From an uncultured Gammaproteobacteria bacterium (GTDB lineage Bacteria; Patescibacteriota; Microgenomatia; Daviesbacterales; UBA10151), in assembly GCA_964625535.1 (NCBI GenBank), contig CAZVEX010000005.1, positions 3,477 through 67,476 of the forward strand: a DNA stretch of 64,000 nucleotides. The letters are read 5' to 3'. Shown here one piece after another: positions 1 to 64,000 of this stretch. Numbering within the stretch: position 1 is the first letter of the stretch; the number at the start of each line of letters is the position of its first letter. Both the position numbers and the translations under genes were made by a program. The notes under the pieces are model-generated. The model saw nothing but the letters and a program-made list of their open reading frames with translations, made no database searches and was not told the origin of the DNA.

Positions 1-1990
1 ACACCCCATCACCAACTTGTGTTATATCAACAATATTCCATACGACTTCTTTTTTTGACTTCCATGGATCTTCGGTAATAATCTTCTTGGAAATGGTTAC
101 CAATTTTGATCTTAAAACTATATTCCAAAGATTTGTAATAAAACTATCCTTTTGTTGATCATCAGACAAAGAATTATAGTAATCCTTTGTTTTTTGGTTA
201 TCGAGAAAACCCGCTACAAAAGACCAGGAAGATGGAGTATCAGACAAAAATATAGCGACGAGATTAGTGACAGCTTGACCTAGCTGCGCTGGATCATTTA
301 GCTGATTTAGGTTTGAGATACCGCTTGGGAGTATTTCTTCTATTAGAGCTTTAGAAGTCCCTTGAATATCTTTTACTAAATTGGGGTCTGCGGTAATATA
401 CCTATCAAGAAAATCTTCACTTAAGACACCTCTATCCGAAGCACCTGCAAATCCAGAATAATAGAAGAAATTGTCGGGTGAATAATCCAAAGAAAACCTG
501 TCGTTATGGAAAGTTGGCTTAGTTTTTACCAGTTCAAAGAAAAGCGGAGCATTACTCCCAAGCTTTTTATTCATTAGGTTACTTTCCTCACCCGGAGAGT
601 TGCGTAATTGTTCTCTTTCCAATATTGCATAACGTGCTGGTTGCAGAGAATATTCCCTAAATGCTGAGTCGAACTTTTCTTGGATTAATAATACTTTAAC
701 CAACAAATCTGGATGCTCTTTCACTTCTTCCAAATTTTTTTTCAAATTGGAATTATTCTCTTCTTGTGATAAACTTTCCAACCTTGATTTGATAGTCTTC
801 AGGGAAAACAGCAGTAACTCAGTAAATCTATCTACTTCTCTTGGATTTCTATCAAGAAAGCTTATCATCAAGGTTTGTATTTGAGACTTTTGATTATCTT
901 CCAACTCTTCCAGTCGCTCTAAGTTTTTTTCCACTAAAGTCTTCATATAAATTCTATCTGTCGGTGGCACCCTCCAATAAACGTTAAACAACTTCTTGAG
1001 AAATCTCCTACCCTCTAATTCTTCTTCTATCTCGGTTTTTTCTTTATCTATTTCACCTGATTCATCTTTATAAACTAATCTCACATTTAACTGTTTACCA
1101 AGATATCTTTCAATAACTGTATGATCTCCAGTAACTACATAACTTACTTTAGGGTTCCTGAAAAAAGTTTTAAGAGAATCCAGAACAATTTTCACCCCTT
1201 CTGGGGTACAACGATCTAGGTCGTCAACGAAAACTACAACCTTTTTAAAATCATTAAGAATTTTATCAAATAATTCCTCAAACTCATCAACAGAGGTTAC
1301 TTTTATTTGAGAACGCTGTATTTTAATAAATTCTGGGAGCAAAGATAATACACCAAATAAAGATAATATAGCGGCTAAGATTGGGTGACCACTAATAAAT
1401 TTTATTATTTGTTCAGCAATATGTTTAAAAAATTGAAATATATTTATTTCACCAGTGGTAAATATTTTATAAACTGCCAAAAATAACAGAATATCCAAAA
1501 CTATCAAAATAAATAGGACGGCCATATGTTTATTAATTGAAGTCCTGGATTCATCAAATTTAAGGCGGTCTAAGAATCCCAGATTTGAAAAATAGAACTT
1601 GACTCTTCTCAAAATGTTTCTATAAGAGTTAAGAAATGAATTAAGATTATTTAGAAAGGTTCTGCGGAGCGTTTCGGCATTTTCAGTATATTGCCAAGGC
1701 CTAAACCAAATTACAGGGATGCAATTTTGTAACAGCTTTGGTTCTATCCTCTCAAGAAGATCTGTTTTACCTTCTCCCCATTTACCAGAAATAGCAAAAA
1801 TATAGCTATCTTCAAGAACTCCTAGGTTTTTTATTATTTCATCAGCTACATTTTGTGCATGTAGTTCCCTGTCTAAATAGTCTTTCTTTAATTGAAGTTC
1901 TTTATTCCAAGAACCGAGGATTAAATTCTGGCAACCTATAAGCATTTTTTTGCTCCAATAAAACATTCGTTGGGAAAATTTGTTTTTCAT
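1..1990 (-). CDS. KAP-family P-loop NTPase, 5' part (gene runs off window start; >660 aa)
   Basis: Not in ORF track (open at window edge). Reverse-strand translation from ATG at 1988-1990 is stop-free to position 1. Walker A 'AISGKWGEGKTDLL' (KAP GxWGxGKT type) and Walker B 'VVVFVDDLDRC'. ATGA start/stop overlap with hsdM stop. Confidence 0.6.
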   Translation of the reverse strand, partial: MKNKFSQRMFYWSKKMLIGCQNLILGSWNKELQLKKDYLDRELHAQNVADEIIKNLGVLEDSYIFAISGKWGEGKTDLLERIEPKLLQNCIPVIWFRPWQYTENAETLRRTFLNNLNSFLNSYRNILRRVKFYFSNLGFLDRLKFDESRTSINKHMAVLFILIVLDILLFLAVYKIFTTGEINIFQFFKHIAEQIIKFISGHPILAAILSLFGVLSLLPEFIKIQRSQIKVTSVDEFEELFDKILNDFKKVVVFVDDLDRCTPEGVKIVLDSLKTFFRNPKVSYVVTGDHTVIERYLGKQLNVRLVYKDESGEIDKEKTEIEEELEGRRFLKKLFNVYWRVPPTDRIYMKTLVEKNLERLEELEDNQKSQIQTLMISFLDRNPREVDRFTELLLFSLKTIKSRLESLSQEENNSNLKKNLEEVKEHPDLLVKVLLIQEKFDSAFREYSLQPARYAILEREQLRNSPGEESNLMNKKLGSNAPLFFELVKTKPTFHNDRFSLDYSPDNFFYYSGFAGASDRGVLSEDFLDRYITADPNLVKDIQGTSKALIEEILPSGISNLNQLNDPAQLGQAVTNLVAIFLSDTPSSWSFVAGFLDNQKTKDYYNSLSDDQQKDSFITNLWNIVLRSKLVTISKKIITEDPWKSKKEVVWNIVDITQVGDGV

Positions 1991-3522
1991 TCTCTTTTAC
2001 CTCCTAAGTATTTCTTTATTATATTTTTTTGACTTTCTAGTTCGATATCTAATTTAGTAAGTTCTTCCAAAATCTCCTTTGGGTCTCTGTGATTTTCCTC
2101 GTTTCCAGATCCTGCCGGTTTATAAGCACTGGCGGAGAGGATATAGTCATTTTCCTCTATGATCTTCCGATCTGCCCACCAGTCCTTCTCTGAGGCTTCG
2201 GACTGCGAAGCAGCATTTTTCTTTATTTCTTCCCAGCGCTCCAGAAGATGTGGCAAATCATTTTTATCCGGCTGGGGCCTTCTTTGAGTACCTTTAGAGT
2301 ACCCATCATTTTCTACCTCATAAAACCAAACTTTTTCTGTTGGTTTTCCGGTATTTTTGAATATTAAAAAGCTGGTTTTTACTCCGGCATAGGGATTAAA
2401 AACTCCCTGCGGCAAAGATACAACTGCCTGCAACTGCGTTTTATCCAAAATATATTTTCTAATTGCCATACTTGCTTTATTTCTTCCAAAAAGCACCCCT
2501 TCATTTACAATTACCCCGCAAGTTCCATTTGGTTTTAGCGCGTCAACCATTAAGCCTAAAAACAATACTGTCGAATCTTTTGCTTGAATTGGCAGTATTT
2601 GACGCAGTCTTTCAAGCGCAATATCTTTACTGGAAAATGGGGGATTGGCTAAAACAACATCAAAACTCATTGTTTCAAACGGGTCAGATACGCCGGCCAG
2701 TGAATCTCTTCTATAAACATGACTTGCATCCAGCCCATGTAAAACCATGTTCATTAGAGCAATTTTGGAAATATCAGGGGAAACATCAAAACCGTAAAAT
2801 GTATCTTTTTGCAGTTTATCCCAATCTGCCTCAGATAAATTATCGCCGTGTCCTTTAAGGTATTTAGATCCATTTTCGGCTGTTGCCTCTGCCGGTTTTT
2901 CTGAATTATTAGCTTTGATATGCTCATATGCGGCGATTAAAAATCCTGCTGTTCCGCAAGCCGGATCAAGAATAGTTTGGCCTATTTTGGGATCGACAAG
3001 TTGAACAATAGTCCGGATGATGTGACGCGGCGTTCTAAATTGGCCGTTTCTTCCCGATGTTGCCAGCTTCCCGACTAAATGCTCATAAGCGTCTCCTTTA
3101 ATGTCTGTATCTATTTGCGAAAAGTTTATGGGGCTTATTAAATCCACAACTTCACGAAGAGTGATCGCATCCGGAATCATGAAACGAACATCTCTAAAAA
3201 AACGTTTTACGTCTTCGTGGTCTTGAAGTCCTACCATAAAGACTAATACCTCATCACGAACGAATTTAAACATCTCCTCATTGTTAGGAATTTGGGACCA
3301 GGTTGAGAAACGGAATTTCTCATTATCCCCGAGAAAAATAGAATTAAATTTTTTATCGGAGATTTTTGACGCCTGCACCTTATCATCATCCCATTCCTCA
3401 AGCATTTTAAGAAAAAATAAAAAGCTAATTTGTTCTATATAACTGACAGGATTTGTCACTCCCGCGCCATTAAATTTATTAGCCAATTTATCTACAATAT
3501 TTAGAAATTCCTGTTTTGTCAT
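1987..3522 (-). CDS. hsdM: Type I restriction-modification N6-adenine DNA methyltransferase subunit (HsdM)
   Basis: 511 aa. AdoMet motif I 'LDPACGTAGFL', motif IV 'NPPF', HsdM_N-like N-terminus. Translationally coupled to hsdR upstream. Confidence 0.85.
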   Translation of the reverse strand: MTKQEFLNIVDKLANKFNGAGVTNPVSYIEQISFLFFLKMLEEWDDDKVQASKISDKKFNSIFLGDNEKFRFSTWSQIPNNEEMFKFVRDEVLVFMVGLQDHEDVKRFFRDVRFMIPDAITLREVVDLISPINFSQIDTDIKGDAYEHLVGKLATSGRNGQFRTPRHIIRTIVQLVDPKIGQTILDPACGTAGFLIAAYEHIKANNSEKPAEATAENGSKYLKGHGDNLSEADWDKLQKDTFYGFDVSPDISKIALMNMVLHGLDASHVYRRDSLAGVSDPFETMSFDVVLANPPFSSKDIALERLRQILPIQAKDSTVLFLGLMVDALKPNGTCGVIVNEGVLFGRNKASMAIRKYILDKTQLQAVVSLPQGVFNPYAGVKTSFLIFKNTGKPTEKVWFYEVENDGYSKGTQRRPQPDKNDLPHLLERWEEIKKNAASQSEASEKDWWADRKIIEENDYILSASAYKPAGSGNEENHRDPKEILEELTKLDIELESQKNIIKKYLGGKRE

Positions 3523-5747
3523 ATCAGTACGGTTTGATTCATCTCATCTAAGGCATTTTTTAAGCCCTGCTCGCCAAAAAGGGCAACTGCTTTTTGTATT
3601 CCGCCCTGTTCCCGAAGCGGGGGTTTGGTAAAATCTTCTGCCGTAACCTCTATATCTCCTGCCACAAATCTATTTTTAAGTTGTGATAAAAGCATTATTT
3701 GTTCAATGCTAAAATCTTTTTGTCTAAGCCATGAATCAAAATTTTTATTTACTCTTTCTTTTTTGGTGGGAAAAGTATATCTGCCTAAAGCTGCTTTAAT
3801 AAAATCAGCCAGTGATCCTGAAGGCTGATTGTATGCTTCTTTTAAGTTGTCTTCATTAAAGTAATCTTTAGGGCTATTTAATTTATCTGCTAATTTTTCT
3901 AACTCTTCTTGCTCCAGCTCTTTATCAGATAGGATTTTTTGAACCGTTTGATCCTCCTCCATTTTTTCTATAGTTTTCTCAAACTTTTGTGTATAGTTTT
4001 GGCGGTCTACAGCCATTCCTTCCGGGCCAATATAAATCATCTGCCTGCTTTGCATTTCATCAGACAGCTCATGTTCTTTAACTACTATAAATTCTTTTTT
4101 GTGCTTTGCTTCTTCCTCCTCAATTTTTTGAGCAAGTTCTCTTGGAAGAGCTTTTTCTCCGGGGACGGCATTTTCCAGCATCGGATCATTAAAACGCTCT
4201 GCATTTCCCACAAAATCATAAATTAAAAATGACTCCTTATTTATGCTTTTGTCTTTTCTTGAACCTCTGCCCCGCATTTGCTGGTATAAAACTACCGAAG
4301 CGGTCGGGCGCATCATTACTAAATTCTCAATGCTTGGCGCGTCAATACCGGTATCAAGCATGCCAACTGAAATTAAACAAACCGGAAATTGCTGTTTTTT
4401 AAAATCTTTTAGAATTTGTCCCGGGTTTGGAGTATCGGAAGTTATAACCTGGGCAAAGTTCCCCCGATACTCTGAAAAAACTTCATCAAAAAACCTTTTG
4501 AGCTGGGCGGCATGATTCTTGGTAACTGCAAAAAGAAGAGTTTTTCTAAGATGATCGCCTTTGCGTTGTTTTTCCATTTCTGCAAACTCCTGCACCATCA
4601 GCTTATTTCTGGATTCAATGGTAATAGTTCGCTCAAGCTCCGAGGGTTTATAGTCTACGCCATCGTAATGCACACCTTCTACCGTAATCCTGGATTTTGC
4701 TAGGTAAATTTGATAACTAGCTAGCCAGCCATCTTTTATAGCCTCTACTATACCATAGGCAAATGTAGGTTCCCCACTTTTGGTAGCATGATTCCAGCAT
4801 TTGTAAAATTCATAAGTGTTTCTGACTAATCTTTTTTCCTTCTCATTAACAAACTCATAGTGACCTAAATTTGGAGTGGCAGTCATGCCTATTTGCAGAG
4901 CGTCAAAGTGATTTAGTAAATCTCGGTAAACATTATAAATTGAGCGGTGACACTCATCAGTCACCACCAGATCAAAATGACCCGGACCAAAACGCTCAAG
5001 TTGGGAAGCAATAGTAGGCAGGGTTCCGATAACAATTTGGCCTAATTCTTTTGGCTTGCCCCCATACCAAACCTTTGAGGGTGTATCTTTTAAATACTCT
5101 GCAAAAACATCCTTTGCTTGTTCGGCAAGTTGCTTGCGGTCAACCAGAAACAAAACTCTTTGAATTAAACCTGCCTCAAATAAGCGCTTCATAGTCATGG
5201 CTATGGTAAGTGTTTTACCGGTGCCGGTTGCCATTTCAATTAAAATTCTTCTCTTGCCATTTTCTATAGCCTTATCTACAGCTTCCATGGCTTCATTTTG
5301 ATAAGGTCTAACTGTTATTTCTTCATTTAGGTAATTAAATTTAGACGGAAATTGTATTTGACTTAGAGGCTTGGTATTTTTTTGAAGGGTATTTCTTCTT
5401 TGCAAATCTTCTCTTGAGTAAAATGAATCTACAAGTCTGGCCGCGTCGTTTTTATAATCCCAAAAATATATAATTTCTCCATTGGAGAGAAAAATATAAG
5501 GAGCACTAATAGACTCTGCGTATTCTTTTGCTTGCTGTTGAGCTAAATTGGGTTCTATTGAAAATCTTTTTGCTTCAATAACTGCCAAAGGGCGGCCTTG
5601 ACTGTCTTTTAATAAATAGTCTGCTCTACCATCGGCGGCTGCTTCTTCTGTTGAGACTTGAGTTTTATCTTCAATATCCCAACCGGCTTCACGAAGAAGC
5701 CTATCTATAACTATACGGGCGTCTGTCTCTGGTCTTTTATCACTCAT
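3519..5747 (-). CDS. hsdR: Type I restriction enzyme R subunit (HsdR-like, short form, EcoEI-R-type C-terminus)
   Basis: 742 aa. N-terminal 'ETDARIVIDRLLREAGW' HsdR_N nuclease-fold motif, helicase motif I 'MATGTGKT', motif II 'DECHRS', motif VI 'QMRGRGSR', EcoEI_R_C-like tail. Confidence 0.8.
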   Translation of the reverse strand: MSDKRPETDARIVIDRLLREAGWDIEDKTQVSTEEAAADGRADYLLKDSQGRPLAVIEAKRFSIEPNLAQQQAKEYAESISAPYIFLSNGEIIYFWDYKNDAARLVDSFYSREDLQRRNTLQKNTKPLSQIQFPSKFNYLNEEITVRPYQNEAMEAVDKAIENGKRRILIEMATGTGKTLTIAMTMKRLFEAGLIQRVLFLVDRKQLAEQAKDVFAEYLKDTPSKVWYGGKPKELGQIVIGTLPTIASQLERFGPGHFDLVVTDECHRSIYNVYRDLLNHFDALQIGMTATPNLGHYEFVNEKEKRLVRNTYEFYKCWNHATKSGEPTFAYGIVEAIKDGWLASYQIYLAKSRITVEGVHYDGVDYKPSELERTITIESRNKLMVQEFAEMEKQRKGDHLRKTLLFAVTKNHAAQLKRFFDEVFSEYRGNFAQVITSDTPNPGQILKDFKKQQFPVCLISVGMLDTGIDAPSIENLVMMRPTASVVLYQQMRGRGSRKDKSINKESFLIYDFVGNAERFNDPMLENAVPGEKALPRELAQKIEEEEAKHKKEFIVVKEHELSDEMQSRQMIYIGPEGMAVDRQNYTQKFEKTIEKMEEDQTVQKILSDKELEQEELEKLADKLNSPKDYFNEDNLKEAYNQPSGSLADFIKAALGRYTFPTKKERVNKNFDSWLRQKDFSIEQIMLLSQLKNRFVAGDIEVTAEDFTKPPLREQGGIQKAVALFGEQGLKNALDEMNQTVLI

Positions 5748-5768
5748 ATTTTCTTCCCATATTAAACC

Positions 5769-7178
5769 ATGCTTCGATTCCTCAGCACAAGTACCTCAGA
5801 GGAGTTGATAAGAAATAACATTCCTTGTACCATACTTCCAGTGACTAAAAATTTTGCCGTTTTAAAATATTGTTTAATGCTTTTTTTGGGCTGGAGAATG
5901 GCTTTGCTTTTTATTGCCTATTTTGGCCTGTCCACCTTTCCCAGCCGCAACGGGCTGACAGATGAACTTTTTTTGCCCTCTGGGGATATTAGCTACTGGT
6001 TTCGCTGGTCCAACTGGGACGGGGGGCATTTCCGGGGGATTGCCGAAAACGGCTATTTGCCAGATCAAACCGTCTTTTTTCCCTTATACCCGCTGTTGAT
6101 TAAAATCTTAAACTTGACTGGTTTTGATGCCACTTGGGCCGGCCTGGCGATTTCTCATATATCTTTGATTTTTGCTTTATTTTTCCTTTATAAACTTACT
6201 GCTTTGGATTTTACAGAAGCGGTGGCCCGCCGGAGTGTTTTTGCCCTTTTGATTTTCCCCACTTCTTTTTATTTGGGAACTCTGTATTCTGAAAGCCTAT
6301 TTTTGGCCAGCACCCTGGCTGCTTTTTACTATCTCCGGACCAACAGAGCTCAACTGGGGGGAATGTTTGCTGCCGCCTCGGTGGCTACCAGACTGGCAGG
6401 GGTAGCTAGCTTTGCCGGTTTGCTGGGAGAGCGTCTGTTAAAACAAGGTGAAAATTTTAGTATTTCTCTACTTTGGAAAACCAAATTAAGACGATGGCTT
6501 TTGTGTTTGATGGCTTTATCTATTATCCTAAAATTGATTACAAAATTTACTCTTTTTTTAAAGTTCCTTTTAGTGCAGGGTTTGCTAAATTACCTATTCC
6601 AAATCACTACTTCAGCAATCCTTTTTACCTTGGTTCTGGTAGTGCTAGAATTTCTCCTTAAAAATGTCCATTTAAAAAAACTGTTCTCCTTAAAAACCTT
6701 GATCATTACCCTATCTCTTTTACCTATTCCTTTATATATGTTTTACCAGCAAGTTCTTTTTCAAAATCCTTTTGGATTTTTGACTAACGAGAGCGGGTGG
6801 AATAGACATTTTTCCCTGCCCTGGGAGCCGGTTTTAGGGTATTTAAATTATTTACAGTCAGTGGGTATTTTCCGGATAGGCAATTCAGCCGGGGTTTTGA
6901 CAGAACTGATCTTTTTTATGGGCGGCCTGGTGGGGTTAATCTTCTCCCTTTACAAATTAAGGCCGGCTTATTCTCTCTTTTATGCCTTGTCTTTAATTTT
7001 GCCTGCTTTTTCCGGCACCTTGATTGCCATGCCCAGATATATGCTGACTATTTTCCCTATTTTTATACTTTTGGGGCTGATTGAAAACGAAATCTTACAA
7101 AAAATAGGCATTATTTTTTCCCTGCTTTTGCTTTCCGCCTACACCATGCTTTTCATGGGCTGGTACTGGGTAAGTTAG
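5769..7178 (+). CDS. Integral membrane glycosyltransferase-like protein (GT-C fold; PIG-V/mannosyltransferase-like)
   Basis: 469 aa, more than 10 predicted TM helices. 'WSNWDGGHF..IAENGY' and 'FFPLYPLL' motifs resemble PIG-V/GT-C mannosyltransferases. True start codon uncertain. Confidence 0.45.
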   Translation: MLRFLSTSTSEELIRNNIPCTILPVTKNFAVLKYCLMLFLGWRMALLFIAYFGLSTFPSRNGLTDELFLPSGDISYWFRWSNWDGGHFRGIAENGYLPDQTVFFPLYPLLIKILNLTGFDATWAGLAISHISLIFALFFLYKLTALDFTEAVARRSVFALLIFPTSFYLGTLYSESLFLASTLAAFYYLRTNRAQLGGMFAAASVATRLAGVASFAGLLGERLLKQGENFSISLLWKTKLRRWLLCLMALSIILKLITKFTLFLKFLLVQGLLNYLFQITTSAILFTLVLVVLEFLLKNVHLKKLFSLKTLIITLSLLPIPLYMFYQQVLFQNPFGFLTNESGWNRHFSLPWEPVLGYLNYLQSVGIFRIGNSAGVLTELIFFMGGLVGLIFSLYKLRPAYSLFYALSLILPAFSGTLIAMPRYMLTIFPIFILLGLIENEILQKIGIIFSLLLLSAYTMLFMGWYWVS

Positions 7179-7183
7179 AACTT

Positions 7184-8182
7184 ATGATAATATTGGGAAT
7201 TGAAACTACCTGTGACGAGACAGGGGCTGCTGTCTTGCAGCAAAAAAATGACAGGATACAAATTTTATCTAATGTGGTGGCATCTTCTGCCTCTTTGCAA
7301 GCCAAATATGGCGGGATAATTCCCGAGCAGGCAGCCAGGGAACAAATAAAAAGTATTATTCCAGTTATTCAAGAAGCAATTGAAAATTGTAAATTAAAAA
7401 TTGAAAATTTAGACGCTATTAGCGTCTCTCATGGTCCGGGATTGATTGGATCGCTCCTGGTGGGAGTGGAAACAGCCAAAACTTTGGCCTTAGTATGGAA
7501 TAAACCCCTTATACCGGTTAATCATTTAATCGGACATTTTTATGCAAATTGGATTGGTCGATCTTCGCCCAAATTCCCCTGTATTGGTCTTCTGGTTTCC
7601 GGTGGCCACACTGATTTAGTTTTGTTCCAAAATCATGGTAAATATAAATATTTAGGAGGAACCCGGGATGATGCGGCAGGGGAATGTTTTGACAAATGCG
7701 CCCGGCTTTTGCGTTTGCCTTACCCGGGTGGGCCGGAAATTAGCAAATTAGCTGAAAAAGGATCTGATATTTATAAATTACCAAGGCCAATGATGGATTC
7801 GGGGGACTTTGATTTTTCCTTTTCCGGATTAAAAACTGCAGTAGCTAATCTCATTCAGAATTCAGAATTCAGAATTCAGAATTTGGCTGCGAGTATTGAA
7901 GCTGCTATTGTTGATGTTTTAGTTGCAAAAACTATCCTGGCTGGCCAAAAATATCAAGTTGAACAAATTATGGTGGCAGGCGGCGTTGCAGCAAATCAGA
8001 AACTAGTTTGTGAATTGAAATTGAAAATTGAAAATTTAAAATTGAAAATTACATTGCATGTGCCGTCTGCACATTTATGTACCGACAATGCTGCCATGAT
8101 TGCTGCCGCGGCATTTTTTATAGAACCAATTTCTGACCCTTTGAAACTCCAAGCCGATCCCAGTCTTGCGCTCAAGTATTAA
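7184..8182 (+). CDS. tsaD: tRNA N6-adenosine threonylcarbamoyltransferase TsaD (Kae1/Gcp)
   Basis: N-terminus 'MIILGIETTCDETGAAVL', 'SGG' and 'HxxGH' motifs. Contains in-frame short tandem repeats (separate features). Confidence 0.9.
   Translation: MIILGIETTCDETGAAVLQQKNDRIQILSNVVASSASLQAKYGGIIPEQAAREQIKSIIPVIQEAIENCKLKIENLDAISVSHGPGLIGSLLVGVETAKTLALVWNKPLIPVNHLIGHFYANWIGRSSPKFPCIGLLVSGGHTDLVLFQNHGKYKYLGGTRDDAAGECFDKCARLLRLPYPGGPEISKLAEKGSDIYKLPRPMMDSGDFDFSFSGLKTAVANLIQNSEFRIQNLAASIEAAIVDVLVAKTILAGQKYQVEQIMVAGGVAANQKLVCELKLKIENLKLKITLHVPSAHLCTDNAAMIAAAAFFIEPISDPLKLQADPSLALKY
7855..7877. repeat. Tandem heptamer repeat (AGAATTC/CAGAATT x3.3) inside tsaD
   Basis: 'tcagaattcagaattcagaattt'. Same repeat family as at 38480-38520. 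Confidence 0.8.
8010..8050. repeat. AT-rich short repeat 'AATTGAAAATT' tandem copies inside tsaD
   Basis: 'aattgaaattgaaaattgaaaatttaaaattgaaaatt'. Related copies at 7381-7410, 40958-40985 and 41394-41440. Confidence 0.75.
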
Positions 8183-8203
8183 AGCCAATATACTTAACCC
8201 CAT

Positions 8204-10312
8204 ATGGACAAACAGTATAATCATCAGGGAGTTGAAGAAAAATGGTACAAGTTTTGGGAGGAACAGGGCCTTTTTAAGGCCGAGCCCCAATCAAGCAAAA
8301 AACCATATTCCCTTCTTGTTCCCCCACCCAATTTAACAGGAGAGCTGCATTTGGGCCACGCCATGCAACATTCCATTATGGACGCCATTGCCCGCTTTAA
8401 AAGAATGCAAGGATATGACGTTCTGCTCCTCCCCGGAGTTGACCATGCCGGTATTGCCTTTGAAAGTACGTTAGATAAAATTCTTACCAAAGAAGGGTTA
8501 TTCAAACAAAAACTTGGCCGAGATAAATGGTTAGAACGAGCGTGGAAATTTAAGACGCAAGTTTATCAATCATTTCATCGCACATGGACAGTTTTTGGAT
8601 TATCGGCCGACTGGTCAAAAGAAGTTTTTACACTTGAGCCCAAGGTGCAAAAGGCGGTTTTTGCCCAGTTTCAAGCTTTCTGGGATCAAGATCTACTTTA
8701 TAAAGGCGCCTATATTGTCCAGTGGTGCCCTAAATGCAACACAGCGATTGAAGACATTGAGATGGAATATGACGAGCGAAAAGAAAAATTGTATTTTCTC
8801 AAATATGGTCCCCTCACTCTCGCCACGGCCAGGCCCGAAACAAAATTCGGTGACACGGCCATGGCAGTTAACCCAAAGGATAAAAGATACAAAGATTACG
8901 TCGGCAAAGAATTTGAAATAGAAACACTGGCGGGCAAGAAAAAAATGAGGGTGGTGGCTGATGAGGCAGTGGATCCCAAATTCGGCACCGGGGTGATCAA
9001 GGTGACACCGGGTCATGATTTTACCGATTATGAAATCGGCAAGCGCCATAATCTGCCAATTCTGCAAGCGATTGATAAAAACGGCAAGCTGACGGATTTG
9101 GCCGGAAAATATGCCGGTATGAAAGTTTACGAAGCAAGGGAGGCCATGCTGCCGGAGCTTAAGAAAAAAGGGGTTTTAGTAAAAGAAGAAGATTATACTC
9201 ATTCGGTGGCAGTTTGCGAAAGATGTAAAAGTGTCGTTGAACCCTTAATTTCCGAGGAATGGTTTGTCAAAATGGCGCCTTTGGCCCAAAAAGCTTTGAA
9301 AAATATCAAAAAAGTTAATTTTGTGCCCAAAAATTATTTAAAAATTTTAACGACTTGGATTAAAAATATTCACGACTGGTCAATTTCCCGTTCTCTTTGG
9401 TGGGGACATCGCATCCCTGTCTGGTATTGCCAAAAATGCAATCCTCATCATTTAGTAGGTAAGGATAAAGATATGGTAGTTTCAATGGATGAACCGGGTA
9501 AAAATTGCCAGACTTGCGGGCAAAAACATTGGGTCCAGGACCAACAAGTTCTGGATACCTGGTTTTCTTCAGGTATGTGGCCTTTATCTACTTTAGGCTG
9601 GCCTAATGAAACTAAAGAGCTTAAAAAATATTATCCCTGGGATTTTGAAACCTCTGCTCCGGAAATCAAATTTTTATGGATTGCCAGAATGATCATGTTG
9701 GGACTCTGGTTTGCCAGTGACATTCCTTTTAAAAATATGTTTTTCCATGGCATGTTACGGGATTTGCAAGGCAGAAAATTTTCCAAATCCCTGGGTAACG
9801 GCATTGATCCCAATGAATTGAGAAATCAATGGGGTACTGATGCCACCCGCATGGCTTTATACACTTATGCCATTCCTGGACGGGACGGCCGGGCCTCCCG
9901 GGAGACCATGGATGAGCGGTGTAAAAACTTCCGCAATTTTGCCACCAAGCTGTGGAACATCACCAGATTTATCTTAGCCTCGCAAGGCCCGACCTTGCGA
10001 ACTAAAAATGCCGATGATCAATGGATCAAGGATGAGCTTAATAAAACCATTAAATCTGTTACCAATAATCTGGAGGGATTTAAACTGCATCTGGCCAGCG
10101 AAGCTTTATATGATTTTATTTGGCACAAATTTGCAGATCAATATATTGAAAAATCAAAAACCCGCCGAGCCGAAGCTCAATCCACTTTAGAATATATTTT
10201 CAAAACCAGCCTGGAACTCTTGCATCCCTTTATGCCTTTTATTACAGAGGAATTATGGCAACACCTACCTCATCAGGGAAAATCAATTATGACTGCCAAA
10301 TGGCCTTCTTAA
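8204..10312 (+). CDS. valS: Valyl-tRNA synthetase (short form lacking C-terminal coiled-coil)
   Basis: 'PPPNLTGELHLGHA' (ValRS HIGH region) and 'KFSKSLGN' (KMSKS). 702 aa. Confidence 0.85.
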   Translation: MDKQYNHQGVEEKWYKFWEEQGLFKAEPQSSKKPYSLLVPPPNLTGELHLGHAMQHSIMDAIARFKRMQGYDVLLLPGVDHAGIAFESTLDKILTKEGLFKQKLGRDKWLERAWKFKTQVYQSFHRTWTVFGLSADWSKEVFTLEPKVQKAVFAQFQAFWDQDLLYKGAYIVQWCPKCNTAIEDIEMEYDERKEKLYFLKYGPLTLATARPETKFGDTAMAVNPKDKRYKDYVGKEFEIETLAGKKKMRVVADEAVDPKFGTGVIKVTPGHDFTDYEIGKRHNLPILQAIDKNGKLTDLAGKYAGMKVYEAREAMLPELKKKGVLVKEEDYTHSVAVCERCKSVVEPLISEEWFVKMAPLAQKALKNIKKVNFVPKNYLKILTTWIKNIHDWSISRSLWWGHRIPVWYCQKCNPHHLVGKDKDMVVSMDEPGKNCQTCGQKHWVQDQQVLDTWFSSGMWPLSTLGWPNETKELKKYYPWDFETSAPEIKFLWIARMIMLGLWFASDIPFKNMFFHGMLRDLQGRKFSKSLGNGIDPNELRNQWGTDATRMALYTYAIPGRDGRASRETMDERCKNFRNFATKLWNITRFILASQGPTLRTKNADDQWIKDELNKTIKSVTNNLEGFKLHLASEALYDFIWHKFADQYIEKSKTRRAEAQSTLEYIFKTSLELLHPFMPFITEELWQHLPHQGKSIMTAKWPS

Positions 10313-10344
10313 GCAACTGACTTGCCAAAATTGAAAGGTTAAGT

Positions 10345-10686
10345 ATGATTTCTAAAGAAATATTAGGGGTATTGGAAGATATAGCGGCTATACTACATAC
10401 TGGATCAACAGCAATGCCAAGCGGAGCTTATTATGTTTACGGGAAAGATGTACAAGAACAGCTAGTCCTAGTAAGAGCCAGACAAGAAACACCTACTGTA
10501 GCGATTCTTCAAGCGGAAATAGCATCCAGAGGAGGAACCAGAGCAACCCTGCAACTGCTAAATCCCACAATTAGAAGGATAGAGCGACCAGGAGATAATT
10601 GGATAAGAATATTCGGGGCTGAAGGTACTTTTTTAATAAGCCCCCAGTTGGGAGCACATATTTCTCACGGCCCACAGGGTTTATAA
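10345..10686 (+). CDS. Hypothetical protein
   Basis: 113-aa ORF in an intergenic position; no recognisable motif. Confidence 0.3.
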   Translation: MISKEILGVLEDIAAILHTGSTAMPSGAYYVYGKDVQEQLVLVRARQETPTVAILQAEIASRGGTRATLQLLNPTIRRIERPGDNWIRIFGAEGTFLISPQLGAHISHGPQGL

Positions 10687-10739
10687 TTTAAAAACAGGCA
10701 CGAATTCCCGCAAAATCACCGCAAATTAACCGCTTGGAA

Positions 10740-11486
10740 TTATTCTTTTGGGGGTTCTTTAGCTTCCTCTTGAGGCTGTTCAGCTTCAGTAGTAGCTTCG
10801 CCCTCTTCGCCCGCCGCAGCTTCAGCGGAGGCGGGTTCGGCCTCTCCTTCGGCCGGCGCAGCCTCTGCTTGAGCTTCTGCAGCTTCGGCAGCCTCCTCCT
10901 CCAGCAACTTCTCCATTTCTGCAGAAACAGCCGGAGCCAGTTTAACCACAATCTCCTCCAGGTCAGCGTGTATGGTCAATTTTTCCCTGTCAAATTCAAG
11001 TTGCCCCAAAGTTATAGCATCGTTAATTTCTTTAAGTAAACTTTGGTCAACTTCAATTTTTTCTATTAGATCCGCCGGTAGAGCTTCCACCTCCACTTCA
11101 TTTAAGGTTTGAAGAACTATAGCCTCCCCAAGGTGAACTTTTTCCGGCTCCTCCCCAATCAGTTCTATAGGAACAGGCACTTTCACCTTCTGGGATAAAT
11201 TAACCTGATAAAAATCAATATGCAAAGGGCTTCCTGAAATGGGGTCGTATTGCACTCCACGCACCAGCACAGGTCTTATTTTTTCCGCTCCGATCTTTAA
11301 ATCAATTAAACCGGTCTCCCCTGCTTCTTTAAAAGTTTTTAAGAAAGTTTTTCCGTCTACCGAAACATGCTCTGTTCCCAAGCCCTTACCAAAAACATGA
11401 GCCGGGAGTTTACCGCCCCGCCTTAAGTTCTTGACCTTTTTGCCTAAAATTTTTCGCTCTTCAGCAAGCAAACTTAATCTGTCCAT
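10740..11486 (-). CDS. rplY: 50S ribosomal protein L25 (bL25/Ctc form) with acidic Ala/Glu-rich C-terminal tail
   Basis: 'MDRLSLLAEERKILGKKVKNLRRGGKLPAHVFGKG' is a typical L25 N-terminus. The C-terminal ~55 aa is a low-complexity E/A tail. Confidence 0.85.
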   Translation of the reverse strand: MDRLSLLAEERKILGKKVKNLRRGGKLPAHVFGKGLGTEHVSVDGKTFLKTFKEAGETGLIDLKIGAEKIRPVLVRGVQYDPISGSPLHIDFYQVNLSQKVKVPVPIELIGEEPEKVHLGEAIVLQTLNEVEVEALPADLIEKIEVDQSLLKEINDAITLGQLEFDREKLTIHADLEEIVVKLAPAVSAEMEKLLEEEAAEAAEAQAEAAPAEGEAEPASAEAAAGEEGEATTEAEQPQEEAKEPPKE

Positions 11487-11545
11487 GGCTAGTTAATGTA
11501 CCACAAAATTCTCTCCCAAGCAAGCCCAAAAACTTAGCCCGTGGA

Positions 11546-12388
11546 TCAGGCCAGCCCCAAAATCACTACTCCCAGAAGAAGAATAACGGCGCCGGATAAA
11601 ACTTGCATCACCTGTTTTCTTTGAGTAATTTCCTTAAAATAATAAAGTCCCCATAAAACTGCAATCAATATTGCAGACTGACTAACAGGACCCATCTTTG
11701 ATAAACCAATCATAGAAAGCGAGATCAGCGACAGTAAATTACCAATATTCCAAATAAACCCACTTGATAAACTTTCTTTGATGGCCTCATTTTTAAATTT
11801 CACTCTCATTGCTTGTGAGATCAAAATACCTGTAATAAATATTCCCGCGCAAACAGGAAAGAAAAAATCCCGTGTAGCCACATTGCCAACTTTGATGGGT
11901 ACTAACTGGCTACCAAATATTAAACCAGCCACAATCCCTGCCAGCAGCCCTTTTTTAACATTTTGGCTGTGAGTATTACCAGTAGTACTGACTAAAATTA
12001 CTCCTAGCACTATCAGTCCTATCCCGAAAAACCCCATTGTTATGCCAGTAGGTAATTCACCAAACACTAATGCTCCCCATAAAAATGAAGATAGGATGAC
12101 AAGAGATGCTAAAAGCGGGGCCGCTCTCGAAAGCCCCAGATTTAATATAGCAACTAAGGATATGGCATTTGCGCTTGCCCATAAAACTCCGCTTAATAGG
12201 CCATACATATTTAATGTCAGAGAATAACCTAAAATCAAAGAGATCAAGAGCCCTGAAAGTCCTATTCCCACCGCCATTAAGGCCTGAAACTGAAGCAGGT
12301 TTTGAGATTTGGATATTTTAAAGGGGACCATATATGATCCCCAAAATAAAGCTGCCCCCAATGCTGCTAAAAAACCTAAATTTTCCAT
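11546..12388 (-). CDS. GRP-family (GlcU-like) sugar uptake membrane protein
   Basis: 280 aa, about 10 TM helices. N-terminal 'ALFWGSYMVPFK' is typical of the glucose/ribose porter family. Confidence 0.5.
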   Translation of the reverse strand: MENLGFLAALGAALFWGSYMVPFKISKSQNLLQFQALMAVGIGLSGLLISLILGYSLTLNMYGLLSGVLWASANAISLVAILNLGLSRAAPLLASLVILSSFLWGALVFGELPTGITMGFFGIGLIVLGVILVSTTGNTHSQNVKKGLLAGIVAGLIFGSQLVPIKVGNVATRDFFFPVCAGIFITGILISQAMRVKFKNEAIKESLSSGFIWNIGNLLSLISLSMIGLSKMGPVSQSAILIAVLWGLYYFKEITQRKQVMQVLSGAVILLLGVVILGLA

Positions 12389-15273
12389 TATTTGCTAAAT
12401 TGTACTTCAAAACTCCTGTCTTTTGACAGATCTGTAGAAATAGTTTGCTCCTGGGGCCCGATCACCCCTTGCTCTCCCTCCAGTTTATAATTGATGGGGT
12501 AGACAATCTTCCATTCCAGAGGCTCTTTCAAAGTACCCGGCTGCTTGATAATATTTAGTTTGTAAGAAGCAAGGTTGTTTTTAAAATCCAGCTTTTCCGG
12601 TAATTGATAGTCCAGAACCAAATTCTTCTGCTCCTTTGGATTTAACTCCAAAAGCATGGAATAGCCGGATCTGCCAAAATCCACAAAATTGGAAACTAAA
12701 GGGGTGATATCCGACTCACCCCACAAAGCCCTGATTAATTTGCTGCCAAAAGGCAGGTACATTCTCATTCTGTTTTTATATTTTCCTGCGGGCCAGACAT
12801 CAGATGGGCTTGCATTTAAATAGTTAATTTTCAATCTGTGGCGTATTTCCCCTTCCCTACCAACAACCGTTTCCAAATTATAATTTCGAACCAAATAATA
12901 ATTAGCCTTATTGGCTCCTAAATTGGCCTCGTTCAAGCTTAAAAAATCCTGAAAAAGACCTTCGATTTTAGCACCTGTCCGAGGCAGTGCCCCTGCCCAG
13001 TTTTCCGATACTACTAAAGAAAAAAGCTTGGGATCATCAAGATATAAAAGCATGTGTTTTTCCTCAAGAGACTGCCCCAGGGCCGACACAATCCCTGGCC
13101 AGTTTTGGCCCGATGAAAAAAAGATTTTATTTAAGGTTTGATTAACCAAGGCGGTTAAAAAGCTCTTTTTGGCTTGAGAACCGGGGAAAAAGCCTGCTTC
13201 CGCATGAGTCACTGCCCGCTCAAACAAATTCTCGTTGGTGATGATCTCGCCGTAGTCGGCCAGATCCAGCGGACCCAACACCTCCAGCAGCTTTTCCATG
13301 CCGGAAACGTCCAAAGCCACCACCCCCCAAACCTTCTCCCCTGTTTCCTTGGTATAAAACCATTCCGCCTGCCTGGCGGAGGTGGGAAAATCCGGTTCCC
13401 AGTTGCTATCGCGCAGATACCAGTTGTTTTGGCCCAGGTCTTCTTTAATTTCCTTGGGAGGCTCAACATGAATGCTTAACTGCCCGTCTATGGCATAAAC
13501 ATCATTTACTTTGAGAGTCTGCAGTTTGCCTCCCTGAAAATTGACCACCGCAAAAGATCCTATAAAACCGCCTGTGGGCCGAAGCTCCATATTGTTTTGC
13601 AGTAAAATCAGGTAGTTTTTACTCCCCTCCATAGCCACAATTTCCGGCAAAATGGCTGCGGCGGCTTTAGCCTGTTTAACCAGATCGCCGTAGAACAAAA
13701 GACTTTTCTTTAAGCTGTTAACTCTGGGGAGCAGAAAACTCGGCACTCTTTGCAAAAATTCCTCTTCACCCAGTTGCGCCTGCGCGTAAGATAAACCCTC
13801 ATAGGCTTTGGCCAGTTCCGCTTGCGAGGCGGCAAAATACTCCTTGGGTGAGGCATTAAGCTCCCCTGTAACAGCCCGCAGGCCCTGATAAAGAAGCTTT
13901 ATTCCTTCAATACTGGACCCTGCTGCGTCTGCCGATGCTTGCGCCAGGCTGGACAACTCATTCCCTAACCTAAATTGATCTTTTAAAAAACCCGCCTCTT
14001 TCAAAGGTTCAAGCTGACTAAAGACGGCTTTTGCCTCCAACGCTACCTGTTGGGCCCGGCCCGCATTTTGCAAGCTGGCTTCAAAATCTCCTTTAGACAA
14101 ATTTTCCGCAGCCCGGGAAAGCTCCATCCTAAAAGTCGACACCCCGACCCCCACCTTTAGAGCGGGCCATAAAAGAGCGTAAAAAATTAATGCCGCAATT
14201 AATAAAGGCCCTATTTTGTATTTGGCAAATTTCATCCCGGGTATTTTCAGAGGTTTTTTTGGAGCAGTCTCTTTAGCCAAATCTTTATGTTTTTCCAAAT
14301 CCTTAAACTCCTCCAGCTCCTTTTTTTTGTCACTCCCCCATTCCATATCTTTTTTAATCTCCTCTTCCTGCTCCAAATTCTCTGGCATGTCAAAACTGCG
14401 ATCCTTAAAATAGCTTAGAGTCTCTTTTAAAGCTTCAACCAGGCCTGTTTGTGGATGCCAGTTTAGAAATTGAATAGTTTTTTGCAAATTGGGAGTTGGC
14501 CAGGGCGGCAATTCCTGGGGAGTAAAACCCTTTTGGTCGTACCAGACAGGATCCAAAAGCACTTGTTTTATTTCAGTCACTTTGATCGGAGTGGGCAGTA
14601 CTCCGTCAAAGATTTTTAAAGCCGTGGCCCCGGACAGCATGCTTTTAACTGCCAAATCCACCGCATCGCCGATAAACAAACTTCTGGCGGAAAAATCCGC
14701 CACCAGCGTTTCACTTTGCAACTCCCCTTTTAAGGCAGCATAGATCAGACGGGCAATCGGATCATCCTTGGCAAAATCCATTCTGGGGCCAAAAACCGGG
14801 CCCAAACGCAGGATTCTGGCGTTTAAATGATGCTCGCTGGCAAACCCGGCGAGGCGAGCTTCCATCCTTTTTAACCAACTTAAATCCTCTGAAGTTTTAG
14901 CGTCGTACAGCTTGATGTTGGAAACCAGGAGAAAACGGCAGGTATGTTTTTTAAAATAATCAAAAATTACTCCCAAATCCCATTTTTTTTGGGGAATAAC
15001 ATAAATATAATCAAGTCTTGACAAATCAAGATCCAAACTGCTGGGAGGGGAGATAACCAGATGGAAATTTTTACTCTTGGATGATACTTGTAGATTTTCC
15101 TTTTTCCCTTCTTTAAAATCATCTACCCCCACTACCTGCAAACCTTTATCCAGCAAACGGTCAACCACGCTCGAACCCAAAAATCCCGCAGCTCCCACAA
15201 CTAAAGCTACCGGAGTGTTTCGCGAAAGTAAAATGCTTGCTTTTTGGTTGATATAATTTGGCTTTTCGTCCAC
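12388..15273 (-). CDS. NAD-dependent epimerase/dehydratase-like domain fused to a TM helix and a large extracytoplasmic domain of unknown function (DUF4012-like)
   Basis: 961 aa. N-terminal Rossmann 'VALVVGAAGFLGSSVV', a TM helix near aa 345-365, then an ~600-aa extracytoplasmic domain. ATGA-type 1-nt overlap with the upstream transporter gene. Confidence 0.5.
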   Translation of the reverse strand: MDEKPNYINQKASILLSRNTPVALVVGAAGFLGSSVVDRLLDKGLQVVGVDDFKEGKKENLQVSSKSKNFHLVISPPSSLDLDLSRLDYIYVIPQKKWDLGVIFDYFKKHTCRFLLVSNIKLYDAKTSEDLSWLKRMEARLAGFASEHHLNARILRLGPVFGPRMDFAKDDPIARLIYAALKGELQSETLVADFSARSLFIGDAVDLAVKSMLSGATALKIFDGVLPTPIKVTEIKQVLLDPVWYDQKGFTPQELPPWPTPNLQKTIQFLNWHPQTGLVEALKETLSYFKDRSFDMPENLEQEEEIKKDMEWGSDKKKELEEFKDLEKHKDLAKETAPKKPLKIPGMKFAKYKIGPLLIAALIFYALLWPALKVGVGVSTFRMELSRAAENLSKGDFEASLQNAGRAQQVALEAKAVFSQLEPLKEAGFLKDQFRLGNELSSLAQASADAAGSSIEGIKLLYQGLRAVTGELNASPKEYFAASQAELAKAYEGLSYAQAQLGEEEFLQRVPSFLLPRVNSLKKSLLFYGDLVKQAKAAAAILPEIVAMEGSKNYLILLQNNMELRPTGGFIGSFAVVNFQGGKLQTLKVNDVYAIDGQLSIHVEPPKEIKEDLGQNNWYLRDSNWEPDFPTSARQAEWFYTKETGEKVWGVVALDVSGMEKLLEVLGPLDLADYGEIITNENLFERAVTHAEAGFFPGSQAKKSFLTALVNQTLNKIFFSSGQNWPGIVSALGQSLEEKHMLLYLDDPKLFSLVVSENWAGALPRTGAKIEGLFQDFLSLNEANLGANKANYYLVRNYNLETVVGREGEIRHRLKINYLNASPSDVWPAGKYKNRMRMYLPFGSKLIRALWGESDITPLVSNFVDFGRSGYSMLLELNPKEQKNLVLDYQLPEKLDFKNNLASYKLNIIKQPGTLKEPLEWKIVYPINYKLEGEQGVIGPQEQTISTDLSKDRSFEVQFSK

Positions 15274-15324
15274 GCGTAAATCGTAGCACTAAAATCAGGT
15301 AATGCAAGAGAGAGGAATGGTATC

Positions 15325-15735
15325 TTAATAGATCCTGTCTAAGGCTTCATTGGCCAGTTGGTCGGCCCGGAAATTTTCCGATCTTGGCACATGAGAAAAG
15401 GTAACTCCGCAAAGTTCCAGAGATAAAATTTTAATTTGTTGAAATATTGGCTTTAGGTGTTTAGCCTTAATTTTAAAATTCCCTGAAAGCTGCTCTGCCA
15501 CCAGCTTGGAATCGGCAAAAAGTTCTGTCGTCTCTATCTCTTCGCTCAAGTTGTCCTTGACATACTGCAAAGCTTTTAAAACAGCTGTGTATTCGGCCAC
15601 ATTATTGGTTGTTACTCCTATGTATTTACCCTCCTGGTGGATAAGTTTTCCACTTTTTTCGGAAATAGTAAAGCCGTAAGAGGCTTTTCCGGGATTACCG
15701 CGCGAAGCTCCATCTGTGTAAATAATCAATTTCAT
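15325..15735 (-). CDS. rnhA: Ribonuclease HI
   Basis: 'MKLIIYTDGASRGNPG' RNase H1 signature. Start placed at the internal Met (the track ORF extends to 15798 into the upstream gene). Confidence 0.85.
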   Translation of the reverse strand: MKLIIYTDGASRGNPGKASYGFTISEKSGKLIHQEGKYIGVTTNNVAEYTAVLKALQYVKDNLSEEIETTELFADSKLVAEQLSGNFKIKAKHLKPIFQQIKILSLELCGVTFSHVPRSENFRADQLANEALDRIY

Positions 15736-16952
15736 TTCCTTAAGAGTATGGCTGCTTGCAGCCCCAAAATCAAGTATTCGGAAATTCCCGTAATCCAAGA
15801 AGCTGCCACATATGAATATCGGGGAATAAAAATAAAATTTAAAGCGATGTTTGTTACTAACCCCAAGCTGTAAATCAAAAGCATTTTTTTATACATTTTC
15901 TTGGCCACCATCATCCACATGAGCAGAGCGGATAAAAAATAGGCGGGTAAACCCAGGGAAAGAATCTGCAGGGAGGTCGCAGAACCCGCAAATCCCGTAC
16001 CTGTAATTAATTTAATTATGAGGGGTGATAAGTAGTAAATAACCAGTAGTATGGAAAAGGATAAAAACAAAAGTCCCAAAGCTGCCATTTTGATTTGATA
16101 ACCAAAACGGTCAATATTGTTTTTTAAGGTTTGGAGCATCATGGGATAAAAAGAGTTCATAATGAAGGTAGGTAGTACCAAAATAGACTGAAACACTTGA
16201 TAAGCCACATTATAAATACCAACTTCAGCTGAACCTTTGTAAAAGGAGATTATAAAAGCGTCAGCCCTAAAATAGATAACATTTAAAAATAGCGTTGCTG
16301 CCAGAGGAAAGCTACCTTGAAATAAAGCCACCAGATATTTTTTGCTAAAAATGGGGGAGAGTTGTTTAATAATTCTTCTGACCAGAAGTAGCAGAAGGCC
16401 GGTATAAATAAGCCATGACAAAACATAACCAACAGTCAATAAATACACAGGCGCGCGGGCGCTTGACAAATAAAAAATCAATAAAACTCCGGCCGGAGCG
16501 GACAGAAAAACAGGCCAGGTAGAATATTCATATTTTAGATTAACTTGAATTAATGCTTGAGCGCAGAAAAACAGGCTATTTAGAAAAATCGTTAACACAC
16601 CAACTAAAACAGCTAATTTAAAATCCACTAGACCGGGCGCAAAAACAAGTGGTAACACGGCTGCCAGAATTGTTAAAAATGCTCCCCAGAGAATTCTAAT
16701 TCCTAATAATTTTCTCCATTCTAAAGAGAAGTTCGACTCCTGAAGTCTTCTTAAAATATAACCGTTAAAACCGAAATCAGCTAAAACATAAAAGAAGGCT
16801 AAATAAGTCAGTGCTAAAGTAAAATCTCCTAAACCTGCTTCACCGTAATTTCTCGAAACTATCCCTAAAATAACAAATCCGCCTGAAGTGGTAACTACCT
16901 TAAAAACAGCCTGCCAAAAAGTCTGCTGGAAGATTTTTTTAACCTTTTGCAC
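15732..16952 (-). CDS. Polysaccharide biosynthesis protein / oligosaccharide flippase (Wzx-like, MOP superfamily)
   Basis: 406 aa, about 12 TM helices. N-terminal 'VTTSGGFVILGIVSRNYGEAGLGDFTLALTYLAFF' is typical of the Wzx/PST family. Confidence 0.7.
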   Translation of the reverse strand: MQKVKKIFQQTFWQAVFKVVTTSGGFVILGIVSRNYGEAGLGDFTLALTYLAFFYVLADFGFNGYILRRLQESNFSLEWRKLLGIRILWGAFLTILAAVLPLVFAPGLVDFKLAVLVGVLTIFLNSLFFCAQALIQVNLKYEYSTWPVFLSAPAGVLLIFYLSSARAPVYLLTVGYVLSWLIYTGLLLLLVRRIIKQLSPIFSKKYLVALFQGSFPLAATLFLNVIYFRADAFIISFYKGSAEVGIYNVAYQVFQSILVLPTFIMNSFYPMMLQTLKNNIDRFGYQIKMAALGLLFLSFSILLVIYYLSPLIIKLITGTGFAGSATSLQILSLGLPAYFLSALLMWMMVAKKMYKKMLLIYSLGLVTNIALNFIFIPRYSYVAASWITGISEYLILGLQAAILLRK

Positions 16953-16956
16953 AAAA

Positions 16957-18102
16957 TCATTTTAACTTTAAACGGGCTAAAGATAAACCCCAAACTAAAA
17001 ATAACAATCTGTAACCTTGAGGCAGGGTTAAAAAGTAATGGTCAAATAAACCCAGGAATAGTATGGCGTATAGGGTATAGCGTATAGAGGGTAATTTCAA
17101 AAAATAGCCAATAAGACCAATAAATCCAATTAGACCTATTATCCCGGTCTCCGAGAGCTCAAGAAGAAAAATATTGTGCACGGGCTGTAAAAATCTGCTG
17201 GGGCCAGAAACTAAATCCTGCTGGGCCGAAATAAAATTATTTAAGCCCACCCCAAAAAGAGGCGCGCTTTTAAACATTTCCCAGGCTTCAATGCTTAAAC
17301 CTTCTCTTCGCAAGATCGTTAAACTATCATAACTAAAAAGAGCCTGGAATCTGGTATAAAGAATGGGGGAAAGCAAAAGCGCTGATACCAACAAAATAAG
17401 TTGCCATTTTTTAGGTAAAGTCAGAAGCCCCAAGATAAATCCTCCCAAAATTGCCACTCTGGACATAGTTAAAACAATTATTATTCCACCAATTATCAGT
17501 AAAATTCTTGAGGAAAGCAGTGATAGAACAACTATCATGTATCCTGCCAAAACATTGGGATGAGGAAAGGTTGCGTAAGGCCGTAAAAATTGCCAGCCGA
17601 AGAAATCAAACTTGGCAATACCCGGCGTTGAAATAGAAAAAGTTCTTTCCCCTAAAATCCAAAGCCCCAGTGTCCCTCCTTTTATAAATTGTAAAATAGC
17701 CAAGCCTGCCTCAAATAAAATCCCTACAGAAAGAGGCAAAAAAATTCTATTTAAATTTTCCCATCTTTGGGATGCAAGGTAGACTCCCAAAAAACCAGCT
17801 ATTACATATTGTTCCAGCCTGACTAAACCCGCTCCGATATTTTCCGCTCCTAATAAAGATAAAGCTTGGGTTATTAAAAAAATTAGCAGCAGATTTAAGG
17901 CTAATTTATTAACTTTTGGTTTTGTTATAACCCAGGTTATTAAAAGTCCTATTACCAATATGTCCCAAAAATATAAAGTGGGGGAAAGATAGTCTATTTT
18001 TAGGGAATAAATATAGGAAAATTGTGGCCAAAAATGGCGACCAAGTTGAGTGGGTAAAAAGAGCAGGGTTAGAAAAAGAAGAATGCTCTCAATCCTCTTC
18101 AC
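16957..18102 (-). CDS. O-antigen ligase/polymerase-like membrane protein (Wzy_C family)
   Basis: 381 aa, polytopic. 'PVHNIFLLELSETGIIGLIGFIGL' Wzy_C-like motif with a conserved His. Confidence 0.65.
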   Translation of the reverse strand: MKRIESILLFLTLLFLPTQLGRHFWPQFSYIYSLKIDYLSPTLYFWDILVIGLLITWVITKPKVNKLALNLLLIFLITQALSLLGAENIGAGLVRLEQYVIAGFLGVYLASQRWENLNRIFLPLSVGILFEAGLAILQFIKGGTLGLWILGERTFSISTPGIAKFDFFGWQFLRPYATFPHPNVLAGYMIVVLSLLSSRILLIIGGIIIVLTMSRVAILGGFILGLLTLPKKWQLILLVSALLLSPILYTRFQALFSYDSLTILRREGLSIEAWEMFKSAPLFGVGLNNFISAQQDLVSGPSRFLQPVHNIFLLELSETGIIGLIGFIGLIGYFLKLPSIRYTLYAILFLGLFDHYFLTLPQGYRLLFLVWGLSLARLKLK

Positions 18103-18551
18103 TTTTGGCTTTTGACTTTAATCACAATATGTCTGTCCCGTCCCTCGCCAATGCTCTCGCTTTCAACTCCTTCCATCTCCGATACCACCATATGTACTAT
18201 TCGCCGCTGCCAGGGACTCATTGGCTCAAGTTCTAAATCCGCTCCCGTATCTAAAACCTTCGTCACCCAGCTTTTTGCGCTGGCAGCGAGCTCTTCTTCT
18301 TTTTGTTTTCTCCACCCTCCCACATCCAAAATTACTCTTTTATAATCATCTGCCATTTTTCTGGAAATCATCTGATTAACGATTAACTGCAGCCCGTCCA
18401 AAGATTGCCCTCCCGAACCAATTAAGCGGCCCGCGTCTTTGGTTTCAATCAAAACATGAAGGCCGTTTTCATCTTCCTCAATTTCATAAGAGCCTTCCAA
18501 AAGAAGCAGTCCCAAGATATAATCTAAAATGTTTGATAGTTCTTGTTCCAT
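18099..18551 (-). CDS. jag: Jag/KhpB-like KH-R3H RNA-binding protein
   Basis: R3H motif '...SPWQRRIVHMVVSEMEGVESESIGEGRDRHIVIK'. Conserved position downstream of yidC. Confidence 0.8.
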   Translation of the reverse strand: MEQELSNILDYILGLLLLEGSYEIEEDENGLHVLIETKDAGRLIGSGGQSLDGLQLIVNQMISRKMADDYKRVILDVGGWRKQKEEELAASAKSWVTKVLDTGADLELEPMSPWQRRIVHMVVSEMEGVESESIGEGRDRHIVIKVKSQK

Positions 18552-18563
18552 AAATTTTACACC

Positions 18564-19409
18564 TTACGCTTTAAATTTAAACTTTCCGGCGAAGCCGGAT
18601 AAACCTCCCCAGCCCGCCAGCCGATATTGCTGAATTATCCCCAGTATTGTATATGTATTCCAGTAAATTGCAAGCCCGATGGGAAATTGAAAGGCAAAAT
18701 AGCCTATCATGACAGGCATCAGATAAACCATTTGAGATTGGACCTGGCCCATGCTTTCTTCCAATCCCTCTTTTTCTTTTGTTTCTTTGGGGCTCTCTCC
18801 GGCATGATGCTTAATAGCCTTGGGCATGGTCATTTTTGACTGGATAAAGGTTAAGGCGGCGGTTGCAACAGGAATCAAAAGCAGGGCCGGCCCGTATTTA
18901 ACAAATTCCGACGGCTTAACCCCTAAATTCAATCCGAAGAAATTCGGGTCGGGCAAGCTCTTTAGATGCATGGAAGGGACATACAGGAGCGAATTCACCC
19001 AATCTAAATTGGCCTGACCCGTTCCGGGCAAAATATTAATAATTGCCTGGTACAACCCGATGAATACGGGGATCTGAAGAAGCGCCGGCAAACAGCCTCC
19101 GGCAGGATTAACTCCATGCTCTTTATAAAGAGCCATTTGAGCGCCGGCCAGAGCTTTTTTGTCGCCTGAATGTTTTTTCTTAAGCTCGTCCAGATGAGGT
19201 TTTAAATCGGCCATTTTTTTGGTCATTTTAATTTGAGACGACATCAACGGCCAGACCAAAAGTCTGATGGCCACGGTTAAAATAATCAGGGCAAATCCCA
19301 AGGCCCCAGGGAGGCGCAATGACTGCAAAAACTGGAATGTAATTATCAGAAGATTAATAATCGGCTGTATAAACGCGGCAATAAAAATATCCCCGATATT
19401 CATCTGCAA
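18564..19409 (-). CDS. yidC: Membrane protein insertase YidC/Oxa1
   Basis: 'GGCLPALLQIPVFIGLYQ' YidC signature. Conserved rnpA-yidD-yidC order. Confidence 0.9.
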   Translation of the reverse strand: MQMNIGDIFIAAFIQPIINLLIITFQFLQSLRLPGALGFALIILTVAIRLLVWPLMSSQIKMTKKMADLKPHLDELKKKHSGDKKALAGAQMALYKEHGVNPAGGCLPALLQIPVFIGLYQAIINILPGTGQANLDWVNSLLYVPSMHLKSLPDPNFFGLNLGVKPSEFVKYGPALLLIPVATAALTFIQSKMTMPKAIKHHAGESPKETKEKEGLEESMGQVQSQMVYLMPVMIGYFAFQFPIGLAIYWNTYTILGIIQQYRLAGWGGLSGFAGKFKFKA

Positions 19410-19600
19410 CTCCAGATTCTTTTTACGCCCATCAATACCCCTTTAATGATCCCGAAACGCATGACGCTTTGTTTGGTATATTCAGAGCAGGAAATGGGAT
19501 TTTTGCAAGCTCCTCCGGGGGCAAAAACCCGTAGCAACCCATGGTCAAAAGATAAGAATAATTGATAAAAGTTAATTAGGCTAATTAATAATCTTCTCAT
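19400..19600 (-). CDS. yidD: Membrane protein insertion efficiency factor YidD
   Basis: 66 aa with conserved 'C..P.SCSEY' and a C-terminal Cys. Confidence 0.8.
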   Translation of the reverse strand: MRRLLISLINFYQLFLSFDHGLLRVFAPGGACKNPISCSEYTKQSVMRFGIIKGVLMGVKRIWSCR

Positions 19601-19919
19601 TTCGTAACTTTTCCTCTAAATCCAAAAACACCAGACCTGATTTTACACTAAGAATACCTGCTTTGGGAAGGGCCACTATGTTTATGCCTGCAGGCAAGAT
19701 AGGAAACAGCGCCTCTACGGCCCAGGAAGTAAGCCTCTTGGCTCTATTTCTCTCTGCGGCTTTTTTAAATGATTTTCCGGAAACGGCAATGCCGATCCTG
19801 GGCTTTGCATTATCACCCGTTTTGATAAAAAGTTTTAAGTATTTAGTTTCCAGTTTCTTGCCTGCGGCAACCCGCTTAAAATCTGTTTTTAAGTTGAGTC
19901 TTTGGGATTTAGGAAGCAT
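19581..19919 (-). CDS. rnpA: Ribonuclease P protein component
   Basis: 'MLPKSQRLNLKTDFKRV...' RnpA family. Directly downstream of rpmH. Confidence 0.85.
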   Translation of the reverse strand: MLPKSQRLNLKTDFKRVAAGKKLETKYLKLFIKTGDNAKPRIGIAVSGKSFKKAAERNRAKRLTSWAVEALFPILPAGINIVALPKAGILSVKSGLVFLDLEEKLRNEKIIN

Positions 19920-19926
19920 ATTGAAG

Positions 19927-20064
19927 CTAGACCGTCAGTTTTTTCCTGCCTCTTGCCATTCTTCTTTTCAAAACCCTTCTGCCGTCGTGAGTTCTTGCCC
20001 TTTTAAGAAACCCGTGCTTTTTCGCTCTTTTTAATTTTTTGGGCTGGTATGTTCTTTTCGGCAT
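19927..20064 (-). CDS. rpmH: 50S ribosomal protein L34
   Basis: Absent from the ORF track (<60 aa). Reverse-strand translation gives '[45 protein letters not shown]'. Confidence 0.85.
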
Positions 20065-20073
20065 ACCAGTTGA

Positions 20074-21222
20074 TTATATACCAGCTCCGTTGGCGAAACA
20101 ATATTCTCTTGGCGCATCTTTTAAATTTTGGGCAAGTGCTTCAATTTGAGGCAGGCCTTTCAAAAATTCAATATTCCCCATACTATCTATATGAGATTTA
20201 AGATGAGCACAAAAATAACTCTGATATCTTACCCATACCTGCTGCTGGGTTAATCCGAACCTCTCGTGAAAAAGTCTTTCCAAATCAGCATATTTTTTAA
20301 CTTGATCCTGCTCTTGTTGATCCTTTATTCCACAACTTTGGGCAAAAGATAAAAGTACCTTCCTGTAAGCTTCAACCATGACTTTATACCACTCATCTAT
20401 AGAGGCTCCTGTCCTTGATCCATCAGCACTCAAATAACGCATGGTACTTTTTAAGTCCGGACGCCTTCTCCAAAAAAGATACATACAATCTTCTGAGGTT
20501 CGACCATTAGCTTCATAAAAAGGGTGGATTAAAATAAATGCCCATTGAAAAGCAGTAAGATAGTGGTAAACGCTGTCCCTTCGAACCTGCGGGTTGATCC
20601 CGTCTGGCGGAAAAAGCCCATCCATTTTATCCCCCAGCCTTCTTAATAAACCCGGGGTATTTTCATAACTTGCCCCTGGCAGCAAGTAATCGTAATTGTA
20701 GATTTCCGTCGGTAAAAAAAGGGGGGAACGAATAATTCCGGCAATGTCTTTTGATTTGGGATCTTCCACATAAACCTTGGCTTGTGAAGGATCAAGAACA
20801 TAATGCTCTCTGCCTTTAGTATGAGCTCTGTGTATTAAAAGAATTTGACTAACAGTATCTATACCAAACCTTTGGCAAAGGGGGAGAAGATTCCCTCTAA
20901 TACGATCTGTGGCTAAAACTCTCTGTCTTTTTGCTTCAAGAGCTAACCCCGGAGGGTGGGTAACTGTCCAAGACAGACGATCTATAAGCTTGTCACTTGT
21001 CCGCAAACCTTCAAGCATCAGCGGTACCCACAAACCTTCTTCGTCTTGACTATCACTAGCCCAAGCTAAACGATTGGAAAATACATCTAGTCCTTCCACC
21101 ACACAATCCTTCACATACTGCAGGCGGGCCTTGACACCTTGCATTATTGATCCTAGCCCGTTCCCAAAATCAATTTCATGCGACATGTCAGAGTGTTTTT
21201 CTTCGCCCTTCTGGGGGGACAT
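20074..21222 (-). CDS. Fic-domain protein with non-canonical active-site motif
   Basis: 382 aa. 'HPFYEANGRTSE' versus the canonical Fic motif HPFx[DE]GNGRxxR (Gly to Ala, final Arg to Glu). Located between rpmH and dnaA. Confidence 0.7.
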   Translation of the reverse strand: MSPQKGEEKHSDMSHEIDFGNGLGSIMQGVKARLQYVKDCVVEGLDVFSNRLAWASDSQDEEGLWVPLMLEGLRTSDKLIDRLSWTVTHPPGLALEAKRQRVLATDRIRGNLLPLCQRFGIDTVSQILLIHRAHTKGREHYVLDPSQAKVYVEDPKSKDIAGIIRSPLFLPTEIYNYDYLLPGASYENTPGLLRRLGDKMDGLFPPDGINPQVRRDSVYHYLTAFQWAFILIHPFYEANGRTSEDCMYLFWRRRPDLKSTMRYLSADGSRTGASIDEWYKVMVEAYRKVLLSFAQSCGIKDQQEQDQVKKYADLERLFHERFGLTQQQVWVRYQSYFCAHLKSHIDSMGNIEFLKGLPQIEALAQNLKDAPREYCFANGAGI

Positions 21223-21487
21223 TAAAAAGCGAAACCCCCTTAATTAATACTGCTACGGAGGCTAAAAGGAGTGTAGGACTACCAATTGCATCAGCAACAC
21301 GGAAAAGCGCATACGAGGCCAGCATATAAAACGGCCAAGTGAATCTTTCTGTAGATAATGGCTCTTCTGCCAGATCTCTGCCTACAAATTCTCCGTCAGA
21401 GGTAAACACCAGTGTTGATAGTTGACGATCTAAAGACGCTTTTCCAGGAAGGCTGCTTAGAATATGCCTTTCTGCTTCATGAATCAT
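21188..21487 (-). CDS. Small hypothetical protein overlapping the Fic gene start (possible partner)
   Basis: 99-aa ORF, 35-nt overlap with the Fic start. No canonical (S/T)xxxE(G/N) antitoxin motif found. Confidence 0.3.
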   Translation of the reverse strand: MIHEAERHILSSLPGKASLDRQLSTLVFTSDGEFVGRDLAEEPLSTERFTWPFYMLASYALFRVADAIGSPTLLLASVAVLIKGVSLFNVPPEGRRKTL

Positions 21488-21540
21488 GCAGGCATTTTAT
21501 CAGAGAGAGACAGTTAAATCAAAAATCTTGATCTATTTAT

Positions 21541-21603
21541 TTATAGTTTCTCTATATTGCCAAGACAAAAAGCGTGGATTAGATTGTGGATAAGTTTTCC
21601 ACA
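21541..21603. promoter_or_regulatory. dnaA upstream region with DnaA boxes
   Basis: 'tgtggataa' (21585-21593) is a perfect reverse-complement TTATCCACA; 'ttttccaca' lies next to it; AT-rich. Confidence 0.6.
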
Positions 21604-22920
21604 ATGGATAATCTGAAAATCTGGCACAAATTCTTAGAAACTATTAAGCCGCAGGTAAGTCCTGTCAACTTTAAAGGATGGTTTTCCCAAATAAAACTGG
21701 ATTCCATTAAAGACGATAAGATCACTTTTTCCGCGCCTCACGCTTTTATTAAAGAAACTTTAACGCAAAGGCATCTACCTCTTATGGAAAAAGCCGTTGA
21801 AGACGTGATGGGTAAAAAAATGCAAGTTGAGATCACAGTCAAAAAACAAAGTAACACCCGACCTGATGAGGAAGAAGGGTTTTTCCAACCGATTCAACCA
21901 ACAACATCCGCTCTTAATCCCAAATATACCCTGGAAAATTTTGTGGTTGGTTTATCAAATAACCTGGCTTATGCCGCAGCCCAGGCTGTGGTACAAAACC
22001 CCGGAGTCTCTTATAATCCTTTATTTGTCTACGGCGGTACAGGAGTAGGGAAAACTCATTTAATGCTGGGTATTGGTAATGCCCTGTTAAAAACAGCGTC
22101 CCACTTAAAAATAATTTACTGCTCTTCGGAAAAATTCATGAACGATTACGTGGAGGCAATTCAAACTCACCGCATGGGGAATTTAAGAACAAAATACCGC
22201 TCGGCTCATGTTTTATTAATTGACGACATCCAGTTTTTCTCCGGCAGGGAAGGCACGCAGGAAGAATTTTTCCACACTTTTAACGAGCTGCAGGGGAAAA
22301 ACTCGCAGATAGTTTTAACGTCGGACCGCCCGCCCAATGAAATTGCCAAACTGGAGGATCGTTTAAAAAGCCGGTTTGCAGGAGGATTAATGGTGGATAT
22401 TCAATTTCCGGATTTTGATACCAGAGTGGCAATTTTACAAGCCAAGTGTGCGGAGCGCGGGGAGAGCCTGCCTGAAGAATCCTTAAAACTGATTGCCTCT
22501 TCCATGGAATCAAATATCAGAGAGCTGGAGGGAAAACTAATCCAGCTTCTGCAGGCTCTTAAAACCCATAATCTTCCTCCAACTGCGGAAAATATTGCTC
22601 CTTATCTTTCCCAACAGGTTAAAAATAATCTTAAAATTGACCACAAAAAAATACTGGACAGCATCTGCGCTTTTTTTAATTTAAGCCTGAAAGATCTGGC
22701 GGGCCCTAAAAGACAAAAAGAGCTGGTTTTACCAAGACATCTCGCCATGTATATCCTCTGCGAAGAATTAAACATGACAGTGGAAAAAATAGGGCAGATC
22801 CTGGGCGGGCGGGATCACACCACAGTAATGCACGGCCGAGACAGAATTAAGCAGCTGGTTAACTCCGATAGAGAAGTACAAAGACTGCTGATAGAAGTCC
22901 GGCAAAAAGCAATTAGTTAA
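21586..22920 (+). CDS. dnaA: Chromosomal replication initiator DnaA
   Basis: Walker A 'GGTGVGKTHL', AAA+ boxes, C-terminal DNA-binding domain. The track start is GTG at 21586; ATG at 21604 ('MDNLK') is more likely. Confidence 0.95.
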   Translation: MDKFSTMDNLKIWHKFLETIKPQVSPVNFKGWFSQIKLDSIKDDKITFSAPHAFIKETLTQRHLPLMEKAVEDVMGKKMQVEITVKKQSNTRPDEEEGFFQPIQPTTSALNPKYTLENFVVGLSNNLAYAAAQAVVQNPGVSYNPLFVYGGTGVGKTHLMLGIGNALLKTASHLKIIYCSSEKFMNDYVEAIQTHRMGNLRTKYRSAHVLLIDDIQFFSGREGTQEEFFHTFNELQGKNSQIVLTSDRPPNEIAKLEDRLKSRFAGGLMVDIQFPDFDTRVAILQAKCAERGESLPEESLKLIASSMESNIRELEGKLIQLLQALKTHNLPPTAENIAPYLSQQVKNNLKIDHKKILDSICAFFNLSLKDLAGPKRQKELVLPRHLAMYILCEELNMTVEKIGQILGGRDHTTVMHGRDRIKQLVNSDREVQRLLIEVRQKAIS

Positions 22921-23100
22921 GTTATCCACCAACGCTGGGTCTTTTCCACAAGTTATCCACAAATTATAAACAGCTAATTAACATAAAAAGTTTTAAGTTT
23001 TAAGTTTTAAGTTTTAAGTTATCCACATATCCACCATACATATAAATATGACTATTATTATTAAAAAGATAGTGTATAATTCTAAAACAAAAGTGGAAAA
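22921..23100. promoter_or_regulatory. Putative oriC: DnaA-box cluster plus AT-rich unwinding element
   Basis: Perfect TTATCCACA at 22953-22961 and 23019-23027, near-perfect boxes at 22922-22930, 22942-22950 and 23028-23036, (ttttaag)x4 at 22990-23018, then an AT-rich tract. Confidence 0.65.
22990..23018. repeat. Tandem heptamer (TTTTAAG)x4 within putative oriC
   Basis: Direct reading of the sequence. Confidence 0.9.
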
Positions 23101-23102
23101 GT

Positions 23103-23555
23103 ATGGACATTAACTGGATTTTAGTTTTAATTATCCTGGCAGGACTTGTCATAGTTTATTTAATGGGTAGGTTACACGGAAAACCCAAGGCAGACATACC
23201 TTCTGATTTAATTGATTTATATAAGGGCTTGCAGGATTTACCGGCCAAAGTTTTACAGGTTATTCAGGGGTCGATTAACCCCCAAAAAGGTAAAATGGCC
23301 GAGCTTTTGACTTACGCCGAACTGCGTTATGACTATGACCGGATCATCCCTTTGGGCTGGCCGATTGATTTTATCGGCATTAAAAATAACCAGCAGATAG
23401 ATTTTATAGAGGTTAAATCCGGAGCTTCCCTCTTGACAGAAGAGGAAAAACACATTAAAAACCTAATTGCGGCCGGAAGGGTCCATTTTAGGCTGATTAA
23501 AGTAACGGAAGAAGAGGTGCACAAGTTTGTAACTACCCGGAAAGGTATGGAATGA
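23103..23555 (+). CDS. Membrane-anchored hypothetical protein with PD-(D/E)xK-like nuclease signature
   Basis: 150 aa, N-terminal TM helix. 'IDFIGIK...IDFIEVKSG' resembles a D...E.K restriction-endonuclease-fold core. Sits between dnaA and dnaN. Confidence 0.35.
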   Translation: MDINWILVLIILAGLVIVYLMGRLHGKPKADIPSDLIDLYKGLQDLPAKVLQVIQGSINPQKGKMAELLTYAELRYDYDRIIPLGWPIDFIGIKNNQQIDFIEVKSGASLLTEEEKHIKNLIAAGRVHFRLIKVTEEEVHKFVTTRKGME

Positions 23556-23556
23556 A

Positions 23557-24657
23557 ATGAAATTCCAAATATTGCAACAAGATTTGCTGCCTGCGCTGCA
23601 GGCTGCTACCCGCAGCGTGGGGGTGAGGGCTACTTTGCCGGTTTTGGAAAATATCCTTTTGTCTGTTGAGGGTGGCAAATTAAAAATTGCCGCAACCAAT
23701 TTGGAAATCGGCATTATGAAATTTGTTCGTGTAAAAGAAGCAGCGGCAGGGGAAGTGACAATTCCTGCCAAGTTATTGCTTGAGGTTGTTTCCGGCTTGG
23801 GGCCAAGCGAGGTGGAGATGGAGTCAAGTAATGAAATTTTAGTAGTAGCAAGCGGCAAGTTCAAAGCCACCTTAAATGGGATCGCCGCCGGGGAGTTCCC
23901 GGCCATACCCTTAACAGACGGCAAAGGCATAACTTTTTCCAAAGAAGTATTGTTGGGCTGCGGACAAATCCTTTTTGCTGCGGCAGTGGACGAGGGCCGG
24001 CCGGTTTTAACAGGAGTTTTGACAGACGTCGGGGAGGAGAAAATAGATTTTGTGGCCACAGATGGTTTCCGGTTAGCTCACAGGCAGGTTGGTTTGCCTA
24101 AAGGAACCAAGCCGTTTAAGAGTCTGATCCCCAAAAGAACATTTGAAGAATTGCTGCGCGTTATTGGCGAGGATGAAGCAGAATCAGTCAACATTTCTCC
24201 CTCGCAGAACCAAAACCAGATAGTTTTTTCCGTTGGTAAAACAGTAGTTTCCTCGAGGTTGATAGAGGGTTCTTTCCCCGCCTGGGAGAAAATTATTCCC
24301 AGCCAAACCGTTGGCCGGGCGCTGGTGGACAAAGACGAGTTCTCAAGGGCGCTGAAGCTGGCGGCGGTGTTTGGCAAAAACGAGGCCAATATTGTGGTTT
24401 TAACCTCCCAGGAGAATAAACTAACTTTGGCCTCGTCGGTCAAGGAAGTGGGCAGTCAGGAAAACGAGGTGGAGGCTCAAGTTGAAGGAGATAGTTTGCA
24501 AGTTGCTTTTAACACCAGGTTTTTACAAGATGTTGTTTCCGCTTCTCCTTCCAGTCAGCTGATGATTGAATTTTCCGGGGCCCTGCAACCGGCTTTAATC
24601 AAACCAGTGGGAGAAGAAGGCTTGGAATACATTGTTATGCCTGTTCGTCTGTCTTAA
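23557..24657 (+). CDS. dnaN: DNA polymerase III beta sliding clamp
   Basis: 366 aa, 'MKFQILQQDLLPALQ...' typical DnaN. Follows dnaA. Confidence 0.9.
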   Translation: MKFQILQQDLLPALQAATRSVGVRATLPVLENILLSVEGGKLKIAATNLEIGIMKFVRVKEAAAGEVTIPAKLLLEVVSGLGPSEVEMESSNEILVVASGKFKATLNGIAAGEFPAIPLTDGKGITFSKEVLLGCGQILFAAAVDEGRPVLTGVLTDVGEEKIDFVATDGFRLAHRQVGLPKGTKPFKSLIPKRTFEELLRVIGEDEAESVNISPSQNQNQIVFSVGKTVVSSRLIEGSFPAWEKIIPSQTVGRALVDKDEFSRALKLAAVFGKNEANIVVLTSQENKLTLASSVKEVGSQENEVEAQVEGDSLQVAFNTRFLQDVVSASPSSQLMIEFSGALQPALIKPVGEEGLEYIVMPVRLS

Positions 24658-25088
24658 AATCCCCGGTATTTGATGGTGCGGAAATGAAAAACTTCTTCTC
24701 TAACAAGTCTTGCCCCGCCTTCAAACTTGCTGTCCGCCATGATAAACAGGGTATAGGTAGTGCCCAGTTCGTAGGGGCTAACAGGTATGATTTTGGCGGT
24801 TTTACGGTCACCCGAAAGCTCCACTCTATAATCTGTTTTTGGTTCTATTCTTATTTTAAATTCAGGTACATTTTCCAGCGGTCTGGAAAATGTCAGCTCA
24901 ATTGTCTCGGTTGAGGAAACAATGGTTTCGTCCAGAGGATCAGGTTTGGTGGAAACTATTCTGGGAATTTCCGGCAAGGAAGAAGGAGCTGGTTTTGTTC
25001 TGTTTGATCCTTGCCTTGATCCCAATAGGACCACAACAATTATAAGTATTATAATCGTTATAAATATTATATTTTTTTTCATTGGCAA
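24654..25088 (-). CDS. Hypothetical membrane-anchored protein (last gene of the T4SS-like operon)
   Basis: 144 aa, N-terminal TM helix, beta-rich C-terminal domain. 10-nt overlap with the upstream hydrolase gene. Confidence 0.4.
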   Translation of the reverse strand: MPMKKNIIFITIIILIIVVVLLGSRQGSNRTKPAPSSLPEIPRIVSTKPDPLDETIVSSTETIELTFSRPLENVPEFKIRIEPKTDYRVELSGDRKTAKIIPVSPYELGTTYTLFIMADSKFEGGARLVREEVFHFRTIKYRGF

Positions 25089-27169
25089 AGGTTAAAATAG
25101 GTATCTGCCGGTTTGAATTCTCCATTTTCTTGGATGGTAATATGGACATGAGCCCCATAAGGGTTACTCTGGTAATATTTGCCGATTAGCTTATTTGATT
25201 GAGCTTGTGAACCCAATATTAAATCTGGCGGGATAGATTCAAGGTGAACAAACCGGATGCGATAATGTTTTCCCTCGGCAATAGTGGTAGCCACAAAATC
25301 TTCTCCACCGCCTTCGGCGTCAGATATTGTCTTGGAAGCTTCAGTCACATTCCAGGTGACCTCTTTCCCGTTGATGACGGGAAGATAGACAGAAGGAAAT
25401 GTGCCGACAATATCCACAGCCTTATCTCTGCCTGTATAGCCGGCTTCCCCCACGGTGCAGCCCTGGCTGCCATATTGTTGCACATAAGAAGGACTGCAAT
25501 GTCCTCCGGTTTCTTTTGATCCGTTGGTTATTCTACCGGCTGCTACAGGGCAGCCAATGATGTTTGTACCGGGGGCGGATGAGGCCTGACAGTTTTGCAG
25601 ATCTTGCCAGGTCTCTTCACAATAACTAAAGTTTCCATAAGCACAACTGTTATAATACCTGTTAATAGCCGTGGTAACTTGATCCTTGGTAGGTTGGGTG
25701 GTGATACCATTAGATTTTAATTTTTCAGCAGCAATCGATAAGCTTTCCGTCAGACTGCATAAATTTTTTCCAGGATTATAGACATCAATTATTTGCATTA
25801 GACCAACAGCTTTGGCAGTTCTGGCACCCTGGGCTATTTCTTCGCCGGTGCATGCTCCATCATGAGAGAACTGGCCGGATTTTTCGCAGAAAGTAGAACC
25901 TTCCTGACAATAGTTATTAGATTTAATGGCATCATGGTTATCATCTGCATTAGCCACCAAATTAGCACTTTCATGCATGGCTACACTGGCCAAAATAGCA
26001 GCCGGCACACCTGATTGGGCAGCAGCATTATTGACCCAACTCATTAGGCTGGAGCTTTTAATCGGTAAAGAATTACCGGATCTGGTAAATTTACAGTTGC
26101 TAAGATCTGCGACGGGTGTGGTAGATCCTCCTCCGGGTGAAGGGGTGGTAGTTTGGCTAGGGGGGGAGGTGATTGCCAAAAAGGCCAAAATCAGTAATAC
26201 CAGCAGGCCAAAAATTAAAAACTTTTTGCCCGGGCCGGGTATGGAAAGGCGCGAAGCTGAATTGGACAATCTGGCCCCGGCATTAATGGCTCCACTGCCC
26301 ACCCCCCCAAAAAACCTAGTCGCTCCGCCGCTTCTGATCCATGAGGGCAGCAGCGCTCCCAAGCCCCCTCCCCCTAATGCTCCCAAGGGCCCAAAACTCG
26401 CTCCGGCAATGCCGCCAATTCCCCCTGATGCCAATGTCCCAATTCTCATGGCAGTTAAATTTCTCTTGATAAAAACACCGGTTCTGGAAGCCAGATTTTT
26501 GCCGAATGATTTGATACCGGTAGGGAAATTAAACCGGGAAGCTCGCGGTATGGCATGTTCTCTGACCCCGCCTTTTTCGGCCACCCATATTTTTGATGGA
26601 GGTTTTTCTACAATTTTTCCGCTGCCGGTTGCCCTGACTAGTTTTGACGCATCCCCGGCTTCTCTGATTGCTCCTGTACTGGTGGCAGTGACCAAGTCTG
26701 ATTTGGCGCGTTCTACAATATGAATAACACGGGGGCGGCGGTAAGAAGAAATGGAAGGACCTGATGGCAAACCTATTCCAGGAAACCCTCCTGCTGCCCC
26801 TGCAGGTTGTTCTGACGGGCCGGCGGGCGGCGGCACTTCCTCTGCACCTGCTGGTTGTTCACCAACTACCTCAACCGGCTTTTCCTCCAATACTTTTGTT
26901 ATTTCGGTTTGTTGTTGAAGAGTTAAGTTTCCCAGCAGGCGTTTTATTTTATTGGGGTCTGACAGATACTTGGTGATGAACTCATCATCTTTTCCCTGAA
27001 GATCAGGGAACTGACGAAGCAAATCAAGACAATGGGTTTTATCAATAGGTATTCGTTCGCCATTCATCACCACAAAGGAAGGAATTTGTTTTAGATTGAA
27101 GCGGTTCTCCTGCAACGCTTTAAAAAATGCTTTAAGCTGTATAAAATCAACAGGCTTTAAATAATCCAT
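25079..27169 (-). CDS. VirB1-like bifunctional peptidoglycan hydrolase (lytic transglycosylase SLT domain + M23/LytM peptidase domain) with Gly/Pro-rich N-terminal region and a TM helix
   Basis: 696 aa. SLT-like 'ILASVAMHESANL' (catalytic Glu-Ser). C-terminal 'YGAHVHI' HxH motif of the M23 family. TM 'FLIFGLLVLLILAFLAI'. Gly-rich low-complexity linker. Confidence 0.65.
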   Translation of the reverse strand: MDYLKPVDFIQLKAFFKALQENRFNLKQIPSFVVMNGERIPIDKTHCLDLLRQFPDLQGKDDEFITKYLSDPNKIKRLLGNLTLQQQTEITKVLEEKPVEVVGEQPAGAEEVPPPAGPSEQPAGAAGGFPGIGLPSGPSISSYRRPRVIHIVERAKSDLVTATSTGAIREAGDASKLVRATGSGKIVEKPPSKIWVAEKGGVREHAIPRASRFNFPTGIKSFGKNLASRTGVFIKRNLTAMRIGTLASGGIGGIAGASFGPLGALGGGGLGALLPSWIRSGGATRFFGGVGSGAINAGARLSNSASRLSIPGPGKKFLIFGLLVLLILAFLAITSPPSQTTTPSPGGGSTTPVADLSNCKFTRSGNSLPIKSSSLMSWVNNAAAQSGVPAAILASVAMHESANLVANADDNHDAIKSNNYCQEGSTFCEKSGQFSHDGACTGEEIAQGARTAKAVGLMQIIDVYNPGKNLCSLTESLSIAAEKLKSNGITTQPTKDQVTTAINRYYNSCAYGNFSYCEETWQDLQNCQASSAPGTNIIGCPVAAGRITNGSKETGGHCSPSYVQQYGSQGCTVGEAGYTGRDKAVDIVGTFPSVYLPVINGKEVTWNVTEASKTISDAEGGGEDFVATTIAEGKHYRIRFVHLESIPPDLILGSQAQSNKLIGKYYQSNPYGAHVHITIQENGEFKPADTYFNLCQ

Positions 27170-27184
27170 AAGATAAAAGTATCA

Positions 27185-28963
27185 CTAAACGTTCCCTCTT
27201 GCCAGTATTTCTTGCGGATTAGAGGTAATGAGCTGATGTTCCTCCGGGGAGGCCACCACCCGCATGGCTACATGGGTGTTGCCAGCAAAAAACAAGCCTT
27301 GACCGATCCCTTCAGACAGCAACAATCTTTGTTCCCCCTCGGACAAATTAAAAACTTGGGCCAGAAGGTCAATGGAAACAGGAGCCTGTTTTAAAAGTAC
27401 CTGAATTGACGAGTTGGAAATTATTTCCTTACCCCGATCTCCACCCAGAAAATCTTCCACATCTTGAGTTATGGTGGTTAAACCCAGATAATATTTTCTG
27501 GCCCGCTTGGCCATGTCCACCAGAAAATTGGCAGAGTCTTCATTTCTCATTAAATACCAGGCTTCATCCACGATCATGATTCTTTTCTTGAGCTTGCTCC
27601 TTACCTTAGTCCAGACATAATCCAGGATCATATGCATGGCTAAAGGCCGCAGCTGATCGGCCAGGTCCCTGACGGAAAAGACCGTGAAGGAGTTAGCAAT
27701 GTCAATGTTGGATTGGGCGGAAAAAATGCCGGCTAAAGAGCCTTTAATAAACCTTTCCAGACGGACCGACAGTTCCATGGCCGCAGGTTCTTCCATGCCA
27801 ACCAGCACTTTATACAAATCTTCCATTAAGGGAGGCCCGCCTGTGCCGGGTTGGGTTTTGGGATCATCGGTAATGCCTTTTAAGGCGTAAGTTTGTTTCA
27901 AAGCCCGATCCAGCAGGGCAGCCTCTCCCGCGGAAAGTTGCCCCAAAACCAGTTTTAAAAAGGCAGTCAAAGATAAAATTTTCCTGCCCAGCTGGTTTTC
28001 GCCGGTAGTGTCTTGGGACAAGTCAAAGGGGTTGATTTTAACCGGAGAAGAAGAGGAAAAATTAATGAATTCTCCTCCCACCGCTTCGCAGAGAGGTAAA
28101 TATTCCTGTTCCGGGTCAATCACAATGATTTCCGTGCCAAACATCAAAGATCGCAAAGCTTCTAATTTTACAAAATAACTTTTTCCCGCGCCGGCTTTGG
28201 CAAAAACCACCGAATTGGCATTTTCCAGGGAGAAACGGTCAAACAGAATTAAAGAGTCATTGTGCTCATTGATGCCGTACATCACTCCCTCATTGGCAGT
28301 TAGTTCGGAGGAAGCAAAGGGAAAAGTGGTGGCCAGGGAAGTGGTGTCCATATTGTGAGTAAAATTTAAAAGGTCTGCGCCCTGGGGCAAGGTTGATTTA
28401 AAGCCGTCTTCCATTTGCAAAGTGGTGGGTTGGGTGGTAATGGAGAGCGAAGCCAGAGTGGATTCTATTAGTCTGGAGGTGTTATGCAGTTCGTCAAGAG
28501 AGGAGGCAGGTATTGTCACATACAAGGCAAAATCAAAAAACCTCTCCGCGCCCCTGACCAGCTGATCCTGCAGAGAGCGGGCATCTTCCAAAGCCACCTC
28601 CACTGCCGGGTCAATGGCTTTACCTCGCTCAAGATCGGTTTGAATGGTGGCTTCCATTTCGGCAATTTTTCTTTTCAACTCATCCAGCACTCCGGATGAA
28701 GGCGAGGGATAGATGAACATGGAAATAAGCAGGGAATGGTCAAAAGAAATTAGCGGTTCCAGCCAATTGGATTCCACAAACCTGGGATAATTTGAGACAA
28801 AATATGTGCGAAAATAGCGGTTATTGATTCTTAAATTATTAAAGTCAACCTCTATTTCAGCCGGAGACACCACATCCTCCAGAGTTAACTGGGGAGGAAT
28901 TTTTTCTTCCTGAACTTTTGTATTTTTCAATAAGCTGGGTAACTTCATAATTTTAAATTTCAA
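27185..28963 (-). CDS. virB4: VirB4/TraC-family type IV secretion ATPase, central and C-terminal part
   Basis: 592 aa. Walker A 'AKAGAGKS', Walker B 'IMIVDEAW' (VirB4-type DEAW), middle-region 'RYFRTYFVSNYPRFV' motif. Track start is TTG; ATG at 28948 is plausible. Confidence 0.8.
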   Translation of the reverse strand: MKFKIMKLPSLLKNTKVQEEKIPPQLTLEDVVSPAEIEVDFNNLRINNRYFRTYFVSNYPRFVESNWLEPLISFDHSLLISMFIYPSPSSGVLDELKRKIAEMEATIQTDLERGKAIDPAVEVALEDARSLQDQLVRGAERFFDFALYVTIPASSLDELHNTSRLIESTLASLSITTQPTTLQMEDGFKSTLPQGADLLNFTHNMDTTSLATTFPFASSELTANEGVMYGINEHNDSLILFDRFSLENANSVVFAKAGAGKSYFVKLEALRSLMFGTEIIVIDPEQEYLPLCEAVGGEFINFSSSSPVKINPFDLSQDTTGENQLGRKILSLTAFLKLVLGQLSAGEAALLDRALKQTYALKGITDDPKTQPGTGGPPLMEDLYKVLVGMEEPAAMELSVRLERFIKGSLAGIFSAQSNIDIANSFTVFSVRDLADQLRPLAMHMILDYVWTKVRSKLKKRIMIVDEAWYLMRNEDSANFLVDMAKRARKYYLGLTTITQDVEDFLGGDRGKEIISNSSIQVLLKQAPVSIDLLAQVFNLSEGEQRLLLSEGIGQGLFFAGNTHVAMRVVASPEEHQLITSNPQEILARGNV

Positions 28964-29688
28964 ATTGCATCCTCCAGTTCCTCCACCACAAAAGGGTGGG
29001 TTTTGACAATCTGGCTACTTAACGGAGGAGGATTATTAATGGCAGGTTTTTCTTGGACAGCAGGCGGCGGGGTAGGAGTGGACACAATCGGTTTAGGAGC
29101 ATTGAGTTTGACCGGTTGCGGCAGCGGAGTAAATTCTTCTCCACTACCGTTGTAAGCATTGTAAAAAAGCTCCAGTAGTTCCTTGCTTTGAAGCTGGGTG
29201 GCTTTTAGGCCAACACGGTTTAACTGTCTGATAACCTGATCGCGCCTTGGCAGAAGCACTGTTTTGACTTTTTGGTATAAGGCTTCTCTGGTAGGGATAA
29301 TCCCCAGCTCCAGCTTGGACAGAGGAATGACCACGTAGAATTTCTTATCCAACACCTCGTTTTCCTTAATGGTGGTTTGGATAAACTGGCGGTACGATGT
29401 CATCATAGCCGAAAGCAGTGGGTTGGTCTGGGCTTTTTGGGCATGATCCAGCAGGTTCAGATATGAGCTGATATTTAGTCTTTCCGACTGGATCACAATC
29501 TGAATGGCAAAGGACAGCGAATTTAACATTTGGGCAAAGCTGGCAATAATCCCTATTTGTTCTCTTTCCGATAACAGGCCAAAATTAACTGCGGAAACCT
29601 GCATTACCAGGGCGCCGCCGCCGTCTTTTAAAAGCAGTATATTGTCTTTAATATCGCTAATTAACAAATGTTCCTGGGTTGTGCTCAT
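28960..29688 (-). CDS. VirB4 N-terminal domain encoded as a separate ORF (split VirB4)
   Basis: 242 aa. 'LLLKDGGGALVMQVSAVNFGLLSEREQIGIIASFAQMLNSL..IQIVIQS' matches the VirB4 N-terminal consensus. 242 + 592 aa equals a full-length VirB4. The stop and downstream start are in different frames. Confidence 0.55.
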   Translation of the reverse strand: MSTTQEHLLISDIKDNILLLKDGGGALVMQVSAVNFGLLSEREQIGIIASFAQMLNSLSFAIQIVIQSERLNISSYLNLLDHAQKAQTNPLLSAMMTSYRQFIQTTIKENEVLDKKFYVVIPLSKLELGIIPTREALYQKVKTVLLPRRDQVIRQLNRVGLKATQLQSKELLELFYNAYNGSGEEFTPLPQPVKLNAPKPIVSTPTPPPAVQEKPAINNPPPLSSQIVKTHPFVVEELEDAI

Positions 29689-30695
29689 GATGAACTCCCT
29701 GCCGCCTTAGCTGTTATTATCAAAGGCGGTAAAACCTGACCGCCCAATTCTACCTGCAAGACATCAAAATTATATCCTTCCTTTTCCAGCTCCAGGGTAT
29801 AAGTGCCGTTGGGCAGTGGAGTTGAACCGCTAAACTGGCCCAGCTTATTGGTTTTTAGCGCGCGGACCGGTAAGCCTTCTTTATCATAAATAACCGTTAC
29901 CACCGCTTCCAGGTAATTCCCGGCAAGATCTTTAATAATGCCGTTTATTACATTGGGAAAGGTGGTCAGGGCAACTTGAGCCTGTTTGGGTTTGACAGGA
30001 ATGACTACTTTGACTTTTTCTATTGGGAGAGGGGGCAGAGGAGGGGGAGGCTTAACTTCATCAAGCCGGCTTCTTATTTGTGAAGCCTGAGACACCAGTT
30101 TTTGCAGTTCGGACATGATCTCACTGACCTGCTGGCTGTAATCAATGGGTACAGGAGAGGGTTTGGTGGCTTCATTCCGGATTTGGTGCAAAGCTCGCTC
30201 CGCCTGGATAATTCTCACCTGCAGCCCTTGGGCCTGTCTGGCCAGATCGACTGTTTTGCCAAGATCCTCGGTTGTGGGAAGAGATGGTAGAGATGGCGGG
30301 GGCGGAGCGGGGGGAGCAGATTCTTTGACCGGCTGGGGTCCCAGACTGGCAACATACATCACATAACGGCTTTTAAAAAGCGGATTTTCCCGAAAACCCT
30401 GACCCATTTTTTTCCAGGACCTTTTTGTGGGAGAATAAATCGTTTTTAAAAAAGTGGCCACCCAGTAATCCAGGGGGCGGGAGGCAAAAGGCAAAAAGGC
30501 AAAGGCCAAACCCAACAGGCTGGAGATGATAATCAGCGGCCAGGCTACTAAGGGGTAATCCTTGGCCACAGTCACAAATATAAGATAGGCAAACCCCGCG
30601 CCCCCGGCCAAATACAAAAACTGTTTTAGGGTCATATCCCCTACCAGGTGGAATTGAAAAGAGGTGACATTTTGCGGAATAGGATGCGGCTCCAT
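29685..30695 (-). CDS. VirB3-like two-TM protein with Pro-rich linker, coiled coil and C-terminal Ig-like/CarboxypepD_reg-like beta-sandwich domain
   Basis: 336 aa. Two N-terminal TM helices directly upstream of VirB4 (conserved VirB3 position), 'APPAPPPPSLPSLP' linker, C-terminal 'NGTYTLELEKEGY'-type beta-sandwich. Confidence 0.4.
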   Translation of the reverse strand: MEPHPIPQNVTSFQFHLVGDMTLKQFLYLAGGAGFAYLIFVTVAKDYPLVAWPLIIISSLLGLAFAFLPFASRPLDYWVATFLKTIYSPTKRSWKKMGQGFRENPLFKSRYVMYVASLGPQPVKESAPPAPPPPSLPSLPTTEDLGKTVDLARQAQGLQVRIIQAERALHQIRNEATKPSPVPIDYSQQVSEIMSELQKLVSQASQIRSRLDEVKPPPPLPPLPIEKVKVVIPVKPKQAQVALTTFPNVINGIIKDLAGNYLEAVVTVIYDKEGLPVRALKTNKLGQFSGSTPLPNGTYTLELEKEGYNFDVLQVELGGQVLPPLIITAKAAGSSS

Positions 30696-30993
30696 AGCTG
30701 AACTTCTTTATACCTCGTGAAAATACTATAGTCTAGGGGTACAAAATAGGTCAAAAAATGGCAATTTCAACCATTATATGAGTAACTACAATGTACTGAT
30801 ACAATATTTAGTGGGTTGACATCATCAGTTTTCCTGATATCCTGAAAGTGTGGTGTTTCACTCCGATGGTATATCGGAGAAGGAACAAAAAGGGAACTCT
30901 GTGTAAGTCAGAGACTGTGCCGCAACGGTGATTCCAGAGATACTGGATTAGTCCGGAGACCGACCACATTTTAGATCCCGTAGCAGGAGCAAT
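30696..30993. promoter_or_regulatory. Divergent promoter / long leader region between VirB3-like gene and 465-aa gene
   Basis: 298-nt non-coding gap. TTGACA at 30808-30813. Stable hairpin 'ctccgat-ggtat-atcggag' at 30861-30879. Confidence 0.3.
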
Positions 30994-32391
30994 ATGCTAG
31001 TAGAAGCGCCTCAATTTTCAACCACCCCAAAAGATTTAGCCGGTGGTCATTATGACCCTAACTTTCATTGGGAAGATACAATAGTCATTGCCAGACCAAT
31101 TGAGCGAATTTTACCCCCTCCAGAGGTTCAGGAACCGCAGTATCAACCAGTAGAGCTAGCAACCGGCTTGGTTATCAATCACCAGTTAAGAAAAGCCAAG
31201 TGGGATTCAGCCAAGGAAATAAAACGTTTTATATACGATATCAACGCAGGTTTAGAAAACGGGAATAATTTATCTGAAGCAGTCAACGCATCAGCAGGCG
31301 AGATTGTCAACAACATTGTGGCTTATTATAATGAGATTACCAGACAAAAACCCTTTTTAGTGCATACCAACAGATTTGATGAGTATAAAGGGCAAAGAAG
31401 GCTGGTGGGTAATAATGGTAGACCGGTGGTTGATGCCATCACAGCCGAGGAAAGAAAAGGCGCTGTTTTACAAGCCTCCCAAAAAATCGAAGCTGATTTA
31501 CTTGATGCTCCTAATAACTCCTTTATGGTCTTGATGAGTCCCGCCGGTTTAAATGGTTTTGTAGGTGAACATGGTCAAAGGTTGTCTCACTTAAATACCG
31601 AAGTAATGATTTTTTGGAAAAATCAAAACGGTTTGTTAAAAGGAGGTACGCTGGTTTTGGATTTAATGTACCAGCAAGCAGAAATGGTGATGGCGGATTT
31701 GGGAGTGACAAAAAAGCTCAGCGATGCAGATGAACTGGAAAGACTTGCCAATATTGTCAGAAACCCGATCTTATTTGCCTTTCCCCGCTCGGATATGACT
31801 CCTTTTGAGTATGTTTTAGATAAAATACTTGCGAGAAGAGGTAGCAGCGATTTCAGATTGCGTCAGCAAGACGGTAGCATAGAAACACGATCCATAGCAG
31901 AGGTCAGAGCCGATATCAGAGGATTTGATAAGATTTTGGAATTAACCGACGAGGAAGAAAAATGTCTTGCTGGATTCAGGCAGTTTATTTTGGATAATCA
32001 GGAAAGAGTTAACGAAAAAGGTGTTCAGCAGGCAATTATTAACAGGATGGGAAAAGCAGTCCTGATTATGGCAAGAATATATCTAGAAAGTAAAAATCCT
32101 GACCGAATGATCGCTTTTCATTCCCCCCAGCCTTCCGCATCTTATCACGAGGATAATTTTGATAGAGAAATTGCTTATCTTTTGACCAGAGCAGGTTGTC
32201 CGCCAGGGGGATCTTCAGGGTTGAGGGTTTTGAGTGGAATAAGTTTAGGTTCAGGTTTTTCCGGTTTCGGAGGAGGGGGAAAGAGTGAATGGTTTTGTAT
32301 TCGCTGTGGAGCTTGCGGAGCCTTGATTAATTGTGTGGTCAGGCCGGGAGAAAAATGCCCGGTTTGTCCGGCTGTTAGGCAATGCTCGTAA
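30994..32391 (+). CDS. Hypothetical protein with C-terminal Gly-rich segment and Cys-rich zinc-ribbon
   Basis: 465 aa. C-terminus 'CIRCGACGALINCVVRPGEKCPVCPAVRQC'. No recognisable catalytic domain. Immediately upstream of the 1400-aa gene. Confidence 0.4.
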   Translation: MLVEAPQFSTTPKDLAGGHYDPNFHWEDTIVIARPIERILPPPEVQEPQYQPVELATGLVINHQLRKAKWDSAKEIKRFIYDINAGLENGNNLSEAVNASAGEIVNNIVAYYNEITRQKPFLVHTNRFDEYKGQRRLVGNNGRPVVDAITAEERKGAVLQASQKIEADLLDAPNNSFMVLMSPAGLNGFVGEHGQRLSHLNTEVMIFWKNQNGLLKGGTLVLDLMYQQAEMVMADLGVTKKLSDADELERLANIVRNPILFAFPRSDMTPFEYVLDKILARRGSSDFRLRQQDGSIETRSIAEVRADIRGFDKILELTDEEEKCLAGFRQFILDNQERVNEKGVQQAIINRMGKAVLIMARIYLESKNPDRMIAFHSPQPSASYHEDNFDREIAYLLTRAGCPPGGSSGLRVLSGISLGSGFSGFGGGGKSEWFCIRCGACGALINCVVRPGEKCPVCPAVRQCS

Positions 32392-32460
32392 AATCAACCT
32401 CATTTCCGTCAGGATTTTGTAAGGAATAAATCAAGCACTTCGCTTGCGCTCAGTGTAAAC

Positions 32461-35400
32461 TTGTCGCAGAAATTGACAATTAGTTCACAAAAACCATACA
32501 CTAAAATGAGTAAAGAAATAATTATGGCAGAAACAGCAGAAGCGCCGGTTCAAGCTCCCGAAGGGGAGACATTCTCACCCGCAGATGCGCCGGATACGGC
32601 TGCCGGAGTTGAAAGATTTTTAAACCGAACCCCCCGTGATTTATCTGCCCTCGGGGATGTCCCTCCCGAAGATGCAGAAACTCAACCATCTGCGGATGGG
32701 GGTGGAACAGCAGCGGTAGGAGAAGGAGGAAGAGGTAGGGGTTCTGACGGCCCCGGCGGTAGAGGCCCGGAAGAACCACTTGAACCCCCAGAAGGATTCA
32801 GAAGATTTGATTGGGAGGGGCATTTAGAAGTACTGTGGAGTCCGGAGTTTAGAGCTGAAATGTGGGATACTGTAGAACAACTTAGCATAATTGAGGCTTG
32901 GCCGACGGAGCTAAAATATGATGGTGGTGAAACTGAGCGATATTCCAACGACCTTTTTAAATATTGGAAATATCTGGAATCTTTGGATAACAAAAGATCA
33001 TATGAAAGCAAACCATTTACCCCGGCAGATTTTGAGCCGATAAAGATTACTCCTGAAGTGCTGGAACAACCAGAAGACAAACTAACCGATTTACAACCAT
33101 TTAAAGTTGTGTTTGAACGTTATCAGAGTTCGCGTAATTCTGAAGGTGAAGTAAGCAGATATTTTAATGAGATGAGGAGAATGGGGCTTGTAAACGGCGT
33201 AGATGATTCTTTGAAAAGCATTTATGCCCAAATAATGCAGGGTATGGAAATGGTGACGGAGGAAGATGGTAGAGGAGCAAGGAGAAGAATGGATAAGGAT
33301 GAGATTATGGACAGGGTAGAAAAAGCCCGGGCAGCCATGGTTAGATCAGCAGAAAGAGCTCTGAAAACATTGAAGCGATCTGATTCAACGAAAGTAGATT
33401 TAGTAAAAATAGGCAAATTAGAAGGGGGATTGGAAGCCTATATTGAGCTGGGAGTTGGCAGATTTGACCTGTTGTTGACAGGTGGAGGATTGATGCAACC
33501 TCCGGGTATCGAAGGTGAATTCGACTTCAATATAGGGGATGTTGGGTCGGAAAGTGCTGTAGCCTTTAGAAGGTTGGCTGCTGAAGGAGAAATCTTCTGG
33601 CGTCCGACCTGGGCCAATTATTTTGAAGTATCTGCCAGAACTCCGCAGCAATTCCAGAGAGCAATAGAAACTTTTATCCGGTGGATGAGAACAGGTCTTG
33701 GAAAAGATCCTGAGGATCTTTTCCAAAAAGTAAACGGATTTAAAGAGGCTTTAACTGCTGCCGGTCAAAGAGCAGGCCCTGAAGCACAAGAATATACAGT
33801 AGGGTTAAGGTTGCTGCTGGAGATTTTAATGGGGGTAATAGGCGCTGATTTTTCCAATGAACAATATAAGGCTGCCAACTTCAAGGCTTTTTGGCAGTTT
33901 GCAGCAAAAAACGAAGGTCCTGACAGAATGCTTCAGCTGGCCAAAGCATTCAGAGGCATATTACCTGTAGTTTTACATAAATTTGATAAAGATATCACTA
34001 ATGAACTATTGTTTTCTCCTCATGGCTCAAGAGGGCAGTTAATGGGTAGAGAACGCAATGCTATCGAAATGGATGATCTGCAAAAGCAAAAATTGGCAAT
34101 ATTAACAGCACAGATAATGGGTATTGCTATGAAAGGTTATCATCCTGATGATGCTGAACAAATTCTGGATAGTAATATGTATAAGAGAAATTTGGCTGAA
34201 ATAACCAAGTTTAAATCAGATGAGTATTTTGAAAACTTGTATGAGGGGTTTGATCCGGCCGAGCAGGAAGCACTTCTTAGACAATTGGAAGCACACCCCC
34301 TCATACGAAATATTAAGTTTGCAAAGCTGGTTAATGAACAGGCTTTTATCGGGCCACTAACACCAGAACAAACACAATTTTATAAGGATTGGAAATCAGG
34401 CGATCTGATTAAATCTATCCAGGAAAAAGAACAAAACATCAAGTTCGCCAGATGGGTCCAAGCACAGATTGATAAAGGTGAGCAGCCTGAATTAAGCGGA
34501 AAAAGGCTACAAATTTATAATGACTGGAAAGAGAATGCATTGCCCCGTCCCCCAATTGCCTTATCACAGCTGCAAGCCTGGGAAAGACTGGATAGAGCCA
34601 GCAGGATTCAACAGTATCTGGCAGCAGGCAATGACCCCGATAAATTAACCGGAGAAGACAAAATCATGTATGAGGAGGCCAAAAATGTTGTTACTTTGGC
34701 TTATGAGCTGTATGGAGCAATGGGTGAAAAAGCCAAAAGGGGTGGAGGTGTTTTCCTGGTAGAGAGAAGCAAACCAGATGGTACTGTCATGAGAGATTTG
34801 CAGGGCCAGCCAGTGGTTGATTATATCCCGGTTCATTGGGCGGAAAAATTTGTCCATTTTGCCGAAAATTGGACCAAAGCTACTTATGGCGACCTGCCTG
34901 CAGCCGAATTGAAATATAGGGTAGACCAAGCTAGGAGAATGGCTACCTGGGCTTTAAAAACCTATGGATATGATGCAAAGCTATGGGATTTTACCCTACT
35001 CAGGAATGGTAAGCCTGTAGATCCTAATACTTTGGGTTATAGCAAATATGGTCAAGATCTTAGTAAAAGTGAAAGCGACCCAGTAGAAAGGATAGAAAGG
35101 TTTAGATATGCGCCTCCTGAAAACCCAAGAATTTTGGGTTATAACTCTAAAGGCGAGGAAGTAATCTTAGTTTTTGATGATGATGGTAGGCCTGTTGGTT
35201 TGGAGTTTGATCGAGATAACAAAGCTGTTATTTATGATAAGTTTTTTGTCAAAATAGATGAAAGAGGGAGACCTGTAGATCAAGAGGGCAATCCCGTCGC
35301 GCCTACCCAAACTAATCGTATTATTTTTGATAATTTTGATAAAGCAGAGCCAATGCTACTTAAAATACCCAGAGGGACTATAGATCCTAAGACCGGCAAA

Positions 35401-36663
35401 ATGATAGTACAGGGTGAGCCGGAGAAGGTGCATATAGGTTTTGATGCGATCACTCACCGCTTTCCCTCTCATCCTTATTCCCGCTGGACAGGTCATCCTT
35501 ATTGGGGTTATCAGGAAGAAGATACAGGATTGGTTTTAAGCCCCGAATCTTTTGATGCTGCCAGAAGAATCAAAAACGGCCAGTTGCGACCGGAAGATGC
35601 ACCGCCTCATGCAGTCCAGCTTTTAATAGTTGATCCAACTCTGGAACGCGTTGGCCATTTTGATTTAGAAAGCTTAGAAGCTGTGGTTGGCCTGGCTGCT
35701 GTAGAGGAGTCATATCAAGCTCACTGGAGAATTGGGGACGAGCTGTATATGAATTTTTTCCCTGAAGACGCTTCCCGTGTTAAAAACCGCACTGCTTATA
35801 TCTTGCAGGATCATGGCGGTTCTACTAAGCAGTGGTTTCACATTAGAGCCGAAGCTGCCCTGTGGCCTGATTCTAGAGTGAGAAGACTTAGGATTTTTAC
35901 TCCCTTTATACCTTTACCCTTTGCTTCCATGTCTGAAATGTGGGGGGCACCGGGAGGAGCGCTGGATGTTTTCAGAATGATGGGATATGAAAAGTACAAG
36001 ATGGTTGGACAGTTTGCCATGGATAAGTGGGTTAATCAAATAGATGGAGCCCAGGATGTGTACGAGAGTATAGCTGACTGGTATAGCCCACAGGAGAAGA
36101 GACTTAAAGAAGGGTTGGGTAGAAAACTTAACAATGAAGCTGATGTAAACCTAAAGAAGCATTATCAGCAGGTTGTGATAACTGGAGAACTTCAACCTGG
36201 ACCATCAACCCGTGAAGATATATATGAGCAGTATCTTGTTAGTTCCAGAGATTCATTAAATAGAGAGGAAGTTCTCCAGCAAAGAAACACGGTTCTAGGA
36301 TCTTTTATGAGGGGAGAACGTGCTCCTTTATGGCTGGAAGGTATAGATACTTTTCTAAAGGAGGACTTGGTGGACAAGAAGACCGGTAAAATTACCAAGA
36401 AGGGTGATTTTAATCCTAAAATTGATGAGATGAGAGATTCAGGTTCATCAAGACACACAAACAGGATATTTCACTATAGGTATGCCAGATTTATAAGGTC
36501 TCCAGCGGGACAAGCTTTATACCCTGATACGGCCAGGTATTATGCATTATTGGATAATCCTCTAGCTGATTATCCAAGGTTGGTTGAGGAATTTGCGGGA
36601 ACAGGGAAGAGCCCGGCACAAGTAACTGGATGGGATTGGTTAGACAGTAAAATGAATAATTAG
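32461..36663 (+). CDS. Giant hypothetical protein (1400 aa), Gly/Arg-rich disordered N-terminus, Trp/Tyr-rich, no TM helix or signal peptide
   Basis: Uninterrupted 4.2-kb ORF embedded antisense in the T4SS-like locus. N-terminal 'GGGTAAVGEGGRGRGSDGPGGRGPEEP'. No known catalytic motif recognised. Confidence 0.5.
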   Translation: MSQKLTISSQKPYTKMSKEIIMAETAEAPVQAPEGETFSPADAPDTAAGVERFLNRTPRDLSALGDVPPEDAETQPSADGGGTAAVGEGGRGRGSDGPGGRGPEEPLEPPEGFRRFDWEGHLEVLWSPEFRAEMWDTVEQLSIIEAWPTELKYDGGETERYSNDLFKYWKYLESLDNKRSYESKPFTPADFEPIKITPEVLEQPEDKLTDLQPFKVVFERYQSSRNSEGEVSRYFNEMRRMGLVNGVDDSLKSIYAQIMQGMEMVTEEDGRGARRRMDKDEIMDRVEKARAAMVRSAERALKTLKRSDSTKVDLVKIGKLEGGLEAYIELGVGRFDLLLTGGGLMQPPGIEGEFDFNIGDVGSESAVAFRRLAAEGEIFWRPTWANYFEVSARTPQQFQRAIETFIRWMRTGLGKDPEDLFQKVNGFKEALTAAGQRAGPEAQEYTVGLRLLLEILMGVIGADFSNEQYKAANFKAFWQFAAKNEGPDRMLQLAKAFRGILPVVLHKFDKDITNELLFSPHGSRGQLMGRERNAIEMDDLQKQKLAILTAQIMGIAMKGYHPDDAEQILDSNMYKRNLAEITKFKSDEYFENLYEGFDPAEQEALLRQLEAHPLIRNIKFAKLVNEQAFIGPLTPEQTQFYKDWKSGDLIKSIQEKEQNIKFARWVQAQIDKGEQPELSGKRLQIYNDWKENALPRPPIALSQLQAWERLDRASRIQQYLAAGNDPDKLTGEDKIMYEEAKNVVTLAYELYGAMGEKAKRGGGVFLVERSKPDGTVMRDLQGQPVVDYIPVHWAEKFVHFAENWTKATYGDLPAAELKYRVDQARRMATWALKTYGYDAKLWDFTLLRNGKPVDPNTLGYSKYGQDLSKSESDPVERIERFRYAPPENPRILGYNSKGEEVILVFDDDGRPVGLEFDRDNKAVIYDKFFVKIDERGRPVDQEGNPVAPTQTNRIIFDNFDKAEPMLLKIPRGTIDPKTGKMIVQGEPEKVHIGFDAITHRFPSHPYSRWTGHPYWGYQEEDTGLVLSPESFDAARRIKNGQLRPEDAPPHAVQLLIVDPTLERVGHFDLESLEAVVGLAAVEESYQAHWRIGDELYMNFFPEDASRVKNRTAYILQDHGGSTKQWFHIRAEAALWPDSRVRRLRIFTPFIPLPFASMSEMWGAPGGALDVFRMMGYEKYKMVGQFAMDKWVNQIDGAQDVYESIADWYSPQEKRLKEGLGRKLNNEADVNLKKHYQQVVITGELQPGPSTREDIYEQYLVSSRDSLNREEVLQQRNTVLGSFMRGERAPLWLEGIDTFLKEDLVDKKTGKITKKGDFNPKIDEMRDSGSSRHTNRIFHYRYARFIRSPAGQALYPDTARYYALLDNPLADYPRLVEEFAGTGKSPAQVTGWDWLDSKMNN

Positions 36664-36677
36664 AAGCGCGCCGAAAT

Positions 36678-38522
36678 TTATCCTCCCTGTTTATACGGCT
36701 TAATTTTTCCGCTGCTAGCATCCGAATAAATTTTGAATTTCTCTCTTATACTAGGTTGGTATTGAAGTGGGTTATATGTCCAGCCTGTTGGTTGGCCTGT
36801 TTTCGGATCAAACCCCGTTGGCATGTATGCAGGTGTTCCAAATAACCCTCTGGCTCTGGCAAGATTGCCGCTGGCAGCGCCAACTCCCTGCTGGGCCTGT
36901 TGGCCGTATCCTCTGCCGGCGGCAATCCCCCCTGAAATTTCCTGGCCGATCAGTTGTCCAGCTACTCCCACTCTGCCAATAGTTCTGGCAAGAATATCTG
37001 GAATAGCTGGGGTGGCAACTAATGCTCCAAAAGCCAGGAGCAGCTTGATGAAATCCAATCCCATTCCGCCAAAAAGAGGAAAGGTAAAAGTTCCTGTAAT
37101 CTCGACAGGGCCTTGAGCCCCCACTGTAGAAACTAAACCATTACTGACCGTAGCTCCACCTGAATCAGATACTTTAAATGGACCATACGGACCATTTGCA
37201 GAACCCAGCATAAAAGCCACAAAATAAAATACAGCTATCACAGCGGGGAATGCCAAAATATTAGCCAGCATATTTAATATCCAGCTGGTGGCAATCCCCT
37301 GTCTGCCTGGAAGGGCTGCTGCCAAAAATTGAAACGGGGCAGTGATTGTTAAAAATATGATGGTTAAATAAACGTTGATCAAGCGCATTAACAGTTTAAA
37401 CATGGCGTATAACAATATGGCTGTAACAACCAAAGCAAAAAGCGCACCTACTATTGCTGTGGGTCCTATAGGTCCTGTAGCTGTATTAAGAACGGCTAAG
37501 CCTTGTAGGGCTGCAATTATACCTTCACCAAATTTAGGTATAAGTTTGAGCCACTCAAAAGCCTGACCGGTTATTTGTGCACTAACTAAGGCTGCCAGTG
37601 TTACCAAAAGGCGCTGTGCATCATTATGAATATCATCCCAGAAAGAATTTAATACCTCAGTTACCTTTTCTTTATTAGCTACTGTGGCAAATTTACTAAA
37701 GATACTGATAAGATTTGGTTTGCGACCGGTGTTAGGATCCGGGGAATCTAAATCCTGAACTAAGTTTTGAGGGGTACCTCTGACAGTAGAAAAATAAGCC
37801 CCAACTATATTAGTACCAATAAAGGCTGTATCAGAAATTAAAGAGGCCAAGAAATAGGAAAAAGTGATTAAGATCAGGCCAATTACCAGGCCGGGTAAAG
37901 CGGCCTGGGCAGTAATGACTGTTTGGGGGTTGATTCTGTTTCTAAACATTACCATGAGTCCTATCACCACAAAAATAATGATCATAAATACATAAGAGAT
38001 ATTTCTGGATACCTGCCACAAAGTTAAAATCGGGTTTAACACCTGGGCTCCTGACCCGATCACCTGAGCTTTAGCCTCTTTGATAATTCCCAACCCCTGT
38101 CCCACCGATGCCAAATAATCAACCGTCCTAACAGGCGGGTTGGCATATAAAACGCCGATCAAAGAAGTGGTGGCTCCCAGTGCCCCTCCTCCCAGATTAA
38201 CCCGGGATAAAACCGGCACCGACTGTATGGCCCCTTGGGCATCTTTGGTAACCTGATAACTTAAACAGGGCTGGCCAATCACCGATGAACCAACAGACAG
38301 ACAGGAGAATGTATGGAATAAATTATGGACCAAAAGATCGGTGTAAATGGGGGAAGTAGGAGAAACGGTAGTTGGTAGGTTGTAGGTGGAGGCTTGCCCT
38401 GACGAAGGAAGGGTTTGGGCAAAAGCGGTAGGTACAAGCAGTAAGAATAAGGCAGTAAGAATAAAGCTTAAAAAAATCTTAATTCTGAATTCTAAATTCT
38501 GAATTCTAAAGTCTAAAGTCAT
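36678..38522 (-). CDS. VirB6/TrbL-like polytopic membrane protein with N-terminal signal peptide, periplasmic domain and Gly/Gln-rich C-terminal tail
   Basis: 614 aa, signal peptide, ~170-aa exported domain, at least 6 TM helices, C-terminal 'GQEISGGIAAGRGYGQQAQQGVGAASGN' tail as in TrbL. Follows the pilin array. Confidence 0.6.
   Translation of the reverse strand: MTLDFRIQNLEFRIKIFLSFILTALFLLLVPTAFAQTLPSSGQASTYNLPTTVSPTSPIYTDLLVHNLFHTFSCLSVGSSVIGQPCLSYQVTKDAQGAIQSVPVLSRVNLGGGALGATTSLIGVLYANPPVRTVDYLASVGQGLGIIKEAKAQVIGSGAQVLNPILTLWQVSRNISYVFMIIIFVVIGLMVMFRNRINPQTVITAQAALPGLVIGLILITFSYFLASLISDTAFIGTNIVGAYFSTVRGTPQNLVQDLDSPDPNTGRKPNLISIFSKFATVANKEKVTEVLNSFWDDIHNDAQRLLVTLAALVSAQITGQAFEWLKLIPKFGEGIIAALQGLAVLNTATGPIGPTAIVGALFALVVTAILLYAMFKLLMRLINVYLTIIFLTITAPFQFLAAALPGRQGIATSWILNMLANILAFPAVIAVFYFVAFMLGSANGPYGPFKVSDSGGATVSNGLVSTVGAQGPVEITGTFTFPLFGGMGLDFIKLLLAFGALVATPAIPDILARTIGRVGVAGQLIGQEISGGIAAGRGYGQQAQQGVGAASGNLARARGLFGTPAYMPTGFDPKTGQPTGWTYNPLQYQPSIREKFKIYSDASSGKIKPYKQGG
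38480..38520. repeat. Tandem heptamer repeat (GAATTCT/AAATTCT/AAAGTCT x~6) at the 5' end of the VirB6-like gene
   Basis: 'taattctgaattctaaattctgaattctaaagtctaaagtc' encodes N-terminal 'MTLDFRIQNLEFRI'. Same AGAATTC family as tsaD 7855-7877. Confidence 0.8.
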
Positions 38523-38571
38523 ATTTTAACACTAAAACAATTTTTTCTTATTTGCAACACTTCGACTAGCC

Positions 38572-38898
38572 TTATGGGTTGGGTTGGCACCATGGCAAGC
38601 CCGCTCCTCCGCAAAGCGCTCTGATATCAAAAAATGTTACTTTTACTCCGGTCACCGCTTCAATAAGCTGCAGAATTATCCAGGCTATGGCCAAAAAAAG
38701 TATCCCCAATAAAGCCCAGGTGACAGTTAAATGGGCAGCTTGTATAGCCTTGGGTTCTCCGCCTGAAGTTAAATATTTGATTCCGGCCCAGGTAAGCACG
38801 ACCAAAGAGGCAATAAAGCCCAATCCTACTATGACGGAAATGCCTTTGGAAAAAACCTCTTCAATTTGTTGCAAACCGGCAGGTGAAGGATTGAGCAT
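38572..38898 (-). CDS. TrbC/VirB2-family pilin-like protein (paralog 1)
   Basis: 108 aa, two hydrophobic helices around 'WAGIKYLTSGGEPKAIQAAH' (family motif W..Y..GGxxE/K...A). Confidence 0.55.
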   Translation of the reverse strand: MLNPSPAGLQQIEEVFSKGISVIVGLGFIASLVVLTWAGIKYLTSGGEPKAIQAAHLTVTWALLGILFLAIAWIILQLIEAVTGVKVTFFDIRALCGGAGLPWCQPNP

Positions 38899-38934
38899 AT
38901 ATTAAGGTTAGCACTAATAGGGTATAAAGATCAA

Positions 38935-39261
38935 TTATGAGGGGCTGGGGTTGGGGGTGGGGATAACAATGTTGGTTATGTTCAATCCTGTGAATTGTCC
39001 GGCCACTCTGGCCAGGGCAAAAGCCACAGCCAAAACAGCCAAGCCAATCAAGGCATTGATAATTCTATTTCTGGCCTTGCTGACGGCCTCTTTGTCTCCG
39101 CCGGAAGTAATCCATTCAAACGCTCCCCAGATTAGCATTACCAGAACTACCAGCAGTCCCAGACTAAAAGCCAGCAATAGAAAATTGCTGATAAACTCGC
39201 CCAAACTGGCATAACCTTTACCTTGGGGAGGGGTAATAGTAATGGTAGGAGCCGGACTCAT
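38935..39261 (-). CDS. TrbC/VirB2-family pilin-like protein (paralog 2)
   Basis: 108 aa, 'LIWGAFEWITSGGDKEAVSKARNRIINALIGLAVL'. Compare RP4 TrbC '[28 protein letters not shown]'. Confidence 0.6.
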   Translation of the reverse strand: MSPAPTITITPPQGKGYASLGEFISNFLLLAFSLGLLVVLVMLIWGAFEWITSGGDKEAVSKARNRIINALIGLAVLAVAFALARVAGQFTGLNITNIVIPTPNPSPS

Positions 39262-39300
39262 AATCTAATCTTATTCACAAAACTATTTACTTGTCAAGCA

Positions 39301-39837
39301 TCACTTTTGACCTTCAAAAAACTTAAAGCCGGTAAATTGTCCCAAAACCTGGATAACTGCAAAGGTAATAGCCAAAAGCAAAATTCCCACCACAGCATTA
39401 ATGATTTTTTTTCTGGCCGAATCCAGTTTTTCCTTGTCCCCCTCCGAGGTCATCCAGTCCCATCCTCCCCAAAGCAGCATGAAAATTAACACTACCCCGG
39501 CAGCTGCATAAATTAAACCTACCAGATTGGACAAAAACCTGCTGATCCCCCCGGCTCCTGTGGGATCAGGGGAGGTAAAGGGTAACAGTTCCGGAGGAGG
39601 ATTGATAGTGCCGAAGGACTTACCAACTTCTGATTTTTCACAAGTACCTCGACTAGGATCAGCCGTGAGGGGTTTACAAACCAACCCTGCTTCACAATGC
39701 CCATTGGGATCTTTTATAAAACAGAAACCCGGTTCTTTTATATGATGAGCCAATACTACGTTAGCGTTGATCCCGAAAAACAGACAAATAAAGATCAAAA
39801 GAAAAAGTTTTTTAATCATACAAGAATATATTATCAT
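39301..39837 (-). CDS. Pilin-like protein with N-terminal signal peptide and Cys-rich extracellular extension fused to TrbC/VirB2 core (paralog 3)
   Basis: 178 aa, signal peptide, six Cys in 'CFIKDPNGHCEAGLVCKPLTADPSRGTCEK', then 'LWGGWDWMTSEGDKEKLDSARKKIINAVVGILLL' pilin core. Confidence 0.6.
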   Translation of the reverse strand: MIIYSCMIKKLFLLIFICLFFGINANVVLAHHIKEPGFCFIKDPNGHCEAGLVCKPLTADPSRGTCEKSEVGKSFGTINPPPELLPFTSPDPTGAGGISRFLSNLVGLIYAAAGVVLIFMLLWGGWDWMTSEGDKEKLDSARKKIINAVVGILLLAITFAVIQVLGQFTGFKFFEGQK

Positions 39838-39907
39838 TAATTTACAAAGCGCAACAACTAGTTAATGTAATTCTATTATAGGTTTGATAAATAGATAAGA
39901 TTATGGT

Positions 39908-40615
39908 ATGATAGATAAAATTATGAAAAGAGAAAGCGAGCTTAAATCAAGGGCAATACGTATTGGAGGTACTGTTTTAGTAACTACAGTTATGGGTTTA
40001 GCATTAGAGCAAGGTGTAAAAACGGTTAATGCGGAAACTCCTACGGCTACAGCCACTCCCACCAGAACGCCTACTCCTACAGGTACGCCTACCCCGGATA
40101 TAGAAATAGTTAATAAACAAGCGACTATTACAGCTTTAAACAAACAGCTTGAAAGGGCAAGACAACTAGCAGATCTGCGGGCAACCGAAGCTGCTGTTCG
40201 CAGGGAAATAGATAAAGTTATGGGTACGCCTCCGGCTACTTCTACCCCTACTGCTCAAGAGCTAGAAAGACAGAGGATTGAGCAAGCTGCTATAAAAGAG
40301 ATTGCAGATAGGTGGGGGACTGCCACAGCCCAGGCAGAATTAAGACCAGCTACACCTACTCCCTTTCCTCTTCCCCCAAGACCGGCCGGGCCCAAACCCA
40401 AGGAAGAACATGATCCGACAGGCGGTTTGGATATAGGCGGGTTAGTCCCTTGGGTGGGAGGAGTAGCCGCGCTTGTTACAGCCGTGGTAGGTTGGTTAAA
40501 CAGGGGCAGAATTCTGGGTTTATTTAGAAGAGGCGGTGGAGACGCTGATGTAGATGTAACTCCTGATGATGATCCTTTGAGACCAGTCCCTCCTAGACCG
40601 CCAACAACTACCTGA
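39908..40615 (+). CDS. Thr/Pro-rich hypothetical protein with N- and C-terminal TM helices (only plus-strand ORF inside the pilin array)
   Basis: 235-aa ORF, 'TPTATATPTRTPTPTGTPTP' repeats, central coiled coil. The mirror minus ORF 39901-40143 is low-complexity. Coding status uncertain. Confidence 0.3.
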   Translation: MIDKIMKRESELKSRAIRIGGTVLVTTVMGLALEQGVKTVNAETPTATATPTRTPTPTGTPTPDIEIVNKQATITALNKQLERARQLADLRATEAAVRREIDKVMGTPPATSTPTAQELERQRIEQAAIKEIADRWGTATAQAELRPATPTPFPLPPRPAGPKPKEEHDPTGGLDIGGLVPWVGGVAALVTAVVGWLNRGRILGLFRRGGGDADVDVTPDDDPLRPVPPRPPTTT

Positions 40616-40985
40616 TGATTTGGAATCCGGTTATCCCAAAAAGACTGGATAGTAAGAATTGTAACACCAAAAAGGCAGACATTAAAATAAAAAAGCCGAT
40701 AATGGCATGAGTTATCATTTGCCTGGCTCCCTCCATTTCTTCTTTATTGCCTCCTGCCCGCAAATACCGGAAAGCCCCAAAAAGAAAATACATGATGACC
40801 ATTACTGCTGTTATCGAAAAGGCCGGAGTGACCAGCTTTGATGTGGCCTCGCCCAAAGAAGTAATATTGCCAAAGCCGAATTTTTCACCAATGGGAATGG
40901 GAGATTGGGCAAGAACGGGAATAACCATTAACAGGTAACTGGTGACGAGAATATAAATTTTTAATTTTAAATTTTTAATTTTCAT
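40608..40985 (-). CDS. TrbC/VirB2-family pilin-like protein with signal peptide (paralog 4)
   Basis: 125 aa, 'FGAFRYLRAGGNKEEMEGARQMITHAIIGFFIL'. The 5' end 'MKIKNLKLKI' is encoded by an AAAATT(A/G)AAAATTT repeat. Confidence 0.6.
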   Translation of the reverse strand: MKIKNLKLKIYILVTSYLLMVIPVLAQSPIPIGEKFGFGNITSLGEATSKLVTPAFSITAVMVIMYFLFGAFRYLRAGGNKEEMEGARQMITHAIIGFFILMSAFLVLQFLLSSLFGITGFQIIR

Positions 40986-41033
40986 TCAAATTTTAATATT
41001 TCAATTTTAAATGTTTAAATAACAATAAGTAAA
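40960..41033. repeat. AT-rich degenerate tandem repeats (aatttt/ttcaaatttt units) flanking the Avd-like gene, downstream side
   Basis: 'ttttaattttaaatttttaattttcattcaaattttaatatttcaattttaaatgtttaaat'. Confidence 0.7.
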
Positions 41034-41393
41034 TTACTTAGTACTAAATGCTATTTTAGAAAAAATCAAGGTCAATTCTTGTGCTTCTTGCCATAATTTT
41101 CTGCACGCCTCTCTCGTCTCATTAATTGCTTTTGCAAGCAATCTTAGCCAATATTTTGTTTCTTTTGCTTCTTTTTTGCAAATAAAAATTTTGTTTTTGA
41201 AATCTTTTTTACTGCTTGCTCCGTTTGCTTCACAATAGTTAGCGCCTATGCTTGTTCCGGCTCTTAGGAGTTGATCTACTATAGGTATAGTAACTACATT
41301 TTTAGGAACATTTTTACAAAGTTCAATTATACTCTCTGCAAATGTTGCAGTTCTTTCTTCCAGATCATATTTTTTGTTTAATATTTTCATCAT
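41034..41393 (-). CDS. Four-helix-bundle protein of the 23S rRNA intervening-sequence / DGR Avd-like family
   Basis: 119 aa. 'DLEERTATFAESIIELCKNVPK...QLLRAGTSIGANYCEANGASSKKDFKNKIFICKKEAKETKYWLRLL' matches the IVS-protein/Avd family consensus. Inserted between pilin paralogs. Confidence 0.75.
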   Translation of the reverse strand: MMKILNKKYDLEERTATFAESIIELCKNVPKNVVTIPIVDQLLRAGTSIGANYCEANGASSKKDFKNKIFICKKEAKETKYWLRLLAKAINETREACRKLWQEAQELTLIFSKIAFSTK

Positions 41394-41440
41394 TTAAATT
41401 TGATTTCAAATTTCGAATTGTAAATTTCAAATTTCTAGAA
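41394..41440. repeat. AT-rich repeats (tttcaaattt units) flanking the Avd-like gene, upstream side
   Basis: 'ttaaatttgatttcaaatttcgaattgtaaatttcaaatttctag'. Confidence 0.7.
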
Positions 41441-41758
41441 TGGTACTCCTCCTCTGCCTGGAGTAAAGATTTCCCCGGCATATTTGGCCACAAAATAGGC
41501 TATCAAGGTGACCAACAGCCCAATCAAGGCCCATCTGATTCTGGCCCTGGCCTTGGCCAAACCTTCTTTATTCCCTCCGGCCATAATATACTGCCAGGCT
41601 CCCCATACCAGCCAGTAAAAGGCCATAAAAACCACCAGATAAAAGGCAATGTTTAAAATAGCTGATAATAAAGAACCCAGATCGGTGAACTTTTCTCCCA
41701 CAGGAGAAGGTTGAGGAATGTTTCCAAAACCAGGTAGTTGAATAGCTAATTTCATAGT
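41435..41758 (-). CDS. TrbC/VirB2-family pilin-like protein (paralog 5)
   Basis: 'LVWGAWQYIMAGGNKEGLAKARARIRWALIGLLVTL'. Start moved to the internal Met 'MKLAIQLPG' to remove the 65-nt overlap of the track ORF (41435-41833). Confidence 0.55.
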   Translation of the reverse strand, partial: TMKLAIQLPGFGNIPQPSPVGEKFTDLGSLLSAILNIAFYLVVFMAFYWLVWGAWQYIMAGGNKEGLAKARARIRWALIGLLVTLIAYFVAKYAGEIFTPGRGGVPF

Positions 41759-41768
41759 GACTCTAGTT

Positions 41769-42890
41769 TCATCGTCCGAATCCCGGTATTCCCAAAATAT
41801 CAAAGCCAATGATTTGCAAAAGCAGTACTGCAAATATTACAAACAACAGTCCAATTATGGCGGAAGTTAATCTCTCTCTTCCTGCCTGCAGGGTTTCCGG
41901 ATTGCCTGCAGAGGTGAGCATCTGAAATGCTCCGAGTAGCATCATCAAAAAGGCCAAACCTCCCCCTATCCCCAGAGCAAACTTCAATACATCCGCAATC
42001 AAATCCGCAGGCTCCGTATGAATACACCCAATAGCAGTTTTAATGGAAGGCTTAGATGGATCACAACTCAAACTTACTGCAGAAGTGCAAATTACACCTT
42101 GATCGCCGCATTTTTTTGGTTGTGTAATAATACCAGGATCTATAGAGCCTGACGGGATAGGTAATGGCGAAGGAGCGTTGACATCTAATGTTATCAAACC
42201 GCCACAAGAGTTATATTTACTACTCGTATCTGTACTAGCTACTTTGATTTCTTTTATTTCTCCAGGATTTCCATCTATCGGAATATCAACGAATTCGCCG
42301 AGTCCATGTTCATCGGTAGTTATTTTTTTTTCAACCAGATTCTTTCCTCCTACTAAAATAAGATAGGTTTGATTTTCTGATCCTAAAAATCTGATAGGTA
42401 TTAAAGCATTAGGTTGAACTTTTGTGGGGAGAGAAGGGTTTATAAGACACTGGCCTCCCAGAATTCCAACTTGGAATTTGATATCTGTGCAATATGGACT
42501 AAAATCTTTATCGCTACTGGTTTTACTTATTTCAATCTTTCCATTTTTTTCTCCTCTCTCAAACAATACCCCATTTTCGGACGTTTTAGGTATCTTAATT
42601 TGAAAGCTAGTTTGGTCAGAGTTAATTTGAATATATTCTGATCCCCAATCCACACCAAACATATCCGTTCTATACCTAATGTAGGGTCCATTGCCCTGAA
42701 TATATTGAGCCCCTCCGGAAGTTAAGTCGAATGTCAAGAGCATAGGGTCTGAATTTACAAAAAAAGGTTTAGATGTAAGAGTAATTCCTGTATTAAGGTT
42801 AGAACAGGGTTTAACATCAACGGCATAAACGAAAGGCGGTAAAAATAATAAATGTAAAAGTAACAATATAGCTAGGATTATTTTGAACAT
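41769..42890 (-). CDS. Secreted protein with ~290-aa extracellular N-terminal domain fused to a C-terminal TrbC/VirB2 pilin core (paralog 6; first gene of the array)
   Basis: 373 aa, signal peptide 'MFKIILAILLLLHLLFLPPFVYA', C-terminal 'LLGAFQMLTSAGNPETLQAGRERLTSAIIGLLFVIFAVLLL'. Confidence 0.55.
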   Translation of the reverse strand: MFKIILAILLLLHLLFLPPFVYAVDVKPCSNLNTGITLTSKPFFVNSDPMLLTFDLTSGGAQYIQGNGPYIRYRTDMFGVDWGSEYIQINSDQTSFQIKIPKTSENGVLFERGEKNGKIEISKTSSDKDFSPYCTDIKFQVGILGGQCLINPSLPTKVQPNALIPIRFLGSENQTYLILVGGKNLVEKKITTDEHGLGEFVDIPIDGNPGEIKEIKVASTDTSSKYNSCGGLITLDVNAPSPLPIPSGSIDPGIITQPKKCGDQGVICTSAVSLSCDPSKPSIKTAIGCIHTEPADLIADVLKFALGIGGGLAFLMMLLGAFQMLTSAGNPETLQAGRERLTSAIIGLLFVIFAVLLLQIIGFDILGIPGFGR

Positions 42891-42967
42891 TACTTTTAGC
42901 TTAGCATAAAGAAAAGCTTGTAGCTAGTAGCTGGTAGTTAGTAGCTGGCGATGGTAAAATTAAGAAC

Positions 42968-44689
42968 ATGTTTGTCAAGAAGTTTATAGCAGTATTTTTA
43001 ATTGCTCTATCCTTACTACTTACTGCTTACTACTTACTACCAACGGTTCGGGCCGATGAAATTGAGGACTTGCAAAGACAGATTGATGAATTAAACAAGG
43101 CCCGGGAGCTTTCCGTTAAAGCTACCACCCCCCTGGAAGGTCAGCTTGATTCATTAAAGCGCCAGCTGGCCCAAATCCAAGTTCAGCTCGAAAATTTATC
43201 TTTAAACATCCAAAACAAACAAAGGCAGTTGGAAATCAGGGAAGAAAAATTAGCTTTGCAGCAGGCCCTTCTTGATAAAAGAGTCCGCTCCTATTATATC
43301 CGCTCCTACCTGGCAGACCCTTTACTGGTGATCCTTTCTTCCCTTCAATCGGGGGATCTTTTTAGGGAGCTGTCCTTCCGCCAGTCTGTGGCCAGGGAGG
43401 ATCGCCGGATCATTACCGCCGTCACTAGTGAAATGTTGGACCTGTTGACCCAAAAAGACAAACTGGAAAAAGACAAGTCTGTCATAGCCGGACTTCAGGT
43501 CGAGGTTGACAAAAATGCCAAATTTTTGGGAGGGGAAATCACCACAGCCAAAAAATACCAGGCCGAACTGTCAAGTAAAATTGCGAAGTTATCTGCCCGC
43601 CAGCAGGCCATTATTGCCCAGCGTCAGGCCAGTTTGAATCTTCCCACCTCTTTGGGGGCAGGGCCGCTTTTTTGTACGGATGATCGAAAACTGGATCCGG
43701 GCTTTTCTCCGGCTTTTGCTTTTTTCACTTTTGGCATTCCCCATCGCGTTGGCATGAACCAGTACGGAGCATACGGCCGGGCCAATGCCGGAGCAAATCA
43801 TGAGGATATTTTGCGCTCGTACTTTCAGGATTTTTCCTTTGAACAGCGGCCAAACATCAACATATCGGTTCAAGGATACGGTTCTATGCCTTTGGAAACT
43901 TATCTTTTGGGAATTTACGAGATGCCGGATTCTTTTCCGACAGAGGCCTTAAAAGCTCAAGCCATTGCTGCCCGATCTTATGCCCTGGCTTACACCAACA
44001 ATGGGGCAGGGGAAATTTGCACCACCCAACAGTGTCAGGTTTACAAAGGCGGCAATAAAGGAGGCAACTGGGAGCGGGCCGTTAATGAAACCAATGGGAA
44101 AACAATGATTTCAGGCGGATCAGTGGTTAAAGCCTGGTATTCGTCAACAGACGGAGGTTATACTTTTTCATCCGCAGATGTATGGGGATCGGGCACTTCT
44201 TTTACCAAAAGATCAAGGGATACAAACGGGGATATAGGTAGTTTCAGCGATCTTTTCTCAAAAGCTTATGACCGGGATTCGCCCTGTTTTTATGCGGCGC
44301 AGGGAGTAAGAAGCCAGTATGCCAAATCCGCTTGGCTAAAATTCGAAGAAGTAGCAGACATTGCTAATGTCATCATGCTGGTGAAGCAAGATTCCGGGGT
44401 TTCCCCACATATTTATCAGACCGATAAACCCAACCCTGAAGGTAATGAGACTTGGGATGGATCAAGAGTGAAACAGGAGCTGAAAAGCAGAGGAGGAAAC
44501 CCTTTTAACAGTGTTTCCGGAGTTTCCGTATCTGCGGATTTTGGATCGGGCATGACTACTTCGGTGACTGTTTCCGGGGACAGAGGATCAGAAACCTTTA
44601 ATGGGAGCGAATTTAAAAACTTCTTTAATCTGCGGGCCCCGGCCAATATCCAGATTGTGGGACCACTGTTTAATGTGGAGACAAAGTAG
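42968..44689 (+). CDS. SpoIID/LytB-domain peptidoglycan-active protein with N-terminal signal/TM and long coiled-coil region
   Basis: 573 aa. Coiled coil aa 30-210. SpoIID-like 'EALKAQAIAARSYALAYT...CTTQQCQVYKG'. Confidence 0.7.
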   Translation: MFVKKFIAVFLIALSLLLTAYYLLPTVRADEIEDLQRQIDELNKARELSVKATTPLEGQLDSLKRQLAQIQVQLENLSLNIQNKQRQLEIREEKLALQQALLDKRVRSYYIRSYLADPLLVILSSLQSGDLFRELSFRQSVAREDRRIITAVTSEMLDLLTQKDKLEKDKSVIAGLQVEVDKNAKFLGGEITTAKKYQAELSSKIAKLSARQQAIIAQRQASLNLPTSLGAGPLFCTDDRKLDPGFSPAFAFFTFGIPHRVGMNQYGAYGRANAGANHEDILRSYFQDFSFEQRPNINISVQGYGSMPLETYLLGIYEMPDSFPTEALKAQAIAARSYALAYTNNGAGEICTTQQCQVYKGGNKGGNWERAVNETNGKTMISGGSVVKAWYSSTDGGYTFSSADVWGSGTSFTKRSRDTNGDIGSFSDLFSKAYDRDSPCFYAAQGVRSQYAKSAWLKFEEVADIANVIMLVKQDSGVSPHIYQTDKPNPEGNETWDGSRVKQELKSRGGNPFNSVSGVSVSADFGSGMTTSVTVSGDRGSETFNGSEFKNFFNLRAPANIQIVGPLFNVETK

Positions 44690-44701
44690 TATACTTGAGC
44701 C

Positions 44702-45277
44702 ATGTTTTCCTCTTATGTGGAAAATCCGCAAAATTGCCGTTTTGAAGGTCAGGATCCGGAGGAGAAAATTCTGCTTTTATTGCGGGCTCATCCCGTCACC
44801 AATTTAGCCTGGATCATCCCGGCAGTAGCGCTTTTTTTCTTCCCCTTTTTCATGCCGAAAATTTTATCATTTTTAAACTTAAACCTTTTGGCCGTCCCCC
44901 AAACTTTTAAGATAGTGTTTTTGATCGTCAACTACCTGCTAATTTTAACCATTGCTTTTGAGGGCTTTTTGCACTGGTATTTTAATGTCTACATTGTGAC
45001 TAATAAAAATGTGGTTGATGTTGACTTTCACGCCATTCTTTTTAAAAATATTGATGTGGCCCCGCTTCGCAACATTGAAGATACCTCCTCATCCATGGGA
45101 GGAATATTAAATGCCATTTTCCACTACGGTGATGTTTATATTCAAACTGCCGGCGCCGCAGCCAGCATAGATTTAAAATCCGTGCCACGGCCCCATCATG
45201 TGGCTGATTTTATTTTGGATGAAGCACATAAACTCTACGGGAGGGGAGATCGACATGCCGACGGCCACCCCTTTTAA
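44702..45277 (+). CDS. Membrane protein with two TM helices and putative bacterial PH (YdbS/YdbT-like) domain
   Basis: 191 aa. TM pair followed by a ~100-aa beta-rich domain. Architecture typical of bPH_2 proteins. Confidence 0.35.
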   Translation: MFSSYVENPQNCRFEGQDPEEKILLLLRAHPVTNLAWIIPAVALFFFPFFMPKILSFLNLNLLAVPQTFKIVFLIVNYLLILTIAFEGFLHWYFNVYIVTNKNVVDVDFHAILFKNIDVAPLRNIEDTSSSMGGILNAIFHYGDVYIQTAGAAASIDLKSVPRPHHVADFILDEAHKLYGRGDRHADGHPF

Positions 45278-45491
45278 TTTTTTCGAACAGGAGGCAGTGC
45301 TGGTGTTTTTAAAAACCGCCACTTTGATTATTTTAGCCTTTTACGCTATATTTGCCTTGATGGTTTTAAGACAAGTAAGTTTAATGAGTAAAACTGTAAT
45401 GACCAGAGTTTCCCCCTGGCTTTCGGCTTTTTCTATTTTACATGCCGGAGTGGCTATAGGTTTAATAATACTGGCCTGGGGAATATTATAA
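45255..45491 (+). CDS. Small two-TM membrane protein
   Basis: Track ORF 45198-45491; start placed at the internal Met 'MPTATPFNFF'. Overlaps the upstream gene end in another frame. Confidence 0.3.
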   Translation: MPTATPFNFFEQEAVLVFLKTATLIILAFYAIFALMVLRQVSLMSKTVMTRVSPWLSAFSILHAGVAIGLIILAWGIL

Positions 45492-47284
45492 TGAAAATTA
45501 GTGTAGCTCAAGTCATCGGCTTAAATACGGACCAGCAAGCGGCTCAAGTGGTTTCACAGATCCAGGATTCCGAGAACGCTTTTTTAGCCTTGTTGCAGCT
45601 TACATGCGACGATGCTTTTACCAAAGGCAGGCAGGCTCTGTCCGAACTGGCTGATTTTTACTTTGATTTTGAAGGCAGTCCAGCCCAAAAACTCACTGCC
45701 GCTTTTGCCGAAGGAGTCAAAAAATTCTCCAACGAGGGCGAGTTTTCCCCCGGAGGCTGGGATTTGTGTTTGGCTGCAGTGTCGGGAAAAGTGTTGTATC
45801 TGATGGGACAGGGCCGGGCGGAAGTTTATTTAAAAAGAGGGGATAAGTTATCCTCGCTTCTTGCCGCAGGTTCAGAAGGCCAGCTAATATCGGGATTTTT
45901 GGAAGAGGGGGATAAGCTGCTGCTTGTAAGCAAAAGTTTGTCTGATTTTCTGGGCGAGGATTTGGCCAAAACAATGGATCTTCCCAAGGATGCATGGGAA
46001 GAGGAAATGAGTTCTAAAGTGGGAAGAGCGGAGAATAGCGAAGGGGGGTTGGCAGGGCTTTTTGTGCGGATAGATCAGGAAACGCAAACAAAAGAGGATG
46101 ACATTGCGGCTTTCCCGAGTTTACAGGAAGAGAGATTTGTCCCGGGTCGGACCAAAGAAATTCTATTAAATTTAATCAGATTTTTCCCTAAAAGCGGGCG
46201 GGGCAGGTTGATTTTAGCCCTGATTTTAATCCTGATTATCGGTACCGGAGTAGCGCTAAAATATAAGAGCAGCCGGGATCAGCAGCAACAGGCTGTTTTT
46301 GCCCAAACCCTGCAAGGGGCCAAAGACGATTTTAATGCTGCCAAAGGCCTTTCTTCTTTAAACCCGGCAGAGGCCAAAAACAAACTGGAAGCTGCCAAGG
46401 GAAAAGTTGACAAAGCGCTGGCTCTAAAGCGGGACGATCAGGAAGCGCAAAACTTGAAAAAACAAATCGAAGAAGAGGCTTCTTCTATTTTGCAGCAGCA
46501 AAATGTGACTGATTTTCCTCTGTTTTTAGACTTGGATCTTATAAAAAAAGACTTTAAAGCCCAAAAAATAAGTTTTTCGGCCGGTAAAATATTGGTTCTG
46601 GACAACTCGCAATATTCCCTGGCCGCAATTGACGCGGCCAAAAAAAGCAATCAAATTCTGGCTGGGAAAAGCCAGTTGGGGGAAGCTGCGCTGGCTTCAT
46701 TAAACGGCAGTCTGGCTTTTACTTACTCTCCGGACAAGGGGCTGGTTCGCACCGATGCGACAAACCAAAAACAAACCCAGGTGGCTAAAGTTGATGAGGA
46801 TTGGGGTCAGATCGCAGATCTAGTGGGTTTTGCTGGCAATGTCTATCTTTTGGATAAAGGACAAATCTGGAAGTATTTGCCCGCGGCCGAGGGCTATTCT
46901 GGTAAAAGAGAATACTTAACTCAAAATACCAAGGCGGATTTTTCCTCTGCCCTCCGAATGCAGATTGAATCTTCGGTTTATGTTTTAAAATCCGGAGGAG
47001 AGATGATGCGTTTTACCAGGGGAGAAAAAGACAATTTTTCCTATTCGGGTTTGCCTTCGCCTGTCAAAGACCCCAAAAGCTTTTTTACCTCATCGGATAC
47101 TGACAATTTGTATCTGCTGGATTCGGGTAATTCGCGCCTTCTGGTTTTGAGCAAAATCGGAGCCTACAAAGGTCAATATCAAAGCGAGCGCTTTGACCAA
47201 TTTTCCGATCTGGTGGTGGATGAAAAAGGTAAAAAAGTGTATTTGCTGGAAGGAAGTAAAATTTACTCCATGGATTTGAAATGA
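45491..47284 (+). CDS. Hypothetical membrane-anchored protein: ~230-aa cytoplasmic N-domain, single TM, extracytoplasmic repeat (beta-propeller-like) domain
   Basis: 597 aa. TM 'RLILALILILIIGTGVAL'. Repeated 'VYLLDKG../LYLLDSGNS../VYLLEGSKIY' blade-like motifs in the C-terminal half. Confidence 0.35.
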   Translation: MKISVAQVIGLNTDQQAAQVVSQIQDSENAFLALLQLTCDDAFTKGRQALSELADFYFDFEGSPAQKLTAAFAEGVKKFSNEGEFSPGGWDLCLAAVSGKVLYLMGQGRAEVYLKRGDKLSSLLAAGSEGQLISGFLEEGDKLLLVSKSLSDFLGEDLAKTMDLPKDAWEEEMSSKVGRAENSEGGLAGLFVRIDQETQTKEDDIAAFPSLQEERFVPGRTKEILLNLIRFFPKSGRGRLILALILILIIGTGVALKYKSSRDQQQQAVFAQTLQGAKDDFNAAKGLSSLNPAEAKNKLEAAKGKVDKALALKRDDQEAQNLKKQIEEEASSILQQQNVTDFPLFLDLDLIKKDFKAQKISFSAGKILVLDNSQYSLAAIDAAKKSNQILAGKSQLGEAALASLNGSLAFTYSPDKGLVRTDATNQKQTQVAKVDEDWGQIADLVGFAGNVYLLDKGQIWKYLPAAEGYSGKREYLTQNTKADFSSALRMQIESSVYVLKSGGEMMRFTRGEKDNFSYSGLPSPVKDPKSFFTSSDTDNLYLLDSGNSRLLVLSKIGAYKGQYQSERFDQFSDLVVDEKGKKVYLLEGSKIYSMDLK

Positions 47285-47721
47285 GAATAGTTAATAAAAA
47301 AGCTCTTCATAATTATCACATTTTGGAACATTTGGAGGCAGGGGTAAAGCTATCCGGAGCCGAAGTTAAATCTATCCGGGCTGGCAGAGTGGATCTGGGT
47401 CAAGCTTATGTCAAAATCTTAAACGGAGAGGCCTTTTTGGTTAATGCCAATATCCCGAAGTTTGCCCAAACTTCGACCAAAACCTATGATCCGGCTGGAT
47501 CAAGAAAATTACTTCTGCACAAAGCTCAAATCATGAGTTTAACAGGTAAAACTTCAGGTAAGGGGGTAACCCTGGTGCCTGTTTCCCTTTATGAAAAAAA
47601 TAATCTTTTTAAAATAGATATTGGTTTGGGTAAGAGTAAAAAAGAATTTGACAAAAGAGCCGTTATGAAAGAACGCGACCACAAGCGTCGCATAGAACAG
47701 GAGCTGCGGGGAAAAGAATAA
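47281..47721 (+). CDS. smpB: SsrA-binding protein
   Basis: 'MRIVNKKALHNYHILEHLEAGVKLSGAEVKSIRAG...' is a typical SmpB. Confidence 0.9.
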   Translation: MRIVNKKALHNYHILEHLEAGVKLSGAEVKSIRAGRVDLGQAYVKILNGEAFLVNANIPKFAQTSTKTYDPAGSRKLLLHKAQIMSLTGKTSGKGVTLVPVSLYEKNNLFKIDIGLGKSKKEFDKRAVMKERDHKRRIEQELRGKE

Positions 47722-47763
47722 ATACTTGCTTTTTGGGTTAATATGTGGTAATGTAATGTTTAC

Positions 47764-48162
47764 GGGGACGTACAGTTTCGATTGGATGGCACTTTAAAAA
47801 CTGCAAGCCGAATAGGAAACATTATTCGTTAAATATTGTTTCAAACAACAAACGGCAATAACCTTGTCCGTGGTGCGCAAGCACTAGCTCTGGGCCTTTT
47901 TGGTCCTGTTGCTAGACCAGCTTATCTGGTAGCTTAAAGCATCTATTTTAGAATTCTTTTTCTGGCTAGAACCTAAAGTAATGTACCCAGTCAGAATGCT
48001 GTTAATACAATTCTGATCGATCAGTATTAACAAAAGAAAGTTTGATCATTCATTAGTTTTCCTGCTAACTGGTTACAACTAATGAACAAAAATTAATTAG
48101 CTAAGCTTGTAGAAGTTTTTAATTTGTTTTTCAACACAGGGCTCACAGCCCTCGTCTCCACA
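47764..48162 (+). ncRNA. ssrA: tmRNA (SsrA), ~400 nt
   Basis: Immediately downstream of smpB. 5' 'GGGGACGUACAGUUUCGAUUGGAUGG' (tmRNA-type 5' acceptor/D region with UUCGA). 3' 'CGUCUCC-ACA' pairs with the 5' GGGGACG acceptor half. Internal ORF-like segment ends '...AYLVA-UAA'. Followed by a terminator hairpin. Confidence 0.65.
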
Positions 48163-48192
48163 AAAAACCCCGCTATCGACGGGGTTTTTGCT
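48163..48192 (+). terminator. Rho-independent terminator after tmRNA
   Basis: 'aaaaaaCCCCGctatcgaCGGGGttttt' (GC stem plus T-run). Confidence 0.65.
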
Positions 48193-48203
48193 AAAATGGT
48201 TTA

Positions 48204-48908
48204 GTGAATCTGTTTCTTGAGTTTTTATTTCCCAAAAAATGTGTAGGCTGTGGTAAGGAAAGTACATATTTTTGCAAAAATTGTATTGCGGATATTTTGC
48301 AAACAGACCTGATTTGTCCTCAATGTGATAATTTGTCAATCGGCGGGCTGACCCACCCCGGCTGTGAGAAAAGCTTTAGTTTGGACGGGTTATGGAGTTT
48401 GGGCATATATCAGGGTTCCTTAAAAAGAGCCATCCAAAAGCTAAAATATGAACCCTCGCTGGTCAAGGATTTTGCTCCTGTTCTGGCGGATATCACTGTA
48501 GAATATTGGGAGAAGCATCAACCCTATCTTTTTGATTTGATCAGAAAAGATCAGGGCAAAGACTGGGTGATTATACCTGTACCGCTGCACTGGTTTAGGG
48601 AAAACAAAAGGGGTTTTAATCAGGCAAAATTAATTGGACAAATTATATCCAAAAAACTAGGTTTGGCCTATTGTGATGGGTTAAAACGCATTCGTTATAC
48701 CAAGTCCCAGGTTAAACTGAAAAAGCATGCTCGCCGTCAAAACATCAGAGATGCTTTTGCAATTTCTTCTAACTGTAACCTGTCCCCTGAAACCTGTATC
48801 CTTTTAATAGATGATGTCTGGACCACAGGTTCAACCCTGCGGGAGTGTTGCTATGTGTTGAAAAAGCACGGAGCCCAAAAAGTCTGGGCTCTGACATTGG
48901 CTAGATAA
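48204..48908 (+). CDS. comFC: ComF family protein (double zinc-ribbon + phosphoribosyltransferase domain)
   Basis: 'CVGCGKESTYFCKNCIADI..CPQCDN' zinc ribbons. C-terminal PRTase 'LLIDDVWTTGSTL'. Confidence 0.75.
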   Translation: MNLFLEFLFPKKCVGCGKESTYFCKNCIADILQTDLICPQCDNLSIGGLTHPGCEKSFSLDGLWSLGIYQGSLKRAIQKLKYEPSLVKDFAPVLADITVEYWEKHQPYLFDLIRKDQGKDWVIIPVPLHWFRENKRGFNQAKLIGQIISKKLGLAYCDGLKRIRYTKSQVKLKKHARRQNIRDAFAISSNCNLSPETCILLIDDVWTTGSTLRECCYVLKKHGAQKVWALTLAR

Positions 48909-48909
48909 G

Positions 48910-48991
48910 CGGAGGAGGTGGGGGTCGAACCCACATGCCCTTTCAGGCCCCAGTTTTCAAGACTGGTGAGCCACCATTGCTCAACTCCTCC
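48910..48991 (-). tRNA. tRNA-Ser (anticodon TGA)
   Basis: Reverse complement folds as acceptor GGAGGAG/CUCCUCC, anticodon arm CCAGU-CUUGAAA-ACUGG, long variable arm, T-arm GUGGG-UUCGACC-CCCAC, discriminator G. Confidence 0.8.
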
Positions 48992-49017
48992 TTGTTTACA
49001 CTGAGCTTGTCGAAGTG

Positions 49018-49104
49018 CGGAGAGGGTGGGATTTGAACCCACGGTCCGATTGCTCGGACAGCGCATTAGCACTGCGCCGCACTAGGCCACTATGCGACCT
49101 CTCC
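49018..49104 (-). tRNA. tRNA-Ser (anticodon GCT)
   Basis: Reverse complement: acceptor GGAGAGG/CCUCUCC, anticodon arm GCGCA-GUGCUAA-UGCGC, long variable arm, T-loop UUCAAAU. Confidence 0.8.
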
Positions 49105-49107
49105 GTG

Positions 49108-49977
49108 AACTTAATTTTACCAGAATACTTAGGTACATGCTATCATGATTTAGTGGATTATCAGAAGATTGACCGCTGGCAAAATTTAAGCGAGCTGAAA
49201 AAACTACTTGATTTATCTACCCCGCCCAAAGACCTTTATTTTCAAGGAACTTGGAATAGTGAAATTTTTGCAAATTGCACGGCAGTGGTCGGTTCCAGAA
49301 AAATGACCGGTTATGGAGCTACCGTGGTAGAAAAAATTATCCCGCAACTGATTGCCCAGGGTCAGACAGTTGTGTCCGGTTTTATGTACGGAGTTGACCA
49401 ATATGCTCATCAGGTTTGCGTGGAGCAAGGTGGTAAGACCATTGCCGTTTTGGGCTGGGGGATCACTCATAAACTTTCAGGAGACGATTTAAAGTTAGCC
49501 AAAAAAATTATCGATGCGGGAGGGTTGTTACTCTCCGAATGGGAAGAGCAAAAACCAACCCATTGGACCTTTCCCTTAAGAAACCGTCTGGTGGCTGCGC
49601 TGTGTCAGGAAATCATTGTGGTGGAGGCGGCGGAAGGAAGCGGCTCACTGATTACTGCCAGAATTGCCGCCAGGCTGAAAAAGACAGTTTGGGCAGTACC
49701 CGGGCCGATTACCAGCCGGACCTCCAGAGGAACCAATCACTTAATTGCAGAGGGAAAAGCCAAAGTGTGGCTGGGGCAGAGTTCGGTTCAGCTGCCTCTT
49801 GCCCAGGGCAGCGATCCTCTTTTGCAAATTCTGGAGAACGAGGCTTTATCTGCTGATGAGCTGGTCAGAAAACTTAATCTGGCTGTTTCCGAGATTGGAG
49901 CCAAGCTTTCGATCTTACTGCTATCTGGTCAAATTATTGAGAAAGGGGGAAAATATTACCTAAGCGATGCTAGTTAA
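49108..49977 (+). CDS. dprA: DNA processing protein DprA/Smf
   Basis: 'AVVGSRKMTGYGATVV...VVSGFMYGVDQYAHQ..GGKTIAVLGWGI' DprA Rossmann core. The 5' end of track ORF 49015-49977 overlaps tRNA-Ser, so the real start (possibly non-ATG) lies after 49104. Confidence 0.7.
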   Translation, partial: NLILPEYLGTCYHDLVDYQKIDRWQNLSELKKLLDLSTPPKDLYFQGTWNSEIFANCTAVVGSRKMTGYGATVVEKIIPQLIAQGQTVVSGFMYGVDQYAHQVCVEQGGKTIAVLGWGITHKLSGDDLKLAKKIIDAGGLLLSEWEEQKPTHWTFPLRNRLVAALCQEIIVVEAAEGSGSLITARIAARLKKTVWAVPGPITSRTSRGTNHLIAEGKAKVWLGQSSVQLPLAQGSDPLLQILENEALSADELVRKLNLAVSEIGAKLSILLLSGQIIEKGGKYYLSDAS

Positions 49978-51517
49978 AATTCCCTCCATTGCCAATATCG
50001 GGTTGGATTCCGTCCCTGTGGATGTGGAGGTTGATGTGGCCTCAACGGGTTTTCCCGGATTTACCATTGTCGGGCTGGCCAGTAAAGCTGTAGAAGAAGC
50101 CCGGGAAAGAGTTAAAACAGCCATTGTCAATTCCAAGCTGGATTTTCCGCCCAGAAAAATTACTGTTAACCTGGCTCCGGCGGATCTGCCTAAAGACGGG
50201 GCTGCTTATGATCTGCCAATGGCTCTGGGTGTGCTGTTGGCCAGCGGACAAATCAACTTACCCGAGAATTTTGATTTAACCAAATCTTTTTTCTACGGCG
50301 AGCTTTCTCTTGACGGCACTTTAAGGCCCACCAAAGGCATTTTATTGCTGGGCCTTTTTGCCCAAAAATGCGGCCCCACTGCTACCATTTTTGTGCCATC
50401 TCCCAGCGCGCCGGAGGCAGGAATGGTGGCCGGCATAACAGTGATGCCGGTTGAAACTCTGTCTCAACTGGTTGAGTATTTACTGGGACAAAAGAAAATT
50501 CCAGCCTTAAAACTCCCACCCCGTCAGGATTTGTTGGAAGAACATGCCGTGGAGTTTGATCTGACAGAGATTGCCGGACAGGAACAGGCCAAAAGAGCTT
50601 TGATTATTGCCGCTGCCGGCGGGCATAATCTGTTGATGTGGGGCCCACCGGGCACCGGTAAAACCATGCTCTCACGAGCTTTGCCCGGTATTCTGCCTCC
50701 GCTTTCAGCAGAGGAAGCTTTGGAGGTGACCAGGATTTATTCCGTGGCCGGGTTGCTTTCACCCGGGCAAGCCATGGTAGCCTCCCGACCATTCAGGGCG
50801 CCGCATCACGGTATTTCCGGTGCCGGCATGATCGGGGGCGGCAGCAACCCTTTGCCGGGGGAGGTAAGCCTGGCCCATTTGGGAGTGCTTTTCTTGGATG
50901 AGATGCCCGAGTTCCAAAGGAGCCTGATTGAAAGCTTGAGACAGCCGATGGAGGATGGGGTGGTGGAGATTGTGCGGGTGGCCGGCCATGTCAAATATCC
51001 CGCCTCCTTTACTCTCATTGCCGCCATCAACCCCTGCCCCTGCGGTTACCTGGGTCACCCCAAAAGAGAATGTAAATGTTCCGACAAACAGATCGCCAAA
51101 TACAGACAGCGCATATCGGGTCCGATCCTAGACAGGGTTGATCTTTTTGTCCATGTCTCTGTGGTGGAAACGGACAAGTTGTCCATCACCTCAGCTTTTC
51201 AAGGGAACAGGATTTCCTCACAGGATGCCAAAAAACAGGTTGTCAGTGCCCGAAAAATTCAAAAAGAGCGTTTTCAGGGGGAGAGTCGAAACATTTACAC
51301 CAACTCCCAGATGAGAAACAGCGATGTTAAAAAGTATGGTAAATTAACTCCGGAAGCGGAAAATCTTCTTAAACTGGCCTCCGACAGGTTTGACTTTTCC
51401 GCCCGCAGCTATTTTCGTTTGATCAAAGTCTCAAGAACTATTGCTGATTTAAGCGTTAGCGATCGAATTTTGCCTGTTCATATGGCGGAGGCCCTGCAGT
51501 ACAAACAGATTATATGA
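49967..51517 (+). CDS. comM: Mg-chelatase-like AAA+ ATPase ComM/YifB
   Basis: 516 aa. N-terminal Lon-like domain, Walker A 'GPPGTGKT', Walker B 'LFLDEMPEF', C-terminal ChlI-type domain. Confidence 0.85.
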   Translation: MLVKIPSIANIGLDSVPVDVEVDVASTGFPGFTIVGLASKAVEEARERVKTAIVNSKLDFPPRKITVNLAPADLPKDGAAYDLPMALGVLLASGQINLPENFDLTKSFFYGELSLDGTLRPTKGILLLGLFAQKCGPTATIFVPSPSAPEAGMVAGITVMPVETLSQLVEYLLGQKKIPALKLPPRQDLLEEHAVEFDLTEIAGQEQAKRALIIAAAGGHNLLMWGPPGTGKTMLSRALPGILPPLSAEEALEVTRIYSVAGLLSPGQAMVASRPFRAPHHGISGAGMIGGGSNPLPGEVSLAHLGVLFLDEMPEFQRSLIESLRQPMEDGVVEIVRVAGHVKYPASFTLIAAINPCPCGYLGHPKRECKCSDKQIAKYRQRISGPILDRVDLFVHVSVVETDKLSITSAFQGNRISSQDAKKQVVSARKIQKERFQGESRNIYTNSQMRNSDVKKYGKLTPEAENLLKLASDRFDFSARSYFRLIKVSRTIADLSVSDRILPVHMAEALQYKQII

Positions 51518-51867
51518 AAGCCTTAAACCGCGAGACAGGCCGTTTAGCCGAAAACCTGGCCACGGAAGCACTAATCAAGAAGGGTTATCAGATTTTGGAG
51601 CGAAATTTCAGCAATCGTTTTGGGGAAATCGATATTATTGCCAAAGATCAGGATATTTTGGTATTTGTGGAAGTCAAGGCCAAGAAGGGAGTGGAATTTG
51701 GTATGCCCGAAGAAATGATCAATAGTTATAAATTGCAAAAAATCCGGCATATGGCCACAATTTATATGAAAGGGCAAAGTTTGCCCTGCCGGATTGATGT
51801 GGTGGCAATCGTGTTATCTCCCACCAATGATCTTGTCAGATTGAACCATTACGAGAATGTTGTATAA
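51514..51867 (+). CDS. yraN: YraN-family (UPF0102) endonuclease-fold protein
   Basis: 'GYQILERNFSNRFGEIDIIAKDQDILVFVEVKAKK' is the YraN signature. Confidence 0.8.
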   Translation: MKALNRETGRLAENLATEALIKKGYQILERNFSNRFGEIDIIAKDQDILVFVEVKAKKGVEFGMPEEMINSYKLQKIRHMATIYMKGQSLPCRIDVVAIVLSPTNDLVRLNHYENVV

Positions 51868-51878
51868 TCAAAATTACC

Positions 51879-52436
51879 ATGCCAAAGGCTAAACAACCGC
51901 CTAAAGAAAATTCACCGCTTACCCCCAAGATGATGGAGGCGGAAGAAATTAAAACTCTCCTGTCCTGGGAAGCTCCCTCCCGCCCCTTTAGAAAAAAAGA
52001 CCGCTCCTTTTATACCACGGTGGCCATCCTGGTGGTATTGCTGGTGTTGATTTTGCTTTTGGCCAGGGAGTTTTTGCTGATCGGGGCGCTTTTATCGCTT
52101 ACCTTTGTGGCTTATGTTTTGGCATTTGTGCCGCCTCATCGCATCAACTATAAAATTTCCACCCAAGGGGTCACCATTGGTGAGGATTTTTACTTCTGGC
52201 ATTTTTTGGATTCATTTTGGTTTAAAGAAAAAGATGGATCAAAGGTGTTGCATATTCAAACCAGGTTGCGCTTTCCTGCGCAACTCATGTTAGTCTTAGG
52301 TTCGCAAGAGGAGGAAAAAGCCAAAAAGACAGTGGCCCGTTTTTTGCCTTTTGTGGAGGTGCCATATAAATCCTGGATGGAAAAATGGTCAGAAGGATTG
52401 CAAAAACATTTCCCCCTGGAAAATCCACATAGATGA
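51879..52436 (+). CDS. Hypothetical two-TM membrane protein
   Basis: 185 aa, two adjacent TM helices (aa 45-95). No known motif. Confidence 0.35.
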   Translation: MPKAKQPPKENSPLTPKMMEAEEIKTLLSWEAPSRPFRKKDRSFYTTVAILVVLLVLILLLAREFLLIGALLSLTFVAYVLAFVPPHRINYKISTQGVTIGEDFYFWHFLDSFWFKEKDGSKVLHIQTRLRFPAQLMLVLGSQEEEKAKKTVARFLPFVEVPYKSWMEKWSEGLQKHFPLENPHR

Positions 52437-52459
52437 ATTCTGTGCTAAAATACCCATGT

Positions 52460-52532
52460 TGCGCCCGTAGTTCAATGGACAGAACGCATGGTTGCGGTCC
52501 ATGTGGTTGGGGGTTCGATTCCCTCCGGGCGC
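52460..52532 (+). tRNA. tRNA-Arg (anticodon GCG; unusual isoacceptor)
   Basis: Acceptor GCGCCCG/CGGGCGC, D-arm GUUC/GAAC, anticodon arm CAUGG-UUGCGGU-CCAUG, T-arm GGGGG-UUCGAUU-CCCUC. Confidence 0.6.
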
Positions 52533-52538
52533 GCTCGA

Positions 52539-52624
52539 AGGAGGCGTGTCCGAGCGGTTTATGGAAATGGTTTCGAAAACCATCGGCTCGAAAGGGCCTC
52601 GCAGGTTCGAATCCTGCCGCCTCC
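52539..52624 (+). tRNA. tRNA-Ser (anticodon CGA)
   Basis: Acceptor GGAGGCG/CGCCUCC, anticodon arm UGGUU-UCGAAAA-AACCA, long variable arm, T-loop UUCGAAU. Confidence 0.75.
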
Positions 52625-52629
52625 GCTTA

Positions 52630-52703
52630 AGCCCTCGTAGTTCAATGGACAGAACTTCTGGTTCCGGTCCAGACGGTTGGAGGTTCGACTCCTCTCGAGG
52701 GCG
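52630..52703 (+). tRNA. tRNA-Arg (anticodon CCG)
   Basis: Acceptor GCCCUCG/CGAGGGC, anticodon arm UCUGG-UUCCGGU-CCAGA, T-arm GGAGG-UUCGACU-CCUCU. Confidence 0.75.
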
Positions 52704-52709
52704 CTAACT

Positions 52710-53111
52710 ATGAAAAGAGAATTTTCGGCAGGAGGAATAGTCTTTAATAAAGCTGGTCAGGTATTGTTGACCAAGCATTCTCGAAACCATCACTGGAGTT
52801 TTCCCAAGGGTTTGATTGACCCCGGGCAAACCAGCGAGCAGGCAGCTCTGCGGGAAGTAAAAGAAGAGGGTGGGGTAGAGGCCAAAATTTTGGATAAAGT
52901 AGGGTATTCAAAATATGTCTATACCTTAAACAGGGAAAAGATTTTCAAAATTGTGACTTATTTTTTAATGAAATATGTCTCCGGTAGTCCAGAGGACCAT
53001 GACTGGGAAATGGAAGAAGCAGGATGGTATGAAGTGGAGGAGGCATTAAAAAAACTGACTTTTTCTCAAGACAAAACTTTACTCAAAAAAGCATTAGAAA
53101 TGGTAAAATAA
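52710..53111 (+). CDS. NUDIX hydrolase
   Basis: Nudix box 'GLIDPGQTSEQAALREVKEEGGVEA'. Start placed at 'MKREF' because track ORF 52677 overlaps tRNA-Arg. Confidence 0.8.
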   Translation: MKREFSAGGIVFNKAGQVLLTKHSRNHHWSFPKGLIDPGQTSEQAALREVKEEGGVEAKILDKVGYSKYVYTLNREKIFKIVTYFLMKYVSGSPEDHDWEMEEAGWYEVEEALKKLTFSQDKTLLKKALEMVK

Positions 53112-53129
53112 GCCCCGCTGCTCCTTAAA

Positions 53130-54323
53130 ATGTATAAAAACAATCTGGTAAGCTGGAAGATAGTTACCCCCATTATCGGAGATGTGCTTATTTCCCCTTG
53201 GAATTTGTTAATAGGAGGACTGCTTGTTTCCAAATTAAGCTTTCCTTATGCTTTTATTTCCATCATTGGAGGTTATATAGTTTTAAGTCTGGTTTTTTAC
53301 TATTATGGCGGGCTGGGATTTCAATTTAGAAAAAGAACCTCGGAGATTATAGAACCGGTTTTTGGCCGCGTTGGCACAAAATTATTTTTCAGCATTATTT
53401 TGGCCATGGGACAAATTGGCTGGTTTGCCATTGTTAACCAGATTGGCGGAGAATCTTTGGCAATACTGGCAGGTGTCCCTTCTTACATTGGTATCCTGAT
53501 ATATGGAGCAGCAATGGTAATCATGGCAACTCTTAATTTACACAAATTGGCAATCGTGAAATCCATGATTGTGGTTTCTTCTGTTGGCTTGTTGATTTAT
53601 TTAATTGCCATAAACAGAGCGGATTTTAATCTGACAAGACTGACGGATTTAAGTTATAACAAAGAAACAATTCTTTGGGGCATTTCAATAGTTGTAGCTT
53701 CTTTGATGTCTTTTTCCTCGGTTAGTCCTGATTTTATGTCTGGCTTAAAAACCAGAAAAGATGTTTTATTAACCATTTTAACAGGCTTATTTTTGCCGGG
53801 AGTTTTAATCTCTACTTTAGGGGCAGCGCTTTTTTTAGGTAAACCCCTAATTCTGGAGGCTATTATCGGTGTATCTTTGTTGGCCGGTTTTGGCCACTGG
53901 TTTAATGTGATAACCAACACTGATGCGGCAGTGGCAATTTATACTCCGGGTTACAGGTTAAGTTATGCTTTTGGGTGGCCATTTAAAATCTCGGTTCTCG
54001 TGGCTGCGTCTTTGGGGTCTTTATTTTCTTTGCTTAATATCAGATCTCAACTGGAAACTTGGTTGTCAATTATTGCCGGTATTTATCCGTCTTTAGTAGG
54101 GGTGACAGTGGCCCATTATTGTCTTAGATTTTTCCAGAGAAAAGCGGTTAAATACTCAAAAACAAATTGGAGATCAGTTATTATTATCCTTTTTTCTTCA
54201 ATGCTGATATTTATAATAAATATTTCTTTACTTAACTGGGTAGTTGGGTTAACCTCATTTGTTTTGTATATCGCCATGACAGGAGTGACTGTAAAGATAT
54301 ATTTTGGAAGAAATAATAAATAA
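53130..54323 (+). CDS. Polytopic membrane permease (possibly nucleobase/NCS1-like)
   Basis: 397 aa, about 12 TM helices. No decisive motif. Confidence 0.35.
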   Translation: MYKNNLVSWKIVTPIIGDVLISPWNLLIGGLLVSKLSFPYAFISIIGGYIVLSLVFYYYGGLGFQFRKRTSEIIEPVFGRVGTKLFFSIILAMGQIGWFAIVNQIGGESLAILAGVPSYIGILIYGAAMVIMATLNLHKLAIVKSMIVVSSVGLLIYLIAINRADFNLTRLTDLSYNKETILWGISIVVASLMSFSSVSPDFMSGLKTRKDVLLTILTGLFLPGVLISTLGAALFLGKPLILEAIIGVSLLAGFGHWFNVITNTDAAVAIYTPGYRLSYAFGWPFKISVLVAASLGSLFSLLNIRSQLETWLSIIAGIYPSLVGVTVAHYCLRFFQRKAVKYSKTNWRSVIIILFSSMLIFIINISLLNWVVGLTSFVLYIAMTGVTVKIYFGRNNK

Positions 54324-54325
54324 TT

Positions 54326-54919
54326 ATGTATAATTTTGTCTCCCGCGGCGGCATTAAACTTCAATCAGCCATTGAAAATTGGAAGCTAAATTTGGAAAAT
54401 TTGGTTTGCTTGGATGTGGGTTCATCAACAGGTGGATTTGTGGATTGCCTTTTGCAGAATGGAGCAGCTAAAGTTTATGCCCTTGATACTGCTTATGGGG
54501 AACTTGCCTGGAAGTTGCGAAATGACCCAAGAGTGGTGGTTATGGAACGGACAAATATTTTATATTTGGAAAGTTTACCAGAACAAGTGGATTTAGTGAC
54601 TATTGATGCAGGTTGGACCAAACTGGAACTTGTTTTGCCGGTTGTTAAAAAATTTTTAAAACCGGATGGAATAATTATTGCATTACTTAAACCCCAATAT
54701 GAAGCAGATAAGCGAAGCTTTCCTTTTCCTGGCGGAAAACGTAAAAAGGATTTAGTGAAAGGTATTTTGCCAGAGGGTATTGCCGAGAGAGTAAAAGATG
54801 AAGTGGTAGAAAGGTTACAGGTTTTAGGTTACAGGGTACAGCAAGTTATGGAATCGCCAATTCTGGGTGGGGCAGGAAATCAGGAATACTTGCTTTATTT
54901 GACTTTTCAGAAGAAATAA
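54326..54919 (+). CDS. tlyA: TlyA-like FtsJ-fold rRNA 2'-O-methyltransferase lacking the S4 domain
   Basis: 'SRGGIKLQSAIENW...LDVGSSTGGFVDCLLQNGAAKVYALD' matches the TlyA MTase core. Confidence 0.7.
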   Translation: MYNFVSRGGIKLQSAIENWKLNLENLVCLDVGSSTGGFVDCLLQNGAAKVYALDTAYGELAWKLRNDPRVVVMERTNILYLESLPEQVDLVTIDAGWTKLELVLPVVKKFLKPDGIIIALLKPQYEADKRSFPFPGGKRKKDLVKGILPEGIAERVKDEVVERLQVLGYRVQQVMESPILGGAGNQEYLLYLTFQKK

Positions 54920-55007
54920 TCTTTAGTATATTTATAGACTACTTTTTAATTTTACCTAACTCATAGTAATTTGACACGAGATGAATTTAGTCCTATAATA
55001 GCTAAAT

Positions 55008-56156
55008 ATGCCACCTGAGCTAAGAGCAAGATTAAGTATCCGTACAAAAGAAGGATTAATCTTATACAAGGCTGGTTTAAATAATAATAGTGGGGGAGAA
55101 GATTATTCTCAAAATTTTTCTCGAGATGTCCTTGAAGCTGGGATGATGGCGGGCGATACAAGGATGATTCGAGACCAGTTGATCTACGGTAACTTACATC
55201 AAGCCAAACGGCCTGATCCCCAAAAAGGTGCTGAACGTTTTAAATATCATCACCAATTACCAGGTGTAAGACTAAAGACAGGGTTGTCAACTGAATATAA
55301 CGCCTCTGATGTCAATGCTCTCTATTTAATAGGACATGCTTATTATCAAAGGATAACCGGAGACGCATCATTGACAGAAAGATTCAGAGATAATCTACGA
55401 GGGGCGGTAGAAGTTTACATCTTCTCCCACCTTAATCCAACTACAAACCAATTTGAAGAAAACCCCAAGTTTTGCGATGCAGAAGATTTTGCTCTTGACA
55501 GAACTGATTGGAAAGATTCTATGACACCGGGTCGAGATGATGGTAAAGTAATTTATCCGGTTGTCTTGCCTAATCTCCAAGCTATATACATGAGAGCATT
55601 GAGAGAAGCTGATCTAATACTTGGTAGCAGGGAGTTTACTAGTGAAGCCGTTAAGATGAGGAGAGGATTACAGGCTTTATATGATAAAAAACTGGGAACT
55701 TTCTATATTGCGGTGGATAGACTTAGTTTTATCCAAGGGATCAGCTCAGACGGATTAAATATGTTTGCCTATTTGGATTTGGAAGATTTAGCGCCAGGGC
55801 AGTGGGAAGCTATTATTAAAACTTCAAGAGTGCTCGAGACAGTGGCCGGTTATCAAAATATCGATCCTGTGATAGCTAGGACAATGTCAGATGATTACCA
55901 TGCCAGGGTTTGGCCTAAAGAAAATGCCAATATTCATAAAGGAGCTAGGAGGTTACAACAAAGAGCCAAAGAGGAAGGCTTGCATTTTCTGGTTGATGCC
56001 TTTGGTCATGTCATGGAAGTGAGTTCAAGAACTTATGCTTTTCTTGATACTTACCCTGAAACTTTAAAGGTGAAAGGTGATAATGTAGTGAAAGTGGGGT
56101 GTGATCCTCAGCTTTGGACGGTTACAGCTAAGCAATACTATAGATCCCTCTATTGA
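55008..56156 (+). CDS. Hypothetical protein (possibly alpha/alpha-toroid glycoside hydrolase-like)
   Basis: 382-aa ORF. No confident motif. Confidence 0.3.
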   Translation: MPPELRARLSIRTKEGLILYKAGLNNNSGGEDYSQNFSRDVLEAGMMAGDTRMIRDQLIYGNLHQAKRPDPQKGAERFKYHHQLPGVRLKTGLSTEYNASDVNALYLIGHAYYQRITGDASLTERFRDNLRGAVEVYIFSHLNPTTNQFEENPKFCDAEDFALDRTDWKDSMTPGRDDGKVIYPVVLPNLQAIYMRALREADLILGSREFTSEAVKMRRGLQALYDKKLGTFYIAVDRLSFIQGISSDGLNMFAYLDLEDLAPGQWEAIIKTSRVLETVAGYQNIDPVIARTMSDDYHARVWPKENANIHKGARRLQQRAKEEGLHFLVDAFGHVMEVSSRTYAFLDTYPETLKVKGDNVVKVGCDPQLWTVTAKQYYRSLY

Positions 56157-56243
56157 TGTATGAAGGCAAACACCGACCAGGTGTAATGGCAGCTTTGGTA
56201 AATGCTCCTCAACGTGGATTGAAAGATATACAGTTGTAGTTTG

Positions 56244-56489
56244 TTACTTTTTAAGATGTAAAAATTTAAGGGTATTAAAAACCACCTCTTCCAGTTGTTT
56301 GCTTCTCCAAAGATAAATTATGGGAATAATGCCAAAAAGATTAATTAAAAATATGGCTGTAAACCATAAAGTGTCTCCTTTTTTGGCAGATTTCCAAAGG
56401 CCCATGGCTTTCCAAAAAGTCTCCCAAATAATAAGCACCAAGATTCCCAAGCCTGCCGGATTAAAATTAAAACCGTTCCAGTTAAACAT
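56244..56489 (-). CDS. Small two-TM membrane protein
   Basis: 81-aa ORF, two hydrophobic helices. Confidence 0.3.
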   Translation of the reverse strand: MFNWNGFNFNPAGLGILVLIIWETFWKAMGLWKSAKKGDTLWFTAIFLINLFGIIPIIYLWRSKQLEEVVFNTLKFLHLKK

Positions 56490-56508
56490 TTATTTATTAT
56501 ACAGCATT

Positions 56509-56596
56509 TTGGCGGAGAGGGAGGGATTTGAACCCTCGATACCTTGCGGTATACGAGCTTTCCAAGCCCGCGCACTAGGCCACTATGCGACCTCTC
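56509..56596 (-). tRNA. tRNA-Ser (anticodon GGA), CCA encoded
   Basis: Reverse complement: acceptor GGAGAGG/CCUCUCC, anticodon arm CGGGC-UUGGAAA-GCUCG (one G-U), long variable arm, T-arm GAGGG-UUCAAAU-CCCUC, 3' GCCA. Confidence 0.8.
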
Positions 56597-56740
56597 CAAA
56601 ACAGCCTAAATTTTAACAGAAAAATAGATTCTTCGCTATAAACGCCTCAGCTTGTGTTGATAAGCCCGCTGAGGTTTTTTCTTGGCTATTTTATGCTCTG
56701 CATTTTTGTTAGAATTGGTTTACTCTTAATTAAAATTTCT

Positions 56741-57460
56741 ATGGAAATCTTATACATCTCGGTTCTAACCCTTGTAGCCGCCACCATTGGCACCATCACC
56801 GGTTTTGGTACCTCCACCCTGATGATTCCGGTGCTGGTGATATTTTTTCCGCCTGTCGAGGCCATATTTTTGGTGGCGATTATTCACTGGTTCGGCAACA
56901 TCTGGAAAGTGGCGCTTTTTCGCTCCGGTTTTAATTTGCGTCTGCTTATTCTTTTTGGAGTTGTCGGCTTGGCAACAAGTTATCTTGGCGCATATATCTC
57001 GCTCGGAGCAAACGAGCAAATCTTACTCCGTTTCCTCGGTGCGTTTCTGGCAGGCTACTCTATCTTTTTAATATTCCAATCTAAGTTTAAGATTCCTGCA
57101 GGAAATCTAACGGCTCTGTTAGGCGGAGCATTGTCGGGATTTTTCGCCGGCATGTTTGGTATTGGCGGAGCCATCCGCAGTCTGTTTTTGACTGCTTTTG
57201 ATTTGCCAAAAGCCACGTATATCGCCACTGCCGGGGCCATCGGGCTGTTGGTTGATTCAACCCGTATCATTACCTATTTCACCGGCGGCGCGACACTTCC
57301 AGGAAAGCTTTGGTACGGACTGCTTCTTTTTATACCTGTTTCATTTATCGGAGCGCAGATTGCCAAAAAAATTGTGGATAAAATCCCGCAAAATGAATTT
57401 CGCATAGTGATCTCTGTATTTCTTTTCGCCATCGGATTAAAATTAATTGTCTGGCCGTAA
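56741..57460 (+). CDS. TauE/SafE-family (DUF81) sulfite/anion exporter-like membrane protein
   Basis: 'TITGFGTSTLMIPVLVIFF' and second 'GIGGAIRSL' half-repeat. Start placed at 'MEILY' (track ORF starts 56654). Confidence 0.7.
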   Translation: MEILYISVLTLVAATIGTITGFGTSTLMIPVLVIFFPPVEAIFLVAIIHWFGNIWKVALFRSGFNLRLLILFGVVGLATSYLGAYISLGANEQILLRFLGAFLAGYSIFLIFQSKFKIPAGNLTALLGGALSGFFAGMFGIGGAIRSLFLTAFDLPKATYIATAGAIGLLVDSTRIITYFTGGATLPGKLWYGLLLFIPVSFIGAQIAKKIVDKIPQNEFRIVISVFLFAIGLKLIVWP

Positions 57461-57509
57461 TCCATATCCACTTGACATAACTGTTTACATATGCTAATAT
57501 GAATTTGTT

Positions 57510-57800
57510 ATGAATACTTTGAGTGTTTCTCAACTGGTTTCCATATCCGAACTGCAAAGAGGTTATGCCTCTTTGATTAAAAGAATCAAAAAAATGTCTA
57601 AGCCATTGTTACTCCTGCGCCGAAATGAACCGGAAGCGGTTTTAATTTCCGTGCCGACTTATGAAGATCTGGTGGAGAAAAAAAGACTCTATGAGGAAAA
57701 AATGGCACTGGAGGCAATTGTTGATTTTGAAAAAGAGAAAAAAGCTGGTAAACTTTTAATTGCCAAAAGGCCCGAAGATCTTTTTGGACAAGTTGAATGA
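57510..57800 (+). CDS. Phd/YefM-family type II antitoxin
   Basis: 96 aa, 'SISELQRGYASLIKRIKK..KPLLLLRRNEPEAVLISVPTYEDL' Phd/YefM fold pattern. 4-nt overlap with the downstream toxin. Confidence 0.7.
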   Translation: MNTLSVSQLVSISELQRGYASLIKRIKKMSKPLLLLRRNEPEAVLISVPTYEDLVEKKRLYEEKMALEAIVDFEKEKKAGKLLIAKRPEDLFGQVE

Positions 57801-58063
57801 AGATCAGGCAAATAGTTTATTCAAAAAGTTTTGCTAAAAAACTGGCCGGATTTTCCCAAAAAGATCAAGAAAAATTTCTTCAGAAGATTCGCCTTTTTTG
57901 GCAAGACCCGTTTACTCCTTCTTTGAAAACCCACAAATTAACAGGCAAATTAAAAAACTATTGGAGTTTTTCCGTATCTTTTAACTTAAGAGTGATGTTT
58001 CAATTTGCCAAGCAGGAAACAGTTGCCTTTATTGATATTGGCGGCCATGAGATATATAAATAA
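57797..58063 (+). CDS. RelE/ParE-family type II toxin
   Basis: 88 aa, 'LKTHKLTGKLKNYWSFSVSFNLRVMFQFAKQETVAFIDIGGHEIY' RelE/ParE signature. Confidence 0.65.
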   Translation: MKIRQIVYSKSFAKKLAGFSQKDQEKFLQKIRLFWQDPFTPSLKTHKLTGKLKNYWSFSVSFNLRVMFQFAKQETVAFIDIGGHEIYK

Positions 58064-58079
58064 CTGCCAGGTTTAAATT

Positions 58080-58667
58080 ATGACTAAAGTAAAAATTTTA
58101 ATTGAAGGTTATGCCAAAAAACTTAAAAATGGCTGGATAGCAAGTTCTACTACCTGTTTGGTAACCACAGAAAATAAAAAAATAATTACAGACCCGGGAT
58201 GTAATCGTCAAAAACTATTTGAAGCTCTAAAAAGCCAAGGTTTAACTACGGATGATATTGATTATGTTTTCTTGTCACATTGCCATCCTGACCATATTTT
58301 GCTGGCAGGGATTTATGAAAAAGCAAAATTTATCACTTTTGATACCAACTTAATGTATGACGGCGACCTAATACTGGAATTTGACAAACACATATTGGGG
58401 AAAGATATTGAAATTATGGAAACACCAGGGCATGTACTTGAACACCTCTCGCTTCTAATAAAAACTCCCAAAGGGAAAATTGCCATTGCCGGTGACGCGA
58501 TCTGGTGGATTGAGGGAGAGGAACAAGTATTTGATATAAACCAAAAAGACCATTCACAAGCAAAAGGGATGAACATGGAGGAGTTGATTGAAAGCCGAAA
58601 AAAGCTTGTAGAAACTGCTGATTACATCATTCCCGGACACGGTAAGATGTTTAAAGTTGAAAAATAA
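58080..58667 (+). CDS. MBL-fold metallo-hydrolase
   Basis: 'LSHCHPDH' (HxHxDH) and downstream His/Asp ligands. Confidence 0.7.
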   Translation: MTKVKILIEGYAKKLKNGWIASSTTCLVTTENKKIITDPGCNRQKLFEALKSQGLTTDDIDYVFLSHCHPDHILLAGIYEKAKFITFDTNLMYDGDLILEFDKHILGKDIEIMETPGHVLEHLSLLIKTPKGKIAIAGDAIWWIEGEEQVFDINQKDHSQAKGMNMEELIESRKKLVETADYIIPGHGKMFKVEK

Positions 58668-58669
58668 TT

Positions 58670-59206
58670 TTAAGATCTGTATCTTAAAAATACCTCATCT
58701 TTGATTTTTTTAACAGAAATAAGTTTAAATCTTTTAATTTTGGAGGGAGGGAACAAATAGCTTTCTACCAGGGTTAAAGTATCCTTGCTGCTGCCGAATA
58801 TTTTGGGGGAAATGGTTAAAAATATTTCATCAATTAAATCTTCTTTAAGAAAGGAGGCTAAAAGTGTGGGTCCGCCCTCCACCAAAACATTTCTATAACC
58901 TTTTTGATATAAATCACTCACTAGTTTTTTAAGATCACGGTTGGCAACCAGATAGGGGAGATGAGGATGGTGTTTTTTTAGAGATTTTAGAGTTTGCTCG
59001 CCAAATTGTCTGTATAGATTCTTGCCGTGAATTAAACAATCGGCATGCGATCGAAGTTCAAGTAGAACTTGGTGATCAGTGGAGCTGCCAATCGGCCAAT
59101 ACCCCTTTTTTCTAACCGCAGTTTTCCCGTCTAAAGTCTGAATAAAATTAGTATAAAAAAGGGGTCTGCCCTTAATTTTGGGAAAGATTAAGTTCTGGTA
59201 AAACAT
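58670..59206 (-). CDS. Dihydrofolate-reductase-like (RibD C-terminal domain family) reductase
   Basis: 'FIQTLDGKTAVRKKG...' RibD_C/DHFR-like beta-alpha core. Start trimmed to the internal Met. Confidence 0.55.
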   Translation of the reverse strand: MFYQNLIFPKIKGRPLFYTNFIQTLDGKTAVRKKGYWPIGSSTDHQVLLELRSHADCLIHGKNLYRQFGEQTLKSLKKHHPHLPYLVANRDLKKLVSDLYQKGYRNVLVEGGPTLLASFLKEDLIDEIFLTISPKIFGSSKDTLTLVESYLFPPSKIKRFKLISVKKIKDEVFLRYRS

Positions 59207-59840
59207 GTTTTGCCGCCAGAAACTTGAAGGTATGTTTGACAACTATAAATGAGACAGCTATGCCTGTTGCAAAAAGCAGTCTTTCGGAAATGACAATGGG
59301 AATCAGGCCATTCCAAACATTGGCCGGTAAATTAAATGCCCAGATCCAGGCAGCTCCGCCAACAGAGTGAGCTGTAAATGTTGCCCCTAAACTTTTTAAG
59401 AAAAGATTACTTCTGAATTTATAGGTAACAAGTGGGATTAACCAGAACATTAAGGGGTAATACCAGACCGTTCTGCCAATGGGATGAGAGAGAAAAGCGA
59501 TCATAGCCAAAATGGGTATAGCCAGTATCCATTTCCCGTTATTCTTTTTGGAGACAGTAGCAAAATAATAAACGGCAAACAGTGTTGGGAAAAGCCTGAT
59601 AATAGTACCACTGGTCCAGGGAGTCTGTTTGATCAAATTATTGGCCACTTCCACTGCCAAAACCGATCCCACTCCAAAAATTGGCCCTAAAAATGCTCCG
59701 GCTAAAGGAGCAAAAAAATCAAACAAAGTAAAAGAAACGTTGGAACCGGCCAGTTTGTTAAAGGGGATCTGCAGGGTTAAAAAACCTACCAGAGTAAAAA
59801 GAGTTAAAAACAGTAATTTTTCCCTGACAGCCTTGGACAT
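59172..59840 (-). CDS. Polytopic membrane protein (ECF-transporter S-component-like)
   Basis: 222 aa, 5-6 TM helices. Adjacent to the DHFR-like reductase, which suggests vitamin/folate-precursor uptake (inference). Confidence 0.3.
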   Translation of the reverse strand: MSKAVREKLLFLTLFTLVGFLTLQIPFNKLAGSNVSFTLFDFFAPLAGAFLGPIFGVGSVLAVEVANNLIKQTPWTSGTIIRLFPTLFAVYYFATVSKKNNGKWILAIPILAMIAFLSHPIGRTVWYYPLMFWLIPLVTYKFRSNLFLKSLGATFTAHSVGGAAWIWAFNLPANVWNGLIPIVISERLLFATGIAVSFIVVKHTFKFLAAKHVLPELNLSQN

Positions 59841-59985
59841 AAGAAGGCAAGAATAAAATAAATAGGATTAAATGTCAAGGAACAGTTGCTTTCGGGGAAA
59901 TTTTGGAGTATCATTCGTAATTAATCTCCCAAAGAAGCGGGATGAGTCTAATGGCCGCGTTTTATACGAGCGATTGGATAAAATT

Positions 59986-61755
59986 ATGGACGATAGAGAT
60001 TTAATCAAGCAGAAAATTAATATTGTTGATCTAATCCAAGAGTATCTTCCTTTAAAAAAAGCAGGGATTAATTTTAAAGCCCTTTGCCCATTCCACAGCG
60101 AAAAAACGTCTTCTTTTATAGTTTCCCCCGAGCGGCAAATTTTCAAGTGCTTTGGCTGCCAAAAAGGCGGCGATGTTTTTACTTTCTTAATGGAAAAAGA
60201 GGGCATGGAATTTAAAGAGGCGCTGGAAGTTTTGGCCAAAAAAGCAGGAGTCAGCTTAAAACGGCAGGTTGACCAAAAAGACTTCAAAGAAAGATTGTTT
60301 CAGGTAAACCTTAAAGCCCAGGAATTTTATCATTATATTTTAACCAAACACTCCCTTGGCAAGAAAGCGCTTGAGTATTTAAAGACAAGAGGATTGAGCG
60401 ATGAGTCAATAGAAACCTTTGGTTTAGGTTATGCTCCCAACTCTTGGGAATCTTTGACTAAATTTTTGCTAAAACGAGGGTTTAGCGTTTCGGAAATAGT
60501 GCTTTCCGGATTAGGTGTGGCCTCAAAAACAGGCAGTTATGATCGTTTTAGAGGCAGGGTGACTTTTCCTCTGATTGACGGTAAAGACAAGCTGCGGGGA
60601 TTTTCCGGACGGGTGCTTCATCAGCAAGAGCCAAAATATATTAATACTCCCCAAACACCCATTTTTGATAAGGGAAACATGCTTTATGGCCTCAACTTTG
60701 CCAAAGGAGAGATCAGAAGTACGCAGGAGGCAATTTTGGTGGAAGGAGAAATGGATGTGATTTTATCCCACCAGGCAGGAGTAAAAAATGTCGTGGCCCC
60801 CAAAGGCACTGCTTTAACCGAAGGTCAAATTGACCTTCTTAAAAAATACTGCCAAAATATACTGCTTTGTTTTGATATGGATTTGGCAGGGGACTCTGCT
60901 TCCAGACGGAGCATAGAAATGATAGACCGGGCCGGATTTAATATTAAAGTTATCAGGTTGGACCAGGGTAAAGACGCGGCAGAGGTCGCTCAAACAGACA
61001 TTAAACTTTGGCAAGACGCTACTTCCTCTGCCACGGCGATTTATGATTATTATCTGGAGTCAGTTTCCGGCCGGTTTGACCTGAAAAACCCGTCCCATCT
61101 TCGGGTAATTAGAGATGAGTTAGTGCCTGTTTGGGCCAAAATCAGCGATGATCTGCTGCGCGATCATTACATCCAAAAATTATCCAGTTTTTTAAAGATT
61201 GACGATACAGTTTTGCGCAGGGCCATAGAAAAAGTCAGATCCAGCGAAAAAAGAAGTTATACCCAAATCCTTCATCAGACTAAAGATGATGCAGTAGGGG
61301 TCAGCTCCCGCCGGGAATTGCTGGAAGAATACCTTATTGCTTTGCTGTTACATATTCCTCCAACCTTAAATTTTGTACCTTCTTTCCCGGAAACTATATT
61401 TGCGAAAGAAGAGTGGCGGCAGATTTATGTGTTGCTGGTGCTTTATCTTGACTCCATTTCTTTTAAGAGTAAAGAATTTAGCATTAACGAATTCATTTCT
61501 ACTTTGCCAAAAGAACAAATTAATGAGGTGGACAGGCTGTATTTAACCGAACTTGACAATAAACTTTCCGATCCTAAAATTTGGCAAAAAGAGCTGGAAC
61601 AGGTAGTTTCGGAGTTGAAAAAAGCCCTGATTAAAGCTTCACTGCAGAAGCTGTCTTTCGAGATAAAAAATGCCGAGCAATTTGGTAATATAGAAGTATT
61701 GGAAACATTAAATAAAAGATTTAGGGATCTTTCGGTCAAGCTGAAGAATCTATAA
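59986..61755 (+). CDS. dnaG: DNA primase
   Basis: CHC2 zinc finger '[14 protein letters not shown]...[15 protein letters not shown]', TOPRIM 'ILVEGEMDV'. Start placed at 'MDDRDLIKQ' (track ORF starts 59872). Confidence 0.85.
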
Positions 61756-61759
61756 ATTT

Positions 61760-62851
61760 ATGGCTAAAAAGACTAAAGAAATTATACTTGATCCTAAAAA
61801 ATTACTTAAACTTGGTAAAGAGCGGGGTTTTATTACCCAAGAGGAAATTCTGCAGGTTTTCCCTAAGCCGGAGGAAACTATTGAGGAGTTAGACGATTTT
61901 TATATCAAACTTCTTGAACTAGCAGTGGATGTATTTGAAACAACGGCCGAGGAGCTGGAGGCGGATGTTAAAGGGGCAACAGAGCTGGAAAAAGAATTAG
62001 AGCTGTTGACTACTTTAGAGGAAGGATCGGTGACCGATCCGGTCAGGCAGTATTTGCGCGATATCGGCAAAATCCCCCTGTTAACTGCCCAGGATGAAAT
62101 AGAATTGGCCAAAAAGGCGGAGAAAGGGGAGAAAAAATCCAGAGACAGATTAATTAGTGCCAATCTGCGTTTAGTTGTTTCCATAGCCAAAAAATATGTA
62201 GGTCGAGGAATGAGTTTACTCGACTTGATTGAGGAAGGAAATATCGGGCTGATGCGCGCGGTTGACAAATATGACTGGAGGAGAGGCTATAAATTTTCCA
62301 CCTACGCCACCTGGTGGATCAGGCAAGCTATTACCCGGGCCATTGCCGATCAGGCCAGAACTATCCGTATTCCCGTGCACATGGTTGAAACTATAAACCG
62401 CTTCAATAGAACTCAAAGAAAGCTCATGCAGGAGTTGGGCAGAGAACCAAATCCGGAGGAAGTGGCAGCGGTTTTAGGGATTGATCCGGCCAAAGCGAGG
62501 GAAATTGTCAAAGTTTCCCAGGAGCCGACTTCCCTGGAAACGCCGGTGGGGGACGAGGAAGACTCGCACTTGGGAGATTTTATTGCCGACCAGGGTTTGC
62601 AGCCGGATGAGCAAGCCACCAGAGAGCTTTTAAAAATTCATCTGGATGAAGTGTTGGATTCTCTTTCTCCGCGGGAAAAAAGAGTGCTGCAGCTTCGATT
62701 CGGACTGGAAGACGGAAAACAGAGAACTCTTGAAGAAGTGGGAAGGGAGTTTGGAGTGACCAGGGAGAGAATCCGCCAGATTGAAGCCAAAGCTATCAGA
62801 AAATTAAAGCACCCCACCAGAGCTAAAAAGTTAAGGGATTATTTGGAATAA
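61760..62851 (+). CDS. rpoD: RNA polymerase sigma-70 factor
   Basis: Regions 2-4: '[54 protein letters not shown]', '[29 protein letters not shown]'. Confidence 0.9.
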
Positions 62852-62855
62852 ATAA

Positions 62856-63329
62856 TTACACCCTAGATGAAAGTTGTAAAAGAGCAGGTGGGATTTCCCC
62901 TCCATTTATTTGTTGTACAAACTTAACTGCTAGACCTAAAGCTTCCTGACTGTTTTTAGCCGGTGACTCAATAATATCCTTCCCATCATACCCTCTTCTT
63001 TTCCTCCAGGTAGAAATAAACGGATTTCTATAAGAGCCTATTCCTCCTGGTTGAACAGTTATTCTCCATTCTGCGCCAGAGGTTAAAAGACTATATGTAG
63101 AAAAGCTGCCACTATCTTCTACCTCCCACAATCCTTCACCGTTTGCTCCTTGAGGTCTGTAGAATTCTCTAACACCTTTTTTGTCTGCTGAACTAGAGTT
63201 TTGATATTCTTCCCAAGAGGATAAAATCTCTCCTACAGAATTCCTTAGCAAGTCTGCAGCCCTCTTAACTTCCTCTGAGGGTAAGACTGGAGCCCTTTGC
63301 TCGGTTTCTAAAACTGCTGCATTAGTCAT
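62856..63329 (-). CDS. Hypothetical protein
   Basis: 157-aa ORF convergent with rpoD. No motif. Confidence 0.3.
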   Translation of the reverse strand: MTNAAVLETEQRAPVLPSEEVKRAADLLRNSVGEILSSWEEYQNSSSADKKGVREFYRPQGANGEGLWEVEDSGSFSTYSLLTSGAEWRITVQPGGIGSYRNPFISTWRKRRGYDGKDIIESPAKNSQEALGLAVKFVQQINGGEIPPALLQLSSRV

Positions 63330-63449
63330 CCTAATTTAAAAGTAACAGAAACTATGGGTATAGTCAATGCGAAGGATAGATTTCAGATTTATAAGCGGAG
63401 CTTTCAAACTTGTTTATTAGGTGGTAAAATTCCAAGGGTACATTGATAT

Positions 63450-63524
63450 TCCCCTGTAGCTCAATGGTAGAGCGAGATCCTGTTAAGATCGAGGTTCGTG
63501 GTTCGAATCCACGCGGGGGAGCCA
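63450..63524 (+). tRNA. tRNA-Asn (anticodon GTT), CCA encoded
   Basis: Acceptor UCCCCUG/CGGGGGA, D-arm GCUC/GAGC, anticodon loop CUGUUAA, T-arm CGUGG-UUCGAAU-CCACG, 3' GCCA. Confidence 0.75.
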
Positions 63525-63557
63525 GGTGGCACTTAATATACCAAAATAAAGATTTTT

Positions 63558-64000
63558 ATGCTGTCTTTACATCAATTTTACGAAAAGATTAATTCTGATG
63601 AGGGAAAGCAAGAAATTCTTACGGCTTTTTCAAATATTGACTACAAAAGTTCTACTCAAGCTGATGAATTTTTTCGGACTTACTGTGTAGGTCAATGGAA
63701 TGCGGATAGGCCATCAGTCATATATCACCAAAGAGATTACATAGGAAGAGTAGATTCTTATCAAGATTTACTCCTACTACTTAAAGAAAGTGACAAAGAA
63801 AAATTTAATAAGATCCACAAAGGAACCCCATATTGTTTTTTAGGGTGGTTATATATTGATGTTGGAGATTATGAGAAGGGTGTTTTTTATATTGATCTTG
63901 CCATACTTGAAGACATTAGAATGCATGGAGCTGATTGGTGCAATACTCCCGCTACAAGACTCTTGACACTGGAAGAAATAGCTCAAGATGTACCAATTCA
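63558..64000 (+). CDS. Hypothetical protein, 5' part (runs off window end)
   Basis: ORF from ATG at 63558 is open to the window end ('MLSLHQFYEKINSDEGKQEIL...'). Confidence 0.3.
   Translation, partial: MLSLHQFYEKINSDEGKQEILTAFSNIDYKSSTQADEFFRTYCVGQWNADRPSVIYHQRDYIGRVDSYQDLLLLLKESDKEKFNKIHKGTPYCFLGWLYIDVGDYEKGVFYIDLAILEDIRMHGADWCNTPATRLLTLEEIAQDVPI

Follow-up and report, generated by a model that had tools for sequence, protein, structure and literature searches.

The window analysed here, a stretch of 64,000 nucleotides, carries on its minus strand a VirB4 that is spread over two ORFs lying in different frames, and the question is whether this is a genuine two-gene VirB4 or a single gene broken by an accident of sequencing or by decay. 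An earlier note, made from the letters of the DNA, had left both possibilities standing. Its description of the locus agrees with our own reading: according to the ORF list and the translations of the window, ORF1 (29688..28960, 242 aa) starts with ATG, and ORF2 (28963..27185) counts 592 aa from a TTG, or 587 aa from its first ATG at 28948, whose frame differs from that of ORF1. At the junction (28949..28962) the minus strand reads GAG GAT GCA ATT TGA and then aatttaaaatt ATG AAG TTA CCC, i.e. the TGA stop of ORF1 (28962-28960), an A/T-rich spacer of 11 nt and the ATG, with stop and ATG where the note had placed them. The TTG (28963-28961), in frame with ORF2, overlaps the ORF1 stop as TTGA, and a GGAGGA sits 6 nt upstream of it. 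The motifs attributed by the note to each half are also present: the VirB4 N-terminal motif in ORF1, as LKDGGGALVMQVSAVNFGLLSEREQ, the middle-region motif in ORF2, as NRYFRTYFVSNYPRF, and, in the translation of ORF2, the Walker A (AKAGAGKSY, core GAGKS) and Walker B (IMIVDEAW, core IVDEAW) motifs of the ATPase.

Taken from its ATG (27185..28948, minus strand, 587 aa), ORF2 is a VirB4 ATPase of the CD1110 family without N-terminal domain. It matches the CD1110 VirB4 model (NCBIfam NF045971) with 387.4 bits (E 1.3e-115), which passes the cutoff of 325, but it spans only positions 183-733 of 752, the N-terminal ~180 positions being missing; this domain is absent from the ORF2 polypeptide, and a stop codon and a change of frame separate it from ORF1. 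The Pfam matches of ORF2 are P-loop_TraG, AAA_10 and DUF87, and its aa 225-581 match the VirB4 C-terminal domain of PDB 4AG5 (E 2.7e-47). Besides, aa 26-182 of ORF1 match positions 24-170 of the same CD1110 model (E 2.8e-5). The picture is similar with a fused VirB4-like protein of 866 aa, encoded after PrgI on the C. sporogenes plasmid NZ_CP022406: in BLASTP, ORF1 aligns with its residues 68-227 (22% identity, E 8e-12) and ORF2 with its residues 272-865 (E 2e-47). Homology of this degree is well above chance. By these alignments ORF1 and ORF2 are colinear with single-chain VirB4 and tile it, which bears out the proposal of the note that both ORFs amount to one normal VirB4. The C. sporogenes protein has the same succession of N-terminal domain, middle region and Walker A/B ATPase, and a PrgI gene upstream as in the window; it is however a single polypeptide and has a TM helix at its N-terminus, whereas the window encodes two polypeptides and no TM helix.

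ORF1 is, on this reading, a TrsD-like or “TraC-like” (PF26593) protein, that is a free-standing VirB4 N-terminal domain. Its VirB4 N-domain (aa ~10-180) is followed by a linker rich in Pro (aa ~183-228) and then by a conserved peptide at the C-terminus, HPFVVEELEDAI; no TM segment was detected in ORF1. One may object that the likeness to the VirB4 N-domain is spurious and that ORF1 is an unrelated accessory protein, placed upstream of a naturally short VirB4. The objection draws on the searches that stayed silent: a profile search of the PDB, started from the alignment of ORF1, gave no significant match and nothing meaningful, the local Pfam copy, which may lack the PF26593 model, gave no match even at E 10, and the AlphaFold2 model of ORF1, built on an alignment of 31 sequences, is poor (mean pLDDT 55). 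Nevertheless three independent NCBIfam models hit ORF1, on the VirB4 N-terminal region or TrsD, with E values of 1e-9 to 3e-5. VirB4_plasma is matched over positions 131-281, and TrsD/TraD NF041427 over positions 14-200 of 201 (E 1e-7), with 32 bits against a curated cutoff of 200; judged by this score ORF1 is a distant homologue of the TrsD/TraD of pGO1/pSK41 type, outside that narrow subfamily. Moreover, the region of the fused VirB4 matched by ORF1 is exactly complementary to that matched by ORF2. Precomputed Pfam annotations call the homologues of ORF1 TraC-like or TraC_F_IV, and PF26593 TraC-like is assigned to the identical protein (P0001) and to 119 of the 120 homologues listed. The top Foldseek matches of the ORF1 model are VirB4 chains, namely those of R388 TrwK/VirB4, at a non-significant level (E 0.03, TM 0.3-0.4) that we count as weak support. 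Published profile comparisons, in the sections of the survey used here (PMC12102498), also agree with a kinship to VirB4. An unrelated ORF1 appears very unlikely.

If ORF1 and ORF2 are the two parts of VirB4, the break between them could still come from a sequencing or assembly frameshift, or from a recent pseudogenisation, in a single-chain gene. The local sequence lends itself to such an event: upstream of the TTG the ORF2 frame stays open over no more than 17 codons, and an indel of one nucleotide within 28963-29014 would fuse the ORFs. Fused VirB4s are indeed known in Clostridium, and one occurs in a CPR-like protein (P0293), the only one of the 150 most similar 50%-identity cluster representatives in which the N-domain is joined to the ATPase. 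The comparison of the junction in related genomes, which the note had recommended, is clear on this point. It covers 71 loci in which both genes are present, taken from GTDB species genomes (Daviesbacteria, Microgenomates, Gottesman-, Ames- and Woesebacteria). In every one of them a stop codon terminates ORF1 and the ATPase has a gene of its own behind it; none holds a single contiguous VirB4. The stop is TGA in 35 loci, TAA in 29 and TAG in 7, and the three relative frames are represented by 42 loci (the −1 relation, the commonest), 20 and 9. The junctions range from overlaps of 23 nt to spacers of about 180 nt: 27 are ATGA overlaps, 13 other overlaps, 15 gaps of 0-15 nt, 2 gaps of 16-60 nt, and 14 exceed 60 nt, like the 101-nt spacer of locus L001. 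As junction sequences and sequencing projects differ, a systematic error common to the relatives is implausible. Furthermore all 240 closest homologues, 120 for each half, are stand-alone proteins, of 234-265 aa with 63-100% identity for ORF1 and of 564-608 aa with 80-93% identity for ORF2; the latter conservation, across species, is unlike that of a decaying gene. The C-terminus of ORF1 and the N-terminus of ORF2 are each conserved as protein ends.

A frameshift or a pseudogene is refuted by the relatives and by these homologue lengths, and we leave it practically no probability; of the alternatives put forward by the note, the genuine split stands and the frameshift, assembly error or pseudogene falls. 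What the comparisons demonstrate is a real split, conserved and maintained by selection. Very probably, the locus holds a genuine and ancient two-gene VirB4, with the N-domain as a soluble protein of its own (TrsD-like, 242 aa) and the middle region and RecA-type ATPase in the next gene (587 aa). The same split, with the same synteny, is found on a megaplasmid of Pontibacillus (Bacillota), where an ORF1 homologue of 274 aa precedes a CD1110 VirB4 of 621 aa, followed by an M23 peptidase/DD-metalloendopeptidase. As for the coupling of translation also suggested by the note, the 27 ATGA overlaps indicate that tight coupling is typical of the family, but it cannot be a requirement, since 14 of the 71 loci have more than 60 nt between the two genes.

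Two genes might nevertheless yield a fused VirB4 beside the two separate products, through programmed −1 ribosomal frameshifting or read-through of the stop codon. Some features of the window would fit such a mechanism: the H-P-F codons near the end of ORF1 spell C CCT TTT, which has the form of an X XXY YYZ slippery heptamer and from which the −1 frame is open into ORF2, and this is the relative frame of 42 of the 71 loci. However, no more than 4 of 57 loci have the heptamer, and a single one, the window itself, combines it with an open −1 frame; on this ground programmed −1 frameshifting is rejected as a conserved mechanism. The other relative frames are used in 29 loci of 71, and within most of the spacers longer than 60 nt the frame of the ATPase is closed by stops. 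That the −1 relation preponderates simply follows from the ATGA overlap. We hold a fused product made in this way to be exceedingly improbable, and keep to two genes with two products.

The start of the second gene deserves attention. The note had advised looking for a TTG or ATG start preceded by an SD; a TTG with a GGAGGA at 6 nt does exist at 28963, but it ranks below the ATG at 28948, which is probably the true start of ORF2. The ATG is favoured because the N-terminus of the protein is conserved as M-K-L/I-P: MKLP or MKIP opens 64 of the best 120 ORF2 homologues. In the GenBank record, which has the same two genes, the ATPase is also called at 587 aa. In the junction comparison, relatives with long spacers begin the ATPase without any SD, which counts against the TTG; the GGAGGA is simply part of the E-L-E-D codons of ORF1.

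The genes around the split are those of a T4SS operon, tightly packed in the order PrgI/VirB3-like, TrsD-like, VirB4, VirB1-like hydrolase and Big_5 protein. The gene preceding ORF1 (29685..30695, minus strand) encodes a PrgI-family, VirB3-like membrane protein of 336 aa (Pfam PrgI, 29.3 bits for a cutoff of 27) with two TM segments, at aa 26-44 and 47-65; its stop overlaps the start of ORF1 by 4 nt. Downstream of ORF2, a protein of 696 aa (25079..27169, minus strand) displays by eye an SLT-like “GLMQI” and an M23-like “HVHI” motif. As it has no Pfam match in the scan of the window, its assignment as a putative VirB1-like cell-wall hydrolase is only inferred; its syntenic counterpart in L001, of 741 aa, matches Peptidase_M23. 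Farther away are two genes for VirB2-like T4SS pilins belonging to the same system, of 108 and 178 aa (38935..39837, minus strand; Pfam T4SS_pilin PF18895, E 1.1e-10 and 1.5e-7), and a third pilin candidate with a weak match (38572-38898). On the plus strand the cluster is flanked by genes of the chromosomal origin region: Pfam matches identify dnaA (21586-22920) and dnaN (23557-24657) and, beside them within 21586..24657, a Holliday-junction-resolvase-like nuclease. L001 shares the gene order and the dnaA/dnaN neighbourhood. The host belongs to the Patescibacteria, since an identical ORF1 protein and contig are found in GCA_016192235.1, from a Candidatus Daviesbacteria bacterium. The two-gene VirB4 is part of a chromosomal, origin-proximal T4SS operon of Candidatus Daviesbacteria (Patescibacteria/CPR).

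A small VirB4-like protein just upstream of a shortened ATPase has a precedent on staphylococcal plasmids of the pGO1/pSK41 type (MPF_FATA), where TrsD/TraD lies just upstream of the shortened VirB4 ATPase TrsE/TraE. The small homologue of the VirB4 N-terminus before the shortened ATPase is thus a shared trait, but the system of the window is chromosomal and origin-proximal, and the literature links such systems to epibiotic growth, not to plasmid transfer; the CPR protein differs as well by the lack of an N-terminal TM helix and by its Pro-rich linker and tail motif. TrsD goes unmentioned in the main text of Guglielmini et al. 2014 (PMC4027160), and its kinship with the VirB4 N-terminus is therefore cited here from Quinonero-Coronel et al. 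2025 (Microb Genom, PMC12102498) alone. These authors provide a catalogue of the T4SSs of Patescibacteria (CPR), and in the sections used here TrsD is described as a remote homologue of the N-terminal portion of VirB4 and as more abundant in Patescibacteria than any other T4SS component, 1,664 of its 2,272 homologues adjoining virB4; the loci typically lie near dnaA and dnaN. As far as these sections go, there is no material difference from our case: the TrsD-like gene immediately upstream of virB4 (in the window and the 71 loci), the PrgI/VirB3-like protein, the VirB1-like one (by eye in the window), the VirB2-like pilins and the adjacency to dnaA/dnaN are shared, and Microgenomatia, the class of the window organism, is among those covered. 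The layout of TrsD-like gene and VirB4 is already published and normal for the T4SS of Patescibacteria; the earlier note had made a correct observation without recognising this known arrangement.

For the annotation of CPR genomes the lesson is practical: a split VirB4 gene is not to be marked as a pseudogene or as an assembly error, and “VirB4 N-domain (TrsD-like) subunit” should replace “hypothetical protein” as the name for the small product of the upstream gene. The T4SS of Patescibacteria is among the few systems reported essential for the epibiotic lifestyle: the same sections of PMC12102498 list TrsD as essential in Ca. Southlakia epibionticum, in which the T4SS is required for epibiotic growth. 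How VirB4 works with a separate N-domain subunit is a question already raised by the published surveys, independently of this window.

The reference for the role of the N-domain is R388 TrwK/VirB4 in the solved inner-membrane complex of its T4SS (PDB 7O41, 7O42, 8RTD), the top Foldseek rank mentioned above, which belongs to a diderm MPF_T system and is a single chain, whereas the window has two genes. There, protomers dimerise through the N-terminal domain, which also touches VirB3 and VirB8 at the membrane (PMC12857230). Because of these contacts, the free TrsD-like subunit would most likely act as a non-covalent adaptor, docking the hexameric ATPase onto the membrane protein of PrgI/VirB3 type. 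With genes so closely spaced, both products would more easily be made in similar amounts. More speculatively, the Pro-rich linker and the PFVVEEL peptide might form a flexible tether binding a putative partner.

That peptide belongs to the tail motif of ORF1, H-P-F-V-V-E-E-L-E-D-A-I, encoded at 28963..28998 of the minus strand and found in all 120 close ORF1 homologues. Its residues H, P, F, E, E and L are invariant in our alignment (A1), while over 57 loci the codons vary synonymously (CAT/CAC, CCN, GTG/GTA/ATA), so that selection evidently acts on the protein sequence of ORF1 as far as its final residues. We considered that the acidic tail (VVEELED) could pair with the basic N-terminal peptide of ORF2 (MKLPxLFKK), but this is unsupported, because five loci (L006, L019, L029, L046 and L069) keep the tail and do not have the ATPase peptide. 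Across Patescibacteria the disordered linker of the TrsD-like proteins is rich in Pro, Gln and Thr and varies from about 20 to 500 aa; the fused relative P0293 has neither linker nor tail motif. A linker of variable length with a conserved C-terminal peptide, like the spectrum of junction types, was not found in the sections of PMC12102498 used here, and the conserved peptide on the disordered TrsD linker is possibly the sole new detail of this locus. It is conceivable, and we propose it only tentatively, that linker and peptide constitute an undescribed docking device, tethering the split-off domain to the ATPase or to another T4SS component and making the split viable. The peptide reads PF[VI]VEEL(x)DDYG in Daviesbacteria-like lineages and LPP[LI][PA]EI in another large group of CPR.

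The earlier note's description of a VirB4 split into two open reading frames in different frames is confirmed, all the quoted motifs being found in the sequence. On the minus strand, ORF1 (29688..28960, 242 aa, ATG start), the TrsD-like gene, precedes ORF2 (28963..27185, 592 aa counted from a TTG), the ATPase gene. The junction reads ...GTG GTG GAG GAA CTG GAG GAT GCA ATT TGA aatttaaaatt ATG AAG TTA CCC...: the TGA at 28962-28960 ends ORF1, the ORF2-frame TTG overlaps this stop (TTGA), and 11 nt separate the stop from the first ATG of ORF2, at 28948. A TAG closes the ORF2 frame just 17 codons upstream of the TTG.

That both products together equal one VirB4 is borne out by their complementary coverage. 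With 387 bits ORF2 exceeds the curated threshold of the NCBIfam VirB4-like family CD1110 (325), though it covers only positions 183-733 of the 752 of this model; ORF1 aa 26-182 correspond to its positions 24-170 and, in the mycoplasma VirB4 model, to positions 131-281. A Clostridium sporogenes plasmid encodes, after a PrgI gene, an 866-aa single-chain VirB4-like protein; its residues 68-227 align with ORF1 aa 10-180 (E 8e-12) and its residues 272-865 with ORF2 aa 19-581 (E 2e-47). The two products thus tile one VirB4, and these colinear alignments contradict the proposal that ORF1 has no relation to VirB4. ORF2 also matches Pfam P-loop_TraG, AAA_10 and DUF87, and the solved VirB4 C-terminal domain 4AG5 (E 2.7e-47). 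ORF1 matches positions 14-200 of the 201 of the NCBIfam TrsD/TraD model (E 1e-7, a score far under the family cutoff), and the precomputed Pfam annotation assigns it to PF26593, "TraC-like". Its AlphaFold2 model has a mean pLDDT of 55; the R388 TrwK/VirB4 chains rank 1, 2, 6, 7 and 10 in Foldseek (E at least 0.03, TM 0.3-0.4), so that the predicted structure weakly supports a VirB4 N-domain. ORF1 and ORF2 both lack TM segments, whereas the Bacillota homologues begin with a TM helix.

Two explanations had been left open, a genuine split with translational coupling or a frameshift, by assembly error or pseudogenisation. All the best 120 homologues of ORF1 (63-100% identity) measure 234-265 aa, and all those of ORF2 (best 120, 80-93% identity) 564-608 aa. 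Scanning GTDB with one genome for each species gave 80 loci (Daviesbacteria, Microgenomates, Gottesman-, Ames- and Woesebacteria), 71 of which have both genes and served for the junction counts. The split is conserved: in 71/71 loci ORF1 stops and the ATPase gene follows. The stop is TGA in 35, TAA in 29 and TAG in 7; all three relative frames are seen (42, 20 and 9 loci); the genes share an ATGA overlap in 27 loci, overlap otherwise in 13, or lie 0-15 nt (15), 16-60 nt (2) or more than 60 nt (14) apart. One recent indel cannot yield such a diversity. Beyond a variable Pro-rich linker, the residues H-P-F-V-V-E-E-L at the end of ORF1 change little or not at all, while synonymous variation is seen in their codons (CAT/CAC, CCG/CCT/CCA/CCC, GTG/GTA/ATA): the ORF1 frame is under protein-level selection to its end. 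Since the homologues stand alone, all 71 loci are split with differing junctions and the end of ORF1 is under selection, frameshift, assembly error and pseudogene are refuted: the feature is a genuine conserved gene split.

A fused VirB4 could also be made by recoding. Stop-codon read-through is excluded as a general mechanism, as just 9/71 loci have both genes in frame. In this genome programmed -1 frameshifting is possible in a formal sense: a slippery heptamer (C CCT TTT, formal -1) lies at the H-P-F codons (28990-28999, minus strand), and from there the -1 frame runs open into ORF2. The heptamer occurs, however, in 4/57 loci only, and with an open -1 frame in 1/57, the window's genome alone, so that it is probably a coincidence.

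The ATPase N-terminus is kept in relatives as M-K-L/I-P-x-L-F-K-K, in several loci with a stop codon directly preceding its ATG, and its counterpart in the window is ATG 28948, giving 587 aa. This form agrees with the GenBank gene call; the GGAGGA well spaced upstream of TTG 28963 is merely the E-L-E-D codons of ORF1, and relatives with long A/T-rich spacers have no Shine-Dalgarno-like sequence at their ATPase starts. ATG 28948 is therefore favoured over the TTG. As for coupling, the ATGA overlap is the family's most frequent junction, yet the loci with gaps above 60 nt show that it is evidently dispensable. In 13 relatives an A/T-rich spacer of 80-180 nt separates the two genes (L033, ~1728-1854; L039 and L041, ~4233-4414; L003 and L038; L001, 6751-6851, whose 101 nt are borne out by independent gene calls). 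These spacers hold short direct repeats, e.g. aatttacaatttacaatttacaatttt and aattaacctaattaacctaatttctaat, and could be small insertions or internal promoters.

TrsD-like proteins consist of a ~190-aa domain, a low-complexity linker and a short conserved C-terminal peptide; linker and tail of ORF1 (aa ~183-242) occupy 28963-29145, minus strand. Among 150 cluster representatives (P0241-P0390) the Pro/Gln/Thr-rich linker varies from about 20 to 500 aa. The PF[VI]VEEL-type tail, HPFVVEELE(D) in the Daviesbacteria-like group, ends 120/120 close ORF1 homologues and 32/150 best representatives. A second group (35/150, 276-715 aa, median 526) ends in LPP[LI][PA]EI, with Q/P/T-rich linkers of up to roughly 500 aa in its longest members. 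A simple pairing of the tail with the basic N-terminal peptide of the ATPase is not supported, five loci keeping the ORF1-type tail while their ATPase lacks this peptide. Linker and conserved peptide are possibly new, a search of passages of PMC12102498 having found no mention of them.

The TrsD/VirB4 split itself is not new: both the literature and protein-family databases describe it already. PMC12102498 presents the same arrangement in Patescibacteria T4SS. In that study 2,221 assemblies contain 2,272 TrsD homologues, of which 1,664 are virB4-associated; the homologue of Ca. Southlakia epibionticum is given as essential, and outside Patescibacteria TrsD is given only for the pGO1-type subclass of MPF_FATA. 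A Pontibacillus (Bacillota) megaplasmid shares both split and synteny with the window: its homologue of ORF1 has 274 aa (31% identity, E 3e-31) and overlaps a CD1110 VirB4 of 621 aa; an M23 endopeptidase comes next. Since C. sporogenes has the fused form and Pontibacillus the split one, Bacillota hold both; CPR systems hold the split form. Searched with our profile, 1.8 billion cluster representatives yielded 2,310 matches; of the 150 best, P0293 (787 aa) is the only one fused to an ATPase, and it lacks linker, tail motif and ATPase N-terminal peptide.

The GenBank record of the locus is Candidatus Daviesbacteria GCA_016192235.1, contig JACPUM010000003.1. The minus-strand operon runs PrgI/VirB3-like gene, ORF1, ORF2, a 696-aa protein and a small Big_5 protein. 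The PrgI/VirB3-like protein (29685-30695, 336 aa, two TM segments) has its stop overlapping the ORF1 start. It is unusually long; after the TM segments come a Pro-rich region and a CarboxypepD_reg-like domain that matches weakly (E 2.7e-4, under the Pfam cutoff). VirB4 is thus encoded in two parts, by genes that are separate, conserved and in the same orientation. The R388 structure shows N-terminal domains of VirB4 that are embedded in the membrane, link protomers within each dimer and touch VirB3 and VirB8 (PMC12857230); because of these contacts, the free TrsD-like protein would most likely be an adaptor that connects the ATPase hexamer non-covalently to the PrgI/VirB3-like protein. The packing of the operon would favour similar amounts of both products.

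Downstream of virB4, the 696-aa protein (25079-27169, minus) has no Pfam match; SLT-like "GLMQI" and M23-like "HVHI" motifs are seen by eye and its syntenic relatives match Peptidase_M23, which makes a bifunctional cell-wall hydrolase of VirB1 type probable. Beyond the operon, dnaN, a resolvase-like nuclease and dnaA adjoin, then rpmH, rnpA, yidD and yidC; about 9 kb away on the opposite side lie two or three VirB2-like pilin genes (PF18895). According to PMC12102498, T4SS loci of Microgenomatia and Paceibacteria are situated close to dnaA and dnaN, and VirB2 arrays are frequent in Microgenomatia. A 614-aa polytopic membrane protein (36678-38522, minus) is encoded between the pilin genes and the remainder of the cluster. 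It has no Pfam match, a signal-like N-terminus and ~8 hydrophobic segments, and may be a highly divergent VirB6; VirB6 homologues are scarce in Microgenomatia according to the literature. Divergent from the operon, on the plus strand, are genes for a 465-aa protein (30994-32391) and a 1400-aa one (32461-36663; 1385 aa in the GenBank call), both without Pfam match or TM segment; in L001, a related locus, a 462-aa homologue takes the same position. Beside dnaA lies a 382-aa Fic/DOC-domain protein (20074-21222, minus; 24.3 bits, cutoff 24). Many MAGs with the locus (L007, L010, L012 and others; binchicken co-assemblies) are titled "uncultured Gammaproteobacteria bacterium"; on clearly Patescibacteria loci, such titles are evidently a placeholder or wrong taxonomy.

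Follow-up and report, generated by a model that had tools for sequence, protein, structure and literature searches.

Type IV secretion systems (T4SS) of Patescibacteria lie near dnaA, lack a relaxase and have no known role or cargo (PMC12102498; PMC11665869); their role was described in a recent review as completely unknown (PMC11665869). In the sole species tested, the system, which adjoins the replication origin, was essential for epibiotic growth; no cargo, relaxase or regulator was identified (PMC12102498). With the MPF-FATA-like T4SS of the Patescibacteria (Quinonero-Coronel et al. 2025, PMC12102498) the locus described here shares VirB4, TrsD, PrgI/VirB3 and VirB2-like pilins; like that system, it is placed next to dnaA-dnaN with no relaxase or coupling protein (T4CP) nearby. 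A giant gene on the opposite strand, a 465-aa gene and a riboswitch are not mentioned in that survey (term search of the paper), and within the searchable library no paper linking cobalamin riboswitches with Patescibacteria/CPR was found. All three elements, the riboswitch being a predicted cobalamin riboswitch, were located in the T4SS locus of an ultra-small member of the Daviesbacteria (CPR), within a 64-kb stretch of DNA that was analysed as a whole (the window).

CagA, encoded in the cag T4SS island of Helicobacter pylori, is a protein of ~1200 aa for which no functionally characterised homologue is known. It lacks a signal peptide, contains disordered parts and changes quickly from strain to strain, and the gene of its chaperone CagF lies close by. 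The giant protein resembles CagA in its large size, lack of homologues of known function, encoding within a T4SS locus, absence of a signal peptide, partial disorder, rapid variation and nearby partner gene. There is no sequence similarity between CagA and the giant; cag belongs to the diderm systems and includes a coupling protein, and the giant is a candidate substrate. The 465-aa protein departs from the pattern of a small acidic chaperone such as CagF: most divergent loci lack it, and it is predicted to be under riboswitch control. The classical B12 regulon comprises btuB/btuFCD, metE and nrd genes under B12 riboswitches; a gene behind such an aptamer is expected to be repressed at plentiful B12, as is proposed here, whereas the 465-aa protein and the giant are neither transporters nor recognisable B12-independent isozymes. 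The reading preferred here, at a probability of roughly one half, is that an accessory gene repressed by B12 stands before a giant which is dedicated to the T4SS, faces the host and is probably a cargo.

The two plus-strand ORFs reported in the first-pass annotation, 30994-32391 (465 aa) and 32461-36663 (1400 aa, the longest ORF of the giant, from TTG), were confirmed, together with their T4SS context (profile matches to VirB4, TrsD, PrgI and T4SS_pilin), their tight linkage (69 nt with the TTG start) and the convergence of the second with a VirB6-like gene 14 nt away. They are not, as was stated there, the only long plus-strand ORFs, since a 235-aa ORF is also found within the locus (Table 1). 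The pair is flanked by PrgI/TrsD/VirB4 on one side and by the 7-TM VirB6-like gene and the pilin array on the other, so that the minus-strand T4SS genes are separated into two blocks; transcription of the VirB4-TrsD-PrgI block (27185-30695) is divergent from the riboswitch. The 614-aa VirB6-like protein had no match in Pfam or NCBIfam and was assigned from position and topology only; related loci carry homologues at the same position (44-61% identical). In the pilin array, T4SS_pilin (PF18895) was matched at 1.5e-7 and 9.2e-11 by 39301-39837 and 41769-42890, and the two 108-aa ORFs show a two-TM, pilin-like topology. Of the 46 ORFs listed in the window, 37, all of at least 150 aa, were scanned; no T4CP of the VirD4/TcpA type was found among them, and VirB4 was the sole T4SS-type ATPase.

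Table 1. Features of the locus in window coordinates.
Feature	Position	Strand	Basis or remark
VirB4	27185-28963	-	TraG P-loop match 1.5e-26
TrsD/TraC-like	28960-29688	-	TrsD match 1e-7
PrgI/VirB3-like with CarboxypepD_reg domain	29685-30695	-	PrgI match 1.3e-6
Cobalamin riboswitch aptamer (RF00174, clan CL00101)	30834-30982	+	56.2 bits, E 2.8e-11
Conserved block ATCCCGTAGCAGGAGCAATATG	30975-30996	+	Presumed expression platform; contains Shine-Dalgarno AGGAG (30985-30989) and start codon
465-aa gene	30994-32391	+	ATG start, soluble protein
Spacer between 465-aa gene and giant	32392-32505	+	No + strand terminator-like site
Giant T4SS-slot protein, 1385 aa from ATG 32506	32506-36663	+	GenBank: P0001, HYZ06_00985, Candidatus Daviesbacteria
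VirB6-like polytopic membrane protein, 614 aa, 7 predicted TM segments	36678-38522	-	Position and topology
VirB2-like T4SS pilin array	38572-38898, 38935-39261, 39301-39837, 41769-42890	-	
Pro/Thr-rich ORF, 235 aa, inside pilin array	39908-40615	+	

The RF00174 covariance model was matched over its full length (1-189 of 189), with a score well above the gathering score of 31.5; the B12 box AGTCCGGAGACCGACC (AGUCCGGAGACCGACC) occupies 30950-30965. Each of the 10 distinct loci examined has a cobalamin-clan aptamer immediately before its 465-aa homologue; outside the window, the nine aptamers scored 45.6-57.5 bits or, as AdoCbl-II (RF01689), 39.3 bits (gathering score 36.5). The core GGGAAC...GUG.AA.UC...CUGUGCCGCAAC is invariant or nearly so in nine of the ten aligned loci, the AdoCbl-II-type locus L017 departing from it. 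One 5-bp hairpin carries two-sided compensatory changes in four of its five pairs, with none broken (nine sequences). The P6 extension differs in length by locus, being short in the window (4 nt in place of 56 consensus positions) and long in L001, L011 and L016. In its full-length match, B12 box, core and placement in a 5' leader before a start codon the element is like other cobalamin riboswitches (RF00174; CL00101 including RF01689); it differs from typical ones in that it is embedded in a Patescibacterium T4SS locus and that the genes downstream are outside the usual B12 regulon classes (transport, biosynthesis, B12-independent MetE or Nrd). It had been overlooked in the first-pass annotation. 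No cobalamin riboswitch was detected at loci L018 and L019 even at E<=1, nor at L020-L024 at gathering scores.

The aptamer is on the strand of the 465-aa gene, and its end is separated by 2 nt from the Shine-Dalgarno sequence (SD) and by 11 nt from ATG 30994. The same aptamer-SD-ATG arrangement is found in related loci, and the SD/ATG block is kept at the nucleotide level in eight of ten loci, where the 465-aa proteins are merely 41-48% identical. No plus-strand terminator-like site was found in the leader, and a terminator would not fit between aptamer and ATG, so that control is presumably translational. Most likely, bound B12 would block translation initiation of the 465-aa gene (OFF switch); the MFE fold of the leader contains an anti-SD pairing, the bases of which may lie upstream of the transcription start.

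The 465-aa protein has no TM segment and no matches in Pfam, NCBIfam, PHROGs or PADLOC; a profile search of PDB sequences was empty. Its structure model is confident (pLDDT 82) and comprises a helical hairpin, a PAS-like antiparallel sheet, a helical domain, a Gly-rich linker and a C-terminal ribbon; no significant fold match was obtained. The motif RAGC(402)P is near-invariant. The C-terminal zinc ribbon proposed earlier was retained as a prediction: the Cys-rich residues 435-464 (nt 32296-32388) carry C435/C438/C441 ... C455/C458 as the two CxxC-type knuckles of a C4 ribbon, C441 and C458 being conserved in at least 90% of 48 homologues; two ribbon subtypes occur in the family, and the window protein terminates in CIRCGACGALINCVVRPGEKCPVCPAVRQC. 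Comparison with known B12 proteins (BtuB, BtuF, BtuG, BtuM, CbiM, CblC, adenosyltransferases, Rossmann-type B12-binding domains, MetE, Nrd) gave no similarity in sequence or fold. This result bears on the alternative that survives best, in which the unit is a B12-acquisition module. The 465-aa protein, by itself or jointly with the giant, would be a cobalamin-binding, -processing or -receiving protein of a new kind that takes up or handles host cobalamin obtained via the T4SS-like channel. Such a module would match the usual logic of B12-riboswitch regulons, with transport and salvage genes repressed by B12; it is nevertheless judged unlikely, given the lack of resemblance to any known B12 protein, the absence of a TM segment and an evolution much faster than that of housekeeping genes (41-48% identity vs 64-88% for DnaN), which is unusual for a cofactor-handling enzyme. 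No B12-dependent or B12-transport genes were found within the window.

The giant is mostly helical but for a variable insert rich in beta structure near residues 850-975, and contains no Cys. The earlier description of a protein without TM helix and with a Gly/Arg-rich N-terminus was reproduced (maximum 19-residue hydropathy 1.55); the N-terminal 110 residues are also rich in Glu, Ala and Pro, and no signal peptide was found. The true start may be ATG 32524, as suggested by the N-termini of the family, which read M-[AP]-[ED]-G... (MAE... in the window); this motif is present in 46 of 64 full-length giants. At its C-terminus the protein carries the conserved motif TGWDWLDSKMNN (nt 36625-36660), and T-x-x-[DE]-[WF]-[LIF]-F-[GSD]-K-x(3-4)-COOH was found in 58 of the 64; by our comparison it is unlike known T4SS signal types (Arg-rich tail, E-block, XVIPCD or similar), and it could be part of a folded domain. 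No matches of the giant were obtained in Pfam, NCBIfam, PHROGs or PADLOC or in a profile search of PDB sequences, and 28 divergent giants had no Pfam match, NTPases and relaxases included. Neither the giant nor the 465-aa protein matched the profiles of MPF-FATA components (VirB4, VirB6/PrgH, VirB3/PrgI, VirB8/PrgL, VirB1/PrgK, TrsD, T4CP) or relaxases. The AF2 model of the giant was poor and unusable (pLDDT 41.5), so that the protein may have an enzymatic or structural fold.

An exhaustive profile search gave 73 clusters at 50% identity, nearly all of 1200-2100 aa, so that the term orphan, used in the first-pass annotation, no longer applies; the C-terminal ~450 residues are best conserved and the N-terminal half is variable. 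Cys amounts to 0.12% in the family (~99,500 residues) vs 0.75% in 30 window ORFs, low values being seen also in some cytoplasmic neighbours (VirB4, 1/592; RpoD, 0/363). The giant is the fastest-evolving gene of the locus, with 24-33% identity to the window orthologues and 21-30% gap columns; the corresponding identities are 81-91% for VirB4, 64-88% for DnaN, 61-66% for PrgI and 50-61% for the VirB6-like protein, and at L012 the giant is 24% identical although DnaN and VirB4 are 88% and 91% identical. Judged by sequence, fast divergence, low Cys and conserved extreme termini would suit an exported, host-facing protein.

In all 16 loci inspected, seven divergent ones among them, the giant sits between prgI and the VirB6-like gene and is convergent with the latter (14 nt apart in the window, 0-60 nt across the loci). 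This is the opposite of a wide occurrence in genomes lacking the T4SS-like genes, which would have spoken against the T4SS link drawn in the first-pass annotation; homology to a housekeeping enzyme, the other finding that would have done so, was not found either. Six of the seven divergent loci have the giant with neither riboswitch nor 465-aa homologue; in the seventh, L022, a distant 465-aa homologue precedes the giant and no riboswitch was detectable. At L009, riboswitch and 465-aa gene are kept with no adjacent giant. The riboswitch accompanies the 465-aa gene, not the giant; riboswitch and 465-aa gene are a lineage-restricted (Daviesbacteria-type) addition, and the plus-strand unit consists of two parts of differing history.

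Single-copy occurrence at this fixed position would be expected of a core component, and the giant might accordingly stay in the cell as a structural or cytoplasmic component of the machine, with the 465-aa gene as an unrelated passenger. It could then replace components that were not detected in these loci, such as the coupling protein, a protein like VirB8 or a platform for docking or for the relaxosome. VirB8 and T4CP are reported to be rare in Patescibacteria or to lie far from virB4, and VirB6 to be hard to detect in Microgenomatia (PMC12102498). In other lineages the prgI-giant slot is occupied by unrelated genes (for a PrmA-like methyltransferase and for proteins of 965, 772 and 116 aa), and as its gene content is variable, the riboswitch unit could be a passenger there. 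This alternative is doubtful: no protein of the locus evolves faster or is richer in indels than the giant, VirB4, PrgI and the VirB6-like protein being 50-91% identical, and the giant has no TM helix and no NTPase or relaxase match. The passenger view is opposed by the constant position of riboswitch and 465-aa gene in the ten Daviesbacteria-type loci and by the distant homologue preceding the giant at L022.

The gap between the two window genes is 69, 114 or 132 nt, counted to TTG 32461, ATG 32506 or ATG 32524, respectively. A promoter-like match at 32473-32502 is not taken as promoter evidence, because such matches occurred at chance frequency (11 found vs 12.4 expected). In related loci, toxin-antitoxin modules or ATPase genes (L006, L007, L012) or an uncharacterised gap of 3.2 kb (L017) intervene between the 465-aa gene and the giant; for this reason, and in view of L009, the riboswitch cannot co-regulate the giant at all loci. 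The same intervening genes and gap, the absence of a 465-aa homologue from most divergent loci and the cobalamin riboswitch of the 465-aa gene itself, which ties this gene to B12 status, weaken the role of chaperone, immunity or regulatory partner envisaged for the 465-aa protein. Of the former interpretation as a whole, the link to the T4SS locus is strongly supported and several features would fit an exported protein; the orphan status and the partner role are those parts that fared poorly.

In an improbable alternative, the main effect of riboswitch-controlled plus-strand transcription would be to interfere with the convergent virB6-pilin transcript and with read-through toward prgI-virB4, B12 tuning the T4SS by polymerase collision or antisense RNA. 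The close convergent ends at every locus, the absence of a plus-strand terminator-like site at 36664-36677 and the division of the minus-strand genes into two blocks are in its favour; against it, the giant is clearly a protein, as its 4-6 kb ORF is open in 73 clusters with conserved motifs, the convergent layout is also present in lineages without the riboswitch, and the 11 nt between aptamer and ATG make control probably translational, not transcriptional. Least probable is a polymorphic toxin borne by the giant and protected against or escorted by the 465-aa protein: a hypervariable pair of adjacent genes within a conserved secretion locus, with no signal peptide or TM helix in the giant, would agree with it, but a conserved C-terminal part and a variable N-terminal half are opposite to the pattern of polymorphic toxins, the giant is followed by the convergent VirB6-like gene instead of a small one, six of seven divergent loci lack the supposed partner, and no toxin or immunity matches were obtained in Pfam or PADLOC.

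Under the preferred reading of a B12-repressed accessory gene and a T4SS-dedicated giant, the B12-bound aptamer would block the translation start of the 465-aa gene and polarity would lower expression downstream; the 465-aa protein would be made mainly at low intracellular B12. With the window genes 114 nt apart, no terminator between them and co-transcription presumed, low B12 would raise both proteins. The giant would be an ancestral, locus-defining component of the Microgenomatia-type Patescibacteria T4SS, and most likely a dedicated, exported and host-contacting substrate and not a housekeeping protein or core channel part, because of its fast, indel-rich evolution, low Cys, absence of TM helix and signal peptide, and conserved terminal motifs. 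Starvation for B12, a cofactor that these bacteria have to get from a host, would thereby be coupled to host exploitation by the T4SS. A more far-reaching reading is offered tentatively, in which the Daviesbacteria T4SS-like machine is itself tied to cobalamin: the riboswitch would read the intracellular level of this cofactor, for which a host is the only source, as a gauge of host supply and turn on both the 465-aa protein of new fold and a hypervariable giant cargo, the former possibly being a new class of cobalamin-binding or -handling protein, or an adaptor.

A first candidate regulator and a first candidate cargo are hereby proposed for a secretion machine of unknown role. The giant is a candidate cargo by its fixed position in the locus and its evolution, which is like that of a host-interaction factor; the 465-aa protein, with a confident model, no fold relative and B12 control, is a candidate for a new B12-related family. 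As the locus contains a ligand-specific and well-understood RNA switch, regulation can be probed in vitro with a small molecule that is already known, and Patescibacteria genetics could gain from the riboswitch a native inducible element, which PMC11665869 lists among its needs. If true, the cobalamin-tied reading would for the first time provide a regulatory input and a candidate substrate for the Patescibacteria T4SS, and the first metabolite riboswitch gating the cargo of a secretion system.

The 465-aa gene is preceded by a leader in which Rfam detects a full-length cobalamin riboswitch aptamer (56.2 bits, gathering score 31.5, E 2.8e-11) with the conserved core and the B12 box; 2 nt separate the end of the aptamer from the Shine-Dalgarno sequence AGGAG, and 11 nt separate it from the ATG. 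This RNA is the main finding here and had been missed in the first-pass annotation. Related loci were fetched via the 465-aa family (48 homologues, all from Patescibacteria/Daviesbacteria); genome and metagenome scans used one narrow peptide pattern and gave 6 and 7 loci, a sample that falls short of the true distribution. Counting the window, a cobalamin-clan aptamer lies directly upstream of the 465-aa homologue in 10/10 distinct loci: RF00174 matches in nine (45.6–57.5 bits), and AdoCbl-II of the same clan in one (L008/L017, 39.3 bits). Compensatory changes were observed in 4/5 pairs of one aptamer hairpin, 0 broken, and a 22-nt block with the Shine-Dalgarno sequence and the ATG is kept at the nucleotide level, the proteins being just 41–48% identical. 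The RNA shows all testable defining features of the cobalamin riboswitch family and is a member of it; its presence in this leader is genuine and conserved. No paper linking a cobalamin riboswitch to Patescibacteria/CPR was found in the library searched.

The stretch from aptamer to start codon is too short for a terminator, and none was predicted there; bound B12 therefore most likely acts by repressing translation. The motif TGnTAT at the 5' edge of the Rfam match, aligned in nine other loci with G, T, A and T (near-)invariant, looks like an extended −10 promoter element; if this prediction is right, transcription would begin right at the P1 stem. An anti-Shine-Dalgarno pairing from the MFE fold (UCCUG with CAGGA) was dropped, as these bases may belong to TGnTAT and hence be untranscribed.

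The Cys-rich ribbon that had been described at the end of the 465-aa protein is indeed there. The protein gave no match in Pfam, NCBIfam, PHROGs, PADLOC or PDB sequences, and a 48-sequence profile of its family against PDB sequences was likewise empty. The AF2 model with the family alignment is confident (pLDDT 82, pTM 0.75) and consists of a helical hairpin, an antiparallel sheet domain, a helical domain, a disordered Gly-rich linker and a zinc ribbon. About 20 residues, mostly polar or charged, are invariant (among them E75, N84, E114, H124, R136, E153, R154, N201, K209, T219, D223 and R282), with a near-invariant Cys in an RAGCP motif immediately before the linker; conservation of this kind suggests a site for catalysis or for binding a ligand. 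A glycyl-radical/class III RNR, considered on account of the zinc ribbon and the conserved R-A-G-C motif under a B12 riboswitch, was rejected: the motif is spaced unlike R-V-x-G-[YF], and the modelled fold is not that of an RNR/PFL barrel; a literature search on B12-dependent RNR in CPR gave nothing usable. That the protein is a new cobalamin-binding or -handling protein, in a module for B12 acquisition from the host, would follow the usual regulon logic; it is nevertheless unlikely, given the protein's unusually fast evolution and its lack of resemblance to any B12 protein.

Features of the window and of related loci (window coordinates unless a fetched locus, L001–L024, is named)
Feature	Position	Strand	Remarks
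HsdM and HsdR genes (type I restriction-modification)	within 1987-5747	-	
Fic-domain protein gene	20074-21222	-	just upstream of dnaA
696-aa ORF	25079-27169	-	directly downstream of virB4; one predicted TM segment, 13 Cys
PrgI/TrsD/VirB4 block	27185-30695	-	
Cobalamin aptamer	30834-30982	+	
TGnTAT	30835-30840	+	
B12 box	30950-30965	+	
Shine-Dalgarno sequence	30985-30989	+	
465-aa gene	30994-32391	+	ATG start; GenBank hypothetical protein HYZ06_00990
Giant, longest ORF	32461-36663	+	TTG start, 1400 aa; GenBank hypothetical protein HYZ06_00985
Collagen-like run of giant	~32731-32805	+	residues ~76-100; GRGRGSDGPGGRGPEEP
VirB6-like gene	36678-38522	-	614 aa
235-aa ORF	39908-40615	+	Pro/Thr-rich, C-terminal TM segment; within minus-strand pilin array
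tmRNA (86.6 bits) and seven tRNA genes	47764-48163; 48910-49104; 52461-52703; 56513-56597; 63450-63521	+; -; +; -; +	three tRNA genes in tandem at 52461-52703
Competence-type cluster	48204-51517	+	ComF-like (PRTase and double zinc ribbon), DprA, ComM (Mg-chelatase-like)
L006 spacer	11244-12904		toxin-antitoxin modules
L007 spacer	11346-12882		toxin-antitoxin modules
L012 spacer	12327-16320		three P-loop ATPase genes, ~390-430 aa
L017 spacer	11281-14505		3.2-kb gap
L009 rearranged region	11411-20712		
L021 PrmA-like SAM methyltransferase	1745-2584	+	just upstream of giant
L020 965-, 772- and 116-aa proteins	2813-8391	+	just upstream of giant
L024 116-aa protein	873-1223	+	
L001 PF05635 gene	8940-9320	-	
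L003 PF05635 gene	9307-9696	-	
L023 PF05635 gene	123-515	-	

Both plus-strand ORFs, of 465 and 1400 aa, were confirmed as first annotated. In GenBank the giant starts at ATG 32506 (1385 aa; Candidatus Daviesbacteria bacterium, 339-kb contig); judged by family N-termini, the real start may be the second ATG, 32524 (MAETAEAP...). Upstream of the pair, the minus strand encodes matches to VirB4 (TraG P-loop, 1.5e-26), TrsD/TraC (1e-7) and PrgI/VirB3 (1.3e-6); the VirB6-like protein (7 predicted TM segments) is encoded convergently with the giant, 14 nt apart, VirB2-like pilins (PF18895) lie downstream of the giant, and dnaA and dnaN adjoin the locus. No HMM matches the VirB6-like protein, so that its label rests on position and topology. 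A survey of Patescibacteria T4SS described MPF-FATA-like loci that lie close to dnaA, carry pilin arrays and lack a relaxase (PMC12102498); the layout of the window agrees, and the locus is a member of this published class.

The pair had been taken for the only long plus-strand ORFs in the locus; the 235-aa ORF is also read on that strand, and the pair is therefore not its sole plus-strand coding. L001 and L002 have a plus-strand ORF of 127–208 aa at the equivalent place. About 6 kb from the pilin array lies the competence-type cluster, which bears on the idea of host nucleic acid uptake by these bacteria.

The strongest evidence on the giant comes from its genomic context. In 9/9 Daviesbacteria-type loci that have it, prgI and the VirB6-like gene flank it on the other strand, and it ends 0–60 nt from the VirB6-like gene; the same placement was found in 7/7 divergent loci (L018–L024; Logan assemblies, their taxonomy inferred just from VirB4 of L018 and L019, 71–72% identical to that of the window). 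The giant is thus strictly linked to one position of the T4SS locus. Six of the seven divergent loci gave no 465-aa homologue; L022 has a distant one of 542 aa (HMM E 1.3e-31), whose gene likewise precedes that of the giant. A riboswitch was found in none of the seven (in L018 and L019 not even at E ≤ 1; L022 offers only 165 nt of upstream sequence). Because these loci keep the giant, mostly without the 465-aa homologue and all without a detected riboswitch, the giant is an old, locus-defining component, and riboswitch plus 465-aa gene are a lineage-restricted addition moving as one unit.

The spacer between 465-aa homologue and giant is an insertion hot spot; the modules in L006 and L007 are PIN/VapC-like and RelE/HigB-like (judged by eye from translations). 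Riboswitch and 465-aa gene of L009 still adjoin prgI, with giant, VirB6-like gene and pilins not adjacent; a Fic-domain gene stands there instead, followed on the minus strand by a 1107-aa protein (transglutaminase-like HAWAEVW motif) and an AAA-type protein of 1301 aa, both labelled by eye from translations. In lineages without the riboswitch, what immediately precedes the giant varies (L021 and L020); the 116-aa protein common to L020 and L024 (67% identity) could be a small, conserved partner of it. Genes for small four-helix bundles (PF05635, 23S_rRNA_IVP) occupy the interval from prgI to the riboswitch or immediately precede the giant; those of L001 and L003 also match bAvd weakly. bAvd-like proteins are found alongside diversity-generating retroelements; the L001, L003 and L023 loci showed no reverse transcriptase.

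Word-indexed homology searches with the giant returned just 4–5 proteins, even using a 9-sequence profile, the search filter probably being saturated. When 1.84 billion representative proteins were searched exhaustively with a profile, 73 clusters came out (54 at E ≤ 1e-30; nearly all members 1200–2100 aa), and the giant can no longer be called an orphan. It had no match in Pfam, NCBIfam, PHROGs or PADLOC, and PDB sequence and profile searches were empty; Pfam on the 28 most divergent members gave no meaningful domain (one chance-level Dynamitin match). A CobN-like chelatase was rejected, the Pfam match being absent. AF2 of residues 186–1385 with a 5-sequence alignment reached pLDDT 41.5 and pTM 0.28; fold matches would be meaningless at this level, and therefore no fold was assigned. 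The protein is predicted to be mostly helical, with a beta-rich variable insert; it has no TM helix, as first described, and its N-terminus is Gly/Pro/Glu/Arg-rich. Short collagen-like Gly-X-Y runs occur in the disordered N-terminal region of several giants (GPEGPRGPE in L007). Neither the giant nor the 465-aa protein has a known homologue or fold, and neither can be placed in a known family.

Both extreme termini of the giant are kept even where members otherwise share about 20% identity: M-[AP]-[ED]-G..SPE at the N-terminus in 46/64 full-length members, and T-x-x-[DE]-[WF]-[LIF]-F-[GSD]-K, 3–4 residues from the C-terminus, in 58/64 (TGWDWLDSKMNN in the window). Cys makes up 121/99,522 residues of the family (0.12%, vs 0.75% in 30 window ORFs); this depletion is weak evidence, some cytoplasmic neighbours being Cys-poor too.

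Identities of window orthologues to those of five loci were: VirB4 81–91%, DnaN 64–88%, PrgI 61–66%, VirB6-like 50–61%, 465-aa protein 41–48%, giant 24–33% (gap columns 21–30%). Since the giant of the closest relative (L012) is just 24% identical, despite 88% for DnaN and 91% for VirB4, the pair is a hypervariable island within a very conserved machine; such divergence would be expected of host-interaction factors. It resembles that of the Patescibacteria pilin arrays, for which 25% identity was reported (PMC12102498). The 696-aa ORF, unmatched in Pfam, NCBIfam and PADLOC, has a counterpart of 489–796 aa in the corresponding place of all related loci; with 31–39% identity it ranks second in divergence within the locus and is another uncharacterised, fast-evolving T4SS-linked protein.

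The fixed position of the giant would also fit a non-exported structural or docking part replacing undetected components, e.g., a T4CP or a VirB8-like protein; this is rather doubtful, the giant being the least conserved protein of the locus and having no TM or NTPase signature. Antisense control of virB6 and the pilin genes as the chief role of the convergent transcription is improbable, although it may occur in addition: the giant is clearly conserved as a protein, and loci without the riboswitch share the layout. A polymorphic toxin with its immunity protein or chaperone is scarcely credible, with a conservation pattern opposite to the expected one, no downstream immunity gene, and the partner missing in most divergent loci.

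The best reading, to which we give a probability of about 0.5, is a B12-starvation-induced accessory gene followed by a dedicated giant T4SS substrate. B12 binding would turn off translation of the 465-aa gene; the giant would be co-expressed with it in loci of the window type, as the 114-nt spacer contains no terminator, and would act as exported or host-facing T4SS cargo. B12 co-regulation of the giant cannot be universal, because toxin-antitoxin modules (L006/L007), three ATPase genes (L012) or a 3.2-kb gap (L017) separate the pair, and L009 keeps riboswitch and 465-aa gene without an adjacent giant. The effector role first proposed for the giant is favoured by its T4SS linkage and effector-like traits; the partner or immunity role proposed for the 465-aa protein is not. 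The nearest analogy for the giant may be CagA of the cag island, a large, strain-variable protein of unknown ancestry whose gene lies in a T4SS locus. New here is the combination of a metabolite riboswitch within a secretion-system locus, a B12-controlled protein of unknown fold, and a giant that is conserved, hypervariable and fixed in position.

Follow-up and report, generated by a model that had tools for sequence, protein, structure and literature searches.

Six conserved pilin-like genes at a chromosomal type IV secretion locus of Candidatus Daviesbacteria, one with a variable Ig-like surface domain

The array and its neighbours

The 64,000-nucleotide stretch of DNA analysed here (the window) contains a monoderm-type, chromosomal type IV secretion system (T4SS) of Candidatus Daviesbacteria (CPR/Patescibacteria), with dnaA, dnaN and yidC at a distance of 15-20 kb. 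At positions 38572-42890 it carries six minus-strand genes for pilin-like proteins: from first to last, p6 (41769-42890, 373 aa), p5 (41435-41755, 106 aa counted from its ATG), p4 (40608-40985, 125 aa), p3 (39301-39837, 178 aa), p2 (38935-39261, 108 aa) and p1 (38572-38898, 108 aa). ORF starts were assigned mechanically, and p5 as listed (41435-41833) starts at an upstream TTG and overlaps p6.

A preliminary description of this DNA had located these minus-strand ORFs correctly but counted seven paralogs, a number that we revise to six. A profile HMM built from the six cores and run unfiltered over every six-frame ORF of the window matches exactly these six genes (E values of 1e-29 to 6e-40; the next is 0.88), and tblastn with the cores found no degraded seventh copy, its sole weak extra match (E 0.04) falling on residues ~174-231 of a 614-aa membrane protein outside 38572-42890. 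The common core motif as first written fits p2 only, whereas a relaxed form fits exactly six genes and has no match in 50 shuffles of the window. The paralog cores share 19-40% identity (mean 29%), with no DNA-level repeats among the paralogs.

Directly downstream of p1 and co-oriented with it lies the gene for the 614-aa polytopic membrane protein (36678..38522, minus strand), which comes after the array in 51 loci. By position only, it is a candidate VirB6-like assembly platform; PF04610 is matched by 1 of 25 of its orthologs (E 0.0015), and a profile comparison (hhalign) with Ti VirB6 was negative. The minus strand also encodes a VirB4-like T4SS ATPase of the CD1110 family (27185..28963; NF045971 at 387 bits against a cut-off of 325, PF19044 TraG P-loop at E 1.5e-26), a TrsD-like protein that represents a split-off VirB4 N-terminal domain (28960..29688; NF041427 TrsD, E 1e-7) and also matches N-terminal parts of VirB4 models, every score being under the curated cut-off, and a PrgI (VirB3-like) family protein (29685..30695; PF12666 PrgI, 29.3 bits against a cut-off of 27) that bears a C-terminal beta-sandwich domain. 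Divergent from p6, on the plus strand, is a gene for a SpoIID/LytB-domain cell-wall enzyme with an N-terminal coiled coil (42968..44689; PF08486 72 bits, TIGR02669 140.6 bits), found at 65 of 80 loci; it could substitute for VirB1, or its place could reflect gene-order conservation only.

Two further genes lie inside the array. At the p4/p3 junction, a 235-aa Pro/Thr-rich membrane protein that is not a pilin (39908..40615, plus strand; no Pfam or NCBIfam match) divides the array into two transcription units, with a promoter-like site at 39884-39912. Only 1 of 80 loci has a homolog of it, and 12 of 51 arrays have insertions at this junction. Between p5 and p4 sits a four-helix-bundle gene (41034..41393, minus strand; TIGR02436 84.3 bits, PF05635 67.9 bits), AT-rich at 28-31% GC compared to 42-46% in the pilin genes. 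Homologs occur in 14 loci, and similar ORFs of 118-135 aa fill the p6/p5 gap in about 20 of the 51 arrays; the gene is probably an accessory or mobile cassette and not a pilin.

The six proteins differ in what surrounds their cores. Signal peptides are found on p6, p3 and p4, each followed by a Cys-rich exported module, whereas p1, p2 and p5 have none, unlike classical VirB2. The leaderless hairpin of p1 has a C-terminal Cys pair (C96, C104) that is present in 37 of 53 orthologs, and p1 orthologs have no signal peptide either, a median of 6 aa preceding the core; p2 is a pilin-like hairpin without the signal peptide that its orthologs have; and p5, also leaderless, has an N-terminus (MxKLxLxLPG) and a C-terminus (GG(L/V)PF) that are kept across orthologs. 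In p4, the pilin core is accompanied by a signal peptide and a short extension.

N-terminal fusions had been noted for two paralogs, p6 and p3, and both are real. In p3, a signal peptide precedes a small exported module, a Pro-rich linker and the pilin core. Its module had been described as having six Cys, all of which exist, but as two belong to the signal peptide, four remain in the mature module (C39, C48, C54, C66). Its orthologs have 20-285 aa before the core, with the 4-Cys pattern in only 8 of 38. In p6 (minus strand throughout), a signal peptide read directly from the sequence (residues 1-23, MFKIILAILLLLHLLFLPPFVYA; 42822..42890) is followed by an exported N-terminal region of two Ig-like beta-sandwich domains and a linker (residues 24-280; 42051..42821) and by the C-terminal pilin core (residues 281-373; 41772..42050). 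A hydropathy heuristic detects an SP-like hydrophobic region in 73 of 79 p6 orthologs. Together, the exported domain and the linker of p6 span about 255 aa. The structure prediction that had been suggested for this region returned an AF2 model with a pLDDT of 84.8, in which the beta-sandwiches, at about residues 27-145 and 146-236 and followed by a Pro/Cys-rich linker, resemble Bap, SiiE, RbmA, invasin and MG/CBM folds, and the core consists of a 'TAIGCIHT' beta-hairpin and a helix-loop-helix (helices at 294-325 and 331-365).

Family assignment and known relatives

All six window paralogs match PF18895 (T4SS_pilin) above threshold (p1 29.7 bits; p2 41.9; p3 31.8 over residues 96-156; p4 41.2; p6 42.1 over residues 295-361; and p5, the top match of our core HMM, 25.9, scored on the longer TTG ORF), as do 39 of 39 diverse orthologous cores, and in the Pfam search this is the only family common to all members. 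Among NCBIfam families, NF045849 alone is shared by all six, at 15.7-27.2 bits and thus under its 40-bit cut-off. The preliminary assignment to the TrbC/VirB2 family holds in so far as the proteins are T4SS pilin-like through PF18895; the TrbC/VirB2 model itself, PF04956, was matched by no window paralog at E <= 1, and weakly by 3 of 39 orthologs (best E 0.0015). Comparison by hhalign with A. tumefaciens Ti VirB2 was negative and a profile search of PDB sequences found no pilin, so that the link to true VirB2 is thin. The six genes are nevertheless very probably a PF18895 pilin-like set of a Patescibacteria T4SS, made up of six non-redundant subunits.

Classical VirB2/TrbC/TraA pilins (PF04956; the A. 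tumefaciens T-pilus and the F-pilus) are likewise small hairpins of two helices joined by a short basic loop and are encoded at a T4SS locus, and weak bridges to them exist in the PF04956 matches of those three orthologs and of genes 0018 and 0019 of Southlakia epibionticum ML1. Whereas the classical systems have one gene each, a long leader peptide, often cyclisation or acetylation, and diderm machinery with VirB5, VirB7, VirB9 and VirB10, three paralogs of the window set have no leader and two or three have ectodomains. The Mycoplasma ICE family Mbov_0395 (NF045849) shares a hairpin of about 80 aa and a monoderm T4SS with a related VirB4, but consists of one gene carried on a mobile element, and the window paralogs score below its cut-off.

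A close parallel is the T4SS of ML1, where six PF18895 genes (SEML1_0014-0019) adjoin TrbL/VirB6 and all scored as essential (Wang 2023, PMC10633639). Compared as sets, both loci have six tandem PF18895 genes and a polytopic VirB6-type neighbour, in a CPR chromosomal T4SS with PrgI and VirB4 at the start of chromosome numbering near dnaA. In ML1, however, every pilin is small (about 125-185 aa), apparently with a leader sequence, and lacks a counterpart of the 255-aa Ig-like ectodomain, and the VirB6 gene lies before the array, whereas the polytopic gene lies after it here. More broadly, 441 pilin arrays of 2-11 genes at about 25% identity have been reported in Patescibacteria (Quiñonero-Coronel 2025, PMC12102498), a description that our array fits, Daviesbacteria belonging to the Microgenomates group. 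As these two studies already describe pilin arrays in Patescibacteria T4SS loci, the array itself is not new, and its supposed unusualness is true of classical T4SS but not of Patescibacteria. Mentioned in neither (PMC10633639, PMC12102498) are the fixed orthogroup order, the variable p6 surface domain and the covalent fusions; the text of PMC12102498 mentions no N-terminal domain fusions, fixed orthogroup order or polyproteins, and that study detected no adhesins and suggested an antigenic-variation-like role.

Conserved order and a variable p6 domain

Related loci were collected by similarity to p6, so that 'six genes, p6 first' is conditional on the presence of a p6-type gene. Exactly six pilin ORFs are present in 54 of the 81 sequences examined, and 51 arrays of related genomes show six old orthogroups in the fixed order p6-p5-p4-p3-p2-p1. 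Per position, the same window paralog is the best match in 38-49 of these 51 arrays (p5 at position 2 in 47, p4 at position 3 in 46, p3 at position 4 in 49, p2 at position 5 in 38 and p1 at position 6 in 48), orthologs are 56-71% identical compared to 19-40% for paralogs, and every orthogroup is marked by a conserved signature and a signal-peptide status of its own. The fixed order and these identities favour non-redundant subunits over antigenic variation. Specialised major and minor subunits, one of two earlier suggestions, are thus favoured by the orthogroup order; the other, antigenic diversification, is opposed by the kept order as far as paralog turnover is concerned and survives only as variation of the p6 N-terminal domain between species.

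Covalent fusions imply that the hairpins act together: p5 and p4 are joined in a single ORF in three loci (L049, L056 and L057), and some relatives have 2-16 cores in one protein, including polyproteins of 6-16 cores. In more distant genomes, arrays grow to 8-13 genes through duplication of the middle, p3-like genes.

The p6 core is the most conserved of the six, with a mean identity of 71% across arrays. Among the best 120 p6 homologs, an N-domain of 160-465 aa precedes the C-terminal core in all 120, the cores being 57-92% identical whereas the N-domains are 23-40% identical or unalignable. Across 69 species, 100% of p6 core pairs align compared to 5% of N-domain pairs, the N-domains form 28 clusters, and they are unalignable in 10 of 15 pairs whose cores are at least 85% identical. 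Being nearly unalignable between species, the secreted tandem Ig-like domain is a candidate host-recognition adhesin.

A host-contacting assembly and its alternatives

We propose that the six genes encode a VirB2-like pilin set of the origin-proximal, chromosomal T4SS of Candidatus Daviesbacteria. Each protein would sit in the membrane as a hairpin of two helices, both termini lying outside the cell and the short basic loop in the cytoplasm. The VirB4/TrsD/PrgI machine, together with the polytopic protein, would pull the hairpins out of the membrane and join them in a single heteromeric filament or conduit at the surface, touching the host bacterium. The conserved p6 core would provide assembly contacts, while its Ig-like domain, swapped or fast-diverging between species, would be shown outside as a host-recognition adhesin and functionally replace VirB5 or PrgB; p3 would bear a smaller variable exported module. 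Taken as a whole, with either a filament or a conduit and with p6 as the adhesin, we regard this proposal as somewhat favoured; the narrower version, in which the assembly is an extracellular heteromeric filament and p6 its host adhesin, we hold tentatively, as a little less than probable. Polymerisation, stoichiometry, tip location and host binding are what we infer, next to the family membership, locus context, conserved order, N-domain fold and contrast in conservation between core and N-domain that we observe.

VirB5 (the diderm pilus tip) and PrgB (the surface adhesin of Enterococcus pCF10) have the role proposed for the p6 ectodomain, T4SS target-cell contact, with no sequence or fold kinship to it; they are separate proteins, whereas the putative adhesin of p6 is fused to a pilin core. 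In type IV pili and in the pseudopili of type II secretion (for example, GspG-H-I-J-K), the major and minor pilins likewise form conserved sets: about five or six divergent paralogs of a single membrane-anchored subunit, whose genes keep a fixed order. The hydrophobic segment used for assembly is conserved, the exposed domains vary, and certain minor subunits have tip adhesin domains. Each subunit there has only one helix, at the N-terminus; a prepilin peptidase cleaves it and PilB/GspE ATPases carry out the assembly, and the likeness to the window set is an analogy of working principle only, with no homology and with unrelated fold and machinery.

Against the filament reading, we know of no Patescibacteria T4SS in which a filament has been observed, and subunits bearing a 255-aa domain may not fit easily into a helical filament of the VirB2 type. 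Possible, if unlikely, is an arrangement with no extended pilus, in which the hairpins remain within or next to the cytoplasmic membrane and make up a hetero-oligomeric T4SS ring, channel or stalk, much like a c-ring-like bundle, with the ectodomains of p6 and p3 extending into the wall zone to serve as anchors or scaffold. It would accommodate the three subunits without signal peptides, the p5-p4 fusions and the polyproteins with 2-16 tandem hairpins per chain, although both termini of a hairpin would lie outside, so that covalent linkers by themselves would not block filament assembly, and polyproteins of 6-16 hairpins are equally compatible with a filament and with an assembly embedded in the membrane. 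The parent monoderm MPF-FATA systems of this T4SS have no pilus (PMC12102498), and the best structure-based match of several ML1 pilins is the ATP-synthase c subunit or another helical-hairpin domain (Wang 2023, Table S2). Against this stand the weak bridges of the family to TrbC/VirB2, through orthologs and ML1 genes 0018 and 0019, and the hypervariable exported Ig-like domain, which better suits a host-facing structure than an internal scaffold.

That the paralogs are interchangeable antigenic, phase or host-range variants used singly, as in proposals for Bartonella and Anaplasma VirB2, seems improbable. Their low identity (19-40%), the distant arrays of 8-13 genes from p3-like duplications and the 2025 suggestion that versatility might aid adaptation to different hosts (PMC12102498) would agree with it, but the order is fixed in 51 arrays with orthologs far closer than paralogs, each orthogroup has an invariant signature and a distinct signal-peptide status, there are no DNA repeats or recombination substrates, the six ML1 pilins are individually essential and some paralogs are covalently fused. 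Highly improbable is an unrelated small-membrane-protein family (holin, bacteriocin-immunity or transporter subunit) merely near T4SS genes, an outcome for which the preliminary description had allowed should TrbC/VirB2 models go unmatched: as short hydrophobic hairpins, the cores have many weak matches to unrelated membrane families such as DctQ, DUF898 and MatE, and they match no solved pilin by sequence and no plasmid homolog by tblastn, but the family matched in place of PF04956, and alone common to all members above threshold, is the T4SS pilin family PF18895, the sole common NCBIfam family is, though below cut-off, the 'pilin-like conjugal transfer protein' of Mycoplasma ICEs (NF045849), and the genes are linked to T4SS genes both in the window and in ML1.

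Six pilin-like genes beside a Patescibacteria secretion system

Between positions 38572 and 42890, the minus strand of the window carries six genes that share a C-terminal core of roughly 90 amino acids, here called p1 (38572-38898), p2 (38935-39261), p3 (39301-39837), p4 (40608-40985), p5 (41435-41755; the listed ORF starts further upstream, from a TTG at position 41833, and overlaps with p6) and p6 (41769-42890), with p6 transcribed first and p1 last. The array noted in the preliminary description stands, with six paralogues instead of the seven counted there: an HMM of the six cores, run without filters on all ORFs in the six frames of the 64-kb window, recovered p1 to p6 and nothing else (E values from 1e-29 to 6e-40; next hit, E = 0.88), and tblastn of the cores against the window found no decayed seventh copy. 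A candidate for such a copy at 53496-53609, which matches p5 weakly, lies inside a polytopic permease-like protein and is a hydrophobic coincidence. The core motif originally proposed matches only p2 as written, but in a relaxed form it picks out exactly p1 to p6, with no matches in 50 shuffles of the window. The series is not contiguous, as single non-pilin genes sit at the p5/p4 and p4/p3 junctions.

That these genes are T4SS pilin-like, as first suggested, is borne out by family PF18895 (T4SS_pilin), whose gathering threshold of 26.6 bits is exceeded by p1 (29.7 bits), p2 (41.9), p3 (31.8), p4 (41.2) and p6 (42.1) and narrowly missed by p5 (25.9), and which matches 39 of 39 diverse orthologous cores (best E value 6e-14). 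In an alignment of the six cores we find two long hydrophobic helices with a short loop, polar or basic, between them, as in the PF18895 hairpin of about 70 amino acids; in an AlphaFold2 (AF2) model of p6, these helices span residues 294-325 and 331-365. The family is very large: a full HMMER search of 1.84 billion cluster representatives gave 84,377 matches with a limit of E ≤ 1e-3 and 16,389 with a limit of E ≤ 1e-10.

The more specific assignment to PF04956 (TrbC/VirB2) did not hold, as no window protein matches that family at E ≤ 1 and just 3 of the 39 orthologues match it, weakly (best E value 0.0015). In classical TrbC/VirB2 systems, the extracellular conjugative pilus is a polymer of pilin subunits and phospholipid. 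Aligned by hhalign with VirB2 of Agrobacterium tumefaciens C58 (L081:44614-44979, in the Ti sequence used for comparison), the core profile gave a probability of 0.7%, a weak test with a single-sequence template. A search of PDB sequences for solved pilins with the 39-core profile was uninformative, returning designed helical proteins only (E ≥ 0.014), and fold searches with the p6 model gave no VirB2/TraA match for the hairpin, helical hairpins scoring too low to count either way. The sole NCBIfam family common to p1-p6 is NF045849 (the Mbov_0395 pilin-like conjugal transfer protein of a Mycoplasma ICE), at 15.7-27.2 bits and under its 40-bit cut-off. A tblastn search of 72,556 plasmids with p2 gave no match, so p2 has no close relative on a catalogued plasmid.

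The p6 protein is identical to hypothetical protein HYZ06_00940 of Candidatus Daviesbacteria, and by far most of the related loci belong to MAGs of Daviesbacteria and other Microgenomates; several that are titled 'uncultured Gammaproteobacteria' appear mislabelled and have their genes in the order found in the Daviesbacteria loci. The window is chromosomal and origin-proximal, with dnaA (21586-22920), dnaN, yidC and jag present. Its other T4SS genes encode a VirB4 of the CD1110 family (27185-28963, minus strand; NF045971, 387 bits, above the cut-off of 325), a TrsD-like split N-domain protein and a PrgI/VirB3 protein, all on the strand of the array and 8-11 kb from it. Among the roughly 40 window ORFs scanned with Pfam, a subset of the total, none has a relaxase or VirD4/T4CP domain.

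These features are those of a published phenomenon. A 2025 survey described 441 arrays of 2-11 pilin genes each in 383 assemblies, commonest in Microgenomatia and Saccharimonadia, near virB4, often near dnaA, and in a cluster without relaxase or coupling protein (Quiñonero-Coronel et al. 2025, PMC12102498). In gene number and in position the six-gene array fits this description, lying near virB4 and dnaA on the chromosome as published arrays do (within about 20 coding sequences of virB4), and the system is the Patescibacteria T4SS of that survey. For S. epibionticum ML1, Wang et al. (2023, PMC10633639) likewise reported a series of predicted pilins, scored as essential, in the T4SS cluster, where six PF18895 genes (SEML1_0014-0019; Table S2), two of them also matching PF04956, adjoin a TrbL/VirB6 gene. 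As an array, the window is one more instance and no discovery; it is nevertheless a real, T4SS pilin-like array and, in three aspects described below, a variant that merits brief follow-up.

A conserved core and a hypervariable exported domain

The first gene of the array combines the two extremes of conservation. All of the 120 best database homologues of p6 have an N-terminal region of 160-465 amino acids followed by the C-terminal core; compared with p6, their cores are 57-92% identical and their N-terminal regions 23-40% identical or unalignable. Among 69 species-level orthologues, all 2346 pairs of cores align, at a median identity of 61%, and only 128 pairs of N-domains (5%) do so at E < 1e-3. 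There are 28 clusters of N-domains, and even where two cores are at least 85% identical, the N-domain is unalignable in 10 of 15 pairs. Genes flanking the array are 46-67% identical between loci, which makes the p6 N-domain exceptional.

Built from 50 homologues, the AF2 model of p6 reaches a mean pLDDT of 84.8 (44 for a single-sequence model). In it, a signal peptide is followed by two beta-sandwich domains, and a Pro/Cys-rich linker then leads to a conserved beta-hairpin and the helical hairpin. The beta-hairpin corresponds to a TAIGCIHT motif, and Cys276 and Cys289 are near-invariant. Fold matches to the modelled N-domain are Ig-like and generic only, and a Pfam scan of the 69 N-domains gave eight isolated weak matches, including Big_1, Big_3_5, MG2, Y_Y_Y and transthyretin-like domains; the N-domains are thus essentially uncharacterised. 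The exported module of p3 is variable too: its orthologues have 20-285 amino acids before the core and in 8 of 38 cases a 4-Cys pattern. Large N-terminal domains also occur elsewhere, on p4-type (756 amino acids) and p3-type (434) proteins of locus L039, a p1-type protein of L029 (304) and a p5-type protein of L006 (323).

We propose that the p6 ectodomain may be a host-recognition adhesin, because it is exported, has a fold of this class and varies extremely between species while its anchor is conserved. The case is strengthened by the failure of the 2025 survey to find any other adhesin for the Patescibacteria T4SS (PMC12102498).

A fixed set of six and its possible assembly

To place the array in context we compared 81 sequences, the window and 80 related loci, one per GTDB species, which were retrieved by p6-like patterns so that a p6-type gene is present in all by construction. 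Exactly six pilin ORFs occur in 54 of the 81. Across 51 clean six-gene arrays, the genes are transcribed in the order p6-p5-p4-p3-p2-p1, each position best matching the same window paralogue in 38-49 cases, with orthogroups defined by best BLAST hit to the window paralogues and not by phylogeny. Mean core identity between orthologues is 56-71%, far above that between the six cores of the window (19-40%, mean 29%), and every orthogroup has its own invariant signature. More distant loci (L052, L055, L058, L060 and L072) have arrays of 7-13 genes, in which the middle p3-like genes are duplicated and the end genes, p6 with p5 and p2 with p1, are kept.

Leaders follow the orthogroups as well: with ORF starts set mechanically and leaders called heuristically, p6, p3, p4 and p2 usually have a signal peptide and p1 and p5 are leaderless. 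In the window, a reading of the sequence together with a hydropathy heuristic finds signal-peptide-like N-termini in p3, p4 and p6 and none in p1, p2 and p5. Here p2 begins at a mature-like sequence (MSPAPTITITPPQGKGY...), and its orthologues, including that of the closest relative (L008), have a signal peptide of about 25-30 amino acids; the leader-coding segment is absent from the window, since the gap between the p3 stop codon and p2 is just 39 nt.

Hairpins are also found fused. A single ORF (standard code) encodes p5 and p4 in L049:4549-5220, L056:5313-5945 and L057:4061-4810, and the top matches among cluster representatives are single proteins with 2-16 tandem cores (P0121, P0122, P0123, P0124, P0127, P0136 and P0151), with 6-16 in P0121, P0136 and P0151; one example, of 552 amino acids, combines a signal peptide with 6 cores, and another, of 1775, has 16 cores. 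These hairpin polyproteins, the fixed order of six orthogroups and the ectodomain-bearing first pilin, with its conserved core and hypervariable Ig-like domain, appear to be unreported in the literature searched.

As a signal peptide and a Cys-rich ectodomain precede helix 1, the N-terminus of the hairpin is predicted to lie outside, from which an inside position would follow for the basic loop and an outside one for the C-terminus; a C-terminal Cys pair in 37 of 53 p1 orthologues agrees with the latter. We infer that the six proteins act jointly as one assembly, because the set of orthogroups is fixed, hairpins are naturally fused, the six genes of ML1 are individually essential and the array is linked to a polytopic protein encoded always after p1. 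By analogy with VirB2 systems, the hairpins would be extracted and polymerised by VirB4, TrsD and PrgI, and the product would be an extracellular filament. Taken together with the adhesin proposal, this leads to a tentative picture, which we consider possible though rather unlikely as a whole: the surface structure of the T4SS of Daviesbacteria and related Microgenomates would have its own host-recognition module, a hypervariable and often replaced tandem Ig-like domain on one of six obligatory VirB2-like subunits, the most conserved one; exchange of this domain would decide which host is attached to and fed on, and a six-subunit heteromeric VirB2-type filament would bear a pilin-anchored adhesin in place of VirB5 or PrgB. 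Such a filament, if real, would be an architecture unknown in classical T4SSs.

A pilus in these monoderm systems has been called remarkable but unproven (2025 review), and the main rival to a filament is a hetero-oligomer that stays embedded in the membrane and forms no pilus. Polyproteins and leaderless subunits both keep this option alive. The T4SS is among the few systems that a cultivated CPR bacterium has been shown to need for its epibiotic life, and its role has been called completely unknown (PMC11665869). The fixed six-subunit set, the subunit with conserved core and hypervariable domain, and the natural fusions turn 'multiple pilins' into hypotheses that can now be tested, namely that the assembly is heteromeric and that host specificity is determined by a part of a pilin.

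Antigenic diversification among the paralogues, raised in the preliminary description and akin to the antigenic-variation-like role suggested for arrays in 2025 (PMC12102498), is disfavoured by the fixed order of the orthogroups and by an identity between orthologues well above that between paralogues; where sequences do diversify, it is mainly between species and in the ectodomains of p6 and p3. Recent gene amplification or recombination was rejected, as there is no DNA similarity between the six genes. We read p1-p6 as old, non-interchangeable genes, neither recent amplifications nor a reservoir of variants.

Interrupting and neighbouring genes

Immediately after p1 in all 51 loci comes a gene for a polytopic membrane protein, in the window 614 amino acids long (36678-38522, minus strand), with a signal peptide and conserved Cys74 and Cys86. 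By position, it is a candidate VirB6. The window protein does not match PF04610 (VirB6/TrbL), which one of 25 orthologues matches at E = 0.0015, and both hhalign against the Ti VirB6 and a PDB profile search were negative; PF04956 is matched marginally by 3 of the 25 orthologues, and residues ~174-231 bear a weak likeness to the pilin hairpin. VirB6 was found to be scarce or absent in Microgenomatia (PMC12102498), and this gene is a concrete candidate for a VirB6 that profile searches miss there.

On the other side of the array and divergent from p6, a gene for a 573-amino-acid coiled-coil protein with a SpoIID/LytB domain (42968-44689, plus strand) holds the same position in 65 of 80 loci, with genes for a bPH_2 protein, a 597-amino-acid protein without assigned family and SmpB conserved alongside. 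It could be a peptidoglycan-opening stand-in for VirB1, or mere conserved synteny.

Within the array, the p4/p3 junction is interrupted by a non-pilin gene for a Pro/Thr-rich membrane protein of 235 amino acids (39908-40615, plus strand), where GC content rises to 53% and whose only homologue among the related loci is in L023. This junction is a hot spot of insertion (L003, L005, L006, L011, L015, L017, L022, L023, L024, L026, L030 and L071), with inserts of 0.8-8.7 kb that consist mostly of opposite-strand genes, including those for AAA_14+DUF4143 ATPases and for proteins of 245-290 amino acids without assigned family. The non-pilin gene at p5/p4 (41034-41393, minus strand; AT-rich, 28-31% GC) encodes an Avd-like four-helix bundle of the '23S rRNA intervening sequence protein' family (TIGR02436/PF05635); in about 20 of 51 related arrays, similar same-strand ORFs of 118-135 amino acids lie between p6 and p5, and the gene looks like a recurrent, possibly mobile, cassette. 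An Avd-like gene in company with a hypervariable domain brought up an origin of the N-domain variability in a diversity-generating retroelement, which we rejected: no components of such an element lie near 41034-41393, the window has no TR/VR repeats, its repeats being a tRNA pair only, and the scanned ORFs contain no reverse transcriptase domain.

Between the block of pilin and candidate VirB6 genes and the PrgI-TrsD-VirB4 block, two genes lie on the opposite, plus strand, of 1400 (32461-36663) and 465 codons (30994-32391); neither has a Pfam or NCBIfam match, and their homologues, at ~28% identity, are confined to 7-10 loci. Farther out, the plus strand has a pair of 75-nt tRNA-like direct repeats, 79% identical (52461-52705), and the left end of the window carries HsdM and HsdR of a type I restriction-modification system (1987-5747, minus strand).
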